From the IMG/VR virus record IMGVR_UViG_3300030320_000049: DNA of 64,000 nucleotides; one strand, written 5' to 3'. Positions 1-64,000 of the stretch are shown one piece after another. Positions within the stretch are counted from its first letter, which is position 1; every line of letters starts with the position of its first letter. The position numbers and the translations under genes are program-made. The notes beneath the pieces are model-generated. The model was not told the DNA's origin, made no database searches, and was given only the letters and a program-made list of their open reading frames with translations. The DNA is from a virus.

Positions 1-213
1 TGACTGATTTCCGGTATTGGTTGCCGCTGACTGATATCCGGTATTGGTTGCCGCTGACTGATATCCGGTATTGGTTGCCGCTGACCGATTTCCGGTATTG
101 GTTGCCGCTGACCAATTTCCGGTATTGGTTGCCGCTGACTGATTTCCGGTATTGGTTGCCGCTGACTGATATCCGGTATTGGTTGCCGCTGACTGATATC
201 CGGTATTGGTTGC
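1..213. repeat. 27-bp tandem repeat, about 8 units (ctgactgatWtccggtattggttgccg)
   Basis: Direct reading. The period of 27 nt equals 9 codons. Units differ only at the codons for two residues (Y/N and Q/R/W on the minus-strand frame). Confidence 0.95.
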
Positions 214-537
214 ATTATCATTTTTCCAATCAACTTGCTCTTTGATGTATTCAACGCCAGCTTTGATGATTCCCGCAATTCCAATTTCTGCTTTCACGGA
301 AATTTTCTTCCCAACTCTCTTACTATCATCATGTGATTTCTGATCGTTCGCTTCAAGATCAACTTCACAATATCTGGAATATGAAGGAGGATAATAATTA
401 AATACATCCATCGGGAATTCGCAGGCATGGAATCCATAATTACAAATGTCTGCTTTTTCTTCTGTGTATTTTTTTCCAATTTCATACTGGAAATCTCTGC
501 ACTTTAAGTCTTTGTCAAATCCTTTAAAACATTTCAT
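1..537 (-). CDS. DUF7666-like protein with nonapeptide tandem repeats (SAATNTGxx); 3' end runs off the window
   Basis: Own minus-strand translation from ATG 537..535: MKCFKGFDKDLKCRDFQYEIGKKYTEEKADICNYGFHACEFPMDVFNYYPP...DWKNDNATNTGYQSAATNTGYQ... The frame is open to position 1. ATGA overlap with the stop of 534..722. Missing from the ORF track because there is no stop in the window. Family name from memory. Confidence 0.7.
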   Translation of the reverse strand, partial: MKCFKGFDKDLKCRDFQYEIGKKYTEEKADICNYGFHACEFPMDVFNYYPPSYSRYCEVDLEANDQKSHDDSKRVGKKISVKAEIGIAGIIKAGVEYIKEQVDWKNDNATNTGYQSAATNTGYQSAATNTGNQSAATNTGNWSAATNTGNRSAATNTGYQSAATNTGYQSAATNTGNQS

Positions 538-722
538 TTTTCCTTTTCCTCCTTCGATTCTTCTACATCAAGCCCAAGCATTCTGAATGCCATGTCCTTT
601 GTGAAATCATAATCTGTCACGCTATTCGCCCAAGCTTCAAATGCCTTTAATCTTCCAACCAGAAGTGCATATTCCTCATTAGCGTTCTCTGGAATATAAT
701 CTGTGCTCTTAGTTTCTTCCAT
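534..722 (-). CDS. hypothetical protein (62 aa)
   Basis: Track ORF packed head-to-tail with its neighbours; AGGAGG-like RBS upstream. Confidence 0.6.
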   Translation of the reverse strand: MEETKSTDYIPENANEEYALLVGRLKAFEAWANSVTDYDFTKDMAFRMLGLDVEESKEEKEK

Positions 723-724
723 TA

Positions 725-1015
725 CTAGTCCTCCTTATCTTTTGTTCCAAATGTTTTAAGCATTTCTTCCAGAAGCGAAATAAACGGAATAATTGCATCT
801 ACCTGTTTGAACTTTTCCTTGATTTCTTTGTCAAGTTCTTCCTCGTTCATAAGGCCATGCTCAAACGAATGTCTAAGCTGCTCTTTTACTTCTTCCTCTT
901 CTCCACCATCTTTTACGAACATCTCTTTAATTTCATGTGTAATAACTGCATACTCTGAAAGGATATCAATCCCTTTACCAGAAATGTTAACTAATCCGTT
1001 TTCAAATTTAATCAT
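725..1015 (-). CDS. hypothetical acidic protein (96 aa)
   Basis: Track ORF; RBS aggaggaaaaac precedes the ATG; tight operon packing. Confidence 0.6.
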   Translation of the reverse strand: MIKFENGLVNISGKGIDILSEYAVITHEIKEMFVKDGGEEEEVKEQLRHSFEHGLMNEEELDKEIKEKFKQVDAIIPFISLLEEMLKTFGTKDKED

Positions 1016-1055
1016 TGTTTTTCCTCCCTATTTTCTTTTATTCTCTCCCTCTGAA

Positions 1056-1064
1056 TGGTATAAT
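1056..1064 (+). promoter_or_regulatory. extended -10 promoter element TGgTATAAT
   Basis: tggtataat lies about 26 nt upstream of the ATG at 1090. Confidence 0.4.
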
Positions 1065-1089
1065 GTGTTCAGAAAGGAGGTGTGTTAAA

Positions 1090-1314
1090 ATGTTTCTACA
1101 AATAAAAGTTTCTTGTAACTGTCGTTGTAGCTACTACTTGAATGAAGCAATAAGTGCGGATAAAATTTCGTGTCCAAACTGTGGCAAAGAACATCCGTAT
1201 TCAAAAGAAATTCTTTCAATGCTTCACACTGCAAAAGAAATTCAAGATGTAACTGACAGCACAGATGCTTTAGGTGTTAATACCATTAGTACCACTGTTA
1301 TTCCTTTGGTGTAA
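1090..1314 (+). CDS. small zinc-ribbon protein (74 aa; CNC...CPNCG)
   Basis: Internal ATG of track ORF 1015..1314, preceded by gaaaggaggtgtgttaaa. Has two Cys pairs. Confidence 0.55.
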   Translation: MFLQIKVSCNCRCSYYLNEAISADKISCPNCGKEHPYSKEILSMLHTAKEIQDVTDSTDALGVNTISTTVIPLV

Positions 1315-1516
1315 TATATGAAGCTCCTTCAACGACCAACTTCATAAATTCCAAAAAACCTTTTGCTTCGGTAACGGACAGATGGCATTCGGCAATTTCA
1401 TCCTTTACCTTTTTGTAAAGTTCATCTGCTTTCTGTCCGTTTCTTCTTCTGAACTCTAAATATTTCTGTCCCTCATAACTTGACAACTTTTGATTTAAAT
1501 ATTCTTCAACATTCAT
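1298..1516 (-). CDS. hypothetical protein (72 aa)
   Basis: Track ORF; RBS ggggaggaaaaac upstream. Confidence 0.55.
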   Translation of the reverse strand: MNVEEYLNQKLSSYEGQKYLEFRRRNGQKADELYKKVKDEIAECHLSVTEAKGFLEFMKLVVEGASYITPKE

Positions 1517-1531
1517 TATGTTTTTCCTCCC

Positions 1532-2305
1532 CTAACTTGCCATTTCATTTCCCAAAAACTTGTTAATAAAATACAGTTGTCCTTTTCCAGTAACTTTTGT
1601 GGTTCTCGTTACTCTGACACTTCCGTCTGGATTCTGAACACTGGATTCCTTAACTTCAAATAGCCCTTGTTCAATGTATCTCTGCATTGGCATATTGTAA
1701 CTTGCACCAGACTTCATCAGATATCCATTTTCTCGCATCCACTGGAATAATCTCTTCTGTCCTGTCTGGACACCGTTCTGACAAATTAACTTTGCGAGGT
1801 CTCCAATAAGGATTGAAGTGTGACTGGTTGACACTGCATCGGCAAAAATTGTCTTTGGTCTGTCGGCTTCGATTTTTGCTTTCTGCTGTTCAATGATCTG
1901 GTTCTTATGTTCAATAGTCTTTTGTGCTACCAGAATTGCTTTCGCCATCAATTCTTCATCAGAAAGAGTTTCTTGTCCTAAAATGTAACCGCCATGCTTG
2001 CGAATGGATGGTAGGACTTCATCTGTCACCCAATCTGTAAAACGTTGTGCTGATTCTTTTCGGCTTTGGAATATTGTTTTGTACAAATTAGCTTCATTGA
2101 TGTACAGAAGTTTCTGGTTTCCACCTTTTGTAAGGGTATCCATAGTACGGATACCCTTTTCGGATAACCGTTGTTTTACATTTCCAACATTTGTTATCTC
2201 CAACGCTCTGCAAACATCAGATAAACAAAACATTGGTTCGTTTTCAACCATTACTGTCCGAATATCTCCGAACTCTGGCGAATTAAAAATCTGTAATTCG
2301 TTCAT
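1532..2305 (-). CDS. phage antirepressor, Bro-N domain plus KilAC/ANT C-terminal domain
   Basis: N-terminus MNELQIFNSPEFGDIRTVMVENEPMFCLSDVCRALE...FTDWVTDEVLPSIRKHGGYI is a typical Bro-N sequence. The C-terminus ...LFQWMRENGYLMK... is KilAC-like. Confidence 0.85.
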   Translation of the reverse strand: MNELQIFNSPEFGDIRTVMVENEPMFCLSDVCRALEITNVGNVKQRLSEKGIRTMDTLTKGGNQKLLYINEANLYKTIFQSRKESAQRFTDWVTDEVLPSIRKHGGYILGQETLSDEELMAKAILVAQKTIEHKNQIIEQQKAKIEADRPKTIFADAVSTSHTSILIGDLAKLICQNGVQTGQKRLFQWMRENGYLMKSGASYNMPMQRYIEQGLFEVKESSVQNPDGSVRVTRTTKVTGKGQLYFINKFLGNEMAS

Positions 2306-2319
2306 TAGTCTCCTTTCTG

Positions 2320-2328
2320 TGATATAAT
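2320..2328 (+). promoter_or_regulatory. extended -10 promoter element TGaTATAAT
   Basis: tgatataat lies 26 nt upstream of the ATG at 2354. Confidence 0.4.
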
Positions 2329-2353
2329 CTCCTTTAGGAAGGAGGTGTTAATA

Positions 2354-2566
2354 ATGGATAACTTTCAAATTGCTCACGACTTGGCTGTTGCCAAACTTTA
2401 TTCTGAGCTTCTAGGGAATTTAGATGATTCTCATATCTGTCAAAAATATTTTAAATATCGTACAGATTTTTCCAAACTTCTCAATTCCCATGATGAGAAT
2501 TACTTTCTTAACGAGTTGGATAAAAAGAAAGTAAACAATTGTTCTTCTACCAAACGACCATTTTAA
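2354..2566 (+). CDS. hypothetical protein (70 aa)
   Basis: ATG inside track ORF 2345..2566, preceded by aggaaggaggtg. Confidence 0.45.
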   Translation: MDNFQIAHDLAVAKLYSELLGNLDDSHICQKYFKYRTDFSKLLNSHDENYFLNELDKKKVNNCSSTKRPF

Positions 2567-2820
2567 CCTTTAGATGTGCTCTGTGTTGTCTTTGCAATAT
2601 AGAGTACATCATCAAAAAAAAACTGTACCTTGTAGTCCATGCCATTTTCTTCCCACTTAAGTTCCATAATTGAATCTTTATCGAAAGAAATTTTTTCGTA
2701 TATACCGGAAGGCATACGTAACTCTGTTCCGTTTTTGAACTTCACAATAGTCTCGCTAGGAATATTCACTTTCTCACCTCCATTAAGAATTTTCTTTTTT
2801 ATCAGATTCTTCATCTTCAA
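2563..2820 (-). CDS. hypothetical protein (85 aa)
   Basis: Track ORF immediately downstream of the Cro-like gene. Confidence 0.55.
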   Translation of the reverse strand: MKMKNLIKKKILNGGEKVNIPSETIVKFKNGTELRMPSGIYEKISFDKDSIMELKWEENGMDYKVQFFFDDVLYIAKTTQSTSKG

Positions 2821-3025
2821 TAAAATCAGCTACTGAAATGCCAAAAAACTTTGCGAGCAAAGATAATTTATCGAGTTTCAAGTTGTAATCCCCGCGGCTC
2901 CATTGCGTAAATACAGCAGTAGAAATTCCAGTTCCAACAGAAACTTGGTATTCAGATAAGTTTGCTTTTTCTCTTAACTCTTTGAATTTTTGATAAGCAT
3001 AAGATTTGTTTTCTAGTTCTTGCAA
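2783..3025 (-). CDS. XRE-family HTH regulator (Cro-like side of the switch)
   Basis: ...LREKANLSEYQVSVGTGISTAVFTQWSRGDYNLKLDKLSLLAKFFGISVADF is an HTH_3 pattern. Divergent from the 3257..3601 HTH gene. Confidence 0.8.
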   Translation of the reverse strand: MQELENKSYAYQKFKELREKANLSEYQVSVGTGISTAVFTQWSRGDYNLKLDKLSLLAKFFGISVADFIEDEESDKKENS

Positions 3026-3066
3026 AATTGCATCTCCTTTCTTTCAGATATTTTATATAGATAGTA

Positions 3067-3239
3067 TTGACAATAACTAAGTTTTCTTATATAATCATAA
3101 TTGCGAGTTAAAATTAAATAAGTTTCTTAGTTGTTGCCATGCTATCTTTTTTTGTTTCTCTTGCTAAGATTTCTTAGCTTGTATAAAGAATATCATAGTT
3201 TTCTTAGTATGTCAACAATTATTTATTAAGTTTTCTTAA
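3067..3239. promoter_or_regulatory. genetic-switch intergenic region: consensus promoter plus five TAAG-N3/4-CTTA operator-like sites
   Basis: TTGACA 3067..3072, 17-nt spacer, TATAAT 3090..3095 (+). Operator-like sites at 3078..3089, 3119..3129, 3164..3177, 3195..3207 and 3226..3239. Confidence 0.6.
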
Positions 3240-3256
3240 TTTTGATAGGAGAAAAT

Positions 3257-3601
3257 ATGTACTACGAAAATTTTGATCTTCTTTGCAAGAAAAATAATGT
3301 AAAACCAAGTGATGTTTCTAAAAGCACCCAAATCTCTACAGCAACTCTTTCTAGTTGGAAAAAAGGTACTTATACCCCAAAGCAAGATAAATTACAGAAA
3401 ATTGCAGATTATTTTAAAGTATCGGTGGATTATTTGATGACTGGAGAAAATGTTATCGAAGAATTTTCAGATGAATCAGCAAGTTTGGTATTTCAGATAA
3501 GAAAGGACTTAGAGCTATCCGAAGCATTAAGAAAATATTTTAAGTTATCAGATGTTAAAAAGAAACATGTGGTGGAATTGATTAATTTGTTGAGTGAATA
3601 A
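3257..3601 (+). CDS. XRE-family HTH repressor (CI-like side of the switch)
   Basis: MYYENFDLLCKKNNVKPSDVSKSTQISTATLSSWKKGTYTPKQDKLQKIADYFKVSVDYLM. RBS ataggagaaaat upstream. Confidence 0.75.
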   Translation: MYYENFDLLCKKNNVKPSDVSKSTQISTATLSSWKKGTYTPKQDKLQKIADYFKVSVDYLMTGENVIEEFSDESASLVFQIRKDLELSEALRKYFKLSDVKKKHVVELINLLSE

Positions 3602-3611
3602 AGGAGAAAGT

Positions 3612-3992
3612 ATGTATAATTACGAAGATTTGTACAATATTGCAATGAAGCAGATTTCAAGTCAAGAAATTGAGCCTTTACCAATAACATACGCATATTC
3701 GGATACGCAATTTGAGATACTAGTAAAGTACATCAAGGAGTTTGAAGAAAGTTTAGATTCTGAACATGAAGTCGGACTTCTTTTAACCAACTTTGGTAAA
3801 ACTGTTACAATGCAGGTTACTGAAATCAGCTATGAGAAGTCCGTACTAATGATTTTTAAAGGTTATGTAGATGGGCGAATGTCAACATTAATTCAGCATA
3901 TCAGCCAATTAAATTTTTTGCTTACGTCATTGCCTAAAGATGATTCTCGTCCGAAACAACACATTGGCTTTGTCGTTCCAACTTCTGAATAG
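3612..3992 (+). CDS. hypothetical protein co-transcribed with the repressor (126 aa)
   Basis: ATG preceded by aaggagaaagt, inside track ORF 3594..3992. Confidence 0.6.
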   Translation: MYNYEDLYNIAMKQISSQEIEPLPITYAYSDTQFEILVKYIKEFEESLDSEHEVGLLLTNFGKTVTMQVTEISYEKSVLMIFKGYVDGRMSTLIQHISQLNFLLTSLPKDDSRPKQHIGFVVPTSE

Positions 3993-4155
3993 TTTTTTGC
4001 AATTCTTGAATCATATTTGCCTGTATTCCAAGCAAGTTAATAACTGAATAAACAAGTGAAGCGGATGGAAGACCCTCTTTATTTTGAGGGTCTTTTATTT
4101 CTTCTAAAATCTTTTTCTGCTGGTCTTCTGTATATATTAAATCTCTACTATTCAT
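3934..4155 (-). CDS. hypothetical protein (73 aa)
   Basis: Track ORF; RBS aaaggaggaaaacaaaa upstream. Its 3' end overlaps the convergent gene 3612..3992. Confidence 0.5.
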   Translation of the reverse strand: MNSRDLIYTEDQQKKILEEIKDPQNKEGLPSASLVYSVINLLGIQANMIQELQKTIQKLERQSQCVVSDENHL

Positions 4156-4264
4156 TTTTGTTTTCCTCCTTTAATATGTCAGAAATAATAATATAAATGT
4201 ATCGTAAAATCTGATCCACTTTTATTTTGTCAAGCATCTCAATAATTTCTTTCTTGTAATCCAC
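4148..4264 (-). CDS. possible small ORF (38 aa, GTG start)
   Basis: Own translation VDYKKEIIEMLDKIKVDQILRYIYIIISDILKEENKNE. RBS gggaggg upstream. The stop overlaps the next ATG. Confidence 0.3.
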   Translation of the reverse strand: MDYKKEIIEMLDKIKVDQILRYIYIIISDILKEENKNE

Positions 4265-4309
4265 GTAAATCCCTCCCAATAGCCCAAACATTTGTTCTTA
4301 TTTATTAAA

Positions 4310-4666
4310 TTATATCATGTTATCATAACCATATACTGGGATAGAATTGTTTCCGATTAAATCTTTCCTAGGAAGCTGGTTTCTTCTAATTTTTTGATGA
4401 ATTATAAGTTTTTTTGTGTAAATATTGTGATTTTTGCTTTTCCAAATCGTAATAATAATAGATAGAAATAAAGGGGCTGGATGCTTGTCAGTGAGGGATT
4501 TATAGCGCTCATGGCCAACCTGTTTTACCTCTGCTTTTGCAATTGCGATAGTTTTACCCCTCCCAAAGATAATACTACGCTCCGGGCAGAAGTAAACATA
4601 TTGAATCAAGAGCACATGCACGAATATCAGTATAAACACAATTATGATTTTTTTATGTTTCTCCAT
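4310..4666 (-). CDS. membrane-anchored or secreted hypothetical protein (118 aa)
   Basis: Hydrophobic N-terminus KKIIIVFILIFVHVLLI; RBS aagggggtgg upstream. Confidence 0.55.
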   Translation of the reverse strand: MEKHKKIIIVFILIFVHVLLIQYVYFCPERSIIFGRGKTIAIAKAEVKQVGHERYKSLTDKHPAPLFLSIIITIWKSKNHNIYTKKLIIHQKIRRNQLPRKDLIGNNSIPVYGYDNMI

Positions 4667-4787
4667 GAATCCACCCCCTTTACACTATCATCTTAATGTA
4701 TTACAATAACATTGTATCAAAAAATATACAATTACACAGGAAATGGCGAAATCAGCACATGCAGCGACGAATTTCGCACAAAAAGGG

Positions 4788-5498
4788 ATGATTTTTTTGA
4801 GGATTGCAATATGTGATGACAACGAATTACAAATTGAGATTTTTAAAACCAGAATGGACGGTTTTCTTCGTAGAAATGGGGACAGTGGATGCACGATTAC
4901 GGCATATACCACCGGGAAACCTCTTATTGATGATGTAAATGACGGCGTATGGTACGACATAATTGTGCTGGATATTATGTTGAAAGATGAAAATGGAATT
5001 GATGTTGCCCGGCATCTTAGAAAGAATGGATATGTAGGTAATATCACCTTTTGGACAGCCCACAAGGAATATGTGTTTGATGCTCTGGATATCCTTCCTG
5101 TTCACTATATCATAAAAGGCTCGGAAGATGGAAGAATGTATGGTGTAGTCAACAGGGAACTGGAAAATATCCATGATAAAACGCTGACTGTAAAGAACAA
5201 GGATTATTTCCACAGGGTTGGTTTCTGCCATATTGAATATATTGAAAGTCGCAATAAATACATCACTATCCATTGTACCTGTGGTATCACTCATATGCAG
5301 AGAGGGAAACTTTCGGACGTTGAAAAGCAACTGGACAGACGGTTTTTACGCTGCCACCAAAGTTACATTGTCAACATGGATGAAGTCTGGGAACTTCGTG
5401 CTGATTTCAGAATGGTATCTGGAGATGTGGTTCCGATTAGGAGAAAAGACCTTTCGGCGATCAGAAAACTTTATGAAGGCTATATTGCATTTAAGTAG
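4788..5498 (+). CDS. LytTR-family response regulator (REC + LytTR), orphan
   Basis: REC residues are present (ICDDN, IIVLDIML, FWTAH, YIIKG). LytTR domain ...HIEYIESRNKYITIHCTCG...FLRCHQSYIVNMDEV. The start could also be 4743 or a TTG at 4797. Confidence 0.85.
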   Translation: MIFLRIAICDDNELQIEIFKTRMDGFLRRNGDSGCTITAYTTGKPLIDDVNDGVWYDIIVLDIMLKDENGIDVARHLRKNGYVGNITFWTAHKEYVFDALDILPVHYIIKGSEDGRMYGVVNRELENIHDKTLTVKNKDYFHRVGFCHIEYIESRNKYITIHCTCGITHMQRGKLSDVEKQLDRRFLRCHQSYIVNMDEVWELRADFRMVSGDVVPIRRKDLSAIRKLYEGYIAFK

Positions 5499-5527
5499 CT
5501 CCCGGGAAAACCCCGGGAGTGTTTTTG
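5499..5527. terminator. bidirectional intrinsic terminator between convergent genes
   Basis: Stem ctcccggg / cccgggag followed by a T-run. Confidence 0.7.
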
Positions 5528-6334
5528 TTATTTAAGAAGTTTGTTTACTGCATTCTGCACTTCTGTGTAATTGTAGCCAGCTGATTCCAGACGGTCTCGT
5601 CTATCCTGTCCGTTTCCCCACTCGCCGTTAATTACCTCTTTTGCTACCTTGGCTACACTTTTCTTTGCAGTCACGGAATACACAGCTTTTCCATTCCAAT
5701 CAAAAACAGAATAACCGGCTTTGCAAGCTTTCTTTGCATTTTTGAGTGACTTGTACGCCCCGATCTGGCTCTTGGAATCCTTCCAGGTCTTGCGGACACG
5801 GTAATACTTATCAACCTTTACAGTCGGCTTTGTGGTTGGCACTGCCACGGTTTCAACAGAAATAAGCTTCTTGAATCTATCCCAGTCACCTTTTCCGCGT
5901 ATAACAGATGGACAATTCTTAGCGCACACATCGTAATGTTGCACTACTCGGAATGCCGGGATATTGTACTTTCTCATCAGTTGCTTGCATACATCAACGG
6001 TATTCTGGTATGCTTTTTCGTAATTGCAACCGGCATTCATGCACATTTCAATTCCAATAGAGTTGTGATTGTTTACAGTTCCAAAAAGCTTACCGCCGTA
6101 ATTTACTCCAACGTGCCATGCCCCGCGATTATACGGCAAAGCTTGGTATGCTGATTTATCGTCAACGAATACGTGGGCTGAATAGCCATGAAAATTGCCA
6201 TTATGCTGTGCGGTGGCGTGTGCCTTAGCATCTGCTGTCTTGGCGATATTATCTGTATTGTGGATGACAATATACCGAGGTGTTTGTCCTGCGTAGCTAT
6301 TATTGTTGCTGATTAATGAGGTATTGATATTCAT
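5528..6334 (-). CDS. endolysin: N-acetylmuramoyl-L-alanine amidase (Amidase_2/PGRP) with C-terminal CW_7 (Cpl-7) repeat
   Basis: PRYIVIHNTDN...AHVFVDD...AWHVG...NSIGIEMC. C-terminus VINGEWGNGQDRRDRLESAGYNYTEVQNAVNKLL matches the CW_7 pattern. Confidence 0.9.
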   Translation of the reverse strand: MNINTSLISNNNSYAGQTPRYIVIHNTDNIAKTADAKAHATAQHNGNFHGYSAHVFVDDKSAYQALPYNRGAWHVGVNYGGKLFGTVNNHNSIGIEMCMNAGCNYEKAYQNTVDVCKQLMRKYNIPAFRVVQHYDVCAKNCPSVIRGKGDWDRFKKLISVETVAVPTTKPTVKVDKYYRVRKTWKDSKSQIGAYKSLKNAKKACKAGYSVFDWNGKAVYSVTAKKSVAKVAKEVINGEWGNGQDRRDRLESAGYNYTEVQNAVNKLLK

Positions 6335-6371
6335 GTATGGTCTCCTTTCATTATTGAGGTTAAAAAGTGCA

Positions 6372-6398
6372 TAATAAAAAGCACCCCAAATGGGATGC
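6372..6398 (-). terminator. intrinsic terminator after the recombinase gene
   Basis: Minus strand GCAUCCC-AUUU-GGGGUGC followed by UUUUUAUU. Confidence 0.65.
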
Positions 6399-6415
6399 TC
6401 TTTAGCATAAACTCT

Positions 6416-7418
6416 TTATCCTATATATTTACGGTGATTATACTTCACATCTTCATTTTTTACTTTTGCGTATACCATAGTGGTATTTACACTAACATGG
6501 CCAAGCATTCTCTGGACATCAGTAACAGGAATTGATTTTTGAAGCATATCTGTGGCAACTGTATGTCTAAATAAGTGCGGAAATAGCTCTCTTCCAATAT
6601 CAGAGCGTTTTCCGAGGTTCCTTATAACTCTCTCGATAGCTTCTTTCTTTAAAGAATTGTGTGGCTTTCTTTCCGATACGAAAAGATATTCGGATTTATC
6701 ATCTCTGCTATTTAGATATTCGGAAAGATACAAGGCGCACTTTGCTGTAATGTATGATTTCCTGTGCTTACTTCCTTTTCCAAACAGCCATACTTCTCCT
6801 TTTTCAAAGTCCACATCAGAAATCTTAATTGTGCAAGCTTCCGTAACCCTGGCACCAGTACCGTACAAAAACTCTACCAATGCTTTTTCCCTAACGTTTT
6901 TGTAAGCCATTCGGACTTTTTCCAATTCAATAGCCGTAAGTCCTTCTCGTTCTTTTCTCTCGTACTTAATAACTTTTATTGCTCTGCAAGGATTCATCCC
7001 GATATACCCCTCATTTGCAGCCCACTCGAAAAAATCCGCTGATATTGTGCGGCAAGGTTTCAAGATAAGCCAGCGATATTTTCCGCTGTTCCTGGTACAT
7101 AGCCAAGTAGTATCTGAGATTGTAGGTAGTAATCTCATGCAGTGGCTTACAGATCTCATGTATCATCATGTAACACGTATCGTAGTACCTTTTGATAGTA
7201 GATTCCGCTTTTCCCTCAATTCGCTTGGTTGCTATATATTTTGCCAGCATACTGTCTGGAGTATTGTCCACTACCGTTAGTTCTGTGCTTCTCTCCTGCA
7301 CTTCGTAACTGTTCAGTTGAATACAGAGTTCATCCTGTACTGCCTGGAGCTGTTGATCATCTAATAGAGATTGCACCGCCAGCAATACATTGTTAATAAA
7401 CGTATTTCGTATATCCAT
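6416..7418 (-). pseudogene. XerC/D-like tyrosine recombinase interrupted by a 1-nt frameshift in an A6/T6 run
   Basis: Track ORFs 7011..7478 (SAM-like N domain, true start MDIRNT at 7418 with a ggagga RBS) and 6416..7159 (catalytic domain ...LFRHTVATDML...LGHVSVNTTMVYAKV) overlap in different frames. Removing one T at 7029..7034 joins ...NISGFF to EWAANEGYI. Confidence 0.85.
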
Positions 7419-7472
7419 AACCTTTATTCCTCCTTCTGCTTTATTGTAGCATCCGGAGGAAAGAAGGTCGCA

Positions 7473-7698
7473 AAACACGAAGTATACGAATGAAGTTTTA
7501 ACGTGTTCAGCAGGAGTGGTTAGAGAATATACATTTCCAAACCTGCCAGAACATAAAATATCATTTCCTGTTCTTATTGGTGCAAGTTCTAATATAGCTG
7601 GTTGCGTTGTTGCAAGAGACGTAAGTATTACTGGGAAAATAAAAGTATATAGTCCAATTCAACAAGATGTCCAAGTATTGCTTATTATGCTCAATTAA
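7473..7698 (+). other. start-less inverted ORF: candidate alternative tail-fibre C-terminal cassette
   Basis: The frame is open from 7450 with no plausible start. It shares the in-phase 9-mer AAACACGAA (7473..7481) with the tail-fibre gene (8144..8136). Confidence 0.4.
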
Positions 7699-7855
7699 AC
7701 TTTCCGGAATTTGCAATTTCATCTTGAACATATACAGTTAGATGGCAATACAGTAGTGATTGGGCAACATTTGTTGATACTTGTAGATTATATACAAAGA
7801 AACGTAAATGCAGCTGATTGTCAACAGCATTAAAAACATAGAGTGTAACGTGGCT

Positions 7856-8293
7856 TTAGTATGATTTCCAAGGTCTATAGTTATCTCCATTATGCGCTGT
7901 AAAGTGGCGAACGTTATTATCAATATCCCACACTTCTATAGTAGAATAACTTGAATATAATCTGCAAACAGTTATTGATTGCCTATTACTTGTGCATGGA
8001 TTTGATAAATTAGGATAGTCTGATTTCCATGCAGCAAATTTTATTCCAGTACCATCAGCTAATTTAATAAGTATCTGATCCCATGTTGCAGATGCTGTTA
8101 ATCCAATTTGAGATAAGGAACTGTAGAATTTAAAATTCGTGTTTAGTGCATTAATCCCTAGCGCCTCTTTCAACTGCGCTATAGTAATCTTCTGGGTTGT
8201 AGAGCCGTTCTCCAATACCACGATATCCGTATCCGATACTTTGGTAGCTGCTGGGAGAGCTGATATTAGTGTACTTGGTATAGATTCAGACAT
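7856..8293 (-). CDS. tail fibre / receptor-binding protein (145 aa)
   Basis: Last gene of the tail module. The N-terminus ...ALPAATKVSDTDIVVLENGSTTQKITIAQLKEAL resembles conserved phage fibre N-termini (from memory). Confidence 0.6.
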   Translation of the reverse strand: MSESIPSTLISALPAATKVSDTDIVVLENGSTTQKITIAQLKEALGINALNTNFKFYSSLSQIGLTASATWDQILIKLADGTGIKFAAWKSDYPNLSNPCTSNRQSITVCRLYSSYSTIEVWDIDNNVRHFTAHNGDNYRPWKSY

Positions 8294-8299
8294 TTTTCA

Positions 8300-8476
8300 T
8301 CAATCCTTTCTTGGAATTTTTTCAATTACTTTATTATTCTTTGTCATCAGGCACTTGCCGTCCTTTGTGGCCAGTGCGTATACTTTGTCGATGATCTTCA
8401 CGGACAGGACGAAGCTTGCTCTGGCGGTGACCGGGTTCGGTGTCATTTTTACATCGCTGATTAAAATATTCGCCAT
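8300..8476 (-). CDS. small ORF (58 aa), probable tail-associated protein
   Basis: Own translation MANILISDVKMTPNPVTARASFVLSVKIIDKVYALATKDGKCLMTKNNKVIEKIPRKD. It fills the gap between two tail genes. Weak RBS. Confidence 0.4.
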   Translation of the reverse strand: MANILISDVKMTPNPVTARASFVLSVKIIDKVYALATKDGKCLMTKNNKVIEKIPRKD

Positions 8477-8477
8477 A

Positions 8478-8747
8478 TCACTTCACCGCCACTTCTACTT
8501 CTGCAATCAACTTTTCGTCCAGGATTTCATACATCACTCTAAGTTTATATCTACCTTTTTTCTGCGGCTGTATAACCACATCAAGAATATGTCCTTGTAT
8601 TACCGCAATGCCACTATCTTCAACTTCTTGTGTTCCTTTGTAAAGCAACTCATAGGAAGCTCTTTCGATTAGAAAATCGGTACCTTTGCAGGAGCATATT
8701 CTTAGTTTTATATGTTTCTTTTCTCCGAATTCAAAATCCACATTCAC
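8478..8747 (-). CDS. hypothetical tail-module protein (89 aa)
   Basis: Track ORF in operon context. Confidence 0.55.
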   Translation of the reverse strand: MNVDFEFGEKKHIKLRICSCKGTDFLIERASYELLYKGTQEVEDSGIAVIQGHILDVVIQPQKKGRYKLRVMYEILDEKLIAEVEVAVK

Positions 8748-9048
8748 AGTTGCAACCTCCTATTAACTCTGCATAATACTCGGATTTTTCTAAAACCGCC
8801 CGATACTGTGGCTCTAATAACTCTTCATAATACGGACACGGCTCAATGTGAACACACATAGAAGATATATCTATGGTAATAATGTATCTTGCTATATATG
8901 CGGTATTTCCAGCTTCATCAACAGCGGACATGTCAACTACATAAGCGCCGTTAAGGCTTTTGGGGATGATGGCTTCCCATCTATCCCCTTGTGCCCTTGC
9001 GAATGAGATAATGTTTCCATTGATAGTACCCCTTAATGCTACTACCAT
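8731..9048 (-). CDS. Ig-like-fold tail-module protein (105 aa)
   Basis: Carries the motif VDEAGNTA, which is also repeated in the upstream gene. Confidence 0.6.
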   Translation of the reverse strand: MVVALRGTINGNIISFARAQGDRWEAIIPKSLNGAYVVDMSAVDEAGNTAYIARYIITIDISSMCVHIEPCPYYEELLEPQYRAVLEKSEYYAELIGGCNCECGF

Positions 9049-9064
9049 GTTTCCACCACCTTTA

Positions 9065-9976
9065 TCAGTCGGTAACCTCTACAGAGATTACAACGGTTTT
9101 TTCAGTATCAACCGGGTTCGGTGTTAATGTTACGGACTTGATGACAGGAGCCTTAGTGTCCAGTTTCACAGTTCTGGTTACAGTGGTACTCTTTCCGGCA
9201 CTATCAGTAGCCACTACGGTGATGGTATTGGTACCCTCAGTAAGAGTAATTACCTTAGACCAGGAGCCATCAGAAGCAACGGTTGCCGCCTCTGCGCTAC
9301 CACTATTCAGTTTGACAGTAACAGATACTGGGCTGGATGTTGCATCGTTTGTTGTACCACGAACAGTACAGGAAGCCTGGTTGGTAACAAGACCATCTGT
9401 CGGTGATGTAACGGAAAGTGTCGGCGGTACGGTATCAATTTTGAATGAAACGCTCTTCTGTGCTGCCGCATTTCCATCATAGTCAGACGCATTTACAGTA
9501 ATTGTATGGCTCCCGTCTGACAGGGCAGTACCAGGAGTATAAGTACATCTGTAACCGCCAGAAATAGTAGTCTTGGAAATACTGCTTCCCGTAATTTTAC
9601 TTCCAGAATCAATGGTGATACCAATGGTGGAAGGATCCACACCAGAATCATCATCGGTTATTGTCCAGACAATGCTTGGTTTGTTATTTGTAATCAGTGC
9701 GCTGGCTGTCGGGTATGTTATTGTTGAAATCGGCGCAACTTTTTCTCTTACCTTTAACTGTAATGAACTTCCTAACGTTGAATGACTAGCATCTGCTGTT
9801 TCTGCGTTTCCAGCATCATCAGTAGCTCTGATTGTTACCCCATAATAATGTCCCGATTGATTATAGCTGGATTTACTAGGGGCTGTAATCGTTCCATCAT
9901 ATCGTCCAGTAGAACTGTTATAGGTTAGACTTACGGTCTGTCCATTTACTGTAGCTTGTACTGTTTTTACACTCAT
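9065..9976 (-). CDS. tail protein with repeated bacterial Ig-like domains (303 aa)
   Basis: Repeated ...TDDAGNAE / SDYDGNAA / TDSAGKST... beta-domain signatures. Confidence 0.65.
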   Translation of the reverse strand: MSVKTVQATVNGQTVSLTYNSSTGRYDGTITAPSKSSYNQSGHYYGVTIRATDDAGNAETADASHSTLGSSLQLKVREKVAPISTITYPTASALITNNKPSIVWTITDDDSGVDPSTIGITIDSGSKITGSSISKTTISGGYRCTYTPGTALSDGSHTITVNASDYDGNAAAQKSVSFKIDTVPPTLSVTSPTDGLVTNQASCTVRGTTNDATSSPVSVTVKLNSGSAEAATVASDGSWSKVITLTEGTNTITVVATDSAGKSTTVTRTVKLDTKAPVIKSVTLTPNPVDTEKTVVISVEVTD

Positions 9977-9980
9977 ATTC

Positions 9981-12900
9981 TCATTCCTTTCGTGAAATAT
10001 TGTTGATAAGTTCTTTTAATTCCTGTACTTCTGTTGACAAAGCATCCAGTTTTGAATGCAGTTCCTGGTTGTCCGCTTGGAGAGCCAGGATTTTCTCATG
10101 GTCATTTTTCAGCATGGCAAACATGCAGGGGATTATAATACGGTAATTCCAGTTTTCAGCTTTGCCTTTTTCATTATGGTCAACGGCTAATGGAAATCTG
10201 CGGTCAATGTCCTCAGCTATGAACATCGGCATTTCTTTGCCATAGCGTTCATCTTGTTCGGATAAATATCCGTCTTTGTACTTCGCCCAGATTACCTTGA
10301 TTCTGTAGAGGTCTTCCAGTTCATCTTCTTTTATGTTTTTTCCGTTTCCTATTGATTTGTAACGAATCGAAGATGCAGCAGCCGCATTAAGAGTTTTCAT
10401 ATCAGATGCAAAAACAACAGCTGCACTTGCACTAGAGTTCCACGGCAGACCACTCATCGTAACGGACTTATGAAAATTAGCAGAATCATGAAAGTCTGAT
10501 TTAACATTTACTATCATGGAACCTGAGTTTACTGTTTTGCCACTAAAAAACTGAAAAGCTGTTTTTCCATCATCAGAATAACCATAAATATCATTTGTTA
10601 AAATGGTCATTGTGCCATTATCGTTAACCAAAAGAGGCATTTCTAGATTCAGTAATCCTGCTGAATCGGTTACTCCGTACTTAATTCCGCTTGAATCAAA
10701 AATAAGGCATTTATAGTTATTTTCATTTACATAATCTTTAAATATGGTTAATCCGTCAGGATCAAGCTTACTAGCCCATCCAGTTTCACGGCGGTTCAGT
10801 ACCTCTAATATCCCATACCCATTATTTTTACCGCCAAGCTTTAATGTGCCACCCTTGGCGTAAGTGAACGAAATATATAGCTGATTTCCCTCTTTATAAA
10901 TTCCTTTAATTGCGCCATCATTGGTTAAGAGGTTAAATATTTCTTCATGTGTAAGTGCATCTACATCAATTACAACCGCCATACTTTGGGAATCTAATGG
11001 TTGTGAAAATCCACCCGCCGCGTATAAGGTACATTTTATGGTACTTACATCTCTTGGAATTCCAATTGACCTTCCAGAAGCCGTTGTTATAATTCCTCCC
11101 GCTTTAGTTGATAATACCGTATATAAATTATGTGAAACGCTTGTTTCGTCTTTCGCAGAAGAATATACCGTTTTCCAATTTTCCCCATCTACGGATTCTT
11201 CGATTTTAAAACGACCTTTATATGCTGTTCGTGTTTCCGCGTTTCCATCGCGATACCAAGCACTCAAAGTAATATAGCTCGGGGCTACACTGCCATTCGC
11301 GCGTTGCTTAATAACATATGATGGGCTTTCAAGAAAATATGTTCTACCCGGAACTCCTTGTTCTCCCTTAATCTTTGTCCATGAATAGGCACCGGGGTTA
11401 GTGCTATCGGCTTCCGTATAATCTGTATACTGCCCGATGTATTCTTTTCCAGTGCTATCAGATACATCAAAGCCCATCTTACCATCCGCGCTGTTTGCGT
11501 AAGCTACATGGAAATATGGTGTTCTTCCGTCTGTTCCAGGTTTTCCTGGAGATCCATTTGCCCCATCTGCACCTTTTACAAGCGTCCATGCATAATCATC
11601 CGGGTTAGTGCTATCTTGTAGTCCAAAATCAACATATATACCGATATATTCCCGGTTACTATCAGACACCGAAAAATCGGTTTTACCATCTGCGCTATTG
11701 GCATAAGCAATATGGGTGTAACTTGTTTTTCCATCTCGTCCAGGTTCTCCCGGAAGACCGTTCTTTCCATCGTTTCCCGCATAAATTTTTGAAATGGAAA
11801 ATCTTTTGGTCACCGTCAAAGCACTAAGATAAGTTGCCCTAACATCTACCCAACCATCATCGGCTGACAGCCCCGTTACCGTATATGTCTTTGCTGAATT
11901 GTTCCAGATTCCTGTTATACTATCTGATTTTGTGATTATAAAATTACAATCATCTGTAATATCTTGTGTCCCGTACATTACTACAGCATGTGTAATCACA
12001 TCGCTAGGAAATGTGCCGTAATTTCCATCAGAATCAACAGAAACGCCCTGGTATTCATTGCTCAGTTGCAATGTCATGTTTTTGGCGAGAGCTGCCGCTT
12101 CCTGTGCCTGTTTCGCTGCCGACAATGCGTCCTCAGAATCTTTCAGTGCCTTTGTAACGTCCGTATCTTTCAGCTGTTTCCAATAATATCCATTGCCTTC
12201 ATTTACAAAGCGGTATGCGTGGCTATCGCCATCGTAGTAAATGTCACCGACATGCTTGCTCATTTCGGTATCGTCCAGCCATTCATTGGCCGGATAATTG
12301 CTCAATGTAGGTACTGATGTTCCTGTCCAGGTATTTATATTCCCATCGATCTGCCCCTGCATACTGTTTAACAGTCCATCCAAAGGAGATGCACCAATCC
12401 TAATTGAGGATCCATCCATTATTAATTGATGTTTAGTTATATCGGCAGAAAATATAATATTTCCGCTATTATCACGAACCACCAAGGCTCCCGTCTTAAT
12501 CCAGTCAGCATTAACACCTGTAGCCGTAAGGATTCTGGCAATCACATCACCATCGACCGTCATACCGCCATTCCAATGTTGTCCACCATCTGTAGATACC
12601 GCCCATGCTTCTGCGGTCATTTTCCATACAATGTCAGAATCGGATAGCTGTGGTTTGTTGTGAAGATAATAGATATTGCTTCCGTCCGACTGTGTTTCCA
12701 CTGTCGTGTATGTTCCAGAAGATTCCGCAAGGCGTTGTGATAATTCTTCCAGCGCTTTTTCCATAGAAGTACGCTCATCTCTTAAGCTTTTTCTATATTC
12801 AGATTGTGCCTGTTGATTAAGGGTATATTGCTTCTGTTTGTTTCTTGAAACACTCTTCGCACTGCATTCTAATTGTTCAAAAGTTCCCGGGTTCAATGTA

Positions 12901-13901
12901 AGAGAAGTTAAATAACTCTTATGTTCTTCCCCATTCCTATCAGTGATTGTAATAGCATCCCCTGCTTCCAAAGCAATATCGGTTAGCGCGCTGGTTGTAA
13001 AAGGACGAAATTTTAATCCAACACATCTTTCAGCAATTATTGAGCAAATCGTTTGTCCAGTCCCCGGTTGTATTAGCTTATTTTCGCTAATATCTATGAT
13101 GTACCCCTCATCCCCTGATTGATATGTTTTAGCGTTACTTTCAGATGAATTGCTTGAATACTCCGTTACTTTTACTCCTGTTATTTCAAGATCGTATAAC
13201 CAAGGGGTAAATCCACTTGTATCTTTGGAGGTAATATTAGCTGGAATATTAGATTCTTTTTCATACCATCCGATACACAATCTTCCGTATGCATCTGTTT
13301 TCGCCCACTGGCAGCCCATCTGCGCAACCCATGCAATTACCTGTCGGAAAGTAATACTGCTATCATCTGGTCGATTCTGGATTACAAAATCATCGTTATC
13401 AAATCTTGTTGATTGCAGTGTAACTCCGCACACCTCACAAGCATCCTGGATGATCTGTAATCTTGTTGCCGGATAAGACAGTTTACTTTCTGAATAATCG
13501 CGATCAAATAATCGCATGGAATCTTCACAGGTTAGGCTGATAATTGCAGTGCTTTGATATGGAGCATCTGTTACCGTCATAGTACAGATACGGATTTTTT
13601 CAATGCCAGTAGATAATTCAAGTCCAATATAGCAAACAACTCTTGCTCCGTCCCAGATGTAATCTGTGTACTTTCCAGAAAAGTTGTTGATCTGCAAAGT
13701 CAATTTATTTATAATAGCTGCGCCAATATCAAAGGAACCATTTTGTGATACTGCATCCTCAAACTTGAAGCCATTAGACCATAAGTCTTTGTCGGTAATG
13801 GATAATGTGCTTCCATCCGTAAAGGTAAAATCTGCATATTTCAGATAGTTACGGTTCCCACTATTCTGTTGTTCTTTAAATTCCGTTGATAAATTTCGCA
13901 T
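9981..13901 (-). CDS. tail host-specificity / anti-receptor protein with collagen-like repeats and a C-terminal S74 intramolecular-chaperone domain (1306 aa)
   Basis: Size and position after the tape measure. G-X-Y runs (GLPGEPGRDG, GSPGKPGTDG). C-terminus ...SSIRYKSIG...MPMFIAEDIDRRFPLAV...coiled coil, typical of auto-cleaving fibre chaperones. Confidence 0.85.
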   Translation of the reverse strand: MRNLSTEFKEQQNSGNRNYLKYADFTFTDGSTLSITDKDLWSNGFKFEDAVSQNGSFDIGAAIINKLTLQINNFSGKYTDYIWDGARVVCYIGLELSTGIEKIRICTMTVTDAPYQSTAIISLTCEDSMRLFDRDYSESKLSYPATRLQIIQDACEVCGVTLQSTRFDNDDFVIQNRPDDSSITFRQVIAWVAQMGCQWAKTDAYGRLCIGWYEKESNIPANITSKDTSGFTPWLYDLEITGVKVTEYSSNSSESNAKTYQSGDEGYIIDISENKLIQPGTGQTICSIIAERCVGLKFRPFTTSALTDIALEAGDAITITDRNGEEHKSYLTSLTLNPGTFEQLECSAKSVSRNKQKQYTLNQQAQSEYRKSLRDERTSMEKALEELSQRLAESSGTYTTVETQSDGSNIYYLHNKPQLSDSDIVWKMTAEAWAVSTDGGQHWNGGMTVDGDVIARILTATGVNADWIKTGALVVRDNSGNIIFSADITKHQLIMDGSSIRIGASPLDGLLNSMQGQIDGNINTWTGTSVPTLSNYPANEWLDDTEMSKHVGDIYYDGDSHAYRFVNEGNGYYWKQLKDTDVTKALKDSEDALSAAKQAQEAAALAKNMTLQLSNEYQGVSVDSDGNYGTFPSDVITHAVVMYGTQDITDDCNFIITKSDSITGIWNNSAKTYTVTGLSADDGWVDVRATYLSALTVTKRFSISKIYAGNDGKNGLPGEPGRDGKTSYTHIAYANSADGKTDFSVSDSNREYIGIYVDFGLQDSTNPDDYAWTLVKGADGANGSPGKPGTDGRTPYFHVAYANSADGKMGFDVSDSTGKEYIGQYTDYTEADSTNPGAYSWTKIKGEQGVPGRTYFLESPSYVIKQRANGSVAPSYITLSAWYRDGNAETRTAYKGRFKIEESVDGENWKTVYSSAKDETSVSHNLYTVLSTKAGGIITTASGRSIGIPRDVSTIKCTLYAAGGFSQPLDSQSMAVVIDVDALTHEEIFNLLTNDGAIKGIYKEGNQLYISFTYAKGGTLKLGGKNNGYGILEVLNRRETGWASKLDPDGLTIFKDYVNENNYKCLIFDSSGIKYGVTDSAGLLNLEMPLLVNDNGTMTILTNDIYGYSDDGKTAFQFFSGKTVNSGSMIVNVKSDFHDSANFHKSVTMSGLPWNSSASAAVVFASDMKTLNAAAASSIRYKSIGNGKNIKEDELEDLYRIKVIWAKYKDGYLSEQDERYGKEMPMFIAEDIDRRFPLAVDHNEKGKAENWNYRIIIPCMFAMLKNDHEKILALQADNQELHSKLDALSTEVQELKELINNISRKE
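11368..11781 (-). repeat. internal tandem duplication (2 x about 69 aa) inside the host-specificity gene
   Basis: Units G.PG.PG.DG.T.Y.H.AYANSADGK..F.VSDS..EYIG.Y.D....DSTNP..Y.WT..KG. Coordinates are approximate. Confidence 0.7.
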
Positions 13902-13904
13902 ATC

Positions 13905-14270
13905 TTACCTCTCGATAAAGTCAAAACTAAGTCCTTCCATGCGCTCATTTCCAACCCACCAGCACTTAAAAGGGGATTCCCTGTCACCAACATAAAATGT
14001 TCTTGTTTCGTGCTTATTTGCGGATAACAGGTCTGGATATGTGACCTGTATGTACTCTGGGTTTACCGCCTGTATAATCTTGCAAGCAGTGTCCCAATCT
14101 GGAGCATTCCAACCTACAGACAGTTTCCTTTTCTGTCCAACTCTGTTTTTATGCATGGTCGTATCGTCGGTTCTGCCGGATTCTGATGCCGATATATCCT
14201 GTAATCCCCATGTAAAAGAAGAAGGACAGGGCATTGCTACCCCATCCACTTTTAAAAATGCTTCTGCCAT
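13905..14270 (-). CDS. tail component (121 aa)
   Basis: Track ORF directly upstream of the host-specificity gene. Confidence 0.6.
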   Translation of the reverse strand: MAEAFLKVDGVAMPCPSSFTWGLQDISASESGRTDDTTMHKNRVGQKRKLSVGWNAPDWDTACKIIQAVNPEYIQVTYPDLLSANKHETRTFYVGDRESPFKCWWVGNERMEGLSFDFIER

Positions 14271-14280
14271 ATGCTAACCC

Positions 14281-14940
14281 TCATGCAATCATTTTTGTTG
14301 CTTCGCTTCGGATAAATTCTTTAATTTGCTGATATCCCCATCCGCAATTAATAAGGCTACTTACAAGCATTTCCATACTCTGAACTTTCGCCAAGTCATC
14401 ACCTGTGAAGAAATCTCTAAGATTCTCTTTTGCTTTTACTCCATAATCACTTTCAAGCTCTTTTGCTGTCTTTCCGAACAAATTGCGATAAATCAGATTT
14501 GTATAATTTGGATAAGCAAATCTCTTATTTGGGCTTTCTGTTATTTTCATCTTAATTGTATCTGTGAGGATATGCCGAATAACAACACCCTTGTCACGTT
14601 CAATTTGCCATTGCTGGCGTTCTGTATATAAGCGTTTTAACTCGCTTTCCATCTTGTTGAAGGCTTCAATATACTTAATTTTCCATTGTAAGGCTTTTTC
14701 ACCAGTAAAGCCCATTACGAGCAAGGAAAAACCATCTCTATCCATTTCGTACATTGGATATTCTTTTCCACGGTTCTTATATGTTGTAAGTTGAAAAAAT
14801 TTGGCGGCTGAATTATCAGCCACGAGATTTTCAATTGATTGTAGAACATTCTTATGTTCTTTCTCAAAAACCTCTGCAACTTTCAGACTTGTTGTAATAA
14901 GTTTCTCTTCGTATCTTTTTCCAACGATTTCTACCAGCAT
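14281..14940 (-). CDS. Rha-family phage regulatory protein with ORF6C C-terminal domain
   Basis: ...ITTSLKVAEVFEKEHKNVLQSIENL...YEMDRDGFSLLVMGFTGEKALQWKIKYIEAFNKME is Rha-like. The C-terminus is paralogous to that of 19664..20359. Confidence 0.8.
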   Translation of the reverse strand: MLVEIVGKRYEEKLITTSLKVAEVFEKEHKNVLQSIENLVADNSAAKFFQLTTYKNRGKEYPMYEMDRDGFSLLVMGFTGEKALQWKIKYIEAFNKMESELKRLYTERQQWQIERDKGVVIRHILTDTIKMKITESPNKRFAYPNYTNLIYRNLFGKTAKELESDYGVKAKENLRDFFTGDDLAKVQSMEMLVSSLINCGWGYQQIKEFIRSEATKMIA

Positions 14941-15053
14941 AAATTCATATCTCCTTTATGATTTATTTTTTGGCAACAAAAAAGCGCCTACCCCGAAAGG
15001 TAAACGCTTTAAAATTTGCTTATTATGATTTTATATTATAACATACGGCGAAA

Positions 15054-15080
15054 GTATCATTCAGTATACTTCGGTATCAT
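15054..15080. promoter_or_regulatory. copy 1 of a 27-bp motif GTATCATTCAGTATAYTnnnGTATCWT
   Basis: gtatcattcagtatacttcggtatcat. The same orientation recurs at 28836 and 38055. Confidence 0.5.
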
Positions 15081-15192
15081 TTATTTTATATAAATTTTAG
15101 TTCCATAAACTTTTTTTCAAATTTCCTATTCCACTATTCATTTTGGAGTGGTAAAATATGTATATCATACTGATTTAGGGAGGAAAACGCAT

Positions 15193-16089
15193 ATGAAAAA
15201 ATCCAAAAAGTTACTGGCAGTTTTGACCATAATGTTACTGATTGTCTGTATGGTAGTTCCAGTATCGGCGGCTGGCAAAATCAACAAGAAAAAAGCCACT
15301 TTGAAAGTCGGTCAGACATTACAATTAAAAGTAACTGGAACAAAAAGAAAAGTAAAATGGACAAGTAGTAAGAAATCTGTTGCAACGGTATCTTCTAAAG
15401 GACGAGTAAAAGCTAAGAAAAAAGGATCCGCAACGATTACTGCAAAGGTCGGCAAAAAGAAATACACTTGTAAAGTTACCGTGAAAAAGGCTTCTAACGG
15501 CAATGGTGGTTTTGGAGGAAATCCTAGCACTAACAGTAGCGGTAAGAAGAATATTGTTACATATCATGCAGAATCTACACCGTATGGAGCTGTGGCAATT
15601 CTTGAAAATCATTATGATTATGCAGTACGTGTTAGAGTTGAGTTTGTTTATTTTTTGAATGGTTCTATGATTGGAACGGATTCTGATAGTATATACGCTT
15701 TTGCTCCACATTCAAAATGTGCGCTTCAAGGTTGGAACGCTGACAAGACCTGGGATTCTTTCAAAGTTAATTTAAAAATTGAAAAAGCTTCTTCAAGCCT
15801 TATTTTGAACAATTCCGGAATACACTATTCAGCTAATTTTGGAACTGGAAATGTTATGGTAAAAGTAACTAATAATGGAAAAAGAAACTCTTACACAACT
15901 ATTGCAGTCGTATTTTACAAAGATGGAAGAATAGTTGGATATGATTATCAATTTGCTCACGTTGAAAATCCTGGTTCAACTGCTTATCTTGAATTTAGAT
16001 TCCCTCACAATAGGAATTACGATACAATAACGCCAGATAAATTTGAAGTATATGTTAATGATTCTTACACATATAATTGGATGAACTAA
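15193..16089 (+). CDS. secreted Big_2 (bacterial Ig-like group 2) domain protein
   Basis: Signal peptide MKKSKKLLAVLTIMLLIVCMVVPVSAA. Big_2 motif ATLKVGQTLQLKVTG...VATVSSKGRVKAKKKGSATITAKV. RBS tagggaggaaaac upstream. Confidence 0.8.
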   Translation: MKKSKKLLAVLTIMLLIVCMVVPVSAAGKINKKKATLKVGQTLQLKVTGTKRKVKWTSSKKSVATVSSKGRVKAKKKGSATITAKVGKKKYTCKVTVKKASNGNGGFGGNPSTNSSGKKNIVTYHAESTPYGAVAILENHYDYAVRVRVEFVYFLNGSMIGTDSDSIYAFAPHSKCALQGWNADKTWDSFKVNLKIEKASSSLILNNSGIHYSANFGTGNVMVKVTNNGKRNSYTTIAVVFYKDGRIVGYDYQFAHVENPGSTAYLEFRFPHNRNYDTITPDKFEVYVNDSYTYNWMN

Positions 16090-16095
16090 AATAAA

Positions 16096-16117
16096 GGCTA
16101 GGGAGAAATCCCTAGCC
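16096..16117. terminator. bidirectional hairpin terminator
   Basis: ggctaggga-gaaa-tccctagcc between convergent genes, flanked by A/T runs. Confidence 0.7.
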
Positions 16118-16125
16118 TAATCATT

Positions 16126-17052
16126 TTAATACCCTACTTGAGTGACCCCATACTCTGCCTGTTCAGAAGTAAAGCCATCAAATTCCAATTGTTGAATCAG
16201 CCCATCTCTTGAAAAACTTGTAATATCCAAATAACTTTTAGCAGATTTTTCAGCTTGTCTATTCCAACTTGCTCCACAAAAGTCTGCTGCATATTTAGCT
16301 TCTTCATCTGTATATTGTGAAAATTTCAGTTGTTGAATTATTCCATTATAAGAAAACGAATTTATATCTAAATAGTCTATAGCTTCTTTCAGCGCATTTT
16401 TCTTTCCAAGCGGTACTTGTGGTGTATCTTCGCATTTTGAGATAGTGCAATCATATATATAATCTTGCGCAGAAATTGAATCTGGTTTTAAAAATATTCC
16501 CTCAACAGTAACGTAATCTCCCACCTGTAGTTTTAATACATTTGAGTTATTGCTTCTTACGAACATTGCAAATTCATCATATCCTGTATATGTTATAGAA
16601 TTATCAATTGAAATTTCAACACGATATGCGCCAGCCTTATTAACACTATTTGCTTGCCATTCTTGTTCTGTCGGAAGCTCTATGGTCTGTAACACATATC
16701 CATTTATTTTTACCTTATCTCCCATTGAAAAGTCTGGATAATCATTAATTTTTTCTGAATATATTTCTTTGATTACATCTTCGTAGTGGATTTCTGTATC
16801 CGCAGAATCATCAGAATCTCCAAATATCTCTGAATGGCTCATTTTATAAGTTTTCAATTCCAAATCTTCCCACAAATCCTTGCATACAGAAAATACCGCT
16901 TCTGTTTCTTCTTCTGTTGCTGGTTCTATTTGTGTTGTTTCTTTAGTTTCTTCCTTTTGTCCGATTTCCCACTTAAACGCCATGACAGGTGTCGCAGTCA
17001 CCAAACTCGCCATCACGGTTGCAGCAGCAATAACTCTTTTTACTTTCTTCAT
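16126..17052 (-). CDS. Ltp-like surface lipoprotein (superinfection-exclusion type)
   Basis: Signal peptide. Two C-terminal repeats A..YL....FS..G.IQQL.F..(Y/F)T.E.A.Y matching the Lipoprotein_Ltp pattern. Confidence 0.75.
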   Translation of the reverse strand: MKKVKRVIAAATVMASLVTATPVMAFKWEIGQKEETKETTQIEPATEEETEAVFSVCKDLWEDLELKTYKMSHSEIFGDSDDSADTEIHYEDVIKEIYSEKINDYPDFSMGDKVKINGYVLQTIELPTEQEWQANSVNKAGAYRVEISIDNSITYTGYDEFAMFVRSNNSNVLKLQVGDYVTVEGIFLKPDSISAQDYIYDCTISKCEDTPQVPLGKKNALKEAIDYLDINSFSYNGIIQQLKFSQYTDEEAKYAADFCGASWNRQAEKSAKSYLDITSFSRDGLIQQLEFDGFTSEQAEYGVTQVGY

Positions 17053-17115
17053 ACATACGTACCTCCCAATACTTGATACCCATATTGTACCACCTTGGGA
17101 CGTATTCTGGAAGCA

Positions 17116-17340
17116 CTATTTCGCTTTTCTATCAATTTCCGCAGTTACGGCAACCAAAAGAGCTTCGGCAAATTTCGCTCCGAAAGAATCAGCGTATTTA
17201 TCGTGAATTTGCATTGCTTCCACGGTGAGATTTTCCCACTGTGGAATATCATCCTTTGAGATAAAGGCGTACTTCTTGTGAAGATTCCATATATCTTGCC
17301 AGATGGAGAAATAAGTCTGTTTAAAGTCCGTCAATACCAC
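17116..17340 (-). CDS. hypothetical protein (74 aa)
   Basis: Track ORF, overlapping its neighbour in operon style. Confidence 0.55.
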   Translation of the reverse strand: MVLTDFKQTYFSIWQDIWNLHKKYAFISKDDIPQWENLTVEAMQIHDKYADSFGAKFAEALLVAVTAEIDRKAK

Positions 17341-17663
17341 TTCTCCTTCAGCTGATTAATCGGTGTTCCGGCAACTCCGGCACTTTCTCCGCTGTCTGTT
17401 GCCTTGAAGTATGCGCCTGGAGTTTGCGGATACATAAATTCAAACATCAAATAATTAGCTGCATCGCAAAGATATTCTGTGTTCCCTGTCTCACGATACT
17501 TTTTGATGCACATATCGTGGGATTCCAAGGCGTTTACCAACTTCTCCCCGAAGTTATCCTTTGCTGTGCCATATTTGTAAAAGCTTACCTCAACCCTATT
17601 CTGGCGTAATTCATCGAAACGGTCTGAATATTCTGTTGGAAGTTCTGTTCCTATTTTGCTCAT
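17331..17663 (-). CDS. hypothetical protein (110 aa)
   Basis: Track ORF. Confidence 0.55.
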   Translation of the reverse strand: MSKIGTELPTEYSDRFDELRQNRVEVSFYKYGTAKDNFGEKLVNALESHDMCIKKYRETGNTEYLCDAANYLMFEFMYPQTPGAYFKATDSGESAGVAGTPINQLKEKWY

Positions 17664-17782
17664 ATGTTTTAATTCTCCACAATTAATTAATTTCTTTTCT
17701 AAAAAATCAATTTTCTTGGCTTGTGCCTATATTTTATCTGGCAAGAGGTTTTGAAACGTATTTGGTTATTTTATCATGCCAA

Positions 17783-18097
17783 TTAATTACTATCATACAT
17801 CTCATAATCAATCGTTCCCAAATCACCGTACACATCTGGGTAATAGATTCCAACCCAAAAGTTATCTTCCATTGTTTTGTAGTAAGTTACTTTTACATTC
17901 CATCTCTGTACCTCGTCAATAATTTCTTTGTTAAGAAGTCCGAATTGATCTCGGCAAGCTTCACTTTCCAGTTTGTAAGTCAATGCTTTGTATTTCTCGG
18001 CATTTGCCTGTCTGGTGGCGGTAACATTGGTTTTGGTGAGAAGTAAAATCAATCCGGCTACCAGGAACCATACTACACTGATGAAAGAAATTACCAC
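17783..18097 (-). CDS. N-terminally membrane-anchored hypothetical protein (104 aa, GTG start)
   Basis: Transmembrane segment ISFISVVWFLVAGLILLL. Confidence 0.5.
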   Translation of the reverse strand: MVISFISVVWFLVAGLILLLTKTNVTATRQANAEKYKALTYKLESEACRDQFGLLNKEIIDEVQRWNVKVTYYKTMEDNFWVGIYYPDVYGDLGTIDYEMYDSN

Positions 18098-18225
18098 GCC
18101 AAAGACAATATAAATCCACTCACATTTGAATACTCATATTCGTAGCTTAAAGATTCGCCTATTCTATTTGCAATCAGAATAACAACGCCGACCGCAAAAA
18201 TGATTATTGATAGCCAAAATATCAT
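18091..18225 (-). CDS. possible small TM peptide (44 aa)
   Basis: Own translation MIFWLSIIIFAVGVVILIANRIGESLSYEYEYSNVSGFILSLAW. ATGA overlap with the upstream stop. Confidence 0.35.
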   Translation of the reverse strand: MIFWLSIIIFAVGVVILIANRIGESLSYEYEYSNVSGFILSLAW

Positions 18226-19172
18226 AGTATGTCCTCCCTGTTCTCAATTTTCATCAACAATATTTTCCGCACATAACCAGACATGAAATGCGAATAATGG
18301 TGATCCGTGTACTCGCTGAATGAAGTGCCGAAATATTCATCAATCACTTTCATGTATGTTTCAATCTCAACATTCTGGAAATAATCTGGATTTGGCCCGA
18401 AACCAAACTTGTCCAGGATATTATCCAAAGCGTCTTGATTGATTTTTGTGTGTGGTTTCCTGGTTCGCTCTTCGTATCTCTTGAAGAAATACTTTGATAC
18501 TACCAGGAAGCGGTTAGTTGTATAGGGGCTTGTCGTATATCCCAATTCTTCAAGTCGTACTGCAACCTGGTTCTTGAATGCAGACCAATTAAAAGATTTA
18601 CGGTCTATTGGAGTATACTGGATGCTTTCTTCTGTCAACATATTTTTGATATGTTGAGAATTGAACCACTCGTTAGAGTGGTATGCATTTTTCTCTTCTT
18701 CTTTTGGATTAATAAAATCAGTATTAAATATATCAGTTATTGATTCATCAGTATTTGATATATCAGTTCTTTTATTATGAGGGTGGTGTTCTACATCTGG
18801 AGCTTCTAGGGCTAGGCTTTCTACACCTTGCTTTGGAGCATCTTGTTTATCTTCAGTTTCTTCTATTTCCTGTGGCGTTTCGTAAATATTATAAACATAT
18901 TCAAACTTTGATCTGCCCTCTTCTTTACAAGGCTTTTTCTTATCAACAATAAGATATCCTGTCTCCTTTAATTCTTTTATGGTAGACCTCACCGCTGTTT
19001 CATTTTCTTTTAAAATTGAGCATAGACCTGGTATGGAATAATTCCAAGAATCTGGTAAAGAAAACATTACTGATAAAAGCCCTTTCGCTTTCAAACTTAA
19101 ATTTTTATCTCTCAAATGGTGATTGCTCATCACCGTATAGTTTTTAGTTTTGTGTACTCTAAATACTGACAT
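18222..19172 (-). CDS. winged-helix (HTH_36/DnaD-like) replication-initiator-like protein
   Basis: FRVHKTKNYTVMSNHHLRDKNLSLKAKGLLSVMFSLPDSWNYSIPGL...ELKETGYLIV. Start taken at the ATG with a ggaggt RBS. Confidence 0.65.
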   Translation of the reverse strand: MSVFRVHKTKNYTVMSNHHLRDKNLSLKAKGLLSVMFSLPDSWNYSIPGLCSILKENETAVRSTIKELKETGYLIVDKKKPCKEEGRSKFEYVYNIYETPQEIEETEDKQDAPKQGVESLALEAPDVEHHPHNKRTDISNTDESITDIFNTDFINPKEEEKNAYHSNEWFNSQHIKNMLTEESIQYTPIDRKSFNWSAFKNQVAVRLEELGYTTSPYTTNRFLVVSKYFFKRYEERTRKPHTKINQDALDNILDKFGFGPNPDYFQNVEIETYMKVIDEYFGTSFSEYTDHHYSHFMSGYVRKILLMKIENREDIL

Positions 19173-19280
19173 AAAATGACCTCCATTCATTTTTCCTCCA
19201 ATTTTATAAAAACAGTGAGCTTGTCTCTTGGAGGTGAGACTTTCGGGAGCTACCCTAGCCCACTGGTTTTACCGAATTAA

Positions 19281-19577
19281 TTAATCAAACATTTTGAATG
19301 TTTCCTTGCAAAATTCCTCATAGTCGGTTTTCCCGACCAGTGGCATTTTATTCCTCAGTTTTTCCATGGCTCTAAAAAACTTGCCTTGGTCTTTATTCCA
19401 GATTTTACAGGAAATTAGAAGATACTTCTCTTCTGTATGTCCAAATTCTTTTCCGAAATTCACTCTAATTTTCTCATTCTTAAAAAGTTGGTCTGCCAGA
19501 TACTCTTCTGTATCTGCGAAAATGTATTCGCTACGGAATAAATGTTTTTGAATTAAGATGTAATTTTTATATGACAT
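19281..19577 (-). CDS. hypothetical protein (98 aa)
   Basis: Track ORF; RBS cagggaggaat upstream. Confidence 0.55.
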   Translation of the reverse strand: MSYKNYILIQKHLFRSEYIFADTEEYLADQLFKNEKIRVNFGKEFGHTEEKYLLISCKIWNKDQGKFFRAMEKLRNKMPLVGKTDYEEFCKETFKMFD

Positions 19578-19663
19578 GATATTCCTCCCTGTGAAAAAGG
19601 TTCTATTTTAAATCGAACCTTTCCAGACCTCATTTTAAATGCGGGCTGTCTAAAAATTCAAAA

Positions 19664-20359
19664 TTATGCCGCAATTTTATTAATTCCTTTATTCAGAATA
19701 AATTCTTTAATTTCGTTATACCCCCAGCCATATCCGACCAACGCACTTACAAGCATTTCAGCATTTTGTATTTTCACAAGATCTTCTTCCGAAAAACAAT
19801 CTCTCATATTTTCTTTTCTGGAGATTCCAAAATCTTCTCTCAGCTGCTTGGCGTTTTTACCAAATATGGACTTGTAAATAACGTCCGTATATGTAGAATA
19901 GGCATGTCCGTGCATTCTTTCATTTTCAGAAGATTGTTGAATTGCTTTTGTCAACGCCTGTCTTACTGCTATTCCTTTGGCTCTTTCAAGTTCTGTACGC
20001 CGATTGGATTCTGCAAGTTTTTTCAAGACTTGCTCACATCCTATAAAATATTTTCGTGCTTCTTCACCACGTTCGCTTTTTGAAGCCATTGAAATTCTCT
20101 TTGCTAAAGATGCACTGATTTTGTAATCCTCTGATGGTCTTCCACCTAATTTAGAGGTTTTCGCCGTGCAAGGCGAATACTCTTCTTTTTCAGCGTATGG
20201 ATTTTCTGTGATATTATCTTTAATCCACCTGGCATAATGCGTTGGATTTAACTCCAACCAATTATATAAACATTTGGCTGTGGTGAATCCCTGTTCGTCT
20301 ATTTGAAGTGCAATCTCAATAGGTGTCTGTTCGCTTGTTACTAAAACTTCATTTCCCAT
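19664..20359 (-). CDS. AntA-type antirepressor with ORF6C C-terminal domain
   Basis: N-terminus ...GFTTAKCLYNWLELNPTHYARWIKDNI is AntA-like. C-terminus GKNAKQLREDFGISRKENMRDCFSEEDLVKIQNAEMLVSALVGYGWGYNEIKEFI. Confidence 0.75.
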   Translation of the reverse strand: MGNEVLVTSEQTPIEIALQIDEQGFTTAKCLYNWLELNPTHYARWIKDNITENPYAEKEEYSPCTAKTSKLGGRPSEDYKISASLAKRISMASKSERGEEARKYFIGCEQVLKKLAESNRRTELERAKGIAVRQALTKAIQQSSENERMHGHAYSTYTDVIYKSIFGKNAKQLREDFGISRKENMRDCFSEEDLVKIQNAEMLVSALVGYGWGYNEIKEFILNKGINKIAA

Positions 20360-20387
20360 TCTTCCATTCCTCCTTATATTGATGGAT

Positions 20388-20512
20388 AAAATAAAAAAGA
20401 GCCGCCAAGTAAGACAAAAAATTCCTCAAAATCGAGAAATATTAATTTCTTCTTAGCGGCTCAAAAATCAAGACCGTGTGTACTTCTTCATTGAAGAAAT
20501 TATACCACACAA
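20388..20512 (-). promoter_or_regulatory. leader of the moron island: extended -10 promoter followed by a long hairpin and U-run
   Basis: Minus strand TGgTATAAT (plus attata at 20499..20504). GAGCCGC...GCGGCUC (20399..20462) followed by U6. Confidence 0.4.
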
Positions 20513-20523
20513 TCAGTCAAAAA

Positions 20524-23500
20524 TCAATATGCCGGAGACGGTTTGAAACGGCTATCCGTATCATTCTGAGCTTTGGTCACAGCCTTTGCAATCTCACTTC
20601 CGTCTAAAATAATGCTGTTCATGATGTACTGCGGATTGTTATTTCCGCTGTTCATACTCATTGCCATTGCAACGCCCTGTGCTACTGCTTTTGCCATTTC
20701 TTCTTTTGTAAGCCCCATGCTTCCATCCGAACTGGAAACAATACTGTCTGCAATCTTCTTCATGGTTCGTGGATTTTCCAGTGGAAGAACTGCCTCGGTA
20801 CCAGCTTCACCGATACCAATTACTTGTGCACCATTAAAAAGACCACCTTTGGCGTACCAATTAGGCTTATAAACTGGTGTAGAACTGGTTCTTCCACCAC
20901 CAAGATCATGTTTTCTCCATTCTGAAATATAATAAGTCAGAGTTGGTAAATGTACTTGTTTCATGCCATCAGCGAATGATTGAGCAGTTTCCCGACCAAT
21001 TGATGTAAGATTAACATTAAATAGCCTTTTAATTTTATCCGAAATCCCAGACAAATTAGATTCTGTGTAGGTTTTCATTTTCCCAGTTTCCGTGTCAACT
21101 TTACCAGAAGCCTTTTCCCAAATCTGGTTTGTATTGATAAGAACAGAAGACCAATAACTTTGAATGGTTGTCATAACCTTACCCATTACATCTTTTGTAT
21201 CGGTGTCCATGGTTCCGAGGGCTGTCGATACAGCACTTGCGGAATTTTCCCAGTTTGTTTTGGAGTTGGTTTCAACATCATCATTCGTGTTCTTTATCTT
21301 TGACCAAATGGAAGGCATTGTGCTTTCTGTGCTTTTTTTCATTCCAGCCATTGCCGTGCTTACGGCAGTATTGGCGAGACCAAAGCCAGTTTTTGTCTTG
21401 GATGATACGGAGCTAGAAGCATTTGCAACAGCGGTAGTAATACCTCCCACTGCTGTTTTCACAGATGTATTCATTCCATCGAAAGAATTCTTTGCACTTG
21501 TTTCCATTGTAACAACTGCATCTGGAAAATCTTTTCTGAGTTTTTCATCTAATTCATCTAACGGAACGCCAGCATTTTTTAATGACGTATAAACTGCGTC
21601 TAGCGCTTCTTCTGTATTAGCATATGTTCTTCCAGATATTGCACTATCAAGAGCATCTTTAGCAGTTAAGTAGTCTCCACTAAATTGATCAGAGCTAAGA
21701 CTTAAAAGATAAAGTTCGTCTTTCAAATCAGATATACTGATTTTGGTTGTGTCAAATTTTCCAGCTGATTCAGATACACCATCTCCAAGGGCTACAGCTT
21801 TATCAGTCATATCTTCCAAAAATCCAGTTGATACACCCGCCTGTGCGCCGTATTTTTCGAGAATTTTTCTTGCATCTTCGGTTGATACGCCGAATTCTCC
21901 AAGTTTCTGAATGAAACTATCGTACATTTCAGAATTTGATTTTCCGGCACTTTCATCTGCTTCAATTAACTTCCAAAGCTCTTCTGCTTGGTCTTGTGTT
22001 ATTTTATGCGCGCTTTCCATTTCTCCTGTATAATCATGGAGATAACCACCTGTTTGTGATAGAATTCCATTTCCACCTTGTGCAGCTTCTGTGATACTTG
22101 CAATTCCTCTTGCAAGTTTAACAGATAATGCCGTTGCAACAAATACAATCCCAGCGGTTCCAAATATAGTACCAAGCGTTGAAGAAAATGAAGATAATCC
22201 ACCAGCAGATGCCGTTTTTGCCGCTCCACCAATATCACCAATGATAGTAGGAAGAAAAGATGCGGTATCAAGTGGGAAATTTAAAAGTTTTGAAGCTAAT
22301 GAACCGATTCCACTTGCAAAGGAAAAGATTTTAGTGGCAATATCCTTTGCTATTTTGATTGTAAACAATGTTCCAAATGCAGCACCAACTTGTTTTATAA
22401 ATTCTGGATCAACTCCACTTAATTTTTCAGCCAGCCAATTAATAGCATTTGCAATACCGTTAATTAAGTCTGCCCCTATATTTATTACTCCTTCAAGTCC
22501 GGTAATCAACGCATCTGCAAATCCCTCTGCAAATGGTTGGAATGCAGACCATAAATTTCCAAGAGCAGTTCCAACAGCATTCCAATCAACCTTATCAATA
22601 AAATTCTGTATTGAGGTTTTTACACGGTCAATGCTACTCCAAATCCACTCCCAGTCAACATCAATAACTCCAAAATTATCAAGCGCAAGTACAATTCCAC
22701 CGATGCCAAGTGCCATTGACGCATAAGGATGTTTTGCCAATAAAGAAAGTCCTTTTCCTAATGGGCTGTCTTTTCCGATGATTCCACCAATAAAGGTTAA
22801 TCCTTTGAATCCAAGGATTGCAATGGAGATTTGTCCAAGTCCTTTTCCAATTGCCTGTGCAGTTTCCGGGCTGATATTTTTTATTGCATCGGCAATTGAG
22901 TTCAAGCCTCCAGGAAGCGTTGTATTGATAAAATTTTCTCCAACATCGAGCAAATCTTTGAAGAAGTCAACAATTCCCTGTCCAACATTTTGTGCAAATG
23001 GCGCAAGTGCATCCCAGAAGTTTTTCAATGCCGAATTAAGTTCGTCCCAGTGAATGTTGTTTCCGAAATTTGTTAATGCGTCAACAAGTTCCGGGATTGC
23101 ACTATTCATTGTCCATGTACCTACCGGCACTAAGAATTTCTCATAGAAATCCATGAGACCAGTCCAAACAAATTTTGTTGGCTTTTGAAGCATTGTAAAG
23201 AAACCGGAAAGCGAGCTATTCAGTTTACCCCAATTGATTTTATTTAGTAAATCATTCGTAATATTAAAGAATCGAGGAAGCCCGGAATTGTCAGATAACA
23301 TCCATAATCCAATTGGTTTCAGATAATTATTCCACAAATCTTTCAGAGCTGTAATAGAGAAGTTTCCAAGCTTGCTAAGACCTTCATCATAAAGTTTCTT
23401 GATTGATGCAGTTGTTGGTTTAGCCGCTTTACGAATTTTTTTAAATACAGCTACAATCTGATCAGCGGTATCATTTGCCTTATTATTCATTTCTTCAAAA

Positions 23501-26500
23501 GCTTTATCCCATGCAGCTTGATACTCTGACAGGGCTTTATCTAATGCAGCATCCAGTTCTGGAAGGTGTGCACTCGCACCGCCTCCACTTCCGGAAGAGC
23601 CGGAAGAATTGCTAACTTTTGCATCATTTAATTGATTTAATTCATCAAATGAAAGCACAGAAAGAGTTTTTTGTAATTTCTTCGCATTGTCATTTGTTTT
23701 GTCAAGCCCGGAAGCTGCATCTTCTGTACTATCTGCAATACTTCCCATATCAACTGCGGCACTTCCTGTGGAAGCAACATAATTGGACATTTTGATACCC
23801 AAAAGTCTTCCAACCCACGAAAAAGCTCTCTGAATTGCAATAACAAAGGCGTTTATATATGGAAGAACCTTTGAGATAATCGGAATGAATAATGAACCTA
23901 TTGTCCTTGAAAGTGCGGAAAAGTTAGATTGTAGTAATCTAAGTTGGTTTGCCGGCTGATTTATCGTATTAGCCAGGTCACCCCATGCATACTTTGAACT
24001 ATTCAAGATTGTTATAGTTCTCAGAATAGCCTTGTCCGATTGACTTAAACTTGATACAGTAGCGTCAATTCCAAGATTATAAAGTTCCTGTTGTAAATTT
24101 GCCACACGGATATTAATGCCGTACTTGTCAAGAGCCCGGCTCATTCCGGTTATTCCGGATGCCATATCATTCCATACATCGTTGAACTCAAGGTTCTTTA
24201 CAGAAGCAAGGTCTGCTCCGATTTCTGTTAAAGCTTGTGAAACCTTAGTTGATGCATCTGCTGTTGCCCCCATGGATGATGCCATCTGAGCATAAGTAGC
24301 TTGATAGTTCATCGTTTGGTTTGGATCAAGTCCGAGGCTCGCGCCTTTTGTTCTAGTCAGATCACCTGCATCTGATACTTCAAATCCAGTCATTTTTTTT
24401 GTGAGTTCTTTTGCACGTTTTTCAAAAGATCCCACATATTCCTCTGCGGATTTTACTCCTGCATTCTGCCACTTGCTGATATCTAACCCGTCAGTAACTT
24501 GATCGAACGCAGAGTTAAAATAATTCAAAGTTTCTACGTAATCAGACGCAGATTCTACAGAATTCCAAAGTGCTTTAATCCCCCTTGTTACTGTGAAGAA
24601 TTTCGCATATAATCCAGCAAACTGTGAAGTTAATGAACCAACTTTTTTTGAAGTCGCATTTGCATTATTTCCAAATCCAGTTAAAGCAGAACTTGCAGCT
24701 CCAATTATGGAGGATAACCTTCTTCCAGCATTTCCAAGTCCATTTGTGGAATTTGATAATCTCGAAAAAGAATTCGAAAGAGAATTTGTGGCTTTATTTA
24801 TTTTTCCACTTGCAGTAGCTAACTGTGCCAAAGCTTCTGTCATTCTTATTGTATTTTCACTAATTTTTGGTGCTGATTTCATTACATTGAAGAACGACAA
24901 TACTTCATTTGCTAATGTCCCAAGTTGTCCAGAAGATTGAGCAATTTTACCACCAGCACTTGCCAATTGTGAGATGGATTGTACAAATCTATTTGCAGAA
25001 TCCGAAATTCCATCAACACCAATAAAGCTTTCTGTGATAATTCTTAAACTGCTTCCCAATGCAGGTAATTCAGCGGATACATTTGCAATATATTCACCGG
25101 AATTGGCTAATCTAGCCATTGAATTAACAAAACGATTAACACTTGCAGATACATCCGGTATTGCCGATAATCCAGATAACTGATTGATTATCTCGCCAAG
25201 TTTCATAGAATTAAAATTACTAATATCTACCTGGCTAAATCTGCTAATGGAATTAATGATTGCATTCAAACCGGAAGCTTTATAATTAACAGTTCCCATG
25301 GCTCTTAAAGAATCTGAAAACTGTTTCATTCCATCGGCAATGCTTGTCATTTGTCCTGCATCAATTTCTTTTAACTTTCCGGTAACTGCGTCTTTAATTC
25401 CTGTAGTGTCTACATCCAGAGTGACTTTTACAGTGTTATATTTCAGTTCGGCAACTTTGTTGATTGCCTTCTGAATATCCATTGTTATCTTATCCGTATT
25501 GATTTTTACATCAATAGGAAGTTGTCCATCCGCACTTTTCAAAGCATCGTTAAGGCGAGATTTTACTTGTTCTGCTAATTGTCCTGTTGAATCGACTGCC
25601 ATTCCCCATACTTTATCTGATGCTTTAGAAGCACTTTCACCGTAAAGAGATTCAATGGAAACTGGCTTAATGGATTCTCTAACTTTCTTTATATTTTCCA
25701 GAACGGTAACAAGCTGATCTGCTGCATTAATAGTATCTTTTGGAATTAATGTTGGAAATCTTTCTGAAAGCTCTCCCCATGATTTATCGAGAGTGATTCC
25801 TTTTGTTGCATCGGTAACAACTTTATTAAGGTTATTCTTTAAAAGTTCTGAAAATTCTCCCTTTCCAATATCAGCTTTCAACATATCGGAAACATAGATT
25901 TTCTTGTTTTTGAAATAATTGTAAAAATCAACCCATTCCTGTTCTGCACCATCTAAGTAGCTTCCAAGATTGGCTTTTACTACACTTCCGCTTTTGATAA
26001 TCGTATTTCCAATTTCTTCAACAATGCTTCCAACATTTCCAGAGATTTCTTTCCCGTCAAAAGACTGTGCCATTTCCTTTGCAAGTTCGTTCATTTGAGA
26101 ACGAACTTTTGAAGCAGCACCGCCTTTTAAGTTAAATGCTTCAATTAATTGCTTTGAAATGGAAGAGGTATCAATTTTAATATCACGTACTGTTTTATCA
26201 ATGGCGTATTGTAGTTTTTGCGCTTGATCTCCACCCTTGATATCCAAATCAAGACTAATCTTTTGATTCTGAAGATTGCTAAGATTGATTTTACTAAGTG
26301 TGTTTAATTTTGAAATAGCACTATCAAGCCCAGAAGTACGAACATTGCCTAGAGAATTAAAGGCAGACGTAACCCTTTCAAGTTCCCTTGCATAGCTACG
26401 CAGTCCATTTGTATTTACTCCGCTTAATGCGGAATTAACTTCTGTGAGTTTATTTGAAAGATTAGTCAGCGCACGTACTGCTTTTTCTGTACTGCTGCTA

Positions 26501-26538
26501 ATTTGTATATCAAGGGTATCAATGGTATTGTCAGCCAT
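20524..26538 (-). CDS. tail tape measure protein (2004 aa)
   Basis: Size, position after the G/T chaperones, and long alpha-helical and TM-rich segments. Start MADNTIDTL with RBS aaaaggaggg. Confidence 0.9.
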   Translation of the reverse strand: MADNTIDTLDIQISSSTEKAVRALTNLSNKLTEVNSALSGVNTNGLRSYARELERVTSAFNSLGNVRTSGLDSAISKLNTLSKINLSNLQNQKISLDLDIKGGDQAQKLQYAIDKTVRDIKIDTSSISKQLIEAFNLKGGAASKVRSQMNELAKEMAQSFDGKEISGNVGSIVEEIGNTIIKSGSVVKANLGSYLDGAEQEWVDFYNYFKNKKIYVSDMLKADIGKGEFSELLKNNLNKVVTDATKGITLDKSWGELSERFPTLIPKDTINAADQLVTVLENIKKVRESIKPVSIESLYGESASKASDKVWGMAVDSTGQLAEQVKSRLNDALKSADGQLPIDVKINTDKITMDIQKAINKVAELKYNTVKVTLDVDTTGIKDAVTGKLKEIDAGQMTSIADGMKQFSDSLRAMGTVNYKASGLNAIINSISRFSQVDISNFNSMKLGEIINQLSGLSAIPDVSASVNRFVNSMARLANSGEYIANVSAELPALGSSLRIITESFIGVDGISDSANRFVQSISQLASAGGKIAQSSGQLGTLANEVLSFFNVMKSAPKISENTIRMTEALAQLATASGKINKATNSLSNSFSRLSNSTNGLGNAGRRLSSIIGAASSALTGFGNNANATSKKVGSLTSQFAGLYAKFFTVTRGIKALWNSVESASDYVETLNYFNSAFDQVTDGLDISKWQNAGVKSAEEYVGSFEKRAKELTKKMTGFEVSDAGDLTRTKGASLGLDPNQTMNYQATYAQMASSMGATADASTKVSQALTEIGADLASVKNLEFNDVWNDMASGITGMSRALDKYGINIRVANLQQELYNLGIDATVSSLSQSDKAILRTITILNSSKYAWGDLANTINQPANQLRLLQSNFSALSRTIGSLFIPIISKVLPYINAFVIAIQRAFSWVGRLLGIKMSNYVASTGSAAVDMGSIADSTEDAASGLDKTNDNAKKLQKTLSVLSFDELNQLNDAKVSNSSGSSGSGGGASAHLPELDAALDKALSEYQAAWDKAFEEMNNKANDTADQIVAVFKKIRKAAKPTTASIKKLYDEGLSKLGNFSITALKDLWNNYLKPIGLWMLSDNSGLPRFFNITNDLLNKINWGKLNSSLSGFFTMLQKPTKFVWTGLMDFYEKFLVPVGTWTMNSAIPELVDALTNFGNNIHWDELNSALKNFWDALAPFAQNVGQGIVDFFKDLLDVGENFINTTLPGGLNSIADAIKNISPETAQAIGKGLGQISIAILGFKGLTFIGGIIGKDSPLGKGLSLLAKHPYASMALGIGGIVLALDNFGVIDVDWEWIWSSIDRVKTSIQNFIDKVDWNAVGTALGNLWSAFQPFAEGFADALITGLEGVINIGADLINGIANAINWLAEKLSGVDPEFIKQVGAAFGTLFTIKIAKDIATKIFSFASGIGSLASKLLNFPLDTASFLPTIIGDIGGAAKTASAGGLSSFSSTLGTIFGTAGIVFVATALSVKLARGIASITEAAQGGNGILSQTGGYLHDYTGEMESAHKITQDQAEELWKLIEADESAGKSNSEMYDSFIQKLGEFGVSTEDARKILEKYGAQAGVSTGFLEDMTDKAVALGDGVSESAGKFDTTKISISDLKDELYLLSLSSDQFSGDYLTAKDALDSAISGRTYANTEEALDAVYTSLKNAGVPLDELDEKLRKDFPDAVVTMETSAKNSFDGMNTSVKTAVGGITTAVANASSSVSSKTKTGFGLANTAVSTAMAGMKKSTESTMPSIWSKIKNTNDDVETNSKTNWENSASAVSTALGTMDTDTKDVMGKVMTTIQSYWSSVLINTNQIWEKASGKVDTETGKMKTYTESNLSGISDKIKRLFNVNLTSIGRETAQSFADGMKQVHLPTLTYYISEWRKHDLGGGRTSSTPVYKPNWYAKGGLFNGAQVIGIGEAGTEAVLPLENPRTMKKIADSIVSSSDGSMGLTKEEMAKAVAQGVAMAMSMNSGNNNPQYIMNSIILDGSEIAKAVTKAQNDTDSRFKPSPAY

Positions 26539-26586
26539 TTTATTTATCCCTCCTTTTTTACAAAAAAAATAAAGGGCAGACAAGAC

Positions 26587-26949
26587 TTATTCATCCTGCC
26601 TGCCCTTTTCATGGTTAAGCTCAAAGTTTGCCTGCATGAGTTGCAAGCTTGCCAAAAGTGCGTTTCTCTGTTTTTTCTTTTCTTCTTCGGAAAGTATGCC
26701 TTCCTGTTTACGCCTTTCTTCCTCCGCTGATTCCAGTAAAGGTTTTTTCAAATACTCAGCCTTGGATTTTTTCCCCATTAAAGCATTTGCAACAGCTGTG
26801 AATGTGGCTGATGTTTCATAAATGCCTGCTTGCCAAAGCTCAGCGTCTTTTCTCTTTTGCCGTATCTTTTCTGCTTCGAGATAAGGCTTTAACTCTGTTG
26901 GGGTGGAATCCATAAATTCTTCTTTAGATACGCCAATAGAGAGGTACAA
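26587..26949 (-). CDS. gpT-like extension of the tail assembly chaperone (reached by -1 frameshift)
   Basis: The frame stays open upstream into the 3' end of 26985..27413. There is no good independent start. Confidence 0.55.
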   Translation of the reverse strand: MYLSIGVSKEEFMDSTPTELKPYLEAEKIRQKRKDAELWQAGIYETSATFTAVANALMGKKSKAEYLKKPLLESAEEERRKQEGILSEEEKKKQRNALLASLQLMQANFELNHEKGRQDE

Positions 26950-26984
26950 AGGAAGAATCTCTTGGTAAACAGCTTCTCGAAAAG

Positions 26985-27413
26985 TTAATTTTTCTTTTTG
27001 TGATCCTGTGGAAGCTTCGTTGCATTCTTCTCCACTGCCTGTGCTTCTGCTACTGCATTCAGCAGACCGGATAAAAAACCATTTTTCTCCAATTCTTTAT
27101 CAAGAAGTTGGTATAAATCAAATCCGCTTTTCGGATTTTCCTCAGTTCCTTCATCTTCGTAATCATCCAAAAGGTCACAGACTTTATTAAGAACAGCTTC
27201 TTTTTCAGAATCACTTTCATACCCAAACTCTTCCTTGTGTTTCTTTTGAAGTCCGGCAAGAAGCAGTTCCGGAAGAAGAGAAATCATCTTCTGAAGGCTT
27301 CTCTCTTTTCCATCTGTAATTCCCTGTACCTTGTCCAGCACATCTGTTTTTGTAAGAAGTCCGTATCCGAATACAACCTTATACTCTTTTCCATGTACAT
27401 TGAAAGTTACCAT
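26985..27413 (-). CDS. tail assembly chaperone (gpG-like)
   Basis: Position between the major tail and tape measure genes; acidic 142-aa protein. Confidence 0.7.
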   Translation of the reverse strand: MVTFNVHGKEYKVVFGYGLLTKTDVLDKVQGITDGKERSLQKMISLLPELLLAGLQKKHKEEFGYESDSEKEAVLNKVCDLLDDYEDEGTEENPKSGFDLYQLLDKELEKNGFLSGLLNAVAEAQAVEKNATKLPQDHKKKN

Positions 27414-27435
27414 TTTATAATCCTCCCATTATTTT

Positions 27436-27909
27436 TTATATTTCTGATGTAGTTACAACCTTTGTATCGAGTCCTTTGTAATCATTTATAATTAATGATA
27501 TCGGGATGGTCGCAGCTTCATTTTGACCGATTTCTGGAAGAGGAATTGCTCGTCCTGTTTCGGCAACAATAAAAAATGCTTTTTCGAGATCTGGGAAAGC
27601 AACTTCGAACCAGGTTGAAAGGCCTTTAGCTTTTGCGTCTTTAGAGTCTTTAAAAAGTTTTTCGATTGCAGTTATAACGTCAGCATTCATGTTAAAAGTA
27701 ACTTCCCATGCGCCTCCAGTATCCTGCCTTCCTGCCGCATATTGTGTGAAATAATCTTCTAATGCGGAAACATCAATCTGTTCGGTGTCAAGACTTATTC
27801 CACCGATTGAATTACACCTTTTTAATTGAGTAAATGCAGTTGGCTTTGTTCCACTCACTGTTTCTACGGCATAATGGAAAGTTACGCCAAGTGTTGTTAA
27901 ATCTGCCAT
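27436..27909 (-). CDS. major tail protein
   Basis: 157 aa, position, and a strong RBS. Confidence 0.75.
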   Translation of the reverse strand: MADLTTLGVTFHYAVETVSGTKPTAFTQLKRCNSIGGISLDTEQIDVSALEDYFTQYAAGRQDTGGAWEVTFNMNADVITAIEKLFKDSKDAKAKGLSTWFEVAFPDLEKAFFIVAETGRAIPLPEIGQNEAATIPISLIINDYKGLDTKVVTTSEI

Positions 27910-27984
27910 TTTGATAGGCTCCTTTCTTTCATTTAAGTTTTAAGCACGTAACCCTGTGCAGGGAGATAGCGGATCACCGCCTTT

Positions 27985-28278
27985 CTACTCTTCTTTTCCT
28001 GCTTGCTTGATAAGTTGATTTACATAATTACTTAATCCGGCAACGATAATGCCTTGTGTAATTGCGGTAAACAATGCCATTGCAACTTCCTGTGAACCGG
28101 AAACTGTAGATGTTGCAAAAACATAAAGGCCGCAAATTAACACGCCGAGAATCCCTAAGATCATCGGAATAAATTTGTCAGAAATATTTTCTGATTTTTT
28201 AATCATTGCCCCGATGAAATAAAGAACTACAACGACAACAAGTAATTCCGGCTTTACATAGCTTAAAATCTGATCCAT
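27985..28278 (-). CDS. holin (Hol118 / phage_holin_5-like, 3 TM)
   Basis: 97 aa with ELLVVVVVLYFIGAMIKK...FIPMILGILGVLICGLY...ITQGIIVAGLSNYVNQLIKQAGKEE. Resembles the A118 holin layout (from memory). Confidence 0.65.
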   Translation of the reverse strand: MDQILSYVKPELLVVVVVLYFIGAMIKKSENISDKFIPMILGILGVLICGLYVFATSTVSGSQEVAMALFTAITQGIIVAGLSNYVNQLIKQAGKEE

Positions 28279-28336
28279 AATCTCACCTCGCTTTCGTTTT
28301 AGGCATAAAAAAAGAACGTCTATGCGTTCATTTGGT

Positions 28337-28738
28337 TTAAAGTAATTTTCCTGTATATATTCGGCTGTATCGGCTCACAAGCTTTTTAATTCCACTGTCA
28401 CCAAAAAACATAGGTTCCGGTCCGTATGTGCGGCGGAATCCCATGCTCACCATAGTTATGTGACTTATCTTGTCCAATTCATACAATCTGGTTAATGCTT
28501 TGCTCCCAGATGTGAAGCAATTTACTTGAAATGATGGCATTGTTGCGCATTCATCCCCTTCTAAATCACCTCTCGTAATTGGGTTTCCGAGCATATAAAG
28601 CTGTGCATATGCCTTTTTGCCGGAAGCATTTGTTTCGCTTCCGTCCATGGAATAATTGTCTGCGCCGGTAATCTTAGAAACAGCCGCTCCCCACCTTGAA
28701 AAAACTTCCAATACAGGAGATTCTATTGTGTCTGGCAT
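28337..28738 (-). CDS. structural-module protein (tail completion/terminator candidate)
   Basis: Start MPDTIES with RBS gtgaggtg. Call is based on position only. Confidence 0.5.
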   Translation of the reverse strand: MPDTIESPVLEVFSRWGAAVSKITGADNYSMDGSETNASGKKAYAQLYMLGNPITRGDLEGDECATMPSFQVNCFTSGSKALTRLYELDKISHITMVSMGFRRTYGPEPMFFGDSGIKKLVSRYSRIYTGKLL

Positions 28739-28835
28739 ATCTGTCACCTCACAATAAAAAATGCGCCCACTTTTAGAGTGAACGCATTGCATATCATGCT
28801 ACAATTTAACACTGTAATGATAACATAATTGGTTG

Positions 28836-28862
28836 GTATCATTCAGTATATTATAGTATCTT
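28836..28862. promoter_or_regulatory. copy 2 of the 27-bp motif
   Basis: gtatcattcagtatattatagtatctt, immediately after the stop of 28865..29380. Confidence 0.5.
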
Positions 28863-28864
28863 CT

Positions 28865-29380
28865 TTAGGAAGAGAATACCTCTTTGGCAATTTTGCGGAT
28901 ATTCTGAATGATTTCTACACTGGCTTTATACATTGGCATTGTAGCTTCTGTACCGTAAGAACGTACCCATTCGCCGGAATCAGAAATATATACCCAGGAA
29001 TCGTTTTTTCCTTTTCCTTGTCCGTAAGAACCGATTGTATAACCAAATTCTTCTCCTTTTGGATGTGGGCTAGAACCGGCTGCACCATTGTAGTGAATAC
29101 CTGCGCCGAATTCTATATACAAAAGGTCTATTCCTTCACATATTAAATGGGCTTCTGCATAGTCCCCAAAACTGTTAATTTTGATATAAGTATTATGGTT
29201 CTTATCGGAATCGCCTTGTGCTGCTAAAATATTTTGATTAATGACTGGAATCCCTAATTCACATAATCTTTTTATGAAAATTTCATTTTTGTTCCTTAAA
29301 GATTTTTGATAATTTTTTATTTCATCAATAGCTTTTTGGATTGATTTCTGCGATAAGGTACACTTTATTGTCTTACCCAT
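28865..29380 (-). CDS. HK97 gp10-like head-tail joining protein
   Basis: Position, and C-terminus ...GTEATMPMYKASVE (from memory). Confidence 0.55.
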   Translation of the reverse strand: MGKTIKCTLSQKSIQKAIDEIKNYQKSLRNKNEIFIKRLCELGIPVINQNILAAQGDSDKNHNTYIKINSFGDYAEAHLICEGIDLLYIEFGAGIHYNGAAGSSPHPKGEEFGYTIGSYGQGKGKNDSWVYISDSGEWVRSYGTEATMPMYKASVEIIQNIRKIAKEVFSS

Positions 29381-29765
29381 CTTCATTCCCTCTTTTAGAA
29401 ATTCCATATCTGGCAATATTGCCTTTTTGTGTGTCTAAAATCTTCTTTAACACGTAGTCTGGCAATACTGTAGGCTCTCCATTTTCGTCCAAAATAAGGC
29501 TTCCATCCTCTCTTATTTGTGGGATTCTGTCTATCCAAAATATGTCCGCTTCCTGTGGATGGAAATTTCGATTAAAGCTTGTAATGTATCTGTCATAATC
29601 TGGAACTATTCCGGCTGCAATTTCTTCTGGCGTTCCGGCTGTAGATGATACGGAAAAAGAGAACAGAACTGGCTTCTCATAAACTTTAATACGGTCTAAT
29701 CCTTCTGTTTTTTCGGTTATTCGCGACCAATATACTTTTTGCTTTTGACGGACTAATCCTCTCAT
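29373..29765 (-). CDS. head-tail adaptor / head closure candidate (130 aa)
   Basis: Start MRGLV with an ATGA overlap to the upstream stop. Call is based on position. Confidence 0.5.
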   Translation of the reverse strand: MRGLVRQKQKVYWSRITEKTEGLDRIKVYEKPVLFSFSVSSTAGTPEEIAAGIVPDYDRYITSFNRNFHPQEADIFWIDRIPQIREDGSLILDENGEPTVLPDYVLKKILDTQKGNIARYGISKRGNEDG

Positions 29766-30148
29766 GCAATCATCCTTTCTGCCCCGATAGGAGCCACATA
29801 TGTGAACTGGTTTCCTAAAATATCTCTGGCTGTGCCAATCACGAAATGGCTGTAGTCTGCCAGAATATTGCATACAAATTCTTCTGCATCAACCCAATAT
29901 CGTTTCTTAACCATGCGGTGAAGTTCTGGCAGTAAACCATAGCTGAACATTACGCAATGTCCTAATTCATGGATAAATACACGGTTTAGAAGTTCTCCAT
30001 ATAGGTTGTTCGCAATCGAAATTGTCATTGTGGAGTAATCGGATACAGCAAGTGTCCTCTGCCCTGTACGGTCAATCAAAACATTATCATTGGGAGAAAC
30101 AAAGCGCACTCTCCATAAGTCCCCGTTCATATAGAATTGTTTCAGCAT
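29762..30148 (-). CDS. HExxH zinc-metallopeptidase-like protein (128 aa)
   Basis: Motif FIHELGHCVM. Confidence 0.55.
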   Translation of the reverse strand: MLKQFYMNGDLWRVRFVSPNDNVLIDRTGQRTLAVSDYSTMTISIANNLYGELLNRVFIHELGHCVMFSYGLLPELHRMVKKRYWVDAEEFVCNILADYSHFVIGTARDILGNQFTYVAPIGAERMIA

Positions 30149-30221
30149 GGCTTATCACCATCCTTTCTACGAAAAAAGCCCCTGCCGCACTACTGCAACA
30201 AGGGCTTAATCAATATTGTAA

Positions 30222-30848
30222 TCATGTCATCTGCTGAACCAAACGGCTCAGGTCAGTTTTCATCTGCTGTCTGAGCGTTGCATCTGCATCCGACCACATT
30301 TCCGTAAGGTTACGAATAATATCTGATGTGTATTCTTTCATGGAATCATCCATTTTTCTCTTGGATTCAGCATCCTTAGAATCATGATAGTGTCTACGAT
30401 TCTCATCGTATTTATCATAAGATTCTCCGTATCTGGACTTCTTCCAATTCATACCATCATTTTCCATATCACTACGCTCTGGATGATATCCCATGCGGTA
30501 CATATTGCGCTCAAATTCTGGATTGTTTAAATACTCATCCATCCAGTCATCATCCTGCATATACAGATACGGTCTATAGCCTTTTCTGGTTCCCCTACCT
30601 TTTGGAGCGAAACGCCCATTTGAATAGCGGTAACGGTCATATCCCATGCGTCCAAGATACTTTTCTTCCTGTTCGCATTCGTCCATAGCTTCTACAATGC
30701 GATAATCTTTATCAGCGCAAATCGCACATTTTACTGCTTCCATGCAGTCTTTCAGATCGTCCCAATCTTGAGCACTGAGATTATCAAATCCATGTGTTTT
30801 GGCTTTTTCCATAGCCCATTTTCCCATTTCCATTGCTGTCTTATGCAT
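30222..30848 (-). CDS. highly charged Y/R/D-rich hypothetical protein (208 aa)
   Basis: Track ORF, last gene of the 30.2-33.6 kb island. Confidence 0.55.
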   Translation of the reverse strand: MHKTAMEMGKWAMEKAKTHGFDNLSAQDWDDLKDCMEAVKCAICADKDYRIVEAMDECEQEEKYLGRMGYDRYRYSNGRFAPKGRGTRKGYRPYLYMQDDDWMDEYLNNPEFERNMYRMGYHPERSDMENDGMNWKKSRYGESYDKYDENRRHYHDSKDAESKRKMDDSMKEYTSDIIRNLTEMWSDADATLRQQMKTDLSRLVQQMT

Positions 30849-31272
30849 TCACGATACCTCCCCTCTTCACAGCCTGTACAACATTTTCAGCTGTTGGGGC
30901 TGTACCATTGATTGCAGTCAGATTGTTATTCGGGCTACATGCCGGGTTTCCTAACATTTTGAACACTCCACCAGTAGCACTTGTTACAACTCTGGTTGCG
31001 TATTTTGTTCTTGTTCTAACACCACATGCTGTTACCTGTGCGCAGCAACGATTCTCTAGCGGATACAATGTTGTTCCTGTTCCTATCTGAATCATCACTG
31101 GGGCGGTAATTGTGGTTGTATTTGGAATAGATTGTGCTAAAACAATGCAGTATTTTTCTCCATTATTGTAGCTTCCTTCCGGGATAGTAACCACAAGATT
31201 TCCACCTGTGAATGCAATTGCAGTAGAGAGCACAAGGTGATTACAGAGCTTACAAACATTCTTACATGCCAT
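30841..31272 (-). CDS. Cys-containing beta-rich hypothetical protein (143 aa)
   Basis: MACKNVCKLCNH...ENRCCAQVTACG. RBS gagaggtaaaaaat upstream. Confidence 0.55.
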   Translation of the reverse strand: MACKNVCKLCNHLVLSTAIAFTGGNLVVTIPEGSYNNGEKYCIVLAQSIPNTTTITAPVMIQIGTGTTLYPLENRCCAQVTACGVRTRTKYATRVVTSATGGVFKMLGNPACSPNNNLTAINGTAPTAENVVQAVKRGGIVNA

Positions 31273-31349
31273 ATTTTTTACCTCTCAATCAATAAGAGGT
31301 GAGCCGTAACCCACCTCTTAGAATTAGTCAACCTCTAAGGGTGAGTTAC

Positions 31350-32150
31350 TTAGCAACAACCGTTACCATATGTATTACATCCTGCATATGCATATGGAGC
31401 TGGAACCTGGAATGCAGGAATCGGAGCAGGATTGATTGCATTGATTAACTGCTGTGTCTGAGAAGCCATTGCAGTTGTAAGCAATGCAGACTGGCGATCC
31501 TGGGAAGCAGCACGTTTCAGATCAGAATTCTCTGCCTGTAATGTTGCAATCTTATCCTGAGTTAAGAAATCTAACAGCGCTCTCGTGTTGCTGTTCTGAT
31601 TTTCCAGAAGGTCTCTGGTGTTGTTGTTCATTGTATTCTGCAATGCACAAGTGTTGGTAGCCAGGTTATAGTTGATACCCTGGATAGCTTCTCTAGTCTC
31701 GCAGCAACAATTTGCTAACTGAGACTGTAATGCATTGGTATTCTGCATACCGGCTACAGTATCAGCATTGATTGCCTGCTGAACGCCATTAAAACCTTGA
31801 AGCATTCCGACGTTCACGCCGTTGAAACCGCTCTGCATGGTATTGTTAAGCGCATATGTGCTATCACAAATGCCCTGCTGAATACCTCTGATACCATTCT
31901 GAATATCATTCAGAGCAAAGCCCTCGTTGATATCCGCTCTGGTAGCCCATCCTTGGAAACCTGCACCATTTGTACCGTTTCCACCATTGCCGCCCCAGCC
32001 GCCAAAGCCGCCGAAACCGCCCCAGCCAAAGATAAGCAATATTATAATCCACCATGCCCAGCCACCGCCAAAGCCATAGCCTTCATCTGCACGGTTATTA
32101 GAGCCGCTTAATACAGCGACATCGCTTGCTGATAATCCACCATTCATCAT
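31350..32150 (-). CDS. Gly/Trp-rich membrane protein with N/Q-rich region and a C-terminal Cys cluster (266 aa)
   Basis: GYGFGGGWAWWIIILLIFGWGGFGGFGGWGGNGGNG...CCCE...GCNTYGNGCC. RBS aaggaggtaatcgct upstream. Confidence 0.6.
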   Translation of the reverse strand: MMNGGLSASDVAVLSGSNNRADEGYGFGGGWAWWIIILLIFGWGGFGGFGGWGGNGGNGTNGAGFQGWATRADINEGFALNDIQNGIRGIQQGICDSTYALNNTMQSGFNGVNVGMLQGFNGVQQAINADTVAGMQNTNALQSQLANCCCETREAIQGINYNLATNTCALQNTMNNNTRDLLENQNSNTRALLDFLTQDKIATLQAENSDLKRAASQDRQSALLTTAMASQTQQLINAINPAPIPAFQVPAPYAYAGCNTYGNGCC

Positions 32151-32166
32151 AGCGATTACCTCCTTA

Positions 32167-32194
32167 TTGATTTTTGTAATTTATACAAAATCAA
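32167..32194. promoter_or_regulatory. near-perfect 12-bp inverted repeat upstream of 31350..32150
   Basis: ttgatttttgta-atttA-tacaaaatcaa. Confidence 0.45.
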
Positions 32195-32227
32195 AAGACC
32201 GCGGCTCTTTTAATTATTGTAGCGAAT

Positions 32228-32467
32228 TTATTTTATTCCAAACTGGTTCTTAACCTGCGACAGTATATCGTCTGGATTAATATTTCTTTCTTTACAAAGA
32301 TTTCTTGCAAGTTTTTCAATTCCTGCATTATCACCTTTTTCCATCATGTTAATTGCATTGTCAATTACAGGATTATTTCCAGATTGCTGTTTCATCATAT
32401 TGATTATGGCTTGTTGAGGATTCCCTCCACCACGTATCATCTGCATAAGTTGCATTGGATTCATCAT
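32228..32467 (-). CDS. hypothetical M/Q/N-rich protein (79 aa)
   Basis: Track ORF with an ATGA-type overlap to the upstream gene. Confidence 0.5.
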   Translation of the reverse strand: MMNPMQLMQMIRGGGNPQQAIINMMKQQSGNNPVIDNAINMMEKGDNAGIEKLARNLCKERNINPDDILSQVKNQFGIK

Positions 32468-32952
32468 CTCTGTTTACCTCCATTCTGCTTGGGTTCCGAT
32501 GTTCCAGACATTTGTGTCGGGAACATACTCTTTATTTCGGAAATCTCAGAACAAACATCGTTCCGAAGCTGATTAAACATAGCTTCTATGTCAATCGGTT
32601 TTTCTTCTGCCTTTGGTTGCTGTTGTTCTTCCGGATTTATAAGTCGATAAACAAAAATTCTACTTCTTCCATCTGCCTGTAATTGTTTTCTATATATTTC
32701 TGTTCCATCTGTTTTTGGATAATAAACAGGATTACCGGACATATCTACATCTTTTGCCTTTACAGTATCAATGCCATCAACCATCTGTCCTTGCAACATG
32801 GGGATTTGTGGCACTTGTGGCATTGGTTGTTGAATTTGTGCCTGTCCGTATGGCATTGCCTGCTGATAACTATTCTGCAATTGTGCTAATCTATCTTGAT
32901 ACGGCTGTATTTGTTGAAATGGTTGCGCAAAATACGGATTACCATACTGCAT
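32464..32952 (-). CDS. Q/P-rich hypothetical protein (162 aa)
   Basis: MQYGNPYFAQPFQQIQPYQDRLAQLQNSYQQAMPYGQAQIQQPMPQVPQIP... Confidence 0.55.
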   Translation of the reverse strand: MQYGNPYFAQPFQQIQPYQDRLAQLQNSYQQAMPYGQAQIQQPMPQVPQIPMLQGQMVDGIDTVKAKDVDMSGNPVYYPKTDGTEIYRKQLQADGRSRIFVYRLINPEEQQQPKAEEKPIDIEAMFNQLRNDVCSEISEIKSMFPTQMSGTSEPKQNGGKQR

Positions 32953-33045
32953 ATCTCAAACCTCCCTTGTTTTTATAACTATATTTTACAATAATAAAAG
33001 GTTGATTAACACGCCATGATAACGCCATAAATACGCCATTTTCTA

Positions 33046-33282
33046 TTAATACAAAGAAAAGCCCCGACAATACATCGGGGCAACTTTCATAATTTTCTTC
33101 TTTAATTTTCTGTTTATGCGGTCTACGGTTCTTGGGCTGTAGCCCATGATTTCTGAAGCTTCTGCAAGTGTTTTTTCTTCGTAAACACGCAATCGGAATA
33201 ACTCTTTTTCTCTGGAATCAAATCCAGCTTCACGCAAATAGAAGATTCTTTCATCTTCCGAAAAGTCTTTATAATCATCCAT
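33046..33282 (-). CDS. sigma-70 region-4-like HTH protein (78 aa)
   Basis: ...RVYEEKTLAEASEIMGYSPRTVDRINRKLKKKI. Confidence 0.6.
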   Translation of the reverse strand: MDDYKDFSEDERIFYLREAGFDSREKELFRLRVYEEKTLAEASEIMGYSPRTVDRINRKLKKKIMKVAPMYCRGFSLY

Positions 33283-33314
33283 TCCACCGTCCTCCCTGTT
33301 AGTGGAACCAATAT

Positions 33315-33626
33315 TTACACCGGGAAAATGCCTTTTAGGGCAAAGCCTAAAACAATACCAATTATGCCGGTTATGACATAAGCAATTATTTTGTCCTGTA
33401 ACTTTCCTGGCTTTTCCATGAGTGATTTTAAATTGTCGTTCATTTCGTCAACTGTATCCTTAATGTGTCCCAGATCGTTGTTGTATAAAGCAATTTTCTG
33501 TTCTAGCGCATTGATACGATTAAAAAAGCCTTCATCCCTTTTGGAATGCTTTTCTTTCATCTCATGGACGGCACTTTCCAATTCTTTCAAGCGGTGTTCG
33601 TTGATACACTCGTGTTCACATCCCAT
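33315..33626 (-). CDS. XhlA-like coiled-coil protein with a C-terminal TM anchor
   Basis: EHRLKELESAVHEMKEK...coiled coil...IIAYVITGIIGIVLGFALKGIF. Family name from memory. Confidence 0.55.
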   Translation of the reverse strand: MGCEHECINEHRLKELESAVHEMKEKHSKRDEGFFNRINALEQKIALYNNDLGHIKDTVDEMNDNLKSLMEKPGKLQDKIIAYVITGIIGIVLGFALKGIFPV

Positions 33627-33733
33627 CGCTATTCCTTTCCATCACTCCCATTTTTAAGATATTGCTTCTACCCACCTAATTTGAAGCACCCCTGCGATAC
33701 GTGGGAGGATTGACGTATCACGCACACACCATC

Positions 33734-34051
33734 TTAGAATCCGATAAATGGAAATACACCATGATTTACATAGATTTCAGTTTCGGAAGTCCAATTTCTG
33801 TTTACAGAAGATTCGGAATGTGATCCTTGGAATTCAGCTCCCTGTTTCACCAGAAAGAAAAGAGCCAAATCAAATATGCAATCATAGCAGTTTTCCATAT
33901 CGGAATTTATTTTCTCATCACTGTAAGATGAAGGATAATTCCTTTTCTTCTTAAATGAACGAATAGCCCTATTTACTGAAAGAATCACCCTCGCAGTTTC
34001 TACATCATCTTCAAGATAATTTGTCAAATCCTCTATAAGCTGTTCGTCCAT
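33734..34051 (-). CDS. gp6-like head-tail connector
   Basis: Position after the capsid gene; 105 aa; the N-terminal acidic helix pattern is typical. Confidence 0.55.
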   Translation of the reverse strand: MDEQLIEDLTNYLEDDVETARVILSVNRAIRSFKKKRNYPSSYSDEKINSDMENCYDCIFDLALFFLVKQGAEFQGSHSESSVNRNWTSETEIYVNHGVFPFIGF

Positions 34052-34059
34052 TTAATCAC

Positions 34060-34164
34060 CTACCTTTGCTGAGATAAAATCTCTGATATTATTCCAGCCT
34101 TATTAGTTGCTGTCAGGGCATAGCCGTTATCACTTGCAAGTTGTCTTAACTGTGATACAGTCAT
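34060..34164 (-). CDS. small HeH/Rho-N-like (SAP-like) peptide; start uncertain
   Basis: MTVSQLRQLASDNGYALTATNKAGIISEILSQQR. The track ORF extends to 34371 and overlaps the capsid gene. Confidence 0.4.
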   Translation of the reverse strand: MTVSQLRQLASDNGYALTATNKAGIISEILSQQR

Positions 34165-34259
34165 ATTAGACAACTCGCTTTCTGTATACTTATGTGTCGA
34201 TTCGTCATAAACACTCGCTACAGATGGTGACTGGCTGTTTTCATCGAGACTATGCCCGG

Positions 34260-35297
34260 TTATTCCCCCGCTTTGGTACCGATCACGATACCACCGTTTG
34301 CTTTTGGTGCAACAGGGACGAACATACCGGATGCTTTTGTCCATACTGCAACTGGGTCTGGTGTAGCCCACATGGAAAGAGTTACGAAAGAACGGTTCTC
34401 TTCCTGTATAAACTGTCTGTATTCAAGCTCTTCTGGTGTCACACCCCAGAGGCCAACACCGAAAGAACCGTTAGCATCTGCTTCATACAGAGTAAATACA
34501 TCCTCTTTGAGGTATCTGGCTGTTTTCAGGGTTCCATCTGCTTTTCTGAAATTAAAGTTCTCATCACAACGATCAATTGTGATTCCATATTCCTGCATAA
34601 GCAGATTGGCAAGCTCCTGCTTTGTGAGAAGCCTTTTATTTGCAGCACCCAGAACAGCTGTCTGCATTGCAGTGTTGTTCCGCATGTAGTTAATCATTTT
34701 AAGAGAAGTAACAGCTTTGTTTACTACATAGCCATTGCCTTCTGCTACAGCTACCATTTTCTGGATATCGCCCATGATATCTGCATCTGGCTTAGACCAA
34801 TCAGTAAGCGTTACTTTTGCACTTGCTGGAACGCCATAGTCAATTCCCATGTCAACATGGTTCTCTTTGATTGTTACAGCGCCGGTGGAAAGGAACTGTC
34901 CTTTCATAACATTTGCTCTTGTAACAACGCCCTCGAACAGTCTGGCTGCATCATCAAATACAAAGTTTTTCAGTGCTTCATTATCCGGCACACCGTTTTC
35001 AATTGCCTGCCGTAAGTTTTCGGACTGATTGATTTTTCTCTTAATGAAGAGTTTTTCAGTCAGGACTTTTTCAAATCCAGGTCTTGTGCCGATTTCTGCT
35101 TCGCTATCAAGAGCGTGGACGAATGCAACTTCCGGGAGATTCTGTCCAGCCATAAGTCTGTAATACTCTGCTTTCAGATACTGGGTTTTTGTATCTGGGA
35201 AAATGGTATCGAGGATACCTGGTCTTTTAACGCTGAAATTCTGAGAGAAATTAAGTCTTTCTTCTTGGGTAATTGATTCCAAAATATTAAATGGCAT
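34260..35297 (-). CDS. major capsid protein
   Basis: 345 aa, following the scaffold and decoration genes. Resembles the capsid protein E family (from memory). Confidence 0.8.
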   Translation of the reverse strand: MPFNILESITQEERLNFSQNFSVKRPGILDTIFPDTKTQYLKAEYYRLMAGQNLPEVAFVHALDSEAEIGTRPGFEKVLTEKLFIKRKINQSENLRQAIENGVPDNEALKNFVFDDAARLFEGVVTRANVMKGQFLSTGAVTIKENHVDMGIDYGVPASAKVTLTDWSKPDADIMGDIQKMVAVAEGNGYVVNKAVTSLKMINYMRNNTAMQTAVLGAANKRLLTKQELANLLMQEYGITIDRCDENFNFRKADGTLKTARYLKEDVFTLYEADANGSFGVGLWGVTPEELEYRQFIQEENRSFVTLSMWATPDPVAVWTKASGMFVPVAPKANGGIVIGTKAGE

Positions 35298-35310
35298 TTG
35301 TCATACCTCC

Positions 35311-35655
35311 TTAAAATACTGGGTCTTCTGTGACTACAAAAACAATTCCGGATTTTTCAAGCTCTGTTTTTGCAGTAGTGTCAACTGTTACTGGAAGTCT
35401 CTTTTCAAGAACACGTCCTGAGACAATCACAGAAATTGGTCTCTTGGTATCATCTGTCATATCAACATCTTCAAATACAATGCCGATTGCGCCTGTCGCA
35501 TTTGTTGGATATACGGAACCTGCTTTGATAATTTTCTTAGTTCCAACTGTTTCAGCATTTGTCTGGTCTGCTGTGTAGGTTTTGAGTACAAGTCCGACCT
35601 CGGATTCAAGAATATTTGGAGTGGACTCATACTGCTCTGTTTTCATAAAAGCCAT
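35311..35655 (-). CDS. head decoration / DUF2190-like protein
   Basis: 114 aa, between the scaffold and capsid genes. Confidence 0.5.
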   Translation of the reverse strand: MAFMKTEQYESTPNILESEVGLVLKTYTADQTNAETVGTKKIIKAGSVYPTNATGAIGIVFEDVDMTDDTKRPISVIVSGRVLEKRLPVTVDTTAKTELEKSGIVFVVTEDPVF

Positions 35656-35673
35656 TATTTATATCTCCTTTAC

Positions 35674-36321
35674 TTAAATATTTACAGGGGCGTTACCGTC
35701 CACTGATTTAGTTTCCTGGTTCTTTTTTGCTGAGTAAGCTTTTGCAAATTCAGCAGCATCACTTTTTACTGTAGCTTTCCCACCGCTACCACCGCCCGGA
35801 TTCGGAGTGTTTTCCAATGCTTCCTTCTCCCAAGCTGCTTTTGCGTTATCAAGTGCTGTTTTATTTGCTTCGGAAACTCCCTTAACAAAAGTTTCGACTT
35901 CTTTCATTGCATCTTCTGGTTTCTCATACGGTGCAGATGCGTATGCTTTAATAGCACTCGCGTATGTTTCGGTTGAAAGTCCTGCATTTGCGAACATAGA
36001 AGTAATTTCACTGGTAAGGGCTTTTTTGTTGGATTCTGCAAGCGCAGCTTTCAAATCAGCTAACTCCTTATCCACTGCTTCCTTTTCTTTCTTGCGTTCA
36101 GCTTCTAGCCGTTCTGCTTCGGTCATGTTCTGCTTTTTCAACTCTTCCAACTCTTTTTCCAGGGAATCTGCTTTTTCAGCTTTTTCCTTCAGAGAAACAT
36201 TTTTGTCTTTCTCTTTCTTAGTTTCAGCAGAAATAGAATCAAGAAGCTTAGAAACCTGTTCCTCGGAAGGTTCTGCAACTCCCATACCGATAAGTGCCTG
36301 TTTTGCCTGTTCTCTTGTCAT
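35674..36321 (-). CDS. capsid scaffolding protein
   Basis: Start MTREQAKQ with RBS gaaaggagatttca. Long K/E coiled coil. Confidence 0.8.
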   Translation of the reverse strand: MTREQAKQALIGMGVAEPSEEQVSKLLDSISAETKKEKDKNVSLKEKAEKADSLEKELEELKKQNMTEAERLEAERKKEKEAVDKELADLKAALAESNKKALTSEITSMFANAGLSTETYASAIKAYASAPYEKPEDAMKEVETFVKGVSEANKTALDNAKAAWEKEALENTPNPGGGSGGKATVKSDAAEFAKAYSAKKNQETKSVDGNAPVNI

Positions 36322-36486
36322 TGAAATCTCCTTTCTTCCAGTCCAATACGCTTTTTCAACACGGTTCGCTCCGCACATGGTCTGTACCCGATTTACGCTC
36401 ACGGGCTGTTGCAATTTATTTGATTTTGGGTATTAAAAAAGAAGCCTTAGATTTCTCTAAAACTCCTTAAATAATCGAAATTTGGT

Positions 36487-38061
36487 TCATTCTTCGTTAG
36501 ATGGAGAATTTGCCATTGGTTCTGTTTTGGACGGATTTTGAAACTTTCCGTCAAGTAATTGCTGTGCTTTCTGCATTTCCGCTTCCGGGTCTGCCAGTTC
36601 TGGATAAATTGTTCCGAGATAAGGAAGGCTCATTTCATAAACTTTCTGTGGATCACTAAATAGCCCACAAGTAATCAGTGCAATAAGCGGATGAATTTTA
36701 TTTTTGAACAGATAATCAAGTGCCTGTGCTTTTACAAGCATATTGTCTGTCGGGTTTCTGGTTATCTTTACATCAAAATCTCGGGTTGAGATATTAACAT
36801 CATTTGATGTACCACGGATAATATTCAGAATAATTCTAGCAGACTCCTTTTCAGCTTCCTTGGTGAATGCTTCTACCAATTTTGCATCTCTTTCTGCGAA
36901 GTCCCATCCATTACGAAGGTATACAGCATTTCCTGTATCCCCTCCGCTATTGCTTTGTCGGTTTGGCATTGCTTCCACAATCAGCATATTATTGTAGATA
37001 TCATCCTTTGCAACCTGGCTCTCTGATTGATTCAGTTCAGCGGTCATCAGTTCAACATCCGATTGACAGCCATTTCCGGTATCTTTAACAGAGATAGCAC
37101 CAAGTTTTACCATTTCCAAAAACTCGTTTTTGTCTACCTCGCAGTTTTTAAACTTCATAAAGGATTGCACAAACTGTTCCACGCCATTTAATCTGTCAGA
37201 CTGGTATTTGTTAATTGCATCAAATAATGTGATTGCAATTTCAACATCTGAAAGCCTGTCATGATTATTCGGGCATTCAACAATTGGAATACCGCCAAAA
37301 CCATTGATGCCGTAGTTAGTTACTTTCCCATTCTTGATTTCAAAAAACTGGTTCTTTGAATAACATAAATAATATTGCTGTTCATCTTCATCTTTTAAAA
37401 TCTGTACGGAAAGCATTGGTTTCCCATTTCTCTGTGAGTATACAATGTAACAATCACCTGGATACGGAATGAAGATTCTAAACGGTGGTAAATCTCCGTT
37501 TTTTGTCCAATCCTCTTCTTTCAGAATAGCCTTATAGGAAGTTCCTGTTGCGCTCTGGTATATTGCCCTTTGGATGTTTCTTGCATCTGCATTGGCTTCA
37601 TCAAGATAATCATTCAGAAGGTCAACTTGCTCATTTATTTTTTTGTCTGCATTTTTCTTTTTGCATACATATTGGATTGGTTCCCCGCAAATCTGCCCAG
37701 CTTTAAATTTTACAGTTTCAAATGCGTGATTTTCTACCACTCTGTTATTAACTTCTGGACGGACTATTTTATTTCGGTATAATATCGGCTGATCGCCTTT
37801 CATGTACCGATACAGATAATCAATTAATGTTCGATTTCTATTATGTATGCCAATAGTGTCTGATACTACTTTCACTACATTTTGTGGAGTGATTCGGTCA
37901 ACACCTGTGTAGGCTACTTTTCTCCCGAATTCACCTCGGCATAAATCTACAAAATTCATTGTATTTCTCACGAGCCGAACCATCCTTTCTGTAAAATAAA
38001 AAGCACTGGATATTTTAATCCAATGCTCTACTTTATATTTTACACATATTGAAGGTATCAT
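36487..38061 (-). CDS. portal protein (SPP1 gp6-like)
   Basis: Size and position after terL. The true start is probably internal (MNFVDL..., about 37959), because the ATG at 38061 lies inside the repeated 27-bp motif. Confidence 0.8.
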   Translation of the reverse strand: MIPSICVKYKVEHWIKISSAFYFTERMVRLVRNTMNFVDLCRGEFGRKVAYTGVDRITPQNVVKVVSDTIGIHNRNRTLIDYLYRYMKGDQPILYRNKIVRPEVNNRVVENHAFETVKFKAGQICGEPIQYVCKKKNADKKINEQVDLLNDYLDEANADARNIQRAIYQSATGTSYKAILKEEDWTKNGDLPPFRIFIPYPGDCYIVYSQRNGKPMLSVQILKDEDEQQYYLCYSKNQFFEIKNGKVTNYGINGFGGIPIVECPNNHDRLSDVEIAITLFDAINKYQSDRLNGVEQFVQSFMKFKNCEVDKNEFLEMVKLGAISVKDTGNGCQSDVELMTAELNQSESQVAKDDIYNNMLIVEAMPNRQSNSGGDTGNAVYLRNGWDFAERDAKLVEAFTKEAEKESARIILNIIRGTSNDVNISTRDFDVKITRNPTDNMLVKAQALDYLFKNKIHPLIALITCGLFSDPQKVYEMSLPYLGTIYPELADPEAEMQKAQQLLDGKFQNPSKTEPMANSPSNEE

Positions 38062-38081
38062 TCAGTATATTCCAGTATCAT
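38055..38081. promoter_or_regulatory. copy 3 of the 27-bp motif
   Basis: gtatcattcagtatattccagtatcat, straddling the stop of 38078..38500. Confidence 0.5.
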
Positions 38082-38500
38082 TTTTCAAAACCTTTTATCT
38101 TTTTTACTTCCGCTACGGCTTTTAAGTGCATTCTTTTCATATGTATTTCGGAATACCCCATCTCGTCTGCGATACGAACCAATGATTTGTACTCAACATA
38201 GTGCTTAAATAATATGTCATATAGTAATGGGTCTTCAACCTGTTCTATGGTTCGGACTATTTCTTGTCTTTTTTGTAAAAATTCATATATCATTTCTGAA
38301 ATCTCTTCTCGCAGATCAAATATCTTTGCAACCATATCTCCCATTGGATCACGTTTTACAGAAGTTTGCACCTTTTCCCCAACTGGAATTGCAGATACAC
38401 TTGTGGAAAGAGAACTGAGCTGTTCTTCTTCGATAAGCTTGTTTTTGATTCTGTTATCATAATTTTCAATCTGGCGTAAATATTGAGCTGTAGTCATCAT
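38078..38500 (-). CDS. sigma-r4/ArpU-RinA-like HTH protein (140 aa) between terL and portal
   Basis: ...YDILFKHYVEYKSLVRIADEMGYSEIHMKRMHLKAVAEV. Confidence 0.5.
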   Translation of the reverse strand: MMTTAQYLRQIENYDNRIKNKLIEEEQLSSLSTSVSAIPVGEKVQTSVKRDPMGDMVAKIFDLREEISEMIYEFLQKRQEIVRTIEQVEDPLLYDILFKHYVEYKSLVRIADEMGYSEIHMKRMHLKAVAEVKKIKGFEK

Positions 38501-38503
38501 ATT

Positions 38504-40249
38504 CTATCTCCTTCCCCACATAAAATTTTTGGTTGCTTTTACTTCTGCAAATCTTTTGCTGGCAAGCGTTATTGCAAGCTGTGTAACTCCATCAGCGGCG
38601 TCATCATGTTCATTATCGCCAATATAGACGAAGGTAGTTAATTCATCCATAGCCTTTTGATACTGTTTATCTTGATATTTCGGAGCCAAAAATATAAAAT
38701 TTTGCTTAACATCCCCGGAATATTGATTTATTTTTTCTTTTTTTGCTTGTTTTGAAGGTGCTTTTGTACTTGTCGTGCTGCAAGCGTATTTATGTTCTTT
38801 CAAGCGTTCGTTTACATAATAGGCATACATATCTCCACCATTATTTGCTTCAAAATTGATGGATTGAATATTATTTCCCATGATTCTTCCAACAACTAAT
38901 GGCAATGTTCCTTCTTTTGGTGCTGTGCTAAAAATCCAATCATATATATACACATCTCCATTTTCGTATTCTGCACCCACTGGCATTGATAAGCTATCGC
39001 CACCACCCCACGCAACATCGCAAGCAGAAACATTTTTAACAAATCCACCTTCTGGGAGAACTCCGTTATAATATCTCAATTCGTCAGCTGCAAACACAAT
39101 TCCTTCACGCAAGAAGGGCTTTTGCTGATATTTAGCTTCCCATTCGTTAGCGTCTAACCTAGCTTTCATATCAACATAATATTTTGTTGAAAATCCAACG
39201 CCATACTCATAATCGAAATTGGATTCACCATCATCGTTCAAAGCTGGAATTTTTCTAAACCGATACATTGGATTATCCCGATTTAGCTTCTCAATCTTTC
39301 CAAGAGGATCATATAAATTCCATCTGGTTCCAACCATAAGTTCTCTTGCACCATCAATCTTACGGTCAACCATCTTGTTCAGATATTCTTGATATGTATT
39401 TTCCAATCGGGTAGGGCTTAATGAATGTTGCCTATCTCTTACAAGGTCATCCACGTACAAATACCCATCAGAAGAAATATCAACGGCACCTGTCCAAGTA
39501 CCTTCAATACCACGGCAAGTCATTGTTGCAAATCGGTCTGGTTTGTCCAGGTTTATTTCAAAATCATCAGCACTCTGTTTTTGAAGTTTCGATTGCGGAA
39601 AAATTTCACTGTAGTTGTATTCCTGTGTATTAATGAGGTTAAGAAGTTCTCCGTAAAATCCTTTTGCCAGTTTTCCAGAATGACCACCCATGGCACTATG
39701 GCTATTCGGTCTTTTTCCCATTATCCATGACATAAAGAAAATACACATAGTAGATTTTCCAACACGGCTCGGAAGTGATAAGCCGTAAAACTCTATCTTT
39801 CTTTCTTCCAAATCTTGTAGGTCTTTGGCTACTACATGTAGTGTTTTTTTTCGTGGAATATAAAATTTCTTGCTGTCCGGTCTATTTTTTTCCATATAAA
39901 GCAAGTAACTTTCAAATAAATGTGGTGCTTCCAATAATAAATACTGCCAGTAGATATCGTCAAAATTACCACTTCCAGTTAATGCAGCACACTTCTCTGC
40001 TATGTTATGTGAGTATTGACTTACTTTCATAGCCATTTTCCGTGCTTCTTGGTTCTTGTCGAAAGGAAGGTCAATATTCATATTTAAGAGCAAATCAAGG
40101 CAATCTTTTTGATTCTGATAGATTGTCATGTCGCTACTGATAATCTGATTTAGGACTGTCCGATACCATTCAAGCGAACCTTCTGTAATTTTTCCCATAA
40201 AAATAGAGCCAGACCTCCTTTCTTTTTTAGGATTTAGTCTGGCTCTCAT
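38504..40249 (-). CDS. terL: terminase large subunit
   Basis: Walker A LPSRVGKST, Walker B-like YLYVDDLV, and a nuclease half. The start may instead be MGKITEG at 40198. Confidence 0.9.
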   Translation of the reverse strand: MRARLNPKKERRSGSIFMGKITEGSLEWYRTVLNQIISSDMTIYQNQKDCLDLLLNMNIDLPFDKNQEARKMAMKVSQYSHNIAEKCAALTGSGNFDDIYWQYLLLEAPHLFESYLLYMEKNRPDSKKFYIPRKKTLHVVAKDLQDLEERKIEFYGLSLPSRVGKSTMCIFFMSWIMGKRPNSHSAMGGHSGKLAKGFYGELLNLINTQEYNYSEIFPQSKLQKQSADDFEINLDKPDRFATMTCRGIEGTWTGAVDISSDGYLYVDDLVRDRQHSLSPTRLENTYQEYLNKMVDRKIDGARELMVGTRWNLYDPLGKIEKLNRDNPMYRFRKIPALNDDGESNFDYEYGVGFSTKYYVDMKARLDANEWEAKYQQKPFLREGIVFAADELRYYNGVLPEGGFVKNVSACDVAWGGGDSLSMPVGAEYENGDVYIYDWIFSTAPKEGTLPLVVGRIMGNNIQSINFEANNGGDMYAYYVNERLKEHKYACSTTSTKAPSKQAKKEKINQYSGDVKQNFIFLAPKYQDKQYQKAMDELTTFVYIGDNEHDDAADGVTQLAITLASKRFAEVKATKNFMWGRR

Positions 40250-40266
40250 ATGGCTCTCTTGACTGC

Positions 40267-41469
40267 TTATTCACTTGCTTTAAAGTTATATATAGGTTTG
40301 ATAATATCAACTATTTCTACAGTATCTTTGATGTTATCAATAATTTCTTGCGGTGGTTTGTAGGCCATAGGGCTTTCATCAATTGTAGATTTCTGAACGG
40401 ATGTTGTATATATTCCATCCATAGACTCCTTAAATTCTTCTAACGAAATGTTTTCTTTTGCTTTTGACCGGCTCATAATACGTCCTGCGCCATGAGGGGC
40501 TGAACAGTTCCAATCATCGTTTCCTTTCCCGACTGCAATAATGCATCCGTCTCGCATATTCATGGGGATAAGAACTTTTTCACCATACTTAGCTGATATC
40601 GCACCTTTCCGAACAATATTTGTATCGTGGTCAATATAATTATGAATTGTGTCAAACCATGTATCTCTTTGAAGTGTCCAATTCATGCTGTAGAATATAG
40701 CCGACTGTATACATCTTCTGTTTATTCTTGCAAATTCTTGACAGATTTTCATATCATGCAGATATTGTTTTCTGTGTTCTCCTGTCAAGTAGCACAATTC
40801 TTTCGGAATGCCAAGTTTGTCTGGCTTCCATTTTCGTTTTAATTCGTCAATACCATTTTGAATTTCCTTGTGCCTGCCAGAGCACTTGTATTCTTTTATT
40901 AATTTCTGTATTTCAGTTTCAAGTTTATCTGTGCCCTGCATATCTTCTATGGCAATTTTTTGATATATTTCAGCTACTTGCTTCCCAAGGTTGCGACTTC
41001 CAGTATGAATTACAAGGTATTTTGCACCTTTTGAATTAGTGTCAACTTCAATAAAATGATTTCCACCCCCAAGCGTACCAAGGCTCCTGCGAATCCATTC
41101 GATATTTTTAAGCTGATGGAAGTAATGAAGTTCTTCTAATTCTTCAAAATTTATGATTTCGTCACGTACGTTTCTTCCTGCTGGAACATTTCTTCTTATT
41201 GCTTCGTCGAGAATTTTAAAATCTATTGTTCCAACGTCAGCAGGAATTTGCGTTGTAAGCATTCCACATCCAATGTCTACTCCAACAATGTTCGGAATTA
41301 CTTTATCTCCGAGATCAGCAGTAAAACCAATTACACATCCTGCTCCTGCGTGAACATCTGGCATGATTCGTACTTTGCATTCAGAAAATGCAGGCTGCTT
41401 TATCAATGTATAAATCTGATTTAATGCTTCTGGTTCAATGTTTTCTGTAAATATCTTCAAGTCACTCAT
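40267..41469 (-). CDS. rtcB: RtcB RNA 3'-phosphate/5'-OH ligase
   Basis: RIMPDVHAGAGCVIGFT, GGGNHFIEV, HTGSRNLG and SAPHGAGR motifs; 400 aa. Confidence 0.92.
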   Translation of the reverse strand: MSDLKIFTENIEPEALNQIYTLIKQPAFSECKVRIMPDVHAGAGCVIGFTADLGDKVIPNIVGVDIGCGMLTTQIPADVGTIDFKILDEAIRRNVPAGRNVRDEIINFEELEELHYFHQLKNIEWIRRSLGTLGGGNHFIEVDTNSKGAKYLVIHTGSRNLGKQVAEIYQKIAIEDMQGTDKLETEIQKLIKEYKCSGRHKEIQNGIDELKRKWKPDKLGIPKELCYLTGEHRKQYLHDMKICQEFARINRRCIQSAIFYSMNWTLQRDTWFDTIHNYIDHDTNIVRKGAISAKYGEKVLIPMNMRDGCIIAVGKGNDDWNCSAPHGAGRIMSRSKAKENISLEEFKESMDGIYTTSVQKSTIDESPMAYKPPQEIIDNIKDTVEIVDIIKPIYNFKASE

Positions 41470-41623
41470 AATGGCGCTCCTTTCTGGCTCTCTTGACTTT
41501 TCTTTTTGTTTTTTTGTATTCTAAATATTTTTCAAAACTATATTTTTCACAATATATACAATTTTCTAATCCATCTGGTTCTGGATGTATACACGGAATG
41601 TTCCTTAATTTGCACCATACCAT
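41462..41623 (-). CDS. small basic Cys-rich ORF (53 aa) overlapping the rtcB start
   Basis: Own translation MVWCKLRNIPCIHPEPDGLENCIYCEKYSFEKYLEYKKTKRKVKRARKERHYE. Confidence 0.4.
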   Translation of the reverse strand: MVWCKLRNIPCIHPEPDGLENCIYCEKYSFEKYLEYKKTKRKVKRARKERHYE

Positions 41624-41827
41624 TTAATCACTTAACTTTCTGCAAATTTCAATAAAATCTGGCTTACTAAGTTCTTTCAACTTATCAGCATACTTTGGAA
41701 ATTCATGCGTATATATCGGATGACCTAAAAGCTTTTCCGCATATTCGTATGCAAGTCTTCGGTCATCCCCTGTAAGCATACAAATTCCTGTATAGGTTTC
41801 AATTACTACGGCTTCTTGTTTTGTCAT
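41624..41827 (-). CDS. hypothetical protein (67 aa)
   Basis: Track ORF; RBS agaaaggatatgt upstream. Confidence 0.55.
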   Translation of the reverse strand: MTKQEAVVIETYTGICMLTGDDRRLAYEYAEKLLGHPIYTHEFPKYADKLKELSKPDFIEICRKLSD

Positions 41828-41848
41828 ACATATCCTTTCTTGATAAAA

Positions 41849-42043
41849 TCATCTTCTTAATTCCGTAAAAATATTTTCAATTACTTTCCATTCTGCGAAT
41901 ACTGCCATAAACAGTAATGGTACTGCAGAAAATCCCCAATGATTTTCAATCATCATTTGAATTGTGGCTATTAAATAATCTGCTACCCATTTGAATATTA
42001 TGAAATTCGCAATTATCCAACATATTTTTCTGATTTTGTTCAT
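41849..42043 (-). CDS. small 2-TM protein (64 aa)
   Basis: Track ORF with hydrophobic segments. Confidence 0.5.
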   Translation of the reverse strand: MNKIRKICWIIANFIIFKWVADYLIATIQMMIENHWGFSAVPLLFMAVFAEWKVIENIFTELRR

Positions 42044-42324
42044 TTGGTCACCATCTTTCTTTTTGATTTCAAGTATTTTCTGTATTTGCGACTGTATTTC
42101 CGAAGAATTAAATCGAGCATAATGCTATTTGTCTGTTCTACGTTTTCTGACATAGTTGTGAGATATGGATAATCTTCTCTATCATCTACTAATGTCTTGA
42201 AGATCAAGTCTAAAGCAAACTGAGCACTGATAGGTGGGTCGCACAGTTCAAAGTCTTTATCCTTGTACCACTCATCAATCTTCTTCTGGAATCCATCAAA
42301 GGATATTTCTTCGCTCCATATCAT
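42040..42324 (-). CDS. hypothetical protein (94 aa)
   Basis: Track ORF with a 4-nt overlap. Confidence 0.55.
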   Translation of the reverse strand: MIWSEEISFDGFQKKIDEWYKDKDFELCDPPISAQFALDLIFKTLVDDREDYPYLTTMSENVEQTNSIMLDLILRKYSRKYRKYLKSKRKMVTK

Positions 42325-42333
42325 ACATTCACC

Positions 42334-42516
42334 TCAATCTGTAATCCCTAACTGTTTGTAAGTGAATACGGCAGTGTACTTCTTCCCACATTTGTAGCAA
42401 GTTTCTGTAATAGTGCAAGTCTTTTCCTTATCGTCACATTTTGATTCTGTATCTGAACTTTTGAACCTGCAACCACCTGTCAGAATGCATTTAATTCGTT
42501 TAAGACTTATTTTCAT
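42334..42516 (-). CDS. small zinc-ribbon protein (60 aa)
   Basis: C..GGC...C......C..CYKCG. Confidence 0.5.
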   Translation of the reverse strand: MKISLKRIKCILTGGCRFKSSDTESKCDDKEKTCTITETCYKCGKKYTAVFTYKQLGITD

Positions 42517-42814
42517 TCAAAATACCTCTCAATATCTTTTCCCATTTTCCAATAGTGTATGTTCCTACTTGTTTCGCATACATTTCCATGCGAACTGGAA
42601 ACGTATCTGTAAAACCGCTTAAATGTCTTATAATGAACGGAAATTCTCTGCCTTTTATTTGCACCATAAATGTTTCCTCATAATCATATCGTCCAAGTAC
42701 ATTAGCGCAGAAGTAAGCAACCTCTCTTCCATCCTCTACGCAGACCTCAATTGAAGCTGCTACAGTTTCACCTGTTTGTAAAATTGTTATTGGGATATTT
42801 TTGTATTTCTTCAT
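42500..42814 (-). CDS. hypothetical protein (104 aa)
   Basis: Track ORF. Confidence 0.55.
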   Translation of the reverse strand: MKKYKNIPITILQTGETVAASIEVCVEDGREVAYFCANVLGRYDYEETFMVQIKGREFPFIIRHLSGFTDTFPVRMEMYAKQVGTYTIGKWEKILRGILNENKS

Positions 42815-43044
42815 ACATTCACCTCAAATTCTTTCTTACAGTTGCTTCCCTTGCATTTTAATTTAAGATGCTGAATCTTTGTGTTTGGGCTAATCAAAAG
42901 TGCTTTCTTCTGGCAAAAAGGGCAACAGGCGTATTTCACTCCATTGATATTCCTCAATAATGCCTGTCCATTCCACGGCTCGGGTGGGTTCATGTATTCA
43001 GAAAAATCTATCCCTTCGGATTCTAATGCTGACTTAATGCTCAT
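42811..43044 (-). CDS. Com-like zinc-finger protein (77 aa)
   Basis: CCPFCQKKALLISPNTKIQHLKLKCKGSNCKKEFEVNV resembles the Mu Com finger (from memory). RBS aaggag upstream. Confidence 0.5.
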   Translation of the reverse strand: MSIKSALESEGIDFSEYMNPPEPWNGQALLRNINGVKYACCPFCQKKALLISPNTKIQHLKLKCKGSNCKKEFEVNV

Positions 43045-43231
43045 TAAAAATCTCCTTAAATTTCTTCCTATTAAAACCATTGTCTTGGTTTCCCCAATAC
43101 GGATATTGCTCTAAGCATTTTCTCATATAATCGCATGGATGTGCTTTTGCAAAGTCAACAATTTCTTTGGCAGGTGCCTGTTGTACTTGTGTCTTCCATT
43201 CTGGACAACCTTTTGTTTTTTCTTGATCCAT
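43034..43231 (-). CDS. hypothetical protein (65 aa)
   Basis: Start MDQEKTKG with RBS acggaggaaaa. Confidence 0.45.
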   Translation of the reverse strand: MDQEKTKGCPEWKTQVQQAPAKEIVDFAKAHPCDYMRKCLEQYPYWGNQDNGFNRKKFKEIFNEH

Positions 43232-43508
43232 TAATTTTCCTCCGTTTCGGAATGCCATGCTTTTTTCGGAAATTATTCTGGTTTATTCGATTTGGGGCAA
43301 CTAGTGTCCAAAATAGTTCATTACTTAATTTACATTCAAGTTCAATACTTAACGGCTTGCCTATGCTACAAAGTGTACCGTCCTCATTTCTGTGAAGAAT
43401 ACCGCCTTCGATAACAAAAGCACCATCCGAAATTGAAATCTCTGGTGTTTCTTCAATCGCTTCACCATTGCTTGTAAAGAAATGCTTTAATTCCTCCTTT
43501 TCACCCAT
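43155..43508 (-). CDS. hypothetical protein (117 aa)
   Basis: Track ORF. The 77-nt overlap with the next gene makes its 3' end doubtful. Confidence 0.45.
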   Translation of the reverse strand: MGEKEELKHFFTSNGEAIEETPEISISDGAFVIEGGILHRNEDGTLCSIGKPLSIELECKLSNELFWTLVAPNRINQNNFRKKHGIPKRRKINGSRKNKRLSRMEDTSTTGTCQRNC

Positions 43509-43509
43509 A

Positions 43510-43833
43510 TCAGCACATTCCTTTGTTTTTCCTTAAATTAGCGTATCGGTCAACCAATTTGTCAACAGTAACAGTTAACTCGTTAATTCTGATGCAGTCA
43601 TCCTGGTGGCGTTGTTCATACCATTCTATAGATGGATGACCAGTATCTACATTTTCAACTTCATCAGTTGGAAGCTTCCAGTTATCATTTTCAAGAAGCT
43701 TTTGGTTAAGTGTCTCCGATAAAGCTTTATAGTCCAGGATTATATGCTGTTTCTTCTCGCATTCATCAGATAAAAGAACAACTTCATTTTTTAGCTGATC
43801 TACAGTCCAATTCTTTAAATCTTCAATTCTCAT
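43510..43833 (-). CDS. hypothetical protein (107 aa)
   Basis: Start MRIEDLKNW with RBS tgaggagaa. Confidence 0.5.
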   Translation of the reverse strand: MRIEDLKNWTVDQLKNEVVLLSDECEKKQHIILDYKALSETLNQKLLENDNWKLPTDEVENVDTGHPSIEWYEQRHQDDCIRINELTVTVDKLVDRYANLRKNKGMC

Positions 43834-43843
43834 GGCATTCTCC

Positions 43844-44083
43844 TCAAATCTTAGTAAATGTTTCCATATCGTAGTTGTCACGGATATAATCCACACACTC
43901 TTGCAGTTTTTCTCTCAAAAATGTGTCCTTTGCAATATCTGGGTGAAGCGCATATAGTAAGCAGCTTCCCTCTTTCCCGTCTTTCTGAAACTTTCTCCAA
44001 TTGAACATCATAATGAATAAAGGAATTTTTGTAAGATTGTCCGTTTTTCTTTTGAGCCAAAAATTAGAAAGTTTTTTAATCAT
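43844..44083 (-). CDS. hypothetical protein (79 aa)
   Basis: Track ORF. Confidence 0.5.
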   Translation of the reverse strand: MIKKLSNFWLKRKTDNLTKIPLFIMMFNWRKFQKDGKEGSCLLYALHPDIAKDTFLREKLQECVDYIRDNYDMETFTKI

Positions 44084-44250
44084 TTCTCTCTTTCCTCCCT
44101 ATGCTTCATCTGACAGGCGATCATTTTAGCTATGTTTTCACGTTCCTGTTTTATGCCATGTCCTTGGCGGAACAATTCGCATTCAAGGATATTTCCACAG
44201 TTGGAACATTCGTCTTTTATTTCTTTACCGCATACTTCAATCATTTTCAT
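44080..44250 (-). CDS. small Cys-rich ORF (56 aa)
   Basis: Own translation MKMIEVCGKEIKDECSNCGNILECELFRQGHGIKQERENIAKMIACQMKHREEREK. ATGA overlap downstream. Confidence 0.4.
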   Translation of the reverse strand: MKMIEVCGKEIKDECSNCGNILECELFRQGHGIKQERENIAKMIACQMKHREEREK

Positions 44251-44449
44251 CACCACAGTAATTCAATAAGTAATTTGCAATTTTTCTAAGATCATTTTTC
44301 CCATACAGACGAATTCCATCTTTCAATTCTCTGTCAATCAGCCAATCAGCTAACTTTATTGGTTGTGTAGGTGGTTCATCTTTGGATTTTTCTATCTTAA
44401 AATCATCGATTAAACCACCTCTATTTATAAGTTCAGACAAATCACTCAT
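44237..44449 (-). CDS. hypothetical protein (70 aa)
   Basis: Start MSDLSELI with RBS gggaggagaac. Confidence 0.5.
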   Translation of the reverse strand: MSDLSELINRGGLIDDFKIEKSKDEPPTQPIKLADWLIDRELKDGIRLYGKNDLRKIANYLLNYCGDEND

Positions 44450-44582
44450 GCTTGTTCTCCTCCCAACATTCACAACTATCATACATGCATCTAAAGTCTG
44501 CGCAATATTTGCTATCACCATTGAAGCAAACCCATGTGAAGTCATCATGTTTTCTACAATTCTTACAACATTTTTCTTCCAT
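44442..44582 (-). CDS. small Cys-rich ORF (46 aa)
   Basis: Own translation MEEKCCKNCRKHDDFTWVCFNGDSKYCADFRCMYDSCECWEENKHE. RBS aagaggtg upstream. Confidence 0.4.
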   Translation of the reverse strand: MEEKCCKNCRKHDDFTWVCFNGDSKYCADFRCMYDSCECWEENKHE

Positions 44583-44596
44583 AAACACCTCTTGTT

Positions 44597-44653
44597 AAAA
44601 AAATCCAGTGCGCCGACTTGAACGGCATGAATCTCCCAACGAGAAACACTGGA
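44597..44653 (-). ncRNA. anticodon-armless tRNA-like element that also forms a branched intrinsic terminator
   Basis: Minus strand UCCAGUG-UU-UCUC(GUUGG)GAGA-UUCA-UGCCG(UUCAAGU)CGGCG-CACUGGA followed by U7. Confidence 0.5.
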
Positions 44654-44699
44654 ACTTTAAGGGGGAAAATGCAACTTCTGGCAATGGCAATTTGCCAGA

Positions 44700-44771
44700 T
44701 AGAAACAACAGGAATCGAACCTGTGTCACATGATATTGAGTATCATTGCTCTACCACTAAGCTATGTTTCA
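44700..44771 (-). tRNA. tRNA-like gene with anticodon UCA (opal-suppressor type), C33 and a U1-U72 mismatch
   Basis: Hand fold: UGAAACA UA GCUU AGUGGUA GAGC A AUGAU ACUCAAU AUCAU GUGAC ACAGG UUCGAUU CCUGU UGUUUCU A. Confidence 0.55.
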
Positions 44772-44831
44772 TATTGCCGCCTGTCACGGACAGTTCTTTT
44801 CAAAGGAACTGAGATGGTTTTTACTTTTGTT

Positions 44832-52983: not shown

Positions 52984-53507
52984 TAGAATGTAAAACAAAT
53001 TGTTGCAGGTGCCAAAAATATGGCACCTGTGAACGATCACAAGAAAGATTATTTGAAAAGCTTTTTACTCGTTACGGATATGTACAGAAAGAAATGAGTA
53101 ATAAAACAATACATATTTACGAACAACATCCGGAAAACTTACACAGTGAAAAGGAAATTTTAGAAAGATTCAGTCATGCAAAAGGAACTATTGAAGAATT
53201 AGAAGAAATGTTATTAGAATTAAAATCTTATCAAATAGAATTGTCAAAACGTTATAATTATATTTTAACTTCTCCCATAAAAAAGAAGATAGAATTAAAA
53301 AGAGAAAAGCTCTATAGAAAAAACGTTATTTACTATATAAATTTTTATGATGTTAATTTAAATGACGGTCATGAGGAATTGACAAATTTTATAAAATATT
53401 CTGGAATTGAGCGAAAACAAGCGTTATTGCATTTTGAACAATTAAAAAAAGAAAATCCGAATGCTTTTTTTAAAAAAGATATTGAGCGTAATAAATGGGA
53501 AAAATAA
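52980..53507 (+). CDS. hypothetical protein (175 aa)
   Basis: Track ORF with an ATGA overlap. Confidence 0.55.
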   Translation: MIECKTNCCRCQKYGTCERSQERLFEKLFTRYGYVQKEMSNKTIHIYEQHPENLHSEKEILERFSHAKGTIEELEEMLLELKSYQIELSKRYNYILTSPIKKKIELKREKLYRKNVIYYINFYDVNLNDGHEELTNFIKYSGIERKQALLHFEQLKKENPNAFFKKDIERNKWEK

Positions 53508-53523
53508 TGTGGAGGTCTAAAAC

Positions 53524-53736
53524 ATGAAATATCATTACATAGCAATTTCAACACGCACAAATGACAAAAACTTTGCGTCTGTGCTTCGGGTTTCAAACTC
53601 TGACAATTTATTATTTTCATTGCAAGTCCCCGGCATTACTTCCGCAAATATTTGTAGCACAAAAAAAGAAGCTGAAAAAGTCGTTGATTTTTGGAACAAG
53701 TGTTACAAGAAAAATAAAACTTATGGAGGGCTTTAA
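53524..53736 (+). CDS. hypothetical protein (70 aa)
   Basis: Track ORF; RBS tggaggtctaaaac upstream. Confidence 0.5.
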   Translation: MKYHYIAISTRTNDKNFASVLRVSNSDNLLFSLQVPGITSANICSTKKEAEKVVDFWNKCYKKNKTYGGL

Positions 53737-53737
53737 A

Positions 53738-54115
53738 ATGGTAACAATCAAGAAAGCCACGCAAGCGCAGACAATCGCCGCCATAAAAAGCGGCGATTTC
53801 TCCACAGTTGATACAATCAACAGAAAAGCTGAAAAGGAAGCAATGGAAATCTTCAAGGCTGTTGCTGGTGGCGTTATTAAATTAGCTTATTGGGATATGT
53901 CCCCGATAAAGCGCCGTGACGGTAAAAAGTCTGTAATGCGGTACGCACTGCACAGATCAACGAAAAAAGAAGACTGTTTACAACTCTCCTGTATGGAGCT
54001 TATCGGCGGCGAGATCATCCCCACAAGCGACAGACAATTTAATATTAAAGATGATTACGACCGCCGGGAATTTTTCCGCAGTCTTCCAGCTGTTACAAAA
54101 ATGACTTTTAAATAA
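53738..54115 (+). CDS. hypothetical protein (125 aa)
   Basis: Start MVTIKKAT with RBS ggagggc, inside track ORF 53561..54115. Confidence 0.55.
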   Translation: MVTIKKATQAQTIAAIKSGDFSTVDTINRKAEKEAMEIFKAVAGGVIKLAYWDMSPIKRRDGKKSVMRYALHRSTKKEDCLQLSCMELIGGEIIPTSDRQFNIKDDYDRREFFRSLPAVTKMTFK

Positions 54116-54327
54116 TAGGGCGCGTCTTTTTATATCCTGGCTCCCAGGGTGAAGGGAAGAAAGATAAAAACATGAGTGATAAAATATTTAATAAATTAAT
54201 AACACTTTCTGTTGATGAGCTAGACAATTACATAGAATTTTTAGAAAGTATTTATTCCCCGACTATTACTGGGAAAGAGATTGATAAAAAAACTATGGAA
54301 TATTTAGGTATAACTGATTGATTTTTT

Positions 54328-54383
54328 ACCGCTTCCCGGTTTCCAGACCGGCGGCACGTTCACGGCGTGCAAGCGGTTTTTTT
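54328..54383 (+). terminator. branched (three-way) intrinsic terminator with a tRNA-minihelix-like layout
   Basis: ACCGCUU-CC-CCGGU(UUCCAG)ACCGG-CG-GCACG(UUCACGG)CGUGC-AAGCGGU followed by U7. Confidence 0.6.
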
Positions 54384-54551
54384 GGCATTCTGCCAGATAC
54401 ACCTTGCAAAGTTAATATAATAAGTCAATCAATTAACGCGCTATTTTATCCGTAAATCGTTTTTTATGCTGTTAATGGTGATTTATGCCACGTTTGCATT
54501 TTAAGCCGATTATGAGCCTTTAAAGCACTTTATAGTGCACTACATGGTTTA

Positions 54552-54580
54552 TTGACTGCTTGCGGCTATAGGTGTATAAT
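54552..54580 (+). promoter_or_regulatory. consensus sigma-70 promoter with no downstream ORF
   Basis: TTGACT, 17-nt spacer, TATAAT. Confidence 0.55.
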
Positions 54581-55365
54581 AATCTTGTATAGCTATGTGC
54601 GGCTATGCTTTATTTGCGTACCGTGTAAATGGGGCGCATTGTGTCCGCTTATGTGCGTAGCTTGTCCGGGCTTCCCGGTGATCTGTCGCAACTGTCCGGT
54701 CTATATATCAATTAGGGCTATACAACTATATTGTGATATGCTTATATACGCCGCATTTGTCTTTTTAAGTCGTTTTATAATCGCAGTCAATAAAGTATAG
54801 GCTAAATACGCTACAAGCCATTTAAGGCTTATTTTGCAAGAGTATTATTGCATTTTTATTACTGCATTATATGTCATTTGCTGTTATGATCTATTATCTG
54901 CGGGCTGTTGGTTCTGATCTGTCAGAGCTACGGCTGACGGTCGGCTTTACTGGTGTTCAATCGTTCCCGGTTCTGTCCAGGTTTCATCATTTCGGCGCGG
55001 TATCGGTTCCAGGTGCTATCCCTGGTTGGTTTATACCGGCGGAAAAGTCGCAACTGTTCAAGGTTTCAATAGTTGCAACTAACTTGTAAACGATTTCCAA
55101 ATTTAAACATCATTTTGGAAACCAAAAAATCACGGAAATTAAGAAAAAAAGTGGCAATCAGAAAATTTCTCACATTTTCTAGTTACCACTTAAATTTTAA
55201 TTTTGCACAAATATTTCTATAGCGTAAAGTTCTGAATGATTCAAAATTCACAATTTATTTAATCCTTCTTTCTTACGTGTTCCATATCTTCTGTGAGATG
55301 ATTTCTCTAAACGTTCCGTCCTCTTTGTTTGGGACTTTGAAAGTTTTTTCTTTCTCTGGTAATTG

Positions 55366-56034
55366 TCAGTCGTTGTTCCCATTCATACCCTCCTTGTTAA
55401 TTTTCTGATTCTTAGTCTCAAAGTTTACAATTTCCGTGTCTGTTTCCAGTTCTTCCGGGATTCTTCCAATAATGATAACTCGAAGCGGTTTCAATCTCCG
55501 TTCCATCTCCTTGAAACCAACGCAAAATTCCAACCGTGCTGCCTTGCTCTTTACTCTTCCATTGGTGCAACAGGCAACTGTGCTTCCCTTTGGTAGCCCA
55601 TCAAAGCACCAGTCCCAACAGTATTCTGGTAATATGTTTACGTTTGGAATTACTGGAATATCATTCAAGACCATGTAGTGAGCCAGTGCATGATTGCGGT
55701 ATTTATTCCGCAAGCACATTACCAGTGGCATTCCATTCTTGCCTACCGATATGCTAAAATCCGGCATAATGACTGCATGAAAACATTTTAAATGCTTCAT
55801 ATACTTGTCTGGCTGATTCCATAATCTTTGAAACTGTACATCATCCACGTAGAAGTTTACATCCAGTTCCCGGTGGTTCTTAATCTTTCTGCTGAAGCTC
55901 TCCGAAAAGTCTACAGTATCTTTCCCTGGATGAATAAAAGTCTTTGGAATTTTCGGGATTCCGTACTTGCCTTCAAGGTCTGCATCAGTTATTAGAAACT
56001 CCTTCATTACATCATAGGCTGTGTGTATCTGCAT
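55366..56034 (-). CDS. DUF4417-like protein
   Basis: ...NFYVDDVQFQRLWNQPDKYMKHLKCFHAVIMPDFSIS...YRNHALAHYMVLNDIPVIPNV (family from memory). Start MQIHTAYD with RBS ggagggcg. Confidence 0.6.
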   Translation of the reverse strand: MQIHTAYDVMKEFLITDADLEGKYGIPKIPKTFIHPGKDTVDFSESFSRKIKNHRELDVNFYVDDVQFQRLWNQPDKYMKHLKCFHAVIMPDFSISVGKNGMPLVMCLRNKYRNHALAHYMVLNDIPVIPNVNILPEYCWDWCFDGLPKGSTVACCTNGRVKSKAARLEFCVGFKEMERRLKPLRVIIIGRIPEELETDTEIVNFETKNQKINKEGMNGNND

Positions 56035-56159
56035 ATTTCGCCCTCCATTTTCTTGAACATAACACAATTTCAGAAAAAAGGCAAAAAAAATAATCGCATC
56101 TCTGCGATTTTATTATTTTGCACATGTACTTTTCCCTTTCATATGTACTTTTTGTAAAA

Positions 56160-56345
56160 GGTAATCAAAGGTAATCAGAACACTCGTTCATACCAAGTCC
56201 GCAAACCCTTGATTTTACTGCATAAATCGGGGCAACAGGATTTGAACCTGCGACCTCACGGCTCGCGTTTTAATCCGTAAACCCTTGATTTTAAAGGCTT
56301 TCCAGACTTGAGGTAATCAAAGGTAACCAAAAAGGTAATCAGAAC
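56160..56345. other. attP-like region: tRNA 3' fragment flanked by arm-type direct repeats
   Basis: Minus-strand tRNA T-arm plus acceptor 3' half only (56228..56264: ...GUCGCAGGUUCAAAUCCUGUUGCCCCG). 20-bp direct repeats tccgYaaacccttgatttta at 56198 and 56274. Five GGTAAYCAR units at 56160, 56170, 56312, 56322 and 56334. Confidence 0.6.
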
Positions 56346-56357
56346 CTATGTTCTTAT

Positions 56358-57554
56358 TCATCCAATCCTTTGCACTTTTGACACAATTTTATTTTTTTCT
56401 TCCAAAGAGCTAACATCAAATGTATAATATTTTTCATTAACTTCTTCGGTATGCCCGAGTAGCGATGCAGCAACAGTGGCAGATACTCCATTGCACCTTA
56501 GTTTAGAATTTATTGTTCTTCTAAATGCATGAATTCCTCTTTCTTCTATTCCTTCCTGCCTGCATTTGTTTTTTAAGCATGACGATATTACAGGAGCATG
56601 AACCCTTCCATTTTCGTTTGAAAACAACCATTCACTAATATACCCATTGCTGATTTCTGCTGATTTTAATTTCATTAAAAGTTTTCGAATTTCGCCAGTC
56701 ATAGGAAACCATCTGTTCATTTGATTTTTTGTTTTTCCTATATAGTATTCTTTTGTATTTCTATTGTATTTTTCTGATTTATTAATAGATATATAATTTT
56801 CATTTATATCTTCCCATTTTAAAGCCGAAATTTCTCCAACTCTCATCCCTGTGAGACTTGCAAAATATACTGCGTATGAGGGAATGTATTCTGGCTGTTC
56901 ATCAAAATCCTTTTTGCAGCGATTAATAATTAGTTTAAGTTCATGGTCTGATATTGTATTATGACTTGAAGGCTTTTCTATCTCCGTGCAGTATTTATAA
57001 AATATTTTAGGTGAAAGAAATTCCATAGGATCATAATTCAATAAATGTTGTGACCTTGCACTATCTATTGTGTTTTTGATATATCCAAACAAAGTTTTAC
57101 ACGCTTTTTTGCAAAGTTTTTGATCTTTTACAGTTCTGACAATGAATACCTTTATATCTTCTTCTGTCATTTTCTCAATTTCTTTTTCCGTAAATTCTTT
57201 TTTTTCAAAATAACGTGCTCTATCTGTAGAATACTTATACAAAGTGTTATCCGTCACAAATTCTTTTTGAATTTCTATCCAATGCTCGTAAACATCCATA
57301 AATGTTTTAGGTTTTTCTGTTTTTTCTTTCTCGAAAGCAATAATATAATCTTCAATTCCCTTTCGGCTACTTCTTTTCACTAGCTTTCTAGAATTTTTTT
57401 CTGTATAAATATAAGTATACCAATTATTGTTTTTTCCCTGCCATATTTTATATTTTTTTAATATTTCTTCATTTTTCTTCATTTGTATTTCTTCAAGTAC
57501 ATGTGCAGGATTTATAATACCATTCTCAATAGCATATTTCAATATTTCATCCAT
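56358..57554 (-). CDS. int: tyrosine integrase
   Basis: ...ALKWEDINENYISINKSEKYN...HAFRRTINSKL...LLGHTEEVNEKYYTF. Start taken at MDEILKY; the track ORF extends to 57668. Confidence 0.85.
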   Translation of the reverse strand: MDEILKYAIENGIINPAHVLEEIQMKKNEEILKKYKIWQGKNNNWYTYIYTEKNSRKLVKRSSRKGIEDYIIAFEKEKTEKPKTFMDVYEHWIEIQKEFVTDNTLYKYSTDRARYFEKKEFTEKEIEKMTEEDIKVFIVRTVKDQKLCKKACKTLFGYIKNTIDSARSQHLLNYDPMEFLSPKIFYKYCTEIEKPSSHNTISDHELKLIINRCKKDFDEQPEYIPSYAVYFASLTGMRVGEISALKWEDINENYISINKSEKYNRNTKEYYIGKTKNQMNRWFPMTGEIRKLLMKLKSAEISNGYISEWLFSNENGRVHAPVISSCLKNKCRQEGIEERGIHAFRRTINSKLRCNGVSATVAASLLGHTEEVNEKYYTFDVSSLEEKNKIVSKVQRIG

Positions 57555-57561
57555 AAAATTT

Positions 57562-57610
57562 AGGAGGAACCGGGAATTCCTTTTGCCGGCCGGCGGTTCC
57601 TGTTCCTCCT
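57562..57610 (-). promoter_or_regulatory. strong hairpin (AGGAGGAAC / GUUCCUCCU with nested GGAACCG/CGGUUCC) just upstream of int
   Basis: Direct reading. It is followed by AAAUUUUAUG on the minus strand. Confidence 0.45.
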
Positions 57611-57727
57611 TTCTATTGATAGCCTGTTTTTTTGATTTTAAGCGCTTATTTTGTTTTAACCATAACAATATTCACGAATATCATAAAAATTAATTTTAGC
57701 CGTTTTGGTCAAAACAATTATCATATT

Positions 57728-57940
57728 TCACAACAAATCAAATATATTGACCTGTCCATCAATCTGAGATTCTTCCAGATTGTAAAATTTGCAAGCTATA
57801 TAATCTGGGTTCCAAGCAACTTCCAGTTCGTATTGCAAGCACTGCGGATGCTTACCACCACGGAAGAATCTGCATTCCGAACAGGTATGCTGATAAGCTG
57901 TACCGCCAGATCGCTTATACATTTCGCTTATCTTCCTCAT
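57728..57940 (-). CDS. hypothetical Cys-containing protein (70 aa)
   Basis: Track ORF. Confidence 0.5.
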   Translation of the reverse strand: MRKISEMYKRSGGTAYQHTCSECRFFRGGKHPQCLQYELEVAWNPDYIACKFYNLEESQIDGQVNIFDLL

Positions 57941-58179
57941 AGAATCACTCGCTTTACTCTTGACTTTCCTCTCGCTTTCTTCTTGAAGATACCATTTTTA
58001 ACACAATCCCTCGGATCACATCCTCTGCTATGTTCTTCGATCAAGATATAATCACAGGTTGCATTTGTACTCCATGCATTTTCGCTCTTGCTGTAATAGT
58101 CGCATTTTGAGCATTGTCTCCGCTTTAAGCCTATAATTTCAGTGCTTTTTAATTCTCTCCATGGTTTTCTATCTGGCAA
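57937..58179 (-). CDS. hypothetical Cys-rich protein (80 aa)
   Basis: Track ORF with a 4-nt overlap downstream. Confidence 0.5.
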   Translation of the reverse strand: MPDRKPWRELKSTEIIGLKRRQCSKCDYYSKSENAWSTNATCDYILIEEHSRGCDPRDCVKNGIFKKKARGKSRVKRVIL

Positions 58180-58709
58180 TTTTCCGCACCTCCCAATCTG
58201 GCATTATCTATAATTTTTAAAAGGTCTGGACTTAGTTTTCTTCGTTCTTGTTCTCTTTGCACTTCTGCCCGATATGTACGCTGAAAATTTGACTGGACTA
58301 CGCTCAGCCATTTTCCATCTACATTCCCTGATTTCGCCCATTCTTCTAACTGCCCCGGACTTGATACAGCTTTCTGAACTATTTCTGGAAGTTTAGAAAA
58401 TTCTTCTTCCGCATGGTATATAGAGTTCCAAATTGCCCTTGATACCAGATTCCAAGCTTCTGTTTCGTTCAGTTCGTCAGACTGTGGCGCAAGGCTTTGT
58501 GCGCATTTCCTTAATGCTGCTATTGATGGCTCTTTCCATTCAGTCTGCATATATTTCTTTAATCCGAAACTTAAAAGCTTGTAATCTAGGTCTTTAAGGA
58601 GACCATACCAAGTATCAAAAGCATATTGATCTGGAAGAAACGATGGAGAAGTGTACACAGCTTTCATTGCTTTTACCAGTACCGCCCATTCTTCCCTTGT
58701 CATACCCAA
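58149..58709 (-). CDS. G39P-like helicase loader/inhibitor
   Basis: MTREEWAVLVKAMKAVYTSPSFLPDQYAFDTWYGLLKDLDY... (from memory). Lies next to the replisome organizer. Confidence 0.55.
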   Translation of the reverse strand: MGMTREEWAVLVKAMKAVYTSPSFLPDQYAFDTWYGLLKDLDYKLLSFGLKKYMQTEWKEPSIAALRKCAQSLAPQSDELNETEAWNLVSRAIWNSIYHAEEEFSKLPEIVQKAVSSPGQLEEWAKSGNVDGKWLSVVQSNFQRTYRAEVQREQERRKLSPDLLKIIDNARLGGAENCQIENHGEN

Positions 58710-59620
58710 TTGTCCACCTCGCTTACCCTGTTTTGGATTTTCTCCATGTAGCTTTGAGGCTTGTTGCCGGATTTATCAAGATAGTTCCCTTCAAATACCT
58801 TTGCAAAGTTACCGGGCTTTAAGAACCAATCGAAAGTTATCATCCAGCCTTCTTTGTTCTGCCCTTGTAAGAAGCTGCTATGGCGAATGTTTTCAATGGC
58901 TTCTAATATATCGCCCATATGGTTCTGACGGATTCTGGCTTTCACTGCTTGTTCTCGTTTTGATGTCATTCTTTTTACAGGGTTAATACCAAATTCTTCC
59001 AGAGTATTCCATTCATCAATGATTCGTTGGACGTCAGTCTGACGAATAGTATCTTTAGATACTATTAAATCATTCTCTTCTTCTATTTCTTTTTCTTTAT
59101 TATCTAATTCTTTATTATCTAGTTCTTTATTATATACTTCTGCCGAGCTAACGTTAGTTTTACTGTTAACTTTACCGTAAAGTTTACTGTTAGTTTTACA
59201 CTCTATTTTGTCTTTCTGCTTTTTTCGATATTCTTGCATATAGTTTCGCATATATTGGCTTTTTTGCTCAATTTTATCAAGATTTTGATATTTTCCCCAG
59301 TTCGGAATTGTGTAAACTCCGGAAACAATTTCGATCATTCCGTAGTTCTCAAATGTTTTTAACGCTAATCGAACCGTGTTAATATCTCTCCTGAATACTG
59401 TCGCTAACATTTCATCAGTATATGCAATCTTATCGTTTAGGATAAAAACACCGCTGTTGTTATTTTTTCCGGCTAAGCACAACAATTTAAACCAGATTAC
59501 GATAATGCTATCCGCACTTGGCAAATTTTCAATTAGCATTATTTTTTCATCATCAAAAATGTCTGAACATATTTTTATCCATTTTACATCGCTTGCCAAT
59601 TTTGAAATTCCTTTCTCCAA
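58700..59620 (-). CDS. phage replisome organizer (Phage_rep_org_N plus DnaD-like C-terminus)
   Basis: KWIKICSDIFDDEKIMLIENLPSADSIIVIWFKLLCLAGKNNNSGVF...TVRLALKTFENYGMIEI. Confidence 0.8.
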   Translation of the reverse strand: MEKGISKLASDVKWIKICSDIFDDEKIMLIENLPSADSIIVIWFKLLCLAGKNNNSGVFILNDKIAYTDEMLATVFRRDINTVRLALKTFENYGMIEIVSGVYTIPNWGKYQNLDKIEQKSQYMRNYMQEYRKKQKDKIECKTNSKLYGKVNSKTNVSSAEVYNKELDNKELDNKEKEIEEENDLIVSKDTIRQTDVQRIIDEWNTLEEFGINPVKRMTSKREQAVKARIRQNHMGDILEAIENIRHSSFLQGQNKEGWMITFDWFLKPGNFAKVFEGNYLDKSGNKPQSYMEKIQNRVSEVDNWV

Positions 59621-59642
59621 TTCCTGGCTTTTTCAAAAGTGT

Positions 59643-60764
59643 TTATTTTAATTCAACTTCAATTCCATTGATTTTCAGTTCTCCATTTACTGGAATTACA
59701 AGGGATGGATCGCCGTTTATTTCTTTCAGTTCAATCAGAGCAATTTTATCTGGCTGAATGCAGATTGTTGCATCTGGTGTTACAATTTTTGCAGTTTTTG
59801 AATTATGGATATTATCAAGGGCAACAGGCTCATTGTTGAAATACATTCCCCAGTTTTCTTTAAAATCTGATAACTTCTCGCATGGAATTCCGCAATATCC
59901 AAAAATATGTTCCATTTCATCACATGATACAGTTATCATCTCTGGGCTGTCTTTCTTCTGTTCTCTTACTTCCCGTAACGATTCAACCAGGCTTTCAGTG
60001 AAATAAAATGTTGTGCATCCTTTGAAATTATCCATGATAAAATCTAAAAAGACATTGATCTCATTTCCCGGTATACGCGGAATTGGTGTGCCAAGAACAT
60101 TTTCGATAAAGTCCATATGAATATTCTTTATGTTTTTGTTGAAATACAAAGTTCCATGAATATCAGTGCTTCTGTCATTGAATACAGGGAATAAGAATCC
60201 TGTTTCTGGTCTTGAGACTACCCAATCACGAATACGGTCTTTGATGTTATTTTCATCCACATCATAGCTAAGACCTGCCTTTGAAAGATTCACCGGGCAA
60301 ATGCTGCACAGAATGTGTTCATAAATTTCTTCTGATGCATCGTGCATTTCGGTTCTATCAGAAGCTTTTCCGGGAATGTCATATACTGCATGAATGAGAA
60401 CTATGTAGTAATTTTCGTTATAATCGTAATTTTCAATCACTTTGTCGTAGAACTCGTCCAAAAGCTCATCATCTTTAAGTTTACTTGCTCTGATCCGCAT
60501 AAGAAATTCCTGTGTTCCACCCTCTTTTTCCTGTTCTAATGGAAAATCAAAGTTCATAAGGTTCTTTCCAAGTCTGCCAGACATGGTTTTCTTGAAAATG
60601 TCAAAATACTTAAACATTTCTTCCTCTGGAAGAGACAGAAACGCTTCTTTAATTTTGGTTCTCTTATTCTTTTCTGCATCCACATAACAGCCACAAATAC
60701 GTGTAATGGAACAATTTGCTGGTGTAAACTGTTTCTTGATCTCTGCGATTTCTTTCTTATTCAT
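59643..60764 (-). CDS. DUF4317-like protein (373 aa)
   Basis: MNKKEIAEIKKQFTPANCSITRICGCYVDAEKNK... (family from memory). Confidence 0.6.
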   Translation of the reverse strand: MNKKEIAEIKKQFTPANCSITRICGCYVDAEKNKRTKIKEAFLSLPEEEMFKYFDIFKKTMSGRLGKNLMNFDFPLEQEKEGGTQEFLMRIRASKLKDDELLDEFYDKVIENYDYNENYYIVLIHAVYDIPGKASDRTEMHDASEEIYEHILCSICPVNLSKAGLSYDVDENNIKDRIRDWVVSRPETGFLFPVFNDRSTDIHGTLYFNKNIKNIHMDFIENVLGTPIPRIPGNEINVFLDFIMDNFKGCTTFYFTESLVESLREVREQKKDSPEMITVSCDEMEHIFGYCGIPCEKLSDFKENWGMYFNNEPVALDNIHNSKTAKIVTPDATICIQPDKIALIELKEINGDPSLVIPVNGELKINGIEVELK

Positions 60765-60766
60765 GA

Positions 60767-60940
60767 TTAATCCTCCGCTCCAAATATTTTTCTTAAATTG
60801 TTCTGGTAATTCTTCACTGTTTGTTCGATAGTGTTATAAGTTTGTCTTAATCTGCATCTTTCTTTGTAACCATCGCATATTGTTCCAAAAAGAATGGCAT
60901 TCCGACATATCCCATCTTGACTAGCGCAACATTTATTCAT
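60767..60940 (-). CDS. small Cys-rich ORF (57 aa)
   Basis: Own translation MNKCCASQDGICRNAILFGTICDGYKERCRLRQTYNTIEQTVKNYQNNLRKIFGAED. ATGA overlap upstream. Confidence 0.4.
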   Translation of the reverse strand: MNKCCASQDGICRNAILFGTICDGYKERCRLRQTYNTIEQTVKNYQNNLRKIFGAED

Positions 60941-61482
60941 TTCTTCATCTCCTCCAACTTCTTCTCAGCTTCTTCACGGGTGGAAAATACTGTTTTACCT
61001 ACTTCTCCTACAAATCTTACTATCTTAAACCCGTCTACGTATTTAAATTCAATACCAGTAATTTCAAAATCTTGTACTCCAAAAGAATGCACTTTTAATT
61101 TCTTGACTTCTCCATTAACAATGCAATATAAGTCATCTCCAATCTTACACGGCAATTTCACAAGCAAGCCCTGTTCTTTTAAGTCTTTGTATTCCTTCAA
61201 TTCTTTCTGCATTATCGCTAATTTAGTAAGCTCTAATCCAGTAAATGTACCGTTTTCTTTGAGTTCCTTTAATTCCTTTAAAGTGCCAATATCTTTATAA
61301 GACTTTAATTCTTCAAGCCACTCTGCGATTTGTTCATACTCCTTTACATATTGATTGCATATATCTGCATGTAACTCATTTGCATCTTATGAACCCATAT
61401 CTGCATTCTCGATACTCCATTTATAACGATTTGCAACTATCTTTGACTGTTTAATACCATCATCAATTAGAAATCTCTCCAT
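60937..61482 (-). pseudogene. 181-codon ORF interrupted by one in-frame TAA (codon 32)
   Basis: ATG 61482 with RBS aagaggtgaag. MERFLIDDGIKQSKIVANRYKWSIENADMGS*DANELHADICNQYVKEYEQ...MQKELKEY... The frame is the same throughout. TAA at 61389..61387. Confidence 0.6.
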
Positions 61483-61872
61483 CTACTTCACCTCTTTTGC
61501 TCCTTGATATATGGTTGCCATATCAAAATTACTTCTAATAAATCTTAGTGTCAGTTTATGATTTACAAAATTTCCAAGTTGATCGTAAATCCAGTACATT
61601 TCCTCTTTCCCAAAGTTTGTACCAAGATATTTGTTAAGACTTGATATTAGTTGATCTCTCCATTCATTGTTCCTTTTAGGTGAACTGTATGGTTCTCCTT
61701 TTGCCATTGATCTTGAACAGTGTTCAAGCAGCTTGCAGATAATATCTTCTTTATCGGTACAATTCTTTGCTGTGAAATATACATTTCCTTTTTCAGAAAG
61801 AATTATTTCCCCAAATCTGTTTATGTAGCTCCCGGGGAAGCATTCCATAAGACCGAAAATTTCATCAGTCAT
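61483..61872 (-). CDS. hypothetical protein (129 aa)
   Basis: Track ORF. Confidence 0.55.
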   Translation of the reverse strand: MTDEIFGLMECFPGSYINRFGEIILSEKGNVYFTAKNCTDKEDIICKLLEHCSRSMAKGEPYSSPKRNNEWRDQLISSLNKYLGTNFGKEEMYWIYDQLGNFVNHKLTLRFIRSNFDMATIYQGAKEVK

Positions 61873-62235
61873 CTACTTCACCTCTTCCATCTGACTTTCT
61901 ACGGTATCTGCAAGTAACAACATTGATTCAATAACTTTATCTGTTAATGACATTCTATATTTATTGTCAGCAAAATACTTAACGTGAGCTATTGCTTCCT
62001 TAATTTTTTCTTCGCACGCAACAATTTCGGATGCTTCATACAAGGGTTTATCATCACTGTAATAAGTTACATTTTTGTCATCGTAAAATTTTAACATATT
62101 CGGAATCGGAATATTCAGTGCATTTAAATGATTTTCTCCTATCCACTTAAATCCCTGTAATTTTGCCACTTTCAAAACGCTTAAATACTCTTCCTGTGTC
62201 TTTACAAACACGCTTTTTCCTGTTAAATTAATCAT
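61873..62235 (-). CDS. hypothetical protein (120 aa)
   Basis: Start MINLTGKS with RBS caggaggaaatt. Confidence 0.55.
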   Translation of the reverse strand: MINLTGKSVFVKTQEEYLSVLKVAKLQGFKWIGENHLNALNIPIPNMLKFYDDKNVTYYSDDKPLYEASEIVACEEKIKEAIAHVKYFADNKYRMSLTDKVIESMLLLADTVESQMEEVK

Positions 62236-62506
62236 CAGAATTTCCTCCTGTAATCGCATCAATGCAATCGTTCCAACCAATCTTGTAACTAGGCATCTTA
62301 CAATTGCTTTGAAAATACTCTCTTCCGTACACTCCTGTTAATTTCATTTTCTCCGGCACTGGCTTCAATGGACACCAATCTGGTCTAATGCTCAAATCTG
62401 TAATATCTCTTCTATTCGCTCTACAGAATGGGTGAAGTATTCCGCTGCGTAAAGCACATGAAGCACAATATTTTGGTGTGTCCATCACTAATACTGATTT
62501 ACTCAT
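62228..62506 (-). CDS. hypothetical Cys-rich protein (92 aa)
   Basis: Track ORF. Confidence 0.55.
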   Translation of the reverse strand: MSKSVLVMDTPKYCASCALRSGILHPFCRANRRDITDLSIRPDWCPLKPVPEKMKLTGVYGREYFQSNCKMPSYKIGWNDCIDAITGGNSDD

Positions 62507-62657
62507 TTTCTTCTACCTCTTTTCTGCAAGAATGCTCCATATTGCGAAAGACTAATGATAGTATCTTTTTCTCTTGTAGCCAGTCCATACCCAAGTCTTC
62601 CATTTTTTTATTTTCCTCTTTCGTAAACATGGTTGAAATGTCCTTGCCTTTACTCAT
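62499..62657 (-). CDS. small hypothetical protein (52 aa)
   Basis: Start MSKGKDIS with RBS caggaggaatc. Confidence 0.45.
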   Translation of the reverse strand: MSKGKDISTMFTKEENKKMEDLGMDWLQEKKILSLVFRNMEHSCRKEVEENE

Positions 62658-63078
62658 CTGATTCCTCCTGTAATAATTCTGGGTTGTCAAACACGTTTCC
62701 GGCAGTTTCAATCTTTCTGTGCCAATATCCAAGTTCTTTTCTGTAAAATGTCTCTTCTGGAAAATCAACATAAAATCCAAAATTATAGCTTCCGTAATCA
62801 AAACTCGAACAATACATTCCAAATTTTACCGGGGCATATTCTCCGTTATGATTAACAATATCGTTCTCCCAAATTTTCTTCCCGTTCTTGTCGGTCAGAC
62901 CTGTGAACTGACAGAGGGTTTCTATATCAATTATATTGGTATATACTGTAAACAGATCTGAATCCTTCCGATAAAAAATAATGTCCTTCCCCCCTATGTG
63001 ATATTGATCTCTTAGGTAATATCCCTCAACCCATTTTCCATCATAAACGCTCTTTGCCTTGAAAAGAATTTCTCTCAT
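62650..63078 (-). CDS. YopX-family protein
   Basis: MREILFKAKSVYDGKWVEGYY...FTGLTDKNGKKIWENDIV...GNVFDNPELL. Confidence 0.75.
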   Translation of the reverse strand: MREILFKAKSVYDGKWVEGYYLRDQYHIGGKDIIFYRKDSDLFTVYTNIIDIETLCQFTGLTDKNGKKIWENDIVNHNGEYAPVKFGMYCSSFDYGSYNFGFYVDFPEETFYRKELGYWHRKIETAGNVFDNPELLQEESDE

Positions 63079-63079
63079 A

Positions 63080-63694
63080 TCACACCTCCTTCGGTTTTTC
63101 GCACCGCTCAAACTCGATCACCCAGACCCACGGGTTCGCATTCCAGCCGTAGCGATCAAGGTCTGATTTCTTAATGGTGGAATCCCAAATTTTAGCGAAT
63201 CTTTCTATCGCTGTACGCCACATTTTTTCTTCCCAACCAACGTTTTTTCCATTCTTCCAATTTGCTCCCTCTGCTTTTGCGCCATCTTCTGTGATATTCT
63301 GTAACCGCTCCACGCTCACATTCGTAACCTTCAGCCAGATACGAGCAGCTTTTTTCGGCATGTGGATTGATGGTTTCCAAGGCTCGCCCGCATCTTCTGA
63401 ATTTTCCACGCTTGCCTTGTAGCCGTAAAACTCTGCCAAGTGACAGTTTTGTCCTTCTCCTACACGCTTTATGTATTTATGCCATGTTTCTCTCACATAA
63501 ATGATATCGCCCGGCTGATATGGTGGTGTAATTTTTCCTTGATTTCCGTCTGTATCATATATATACAGCGGTTCTTCGCTTACTTCAAAATATCCTTCCG
63601 GTTGCGGTTTTACAATTCTTCTGGTGCAGCTTTTTCTTCCGTCCAGAATCGCTCGAACCATTTCAGTATTGAATAAAATCCCTTTAACGGCCAT
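63080..63694 (-). CDS. ASCH-domain-like protein
   Basis: ILFNTEMVRAILDGRKSCTRR...YQPGDIIYVRETW...IWLKVTNVSVERLQNITEDGAKAEG. Confidence 0.65.
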   Translation of the reverse strand: MAVKGILFNTEMVRAILDGRKSCTRRIVKPQPEGYFEVSEEPLYIYDTDGNQGKITPPYQPGDIIYVRETWHKYIKRVGEGQNCHLAEFYGYKASVENSEDAGEPWKPSIHMPKKAARIWLKVTNVSVERLQNITEDGAKAEGANWKNGKNVGWEEKMWRTAIERFAKIWDSTIKKSDLDRYGWNANPWVWVIEFERCEKPKEV

Positions 63695-63929
63695 CTACAC
63701 CACCACCTTTCACGATTTCTATCGCCCTGCTCAGTCCAGCATTGTATCCTTGATGCACATCGGATAAGATACATTCTGATTCAATGAATTTGTCTCTTTT
63801 CAATTCGCCAATAACCTTATTCACATCAAAAGCTGTCGACTGTTCGTCAATCTTTTCAAGAATCTCTAAATCATCAGAATATGCACAATGTATCGCATAC
63901 TTCAATTTATCTGCATCAATCAACCTCAT
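63684..63929 (-). CDS. hypothetical protein (81 aa)
   Basis: Start MRLIDADK with RBS ggaggagtg, inside track ORF 63684..63971. Confidence 0.5.
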   Translation of the reverse strand: MRLIDADKLKYAIHCAYSDDLEILEKIDEQSTAFDVNKVIGELKRDKFIESECILSDVHQGYNAGLSRAIEIVKGGGVDGR

Positions 63930-64000
63930 AATCTTCACACTCCTCCGCATATTCATAACTGTCCATCGCACCGCATCTGCACTGGCACGAATCCTGCTTA
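63916..64000 (-). CDS. 3' end of a Cys-rich ORF entering from the right edge
   Basis: Own translation ...KQDSCQCRCGAMDSYEYAEECEDYEVD*. Confidence 0.35.
   Translation of the reverse strand, partial: KQDSCQCRCGAMDSYEYAEECEDYEVD

Follow-up and report, generated by a model that had tools for sequence, protein, structure and literature searches.

A reduced and most likely frozen tail-tip shufflon beside a frameshifted Xer-like recombinase gene in a Lachnospiraceae phage

The window analysed here is a stretch of 64,000 nucleotides from a virus (IMG/VR record IMGVR_UViG_3300030320_000049), in which positions 7419..8293 hold a small tail gene and a silent cassette next to a recombinase gene. The small tail gene (8293..7856, minus strand) encodes 145 aa and closes the tail module; the genes before it encode Ig-like proteins and a 1306-aa tail protein (PHROG tail protein, E = 1.7e-176). 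Its open reading frame is composed of two parts. The constant 5' module (8136..8293, minus strand; codons 1-52 plus the core) donates the start codon to whichever tip sits 3' of it; the N-terminus that the original prediction described as conserved does correspond to a conserved module, formed by the first 52-54 aa. The module ends in a 9-bp core, AAACACGAA, the expression site s1 (8136..8144, minus strand), which codes for Asn51-Thr52. The rest of the frame is tip cassette A (7856..8135, minus strand; 93 codons and a stop), which is currently expressed. Convergent with it, across a spacer of 157 bp (7699..7855), lies tip cassette B (7482..7698, plus strand; 72 codons and TAA), a silent cassette that lacks its own start codon; no ATG occurs in the frame 7450..7698, as had been predicted, and this frame stays open after a TAG at 7447..7449. 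The same 9-mer recurs before cassette B as the silent site s2 (7473..7481, plus strand), inverted relative to s1, and the common codon phase described for the two copies (xxA AAC ACG AAx, coding Asn-Thr) was also confirmed. The 654 bp between the cores (7482..8135; tip A, spacer, and tip B) form the invertible segment as delimited by blastn against the related locus L003, and the spacer inverts along with the cassettes.

The core site is 9 bp long, with only about three partly conserved flanking bases per side, and is absent from the 25 longest inverted repeats of the window. The probability of such a repeat arising by chance had been estimated at 0.1-0.2, but an inverted shared 9-mer between intervals of about 440 nt was found in 63% of shuffles; when the in-frame position and an open frame of at least 60 aa were required as well, 8 of 2000 shuffles remained. 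The repeat is not significant in the window alone; it is the comparative data that make it so. A similarity between tips A and B was rejected, since BLASTP detected none, and the Y(P/F)NL(S/P) patch that the two tips were said to share is not meaningful (E = 16). A scan of 6300..9100 for consensus promoters and terminators gave hits no commoner than in shuffled sequences, and no promoter was identified there. Among close relatives, dN/dS was about 1.0 for tip B (12 pairs), with no sign of purifying selection, and about 0.55 for tip A, at divergences too low to decide on selection on silent cassettes.

The recombinase gene (6416..7418, minus strand) had been taken to be a single gene, but its 1003 nt are not a multiple of three, and it consists of two frames, 7418..7011 (135 aa) and 7159..6416. 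Pfam places Phage_int_SAM_4 (PF13495) in the first frame and Phage_integrase (PF00589) in the second, and the catalytic Arg, Lys, His, Arg, His, and Tyr are conserved in the latter. Among NCBIfam models, the protein is closest to XerA (212.9 bits versus a cut-off of 220), XerC (170.9 versus 335), and XerD (164.5 versus 330), and the matches listed contain no Rci-named model. All three scores lie below the curated cut-offs and do not assign the protein, whose N-terminus is extended by about 55 aa, to any of these families; it belongs to the Xer-like fold family but is not a Xer equivalog. A tblastn search against GenBank phages gave no match above 42% identity. The gene is mosaic as well as frameshifted: identity to the intact gene of L019 ends at 7102, and its C-terminal part shares 88% identity with an intact 332-aa homolog (P0042). 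Removal of one T restores ...GFFEWAANEGY..., which compares with ...AFFEWAANEGY... in intact homologs. A run of six T's on the coding strand (T6; 7029..7034, minus strand) is the simplest candidate for the 1-nt shift, which may lie anywhere in 7102..7029. The frameshift is fixed in the lineage, all 16 of the loci examined having the gene split in the same way; samples with this lineage include SRR23926825, DRR741345, SRR8845297, ERR12330545, DRR741652, and DRR327158. A scan of IMG/VR for the in-frame T5 version returned the T6 form only, once. Readthrough of the TGA by the phage's UGA-reading tRNA was rejected because the continuation is unlike recombinases. The gene is probably a pseudogene of a shufflon invertase. 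It is unlikely to be the phage integrase, since it is bounded by cores in all lineages and a separate tyrosine recombinase of 436 aa, which could be the integration enzyme, is encoded at 56358..57668. The leader of the recombinase mRNA contains a hairpin (inverted repeat I3; 7420..7468, minus strand) in which CCUCC pairs with the GGAGG Shine-Dalgarno sequence (RNAfold, -26.6 kcal/mol, z = -4.6). Hairpins that are analogous but differ in sequence occur in L069, L071, L072, L075, and L078, and the structure probably throttles translation of the recombinase.

The original prediction held that inversion would fuse the N-terminus in frame to an alternative tip beginning with KYTNEVLTCSAG. A public protein search with the silent ORF alone found this protein in public assemblies: P0001 (124 aa, 21 contigs) equals the predicted fusion except for Pro6Gln, and consists of the N-terminus followed by KYTNEV..., with a tip 100% identical to the query. 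The tip comprises 72 aa after Asn-Thr, not 74 aa as first given, which yields the fusion protein of 124 aa. The start-less region 7450..7698, which might have proved to be unrelated noncoding DNA, thus has a homolog that is translated as the tip of P0001. Comparison with related phages, which had been suggested as a check, revealed the opposite orientation of 7482..8135 in ten contigs encoding P0001. All ten loci (L002-L011) show the order N-terminal module (N), tip B, reverse-complemented spacer, and reverse-complemented tip A, so that tip A is the silent inverted cassette there. In blastn, window positions 8144..7473 align in inverted orientation with 6821..6150 of L003 at 99.6% identity, and the flanks are 91-92% identical. 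The flipped junctions, CTAAACACGAA joined to GTATACG and AAAATTCGTGTTT joined to TGCGACC, are those of a reciprocal exchange inside the 9-mer. The inverted segment of the P0001 contigs adjoins an intact tyrosine recombinase. L006 ends in 140 nt that repeat its N-terminal module exactly in reverse complement (N-B...rcA-rcN), and both junction types are present in this one contig; L008-L010 stop 3-8 nt past the core. These assemblies suggest that the inversion may take place within a single phage population.

Some features of the contigs could raise the suspicion that the flipped forms are artefacts in which de Bruijn graphs were mis-joined at short repeats: the inverted end of L006 is hairpin-like, and L045 forms a circular path. 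There are also two-cassette forms without a recombinase, which occur in both orientations (L002 versus L097) and may reflect a recombinase acting in trans, deletions that arose independently, or chimeric paths through the assembly. We nevertheless regard an artefactual origin as extremely improbable. The 9-bp repeat is far shorter than the k-mer sizes (31-141) and so could not by itself cause mis-joins; the flipped state recurs in dozens of independent samples, in MEGAHIT, SPAdes, and Logan assemblies, with lineage-specific SNPs; and graph branches at the core need reads carrying both junctions. Since the locus breaks short-read assemblies, it also affects how gut virome contigs and apparent "strain variants" are read.

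Relatives with an intact 332-aa recombinase (L003, L019, L022-L029, and others) carry larger versions of the locus; samples containing such relatives include ERZ27271564, ERZ27242239, SRR35523996, and ERZ27287027. In L003, L004, and L019, four cores are arranged in the order +, -, recombinase, +, -, so that the recombinase is flanked by two invertible segments. In L003 the chance expectation was 0.11 cores, and four were not reached in any of 200 shuffles. Every core in the intact relatives is followed by an in-frame open tip of 72-96 aa. The combination of four sites, four in-frame tips, and a tyrosine recombinase bears out the prediction of a switch operated by a tyrosine rather than a serine recombinase. 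The tail genes of L019 and L022 are 99.86% identical, and the segments [A..B] and [C2..E] are exchanged around the recombinase; many further arrangements were seen in IMG/VR and metagenome loci. Prophages of Lachnospiraceae encode homologs of the recombinase with 53-87% identity, and in most of the prophage loci long enough to be judged the recombinase gene is flanked on each side by inverted cores. In six prophages the core is a different one, identical within each locus (TAAACACGGAT, TAAACACCGAT, AAACACGGGA, TAAACACGAG, and TAAACACGGG), and these variants each precede open tips. Such prophages are common in Lachnospiraceae, and some genomes, e.g. Eubacterium sp. 14-2 and Parablautia, contain two copies. 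Blautia ammoniilytica Sanger_23 and Parablautia Marseille-Q6255 are among the strains with a homologous locus. In some lineages the core at the expression site is point-mutated (AAACGCGAA, with an A-to-G change, and AAACAGTAA). Taken together, the flipped allele, the four-core relatives, the swapped segments, and the prophage homologs indicate a real shufflon with multiple inversions.

The same N-terminus was found joined to many different tips. A megablast search of 5500..10000 against GenBank phages gave one match only, limited to the N-terminal module: MT835739.1 shares window positions 8133..8317 (97%), beyond which its 141-aa tip is unrelated. About ten proteins of 86-164 aa in the representative library align over residues 1 to 54..64 and no further, with 81-98% identity. 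When the 52-aa N-terminus was searched by itself against proteins, eight hits were obtained, all of them truncated or misassembled fragments. The population contains more than 15 tip families, with four tips per genome in the full-size relatives. Tip A occupies other shufflon positions in L022-L031, L050, and L051. Tip B is expressed as N+B (the constant module followed by tip B) in P0001, P0002, P0010, P0011, P0022, and P0029, and it stands behind four different left flanks, including the s2, s3, and s4 flanks in other contigs. In many relatives, MT835739.1 and a set of 28 loci among them, the constant module is joined to one fixed tip, and neither a silent cassette nor a recombinase is present, which shows that tips are exchanged by mosaicism too. 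Mosaicism might even be proposed to account for the whole locus, the 9-mer being a chance repeat and the tips having been traded between phages at a conserved domain boundary through ordinary homologous recombination and exchange of modules. Besides the fixed-tip relatives, such a proposal could draw on the lack of significance of the inverted 9-mer in the window alone and on the fact that orientation tracks lineage, N+B being seen only with the Gln6 N-terminus. It leaves unexplained, however, the precise reciprocal inversion of 654 bp bounded by 9-bp repeats, the excess of cores per locus over chance expectation with an in-frame cassette behind every one, the variation of cores from lineage to lineage despite their identity within each locus, the invariable placement of a tyrosine recombinase between the sites, and the two junction types in a single contig. 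We consider it very improbable that no site-specific inversion is involved.

The small tail protein has no Pfam or PHROG assignment. AF2 gave a pLDDT of 35.6 from the single sequence and 89.7 with an alignment of 77 sequences. The model matched R-pyocin fibre tips, the phi812 baseplate, and viral baseplate and tail-fibre models best, with weak TM scores of 0.42-0.52. These matches, together with the position of the gene, suggest that the protein may be a receptor-binding tail tip, and the inversion may change the host range.

We propose the following mechanism for the shufflon. The constant module of 52 codons ends in the core AAACACGAA (Asn-Thr), and start-less cassettes with the same core and codon phase are located 3' of it in both orientations. 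The adjacent Xer-like tyrosine recombinase, which we infer to be the catalyst, would recombine two inverted cores, and the intervening DNA would flip to bring another cassette in frame behind the constant module. The target would be the small tail protein of about 125-145 aa, whose C-terminal tip would be exchanged. For a flipped allele of the window lineage, the predicted junctions are GCACTAAACACGAAGTATACGAATG and TTTAAAATTCGTGTTTTGCGACC.

The copy in the window itself (7419..8293) is, in our judgement, a reduced shufflon for the tip swap of this protein, and it is most likely frozen with tip A expressed. It retains one invertible segment (7482..8135), two cores, and two cassettes. The mosaic, frameshifted recombinase makes it probable that the copy does not switch on its own; the recombinase is intact in relatives and split here, which marks the window as a decayed member of the group, and the loss of the second invertible segment in its lineage fits such decay. 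All 21 contigs keyed on the window recombinase allele, each at least 20 kb long and assembled without breaks, carry the 145-aa N+A gene, and an N+B protein with the Pro6 N-terminus of the window was not found in the protein collection. Orientation counts were nonetheless rejected as a test of locking: the Pro6 sister phages, whose recombinase is intact, are likewise always N+A in consensus assemblies, and the consensus orientation therefore fits a frozen switch and an active one with tip A in the majority alike. The switch might still be active if the frameshifted recombinase were rescued at a low level, for which transcriptional or translational slippage at T6 or cooperation of the two halves could be the route, or if a related recombinase from a co-resident prophage acted in trans. 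The two cores are identical and undamaged, the frame of tip B remains open, the catalytic residues are kept in the second frame, and loss of one T from T6 gives a full-length recombinase; action in trans would also suit the recombinase-less forms found in both orientations and the frequency of recombinase-family prophages, sometimes two to a genome, in Lachnospiraceae. Against this stand the uniform N+A contigs, the absence of a Pro6 N+B protein from the protein collection, and the lost second segment; six T's are short for efficient slippage, and the shift required is +1 (or -2) rather than the common -1. Continued activity thus seems rather unlikely to us, and the window copy is presumably inactive.

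More broadly, and only tentatively, the locus may belong to a large undescribed family of shufflons with Xer-like invertases in Lachnospiraceae phages (including those of Blautia, Parablautia, Acetatifactor, Petralouisia, and Roseburia) that is repeatedly frozen and passes through a cycle of switching and locked states; on balance we are inclined to doubt so wide a reading. The marks of the family would be an invertase gene between two invertible segments and a core inside an Asn-Thr codon pair, and the routes to freezing would be a frameshifted mosaic invertase, mutated cores (AAACGCGAA or AAACAGTAA), and recombinase-less deletion forms. If the broad reading is true, abundant human-gut phages cycle between switching (generalist) and locked (specialist) states, and the locked specialists include the common lineage of the window. 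The phage is common: the index of the public assembly collection has the N+A protein of the window in 461 blocks. Lachnospiraceae rank among the dominant and least tractable bacteria of the human gut. More than 15 interchangeable tips at a defined 9-bp junction are of direct use in host-range engineering, and repeated decay of the switch would be a natural experiment on when receptor switching benefits phages.

Several known systems resemble the locus. The Gin, Cin, Pin, and Min systems of Mu, P1, e14, and p15B employ serine invertases, a Fis-dependent enhancer, and 26-bp gix/cix sites. Their logic is the same as here, with a fixed portion of the fibre (Sc), variable portions that alternate by inversion of a DNA segment, and a switch of host range (at the present locus a putative one), and Min of p15B is also a multi-segment shufflon; the recombinase here, in contrast, is of the tyrosine type (PF00589 and PF13495) and not a serine recombinase. 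The shufflon of R64/IncI plasmids consists of the tyrosine recombinase Rci, sfx sites, and pilV, the sites spanning 31 bp and including a conserved arm of 12 bp and a spacer of 7 bp. Common features are the tyrosine recombinase, multiple inversions among short asymmetric sites with asymmetric conservation around them, and C-terminal swaps behind a constant N-terminus. The R64 system, however, is a plasmid system acting on a pilus adhesin, whereas a phage tail protein is the target here, the recombinase matches Xer-type models best, the site is 9 bp, and the locus lies outside the Rci/sfx/pilV group. To our knowledge, Bifidobacterium prophages and, very recently, BV01-like phages of Bacteroidaceae are the only phages reported to have host-range switches driven by tyrosine recombinases. 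These two systems, Rin (PMC6109161) and the BV01-like shufflon (PMC13596623), are closer precedents than the Rci shufflons named in the original prediction.

In the Rin shufflon of Bifidobacterium breve and B. longum prophages, a constant N-terminus of the receptor-binding protein (Rc) is combined with several promoterless cassettes for variable C-termini (Rv) in both orientations, each preceded by an 11-bp asymmetric rix site, next to a tyrosine-family recombinase that lacks an arm-binding domain; one prophage has a rin gene inactivated by a point mutation (Mavrich et al. 2018, PMC6109161). Compared by layout, both systems are phage-encoded and have a constant part with cassettes, a short repeat, and an adjacent tyrosine recombinase, and the inactivated rin parallels the frameshift in the window. 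They differ in host (Actinobacteria versus Lachnospiraceae, Firmicutes) and in core, TTCCCTAACCC being unrelated to AAACACGAA; moreover, the Rin recombinase flanks the cassette array, whereas here the gene has an invertible segment on either side and sites at its own boundaries, and the protein, at 124-145 aa, is much smaller. The BV01-like phages of Phocaeicola vulgatus have a recombinase-flanked, multi-cassette shufflon over the distal end of a tail-fibre gene, with 10-bp directional motifs and configurations that differ between samples, in which three cassettes give six isoforms through different stop positions (PMC13596623, 2026 preprint). They, too, are temperate gut phages with a multi-cassette tail-tip shufflon, a recombinase, short directional motifs, and sample-variable configurations. 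Their host belongs to Bacteroidota, however, their motif is TGGGAGAACT with 14-18-bp extensions, and their activity was shown with reads, whereas for the present system it is suggested by assemblies. The shufflons of Lachnospiraceae phages apparently represent a third, undescribed family of such switches.

The small tail gene of the window (8293..7856, minus strand) encodes 145 aa, and a start-less frame (7450..7698, plus strand), open after the TAG at 7447..7449 and designated silent tip B, converges on it. One copy of the 9-mer AAACACGAA, hereafter the core, occupies 8144..8136 on the tail-gene coding strand and a second occupies 7473..7481 on the plus strand, both in the phase xxA AAC ACG AAx coding for Asn-Thr. 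The layout agrees with the original prediction, according to which inversion would fuse the constant N-terminal module (N) of the tail protein in frame to an alternative tip; this tip comprises 72 aa after Asn-Thr, not 74 as proposed. A short patch thought to be shared by the two tips corresponds to no real similarity (BLASTP of tip against tip, E = 16). On the window data alone, the inverted repeat does not reach significance. AAACACGAA occurs three times in the window versus 0.82 expected and is not among its 25 longest inverted repeats, and an inverted 9-mer common to both intervals appeared in 63% of shuffles, much more often than the 0.1-0.2 previously estimated.

The flipped form was found in public sequences. 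Submitting the 72-aa silent ORF alone as the query against 5.8 billion public proteins yielded P0001, a protein of 124 aa present on 21 contigs, which reads MSESIQSTL...ALGINALNT followed by KYTNEVLTCSAG...IMLN. This is the predicted in-frame fusion, with Pro6Gln (residue 6 of N) as the sole difference. Ten P0001-encoding contigs (loci L002-L011) were inspected, and all ten displayed the order of constant module, tip B, reverse-complemented spacer, and reverse-complemented tip A, the last being the tip carried by the window gene. The first junction is ...GCACTAAACACGAA|GTATACGAATG and the second is ...TTTAAAATTCGTGTTT|TGCGACC, and the pair amounts to a reciprocal exchange within the 9-mer. In a blastn comparison, window positions 8144..7473 and L003 positions 6821..6150 matched in inverted orientation with 99.6% identity, whereas the flanks of this segment were only 91-92% identical. 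Comparison with related phages, as proposed at the outset, shows the flipped orientation in these contigs. For the element family as a whole, the original interpretation is supported.

In related loci L003 and L004, the tyrosine recombinase is intact (332 aa) and four cores are present, at 6150 (+), 6813 (-), 7970 (+), and 8660 (-), versus 0.11 expected by chance; none of 200 shuffles gave four. Behind each core is an in-frame open tip (B, 72 aa; A, 93 aa; C, 92 aa; and D, 96 aa). In L019, to which the window is 98% identical as far as position 7102, the recombinase is also intact and the tips are A, B, C2, and E. The cores and tips of these three loci therefore define a locus in which cores separate the constant module, invertible segment X, the segment with the recombinase, invertible segment Y, and a fixed flank. 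Searching IMG/VR with the flank of silent site s2, and IMG/VR and metagenomes with the expression site, revealed many arrangements of the locus and more than 15 tip families. Tip B follows four kinds of left flank: the N-terminus, PEERRSQNT (s2), RNQQNT (s3), and ISRINT (s4). L019 and L022 are 99.86% identical across 2.9 kb of tail genes, but segments A..B and C2..E are exchanged around the recombinase, a swap reachable via serial inversions and not via one simple event. The four flanks of tip B and this swap show that shuffling has taken place.

Several assemblies point to both states being present together in one sample. L006 ends in 140 nt that repeat its own constant module exactly in reverse complement, giving the order N-B...rcA-rcN (rc, reverse-complemented), and three Logan contigs end 3-8 nt past the core. 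In addition, the path of L045 (IMGVR_UViG_3300029493_000166) runs through flank3, core, A..rcB, core, flank2, recombinase, and flank3 (flank2 and flank3 being the DNA next to s2 and s3); it reflects either mixed arrangements joined into a circular path during assembly or the circle that deletion between direct sites would excise. Odd fusions are encoded on short contigs (P0004, from a 1.3-kb contig, and P0034-P0040): one fuses tip B to the start of an Ig-like protein, MSVKTVQA..., and others are constant modules continuing into unrelated sequence. These are probably misassemblies at a rearranging locus.

In the recombinase, a SAM-like core-binding domain is paired with a catalytic domain. Its closest models are XerA, XerC, and XerD, with scores under their curated cut-offs, and among PDB structures the XerC-like recombinase 4a8e matches best (E = 2e-33). 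In the leader of the gene, a hairpin (7420..7468, minus strand; -26.6 kcal/mol, z = -4.6) pairs the Shine-Dalgarno (SD) sequence with CCUCC, and hairpins with other sequences but the same anti-SD/SD pairing are located upstream of the recombinase in L069, L071, L072, L075, and L078. The recurrence of SD-sequestering hairpins with different sequences suggests that translation of the invertase is throttled and held low. The window encodes a second, distinct tyrosine recombinase of 436 aa (56358..57668, minus strand; Pfam Phage_integrase, E = 9e-16), a candidate integrase or resolvase. The shufflon enzyme is not necessarily the integrase. The recombinase search found no close relative of the shufflon enzyme among GenBank phages.

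In the window itself, the 1003-nt region 6416..7418, originally taken as a single recombinase gene, reads as two separate frames, 7418..7011 and 7159..6416, overlapping at 7159..7011. The identity with the intact L019 gene ends at 7102, and from around residue 130 the window recombinase is another allele, 88% identical to the intact 332-aa protein P0042. If the T6 run at 7029..7034 is shortened by one T, the sequence becomes ...GFFEWAANEGY..., matching the intact homologs, and this run is therefore a candidate for the frameshift site. The split was present in all 16 loci of the lineage, derived from different samples and different assemblers, which rules out sequencing error as its cause. The window lineage also lacks the second invertible segment. 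N fused to tip A (N+A) lies upstream in all 21 contigs, each of at least 20 kb, keyed on the window recombinase allele, and no N+B with the Pro6 N-terminus of the window was found in the protein collection. Pro6 sister phages with an intact recombinase are likewise always N+A in consensus assemblies, and the case for a frozen element therefore rests on the frameshift and not on the orientation counts. The window element is a decayed copy, probably frozen on tip A.

Other lineages also have altered or reduced switches. The expression-site core is AAACGCGAA (Thr to Ala) with tip C2 expressed in L022-L025, L027-L029, and L031, the L022 type being very common, and AAACAGTAA with tip F expressed in L042, L056, and L060. 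The silent cores and the recombinase are intact in both lineages, and the mutated expression-site cores look like independent routes to a locked switch. Two-cassette forms without the recombinase (L002, L005, L007, L008, L011, L030, and L097) have the s2 core joined straight to the s4 flank, corresponding to a deletion between direct-repeat sites, and exist in both orientations (N+B in L002 and N+A in L097). They could be true deletions, reflect action in trans, or represent chimeric graph paths; as deletions, they seem to be another route to locking.

The Gln6 lineage (L002, L003, and L068, the last a 309-kb contig, GCA_964261755.1) is an integrated prophage whose lysis end adjoins host dgt (HD domain), dnaG, and rpoD. 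Its lysis cassette contains holin_4_1 and Amidase_3/SPOR, versus Amidase_2/CW_7 in the window. The window also encodes a LytTR-type response regulator directly after the lysin gene and an Ltp-like surface lipoprotein with a possible role in superinfection exclusion (4743..5498, plus strand, and 16126..17052, minus strand). ARAGORN reported a 72-nt 'tRNA-SeC' with anticodon TCA (44700..44771, minus strand; considered together with 46700..47419 and 40267..41469), probably a suppressor tRNA that reads UGA. Its neighbors are two tRNA-Met genes, one tRNA-Gln gene, and a gene for the RNA ligase RtcB, and the cluster could be a module for stop-codon recoding or tRNA repair.

The small tail gene closes the tail module, preceded by genes for a tail protein of 1306 aa and for Ig-like proteins, and its product matched no family in Pfam or PHROG. 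A full HMMER scan showed that the N-terminal 54 aa are found in many proteins 110-170 aa long whose tips are unrelated, and that tip A recurs as the C-terminus of other, longer proteins. The AF2 model, built with a 77-sequence alignment, had a pLDDT of 89.7. Its best PDB matches were R1/R2 pyocin fiber tips and phi812 baseplate proteins (E about 0.03, TM about 0.4), and the best viral-model matches were baseplate and tail-fiber proteins (TM up to 0.52), which is compatible with a fiber tip but is not proof. In the related phage L001 (MT835739.1, 27802..37986), the same 53-aa N module, 97% identical at the DNA level, continues from the same Asn-Thr-Asn point into a 141-aa tip of unrelated sequence; this phage encodes a large serine recombinase and a lysin of the GH25 type, and carries no silent cassette. 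About 28 more loci carry N+A with no shufflon whatsoever. The L001 fusion and these loci indicate that the Asn-Thr junction is also a general module boundary.

With the L019 recombinase as query, 17 loci were found in the GTDB representative genomes, and every named host was a member of the Lachnospiraceae, including Blautia ammoniilytica (87%), Parablautia, Eubacterium sp. 14-2, Petralouisia muris, Acetatifactor muris, and a Roseburia MAG. In most loci of sufficient length, inverted cores flanked the recombinase on either side, eight loci having the full +, -, recombinase, +, - layout. The constant parts are different, longer proteins ending in ...L/Q-N-T, followed by open tips of around 80-200 aa. 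Six loci have a core unlike AAACACGAA, with identical copies within each locus (TAAACACGGAT, TAAACACCGAT, AAACACGGGA, TAAACACGAG, and TAAACACGGG). AAACAC is the invariant portion, and the lineage-specific 3' part would fit a crossover (overlap) region that needs to match between partner sites. Conservation beside the 9-mer is partial, at about three bases per side (roughly RCW-AAACACGAA-KWT). A 33%-identical 'integrase' lies mid-genome in the cultured 36-kb Terrisporobacter phage TPELB_ph1 (PP197244.1, 17750..18628) and may point to a further tail-tip inversion locus.

Shufflons that are phage-encoded, use a tyrosine recombinase, and act on receptor-binding proteins have precedents: Rin of Bifidobacterium prophages, which has an 11-bp rix site and was described as the first phage-encoded invertase of the tyrosine family (PMC6109161), and the shufflon of BV01-like Phocaeicola phages (PMC13596623). 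Full-text literature searches yielded no description of the Lachnospiraceae family. The R64 Rci shufflon, Mu Gin, P1 Cin, and p15B Min follow the same logic as this family but, unlike it, use another target or a serine invertase. The features of its own are the invertase placed between two invertible segments, the 9-bp Asn-Thr core, the very small target protein, and the apparently repeated loss of the switch.

Follow-up and report, generated by a model that had tools for sequence, protein, structure and literature searches.

The described systems closest to this locus are the lytic cassette of Bacillus subtilis PBSX/SPbeta (xepA-xhlA-xhlB-xlyA; YomS), the Rz/Rz1 spanins of lambda, and the morons or lysogenic-conversion cassettes found at the lysis-att junction. 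The Bacillus cassette joins an XhlA-type tail-anchored coiled-coil protein to holin and endolysin genes, with extra small beta-rich proteins beside them; Rz runs from an N-terminal anchor through a long helical coiled-coil domain to a C-terminal part rich in Pro, and has conserved cysteines; and morons carry their own regulator and terminator and shift in genome position. Two protein classes are also relevant here: the BclA C-terminal domain (PF18573), a C1q/TNF-like trimer of the Bacillus exosporium nap, and the small zincins, comprising minigluzincins (projannalysin/MJ1213 and selecase) and the SprT, Wss1 and IrrE proteins.

We analysed positions 30222-33626 of the window (the whole 64,000-nucleotide stretch of IMG/VR record IMGVR_UViG_3300030320_000049), where an earlier note, made from the sequence alone, had described an island of seven genes. 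It is well supported that these seven ORFs (g1-g7) are part of a self-contained block of eight genes that is widespread in gut phages, inserted at differing genome positions, and equally that tailed gut phages carry this region as a horizontally mobile accessory module, not as a neck component. With low confidence, we take the product of the block to be a membrane-anchored protein complex; a neck or spore-coat identity is not supported.

As in PBSX/SPbeta, a tail-anchored coiled-coil protein of XhlA type is encoded here, holin and endolysin genes directly adjoin the module in many carriers, and an extra small beta-rich protein lies beside them; its HTH regulator, its zincin and its Cys-rich coiled-coil protein are additions that set the module apart from PBSX. 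The module also occurs away from lysis genes, g1 falls under the XhlA cut-off, and PDB sequence searches with g5 and g6 found no homology to XepA or YomS. In outline, g5 is compatible with the features of Rz listed above, and in the crAss-like phage cr53_1 the g5 homologue comes after record-annotated holin and LysB/FtsL-like (Rz/LysB-like) genes. However, g5 has roughly twice the length of Rz and no sequence similarity to it, at least five further genes belong to the module, which includes no lipobox protein (by reading) and no outer-membrane lipoprotein partner, and its hosts are mostly monoderm Firmicutes. As with morons at the lysis-att junction, the module can lie between an endolysin and an integrase, or at the prophage edge, but six to eight syntenic genes across host phyla would be unusual for a host-benefit moron, as would retention in apparently non-integrating phages and invasion by homing endonucleases.

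Composition and recurrence of the module

All seven ORFs were confirmed at the coordinates and with the sequence features first described, on the minus strand, as is dn128, the gene that follows g7. Across about 14 divergent relatives, dN/dS was 0.06-0.17 for g1-g7 versus 0.08 for the major capsid protein; because of these capsid-like values and thousands of homologue clusters (g5, at least 7972; g6, 3271; g7, 1690; all at 90% identity), we conclude that g1-g7 are real genes under purifying selection comparable to that on the capsid gene.

Slot order was kept across 81 diverse loci: an r4-type HTH protein, a 127-aa Cys/His protein (carried by a subset of phages and missing from the window), g3, g4, g5, a small beta protein, an R/Y/D-rich disordered protein and a mini-zincin. 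Occupancy was highest for g3 (69/81), followed by the beta slot (58/81), the g4 slot (57/81), g2 (54/81), the disordered-protein slot (48/81) and dn128 (17/81). Hosts of these carriers are mostly Lachnospiraceae, Oscillospiraceae and other monoderms. Candidate carriers in culture include Butyrivibrio phage Ceridwen, the C. perfringens phages CPD1, HMD-PC1 and CPQ4, and Bacteroides phage C3_41T2LP. Family searches matched the core module proteins to no characterised family, in agreement with the earlier view that most island proteins belong to none that is described, and PADLOC models returned coiled-coil noise for g1 and no match for the other nine proteins tested.

Proteins of the module

The first ORF, g1 (33315-33626, minus strand), encodes 103 residues with the architecture of XhlA: an N-terminal coiled coil and a single C-terminal transmembrane anchor (residues 80-96; Kyte-Doolittle 17-residue maximum 2.49) in a protein of ~70-110 aa. 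Its initial description as XhlA-like holds for architecture and for a full-length match to phrog_937 'hemolysin' (E 1e-14) but not for Pfam XhlA (PF10779), where it scores 16 bits against a gathering cut-off of 34.7. A holin-like gene lies 5 kb and the endolysin 27 kb from g1 in the window, and g1 homologues stand between endolysin/holin and g2 in 14 of the 81 loci. In the window's lineage g1 appears to be a gene of lysis-cassette type associated with the module. The 78-aa g2 (33046-33282, minus strand) was correctly recognised as a sigma-70 region-4-like HTH protein, exceeding the gathering cut-off of Sigma70_r4 (PF04545; 27.6 versus 24.1 bits) and matching TIGR02937 (E 5e-9) in region 4. Because it is this short and every match is confined to region 4, with none to region 2, we regard it as a stand-alone r4-type HTH protein and rejected the possibility of a sigma factor. 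It is the first module gene in 54/81 loci and presumably regulates the module. A weak similarity of this HTH to region 4 of SigF and SigG was also seen.

Downstream, g3 (32464-32952, minus strand; 162 aa) begins with a Y/Q/P-rich region (Q 17% and P 9% of the protein), has a small conserved domain in its centre and ends in a coiled coil. It matches phrog_21718 (E 1e-18) and, profile search included, nothing in Pfam or PDB; it overlaps g4 by 4 nt and lies directly upstream of g4 and g5 in the 69 loci that carry it. The N/M/Q-rich, helical g4 (32228-32467, minus strand; 79 aa) belongs to a slot filled by two families, in 37 and 20 loci, and has two alleles within the window's lineage, at 100% or about 30% identity.

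The core protein, g5 (31350-32150, minus strand; 266 aa), matches phrog_16490 (E 4e-71) and has homologues in 1687 clusters at 50% identity. A GWGG-rich N-terminus with a short, W/G-flanked hydrophobic anchor (a stretch of about 13 residues) leads into a long, N/Q-rich helical domain, followed by a segment rich in P and a C-terminal Cys-Gly tail (GCNTYGNGCC), and C95, CCC148-150 and C168 are invariant. Homologues in crAss-like and Bacteroides phages share the TM/Gly, CCC and C-terminal Cys motifs, and g5 is interrupted by LAGLIDADG and NUMOD1 homing-endonuclease ORFs. An AF2 model of g5 was helical at low confidence (pLDDT 47), and fold searches with two low-confidence AF2 models yielded nothing usable. 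Record annotations on g5 homologues include 'viral fiber' and 'spike protein'.

The beta-rich g6 (30841-31272, minus strand; 143 aa), which starts MACKNVCKLCNH, carries a CC motif and an N-terminal CxxxCxxC, and seven of its cysteines (C3, C7, C10, C42, C76, C77 and C112) are invariant or near-invariant (≥90%); Pfam gave no match, its 3271 clusters notwithstanding. It overlaps by 8 nt with g7 (30222-30848, minus strand; 208 aa), a Y-rich protein whose helical ends enclose a disordered, R/Y/G/D-rich middle (D/E/K/R 38%), likewise with no Pfam match. Unrelated alternative families occupy both of these slots in other phages. In 36 loci the g6 slot holds a BclA_C-like family whose sub-threshold matches span the whole of PF18573 (E ≤0.01 in 8 of 29 members, best 5e-7, under the Pfam cut-off), but g6 in the window comes from another, Cys-rich family whose profile shows no similarity to that one (hhalign probability 0.4%), and, unlike BclA, the module has no collagen-like region or exosporium-targeting N-terminus. 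The g7 family fills its slot in 37 of the 81 loci and an alternative with a DUF7841-like C-terminus does so in 11, cr53_1 included.

The last slot is held by dn128 (29762-30148, minus strand; 128 aa), a putative small HExxH...E zinc peptidase. The motif is present in 17/17 family members, H60, E61, H64 and E90 are invariant among 16 sequences, and the layout of HExxH, downstream Glu ligand and ~110 aa is that of gluzincins and minigluzincins, which fall in the same size class (about 110-130 residues). Matches to the known zincins are nevertheless marginal: a dn128 profile searched against PDB gave E values of 0.004 for MJ1213, 0.075 for Wss1 and about 1 for IrrE, and scores for Pfam SprT-like and M78 were under the cut-offs. 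The gene had at first been counted among the head-tail joining genes, but it directly follows g7 in 17 diverse loci of unrelated phages. Because it accompanies the module in this way, the island is one gene longer than the seven proposed, and dn128 is its eighth gene. A module in a Bacteroides phage ends with an analogous HExxH protein; 'PolyVal metallopeptidase' is an annotation in that phage's record.

Genomic context

Outside the window's lineage the block sits elsewhere, in line with the earlier suggestion that nothing in it is ordinary neck or structural content, and it does not recur at the same place in related phages as a conserved virion component. At least four distinct contexts were found, the commonest being after the endolysin or the XhlA/holin genes; others are beside an integrase at the prophage edge, in early regions, and inside head modules, for example between portal and capsid genes. 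In 8/10 sampled loci the first large gene upstream was an endolysin, with several unrelated endolysin families represented, and an endolysin-like gene lay upstream of g5 in at least 26 of the 81 loci, mostly at 2.0-3.8 kb with one outlier at 5.4 kb. XhlA-like or holin genes immediately precede g2 in several lineages. Placements of other kinds include early or replication regions (L003, L005, L087, L099, L145 and L165) and a prophage edge beside a serine recombinase.

In three lineages, the window's included, the module lies in the head/neck gene block. The window's lineage consists of ~80-kb phages in which the module and its XhlA-like gene sit between the capsid genes and genes taken as head-tail joining by position only. 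The flanking 'gp6-like connector' and 'head-tail joining' assignments of the earlier note are positional labels of this sort, with no match in PHROG, Pfam or PDB. Gene order was identical in 80 related viral contigs with few exceptions, namely HEG-type inserts at eight loci and the loss of g6 and g7 in L084. The exact g5 protein was confined to contigs of ≤200 kb, which typically measure 78-83 kb, so there is no sign of integration in this lineage. Having its own terminator and a variable position among phages, the module resembles a moron, although it is kept in nearly all 80 lineage relatives. A neighbouring hot spot in this lineage contains genes resembling pre-neck appendages or tailspikes.

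RNA elements and transcription signals

As originally envisaged, the island is an insertion that brings an HTH protein of its own and contains structured RNA, with some revision of the structures themselves. A structured RNA element between g5 and g6 (31273-31349, minus strand; -33.2 kcal/mol, z -6.5) encloses the hairpin noted at 31290-31320. Within it, GAGGUGGG is predicted to pair with either the upstream CUCACCC or the downstream CUCACCUC, the latter preceding a U-run in a terminator-like arrangement, and a third hairpin spans the g6 ribosome-binding site. Mean column identity was 94% over 15 aligned variants picked from 38 distinct sequences, dS in the flanking genes is about 0.65, and the three stem substitutions observed all retain pairing in our reading of the alignment. 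Rfam gave no match, and one other locus (L006) has a weak analogue at the equivalent place. Together these data suggest a near-invariant, switch-like element. By comparison, the proposed structures at 33672-33705 and 32167-32215 fold no better than shuffled sequence (z +0.36 and -1.1), and promoter-like sites are not above chance (11 versus 13.1 +/- 4.3 expected in shuffled sequence).

The strongest terminator of the island, which ends the g1-g7 unit, is an intrinsic one after g7 (30176-30207, minus strand), with a 14-bp stem followed by a T-run (z -4.2). Its pattern is present in 45/67 related loci, with compensatory stem changes among the folded variants. It does not appear among the hairpins listed earlier.

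Proposed role and alternatives

Our best guess, held with low confidence, is that the module acts on the envelope and is linked to lysis or egress. g5 would enter the cytoplasmic membrane by way of its short hydrophobic segment, which Trp and Gly flank, oligomerise through its long helical domain, use its conserved cysteines for metal binding or cross-linking, and recruit the disordered g7 together with the small beta protein (in the window, g6); the zincin may process either a host target or part of the module itself. Amounts would be set by the HTH protein and by the switch-like RNA that follows g5, with g5 in excess over g6 and g7, and the complex, together with the neighbouring XhlA, holin and endolysin genes, would act on the host envelope at or just before lysis, aiding or timing its breakdown and the release of progeny. 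Adjoining endolysin, XhlA-like or holin genes in many loci point this way, as do the membrane and coiled-coil character of the proteins and expression control through the terminator and the post-g5 RNA; a lytic-cycle role is also consistent with the lack of any sign of integration, the crAss-like homologues, the homing endonucleases in g5 and the capsid-strength purifying selection. However, the core proteins have no characterised homologue, so every mechanistic step is one that we infer; the hydrophobic stretch of g5 is short; and we know of no need for a third lysis component in monoderm hosts. A good share of loci have no adjoining lysis genes, a pattern better suited to an autonomous accessory unit than to an integral lysis component. 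The dedicated HTH regulator and terminator, both typical of morons, also count against the link to lysis and, with the integrase or prophage-edge placement, are compatible with a superinfection-exclusion or lysogenic-conversion module. Under this possible, if rather unlikely, alternative, g5 and its partners decorate the membrane of the infected or lysogenic cell and prevent adsorption or DNA entry, whether by other phages or by the phage's own offspring on cell debris, and exchange of families in the beta and disordered-protein slots would track an arms race. The predicted membrane anchoring of g5, the shift between early and late expression contexts and the unrelated families that fill the same slots would all suit exclusion, and exclusion proteins such as Imm and Sp of T4, Llp of T5, Sie2009 and Ltp are found in virulent as well as temperate phages. 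Yet known exclusion systems have one or two genes as opposed to six to eight, PADLOC returned no matches, no promoter above chance was found, the partner proteins have no signal peptide by reading, and the module is almost universally retained in a lineage with no sign of integration.

It is improbable that the products are virion-associated, as neck or head fibres or as packaged ejection or membrane-penetration proteins. As a fibre, g5 would be the coiled-coil stalk and g6 or the BclA_C-like protein the knob, C1q/TNF-like knobs being common fibre tips; the head/neck placement in three lineages, the nearby appendage-like genes, the fibre and spike annotations of g5 homologues and the attenuator after g5, which suggests abundant g5, all agree with this. 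The usual placement after an endolysin or in early regions does not, nor do the HTH regulator and peptidase in the module, the hydrophobic anchor of g5 or the lack of matches to fibre, decoration and ejection families. A membrane-tethered intracellular complex for host takeover or counter-defence, acting for instance on cell division or envelope synthesis or through a protease, also seems improbable. Partners with no signal peptide by reading, conserved cysteines suited to cytoplasmic metal binding, a SprT/Wss1/IrrE-like zincin with its 'PolyVal' counterpart in a Bacteroides phage, and early-region placement in several phages are in its favour, but it leaves the association with lysis genes unexplained and shows no homology to known anti-defence proteins or division inhibitors. 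Most improbable is the likeness to spore-coat, exosporium or surface-matrix proteins, or to a secreted-peptide system under a regulator of its own, that the composition had originally suggested. The Cys-, Tyr-, Gly- and Gln-rich make-up, the BclA_C-like protein in the g6 slot of many relatives and the weakly SigF/SigG-like HTH are consistent with a spore role, and many Clostridia hosts are spore formers. Against this, coat and exosporium families match no window protein, Pfam and NCBIfam gave nothing for g3-g7, g6 of the window is no relative of the BclA_C-like family, and sequence reading and family searches revealed no signal or leader peptide, transporter, export protein or modification enzyme. 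Distribution largely refutes both versions: the g5, disordered-protein and zincin slots are also found in crAss-like and Bacteroides phages, and a spore-specific role is disfavoured because these phages, whose hosts do not sporulate, carry g5.

Extent and conservation of the module

The window belongs to a tailed-phage genome and carries, all on the minus strand, genes for an RtcB ligase (40267-41469), the large terminase (38504-40249), portal (36487-38061), scaffold (35674-36414), a 114-aa head protein (35311-35655), the major capsid protein (34260-35297), the major tail protein (27436-27909) and an endolysin (5528-6334), together with a 2019-aa ORF (20524-26583) presumed from its size and position to encode the tape measure. 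An earlier note had described 30222-33626 as a seven-gene island (g1-g7) within the head-to-tail joining module, and all seven ORFs are present with the sequence features that it reported; its labels for the flanking genes, 'connector' and 'head-tail joining', proved to be purely positional. Across ~14 divergent relatives, g1-g7 have dN/dS values of 0.06-0.17 versus 0.08 for the capsid gene (values for the portal gene and a gene labelled dn183 were discarded because mosaic alleles distort them), and metagenomic homologues of g5, g6 and g7 form thousands of clusters each, indicating that the ORFs are genes rather than chance reading frames.

Searches of all module proteins against Pfam, NCBIfam, PHROGs and PADLOC returned only XhlA-like, sigma-70 region 4 (r4) and unnamed PHROG matches. 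The first, to a PHROG, is that of g1 (33315-33626), which has a C-terminal transmembrane segment, and the second that of g2 (33046-33282), which exceeds the Pfam threshold at a length of only 78 aa. The Q/P-rich g3 (32464-32952) and the Cys-bearing coiled-coil protein g5 (31350-32150) match PHROGs of unknown function, while g4 (32228-32467), g6 (30841-31272) and g7 (30222-30848) have no match; the note had been able to place five of the seven proteins in no family.

Gene order from terminase to tail is kept in 80 related viral contigs (g5 identity, 76-100%), the exceptions being inserts and one truncated locus. We extended the comparison to 72 loci from species-representative genomes, together with annotated phage records, using iterative profiles built from the window proteins and clustering the neighbouring genes; slot counts refer to the 81 loci having a g5 homologue. 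Among these, g3 is found in 69 and the r4 helix-turn-helix gene (g2) in 54, and a 127-aa family with invariant Cys, His and Asp, missing from the window, occupies a slot between them in 25 loci. Immediately 5' of g5 lies a 70-80-aa Q/N/M-rich protein (the g4 slot; 57/81, two families), and immediately 3' a protein of 130-170 aa (58/81), followed by an R/Y/G/D-rich protein (48/81, two families). A 105-130-aa HExxH protein closes the module in 17 of the 81 loci; its window homologue, dn128 (29762-30148), belongs to a family in which H60, E61, H64 and E90 are invariant and which has marginal profile matches to minigluzincins, Wss1 and IrrE. The island described earlier is a real block drawn one gene short: g1-g7 and the HExxH gene make up one module. 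This corrects the annotation of the region, which is not a neck structure and to which the HExxH gene belongs. A 198-aa minus-strand ORF after g5 ('Cluster 10') was rejected, as it looks like an antisense artefact.

Genomic position of the module

The note had called for the distribution of the island in related phages, and its place was found to shift among head, post-endolysin, early and prophage-edge contexts. In Dulem virus 35 and bajarodcaudo virus 2 it separates the minor capsid or portal genes from the capsid gene; in bajarodcaudo virus 5 it lies immediately 3' of holin and endolysin genes, and in crAss cr53_1 it comes after the lysis genes. C. perfringens phages and Bacteroides phage C3_41T2LP have it in early or recombination regions. 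In a Lachnospira prophage it occupies the extreme edge; its neighbours there are host genes in one assembly and, in a second assembly, a large serine recombinase. Ten diverse loci were sampled for the first large gene upstream: eight have an endolysin there, from several unrelated families, and the remaining two a helicase and an ATPase. A seed-based count places an endolysin-like gene 5' of g5 in at least 26 of the 81 loci, at a distance of 2.0-3.8 kb with one exception, and an integrase on the downstream side in several; XhlA-like or holin genes immediately precede g2 in several lineages. The block can safely be called a self-contained and mobile accessory module.

The g5 family and exchangeable slots

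At E ≤ 1e-3, the g5 family comprises 1,687 clusters at 50% identity, from siphovirus-like phages of Lachnospiraceae, Oscillospiraceae and Clostridium and from crAss-like and Bacteroides phages. Among the best 150 of these clusters, lengths are mostly ~200 to 330 residues (maximum 399), with shorter members looking like fragments, and so give no sign of domain fusions. The homologues in crAss-like and Bacteroides phages share with window g5 a hydrophobic Gly/Trp head, a CCC motif, 'ASQ..Q' and 'RP.P.PAY' motifs and a C-terminal GCGC tail, and the Bacteroides phage module keeps the same slot order through to the R/D/Y-rich peptide and the HExxH protein.

The module shows homing-endonuclease traffic: g5 is split by a LAGLIDADG endonuclease ORF in one locus (L156:9263-9883) and by a NUMOD1 ORF in another (L103:1701-2567). 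In eight loci of the window lineage, the g5 stop codon is separated from the RNA element described below by a 279-aa Cys-rich ORF that Pfam does not match (for example, L071:10887-11726). A g5 protein identical to that of the window is present in 423 data blocks, and the longest contigs carrying it are all 50-200 kb, typically 78-83 kb; as none is larger, there is no sign of integration in this lineage. We take this, together with the inserted ORFs, as signs of importance to the phage. Read with table 11, the annotated g5-like coding sequence of crAss cr53_1 (L004:4665-5579) contains an in-frame stop codon, which would fit stop-codon recoding in that phage.

Two slots 3' of g5 are exchangeable. 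The g6 slot holds the window-type Cys-rich family in 22 loci, with C3, C7, C10, C42, C76/77 and C112 invariant or near-invariant, and an unrelated family in 36 loci that has sub-threshold, full-length matches to the BclA C-terminal domain; profile comparison of the two families found no similarity. The g7 slot holds either the window type or a family with a DUF7841-like C-terminal domain, which takes in a crAss cr53_1 gene annotated 'sigma factor/ubiquitin-like'. Within the window lineage, g4 has two highly divergent forms, either 100% or ~30% identical to the window protein, in modules that are otherwise near-identical.

RNA elements

The 77-nt g5-g6 spacer (31273-31349) folds strongly (-33.2 kcal/mol, z -6.5) and is nearly invariant over 38 distinct variants, though the flanking genes have dS of ~0.65. 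Within it, GAGGUGGG has two possible partners: upstream, a CUCACCC whose first base directly follows the stop codon of g5, or downstream, CUCACCUC with a U-run behind it. A third hairpin extends over the g6 ribosome-binding site; in our reading of the alignment, the three stem substitutions seen all preserve pairing. The spacer looks like a terminator/antiterminator switch, possibly one coupled to g5 translation. A covariance model recovered the element only in close relatives and as one weak analogue in a distant relative, so that covariation cannot be shown statistically, and Rfam gave no match anywhere in 29500-34500. After g7 comes a terminator with a 14-bp stem (30176-30207); a sequence pattern for it matches 45 of the 67 related loci, and the variants that were folded include compensatory changes in the stem. 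Of the regulatory structures proposed earlier, that at 31290-31320 falls within the switch-like spacer; the spacers upstream of g1 (around 33672-33705) and between g4 and g5 (32167-32215) have folds no more stable than those of shuffled sequence.

Possible functions of the module

No function could be read from homology. PDB sequence searches found no match for g5, g6, the connector-like gene or dn183; profile searches likewise returned nothing for g3 and the 127-aa family, and for dn128 no more than marginal zincin matches. AlphaFold2 models from alignments of close homologues reached pLDDT values of 47 (g5) and 46 (g6); with Foldseek, a fold check that the note had proposed, the g6 model had no match in the PDB and only unnamed sequence relatives in BFVD. 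Literature searches on lysis in crAss-like phages, XhlA, BclA and prophages, C. perfringens virion proteomics, B. uniformis phages and DUF7841 found no account of the module. What can safely be concluded is that its core is a Cys-bearing coiled-coil protein, probably membrane-anchored, with small partners, a peptidase and a regulator.

We tentatively rank first an envelope-acting role tied to lysis or egress, because XhlA, holin and endolysin genes recurrently adjoin the module; the loci in which it sits in early regions or beside integrases are the chief counterargument. Superinfection exclusion or conversion ranks second and is rather doubtful. Virion-associated fibre or ejection proteins, or an intracellular takeover or counter-defence function, are both unlikely. 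The spore-coat and secreted-peptide ideas of the earlier note come last, as very improbable: homologues with matching motifs and slot order in crAss-like and Bacteroides phages exclude a spore-specific function of the core. By analogy the module comes closest to the extended PBSX lytic cassette (XepA, XhlA, XhlB, XlyA) and to morons at the lysis-att junction, and g5 in outline to i-spanins; none amounts to membership, and several of the defining features fail when tested.

More speculatively, and with a probability between those of the exclusion and fibre readings, g5 and its partners could constitute an unrecognised, gut-widespread phage envelope system, with a membrane-inserting g5, exchangeable partners and a translation-coupled RNA attenuator setting stoichiometry. 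Such a g5 would have the outline of a fusion protein or spanin (Gly/Trp-rich hydrophobic head, long coiled coil and Cys loop) and would work in monoderm and diderm hosts as a third egress component or a new entry block.

No name, fold or function is on record for g5 and its four or five fixed partners. As a conserved set of genes that moves between genomic positions, regulates itself, evolves under capsid-like constraint and repeatedly sits beside lysis genes, the module offers a concrete handle on a sizeable part of gut-virome dark matter. Its function is directly testable, since cultured carriers are available: Butyrivibrio phage Ceridwen, several C. perfringens phages and Bacteroides phage C3_41T2LP.

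Other features of the window and its relatives

A cargo hot spot lies at 29762-29873, where the 128-aa and 166-aa ORFs overlap. The window and nine relatives have no insert there, and ~60 related loci have inserts of 0.3-6.8 kb with ORFs of 450-970 aa (for example, L057:8651-14986 and L063:12823-19524). The cargo includes pre-neck-appendage or tailspike-like proteins, a BNR-like protein, a tyrosine recombinase and a reverse transcriptase, the last probably part of a diversity-generating retroelement. At a second, smaller hot spot (30149-30221), inserts in ~20 related loci increase the distance from g7 to the HExxH gene to 324-1496 nt; L078, the single case inspected, has its insert beyond the g7 terminator.

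The holin gene (27985-28278; phrog_1129, Phage_holin_5_2) has the presumed head-tail joining genes on one side and the major tail gene on the other, and the endolysin is 22 kb away, so the lysis genes of the window phage are scattered; a relative has an r1t-type holin in the matching place (L162:16429-16686). Downstream of the presumed tape measure, within the expected tail region (16126-19190), are a replication-initiator or DnaD-like gene (18222-19190) and a lipoprotein gene resembling those for superinfection exclusion (16126-17052), which suggest further mosaic insertions. Adjoining the endolysin gene is a 247-aa, possibly truncated tyrosine-recombinase ORF (6416-7159) with a partial match to integrase profiles; contigs of the lineage never exceed ~200 kb, and instead of an active integrase the ORF may represent a remnant or encode an invertase. 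A 103-aa GTG-initiated ORF (34060-34371) overlaps the end of the capsid gene; in the gene calls for identical contigs, only a 34-aa product is retained. Its C terminus matches the last part of a PHROG that bears the label 'endonuclease VII'. Just upstream of the terminase, where the window has its RtcB gene, relatives (L162, L163) have Tad8-like, DUF7736 and Band_7 genes, and this may be a counter-defence or RNA-repair region.
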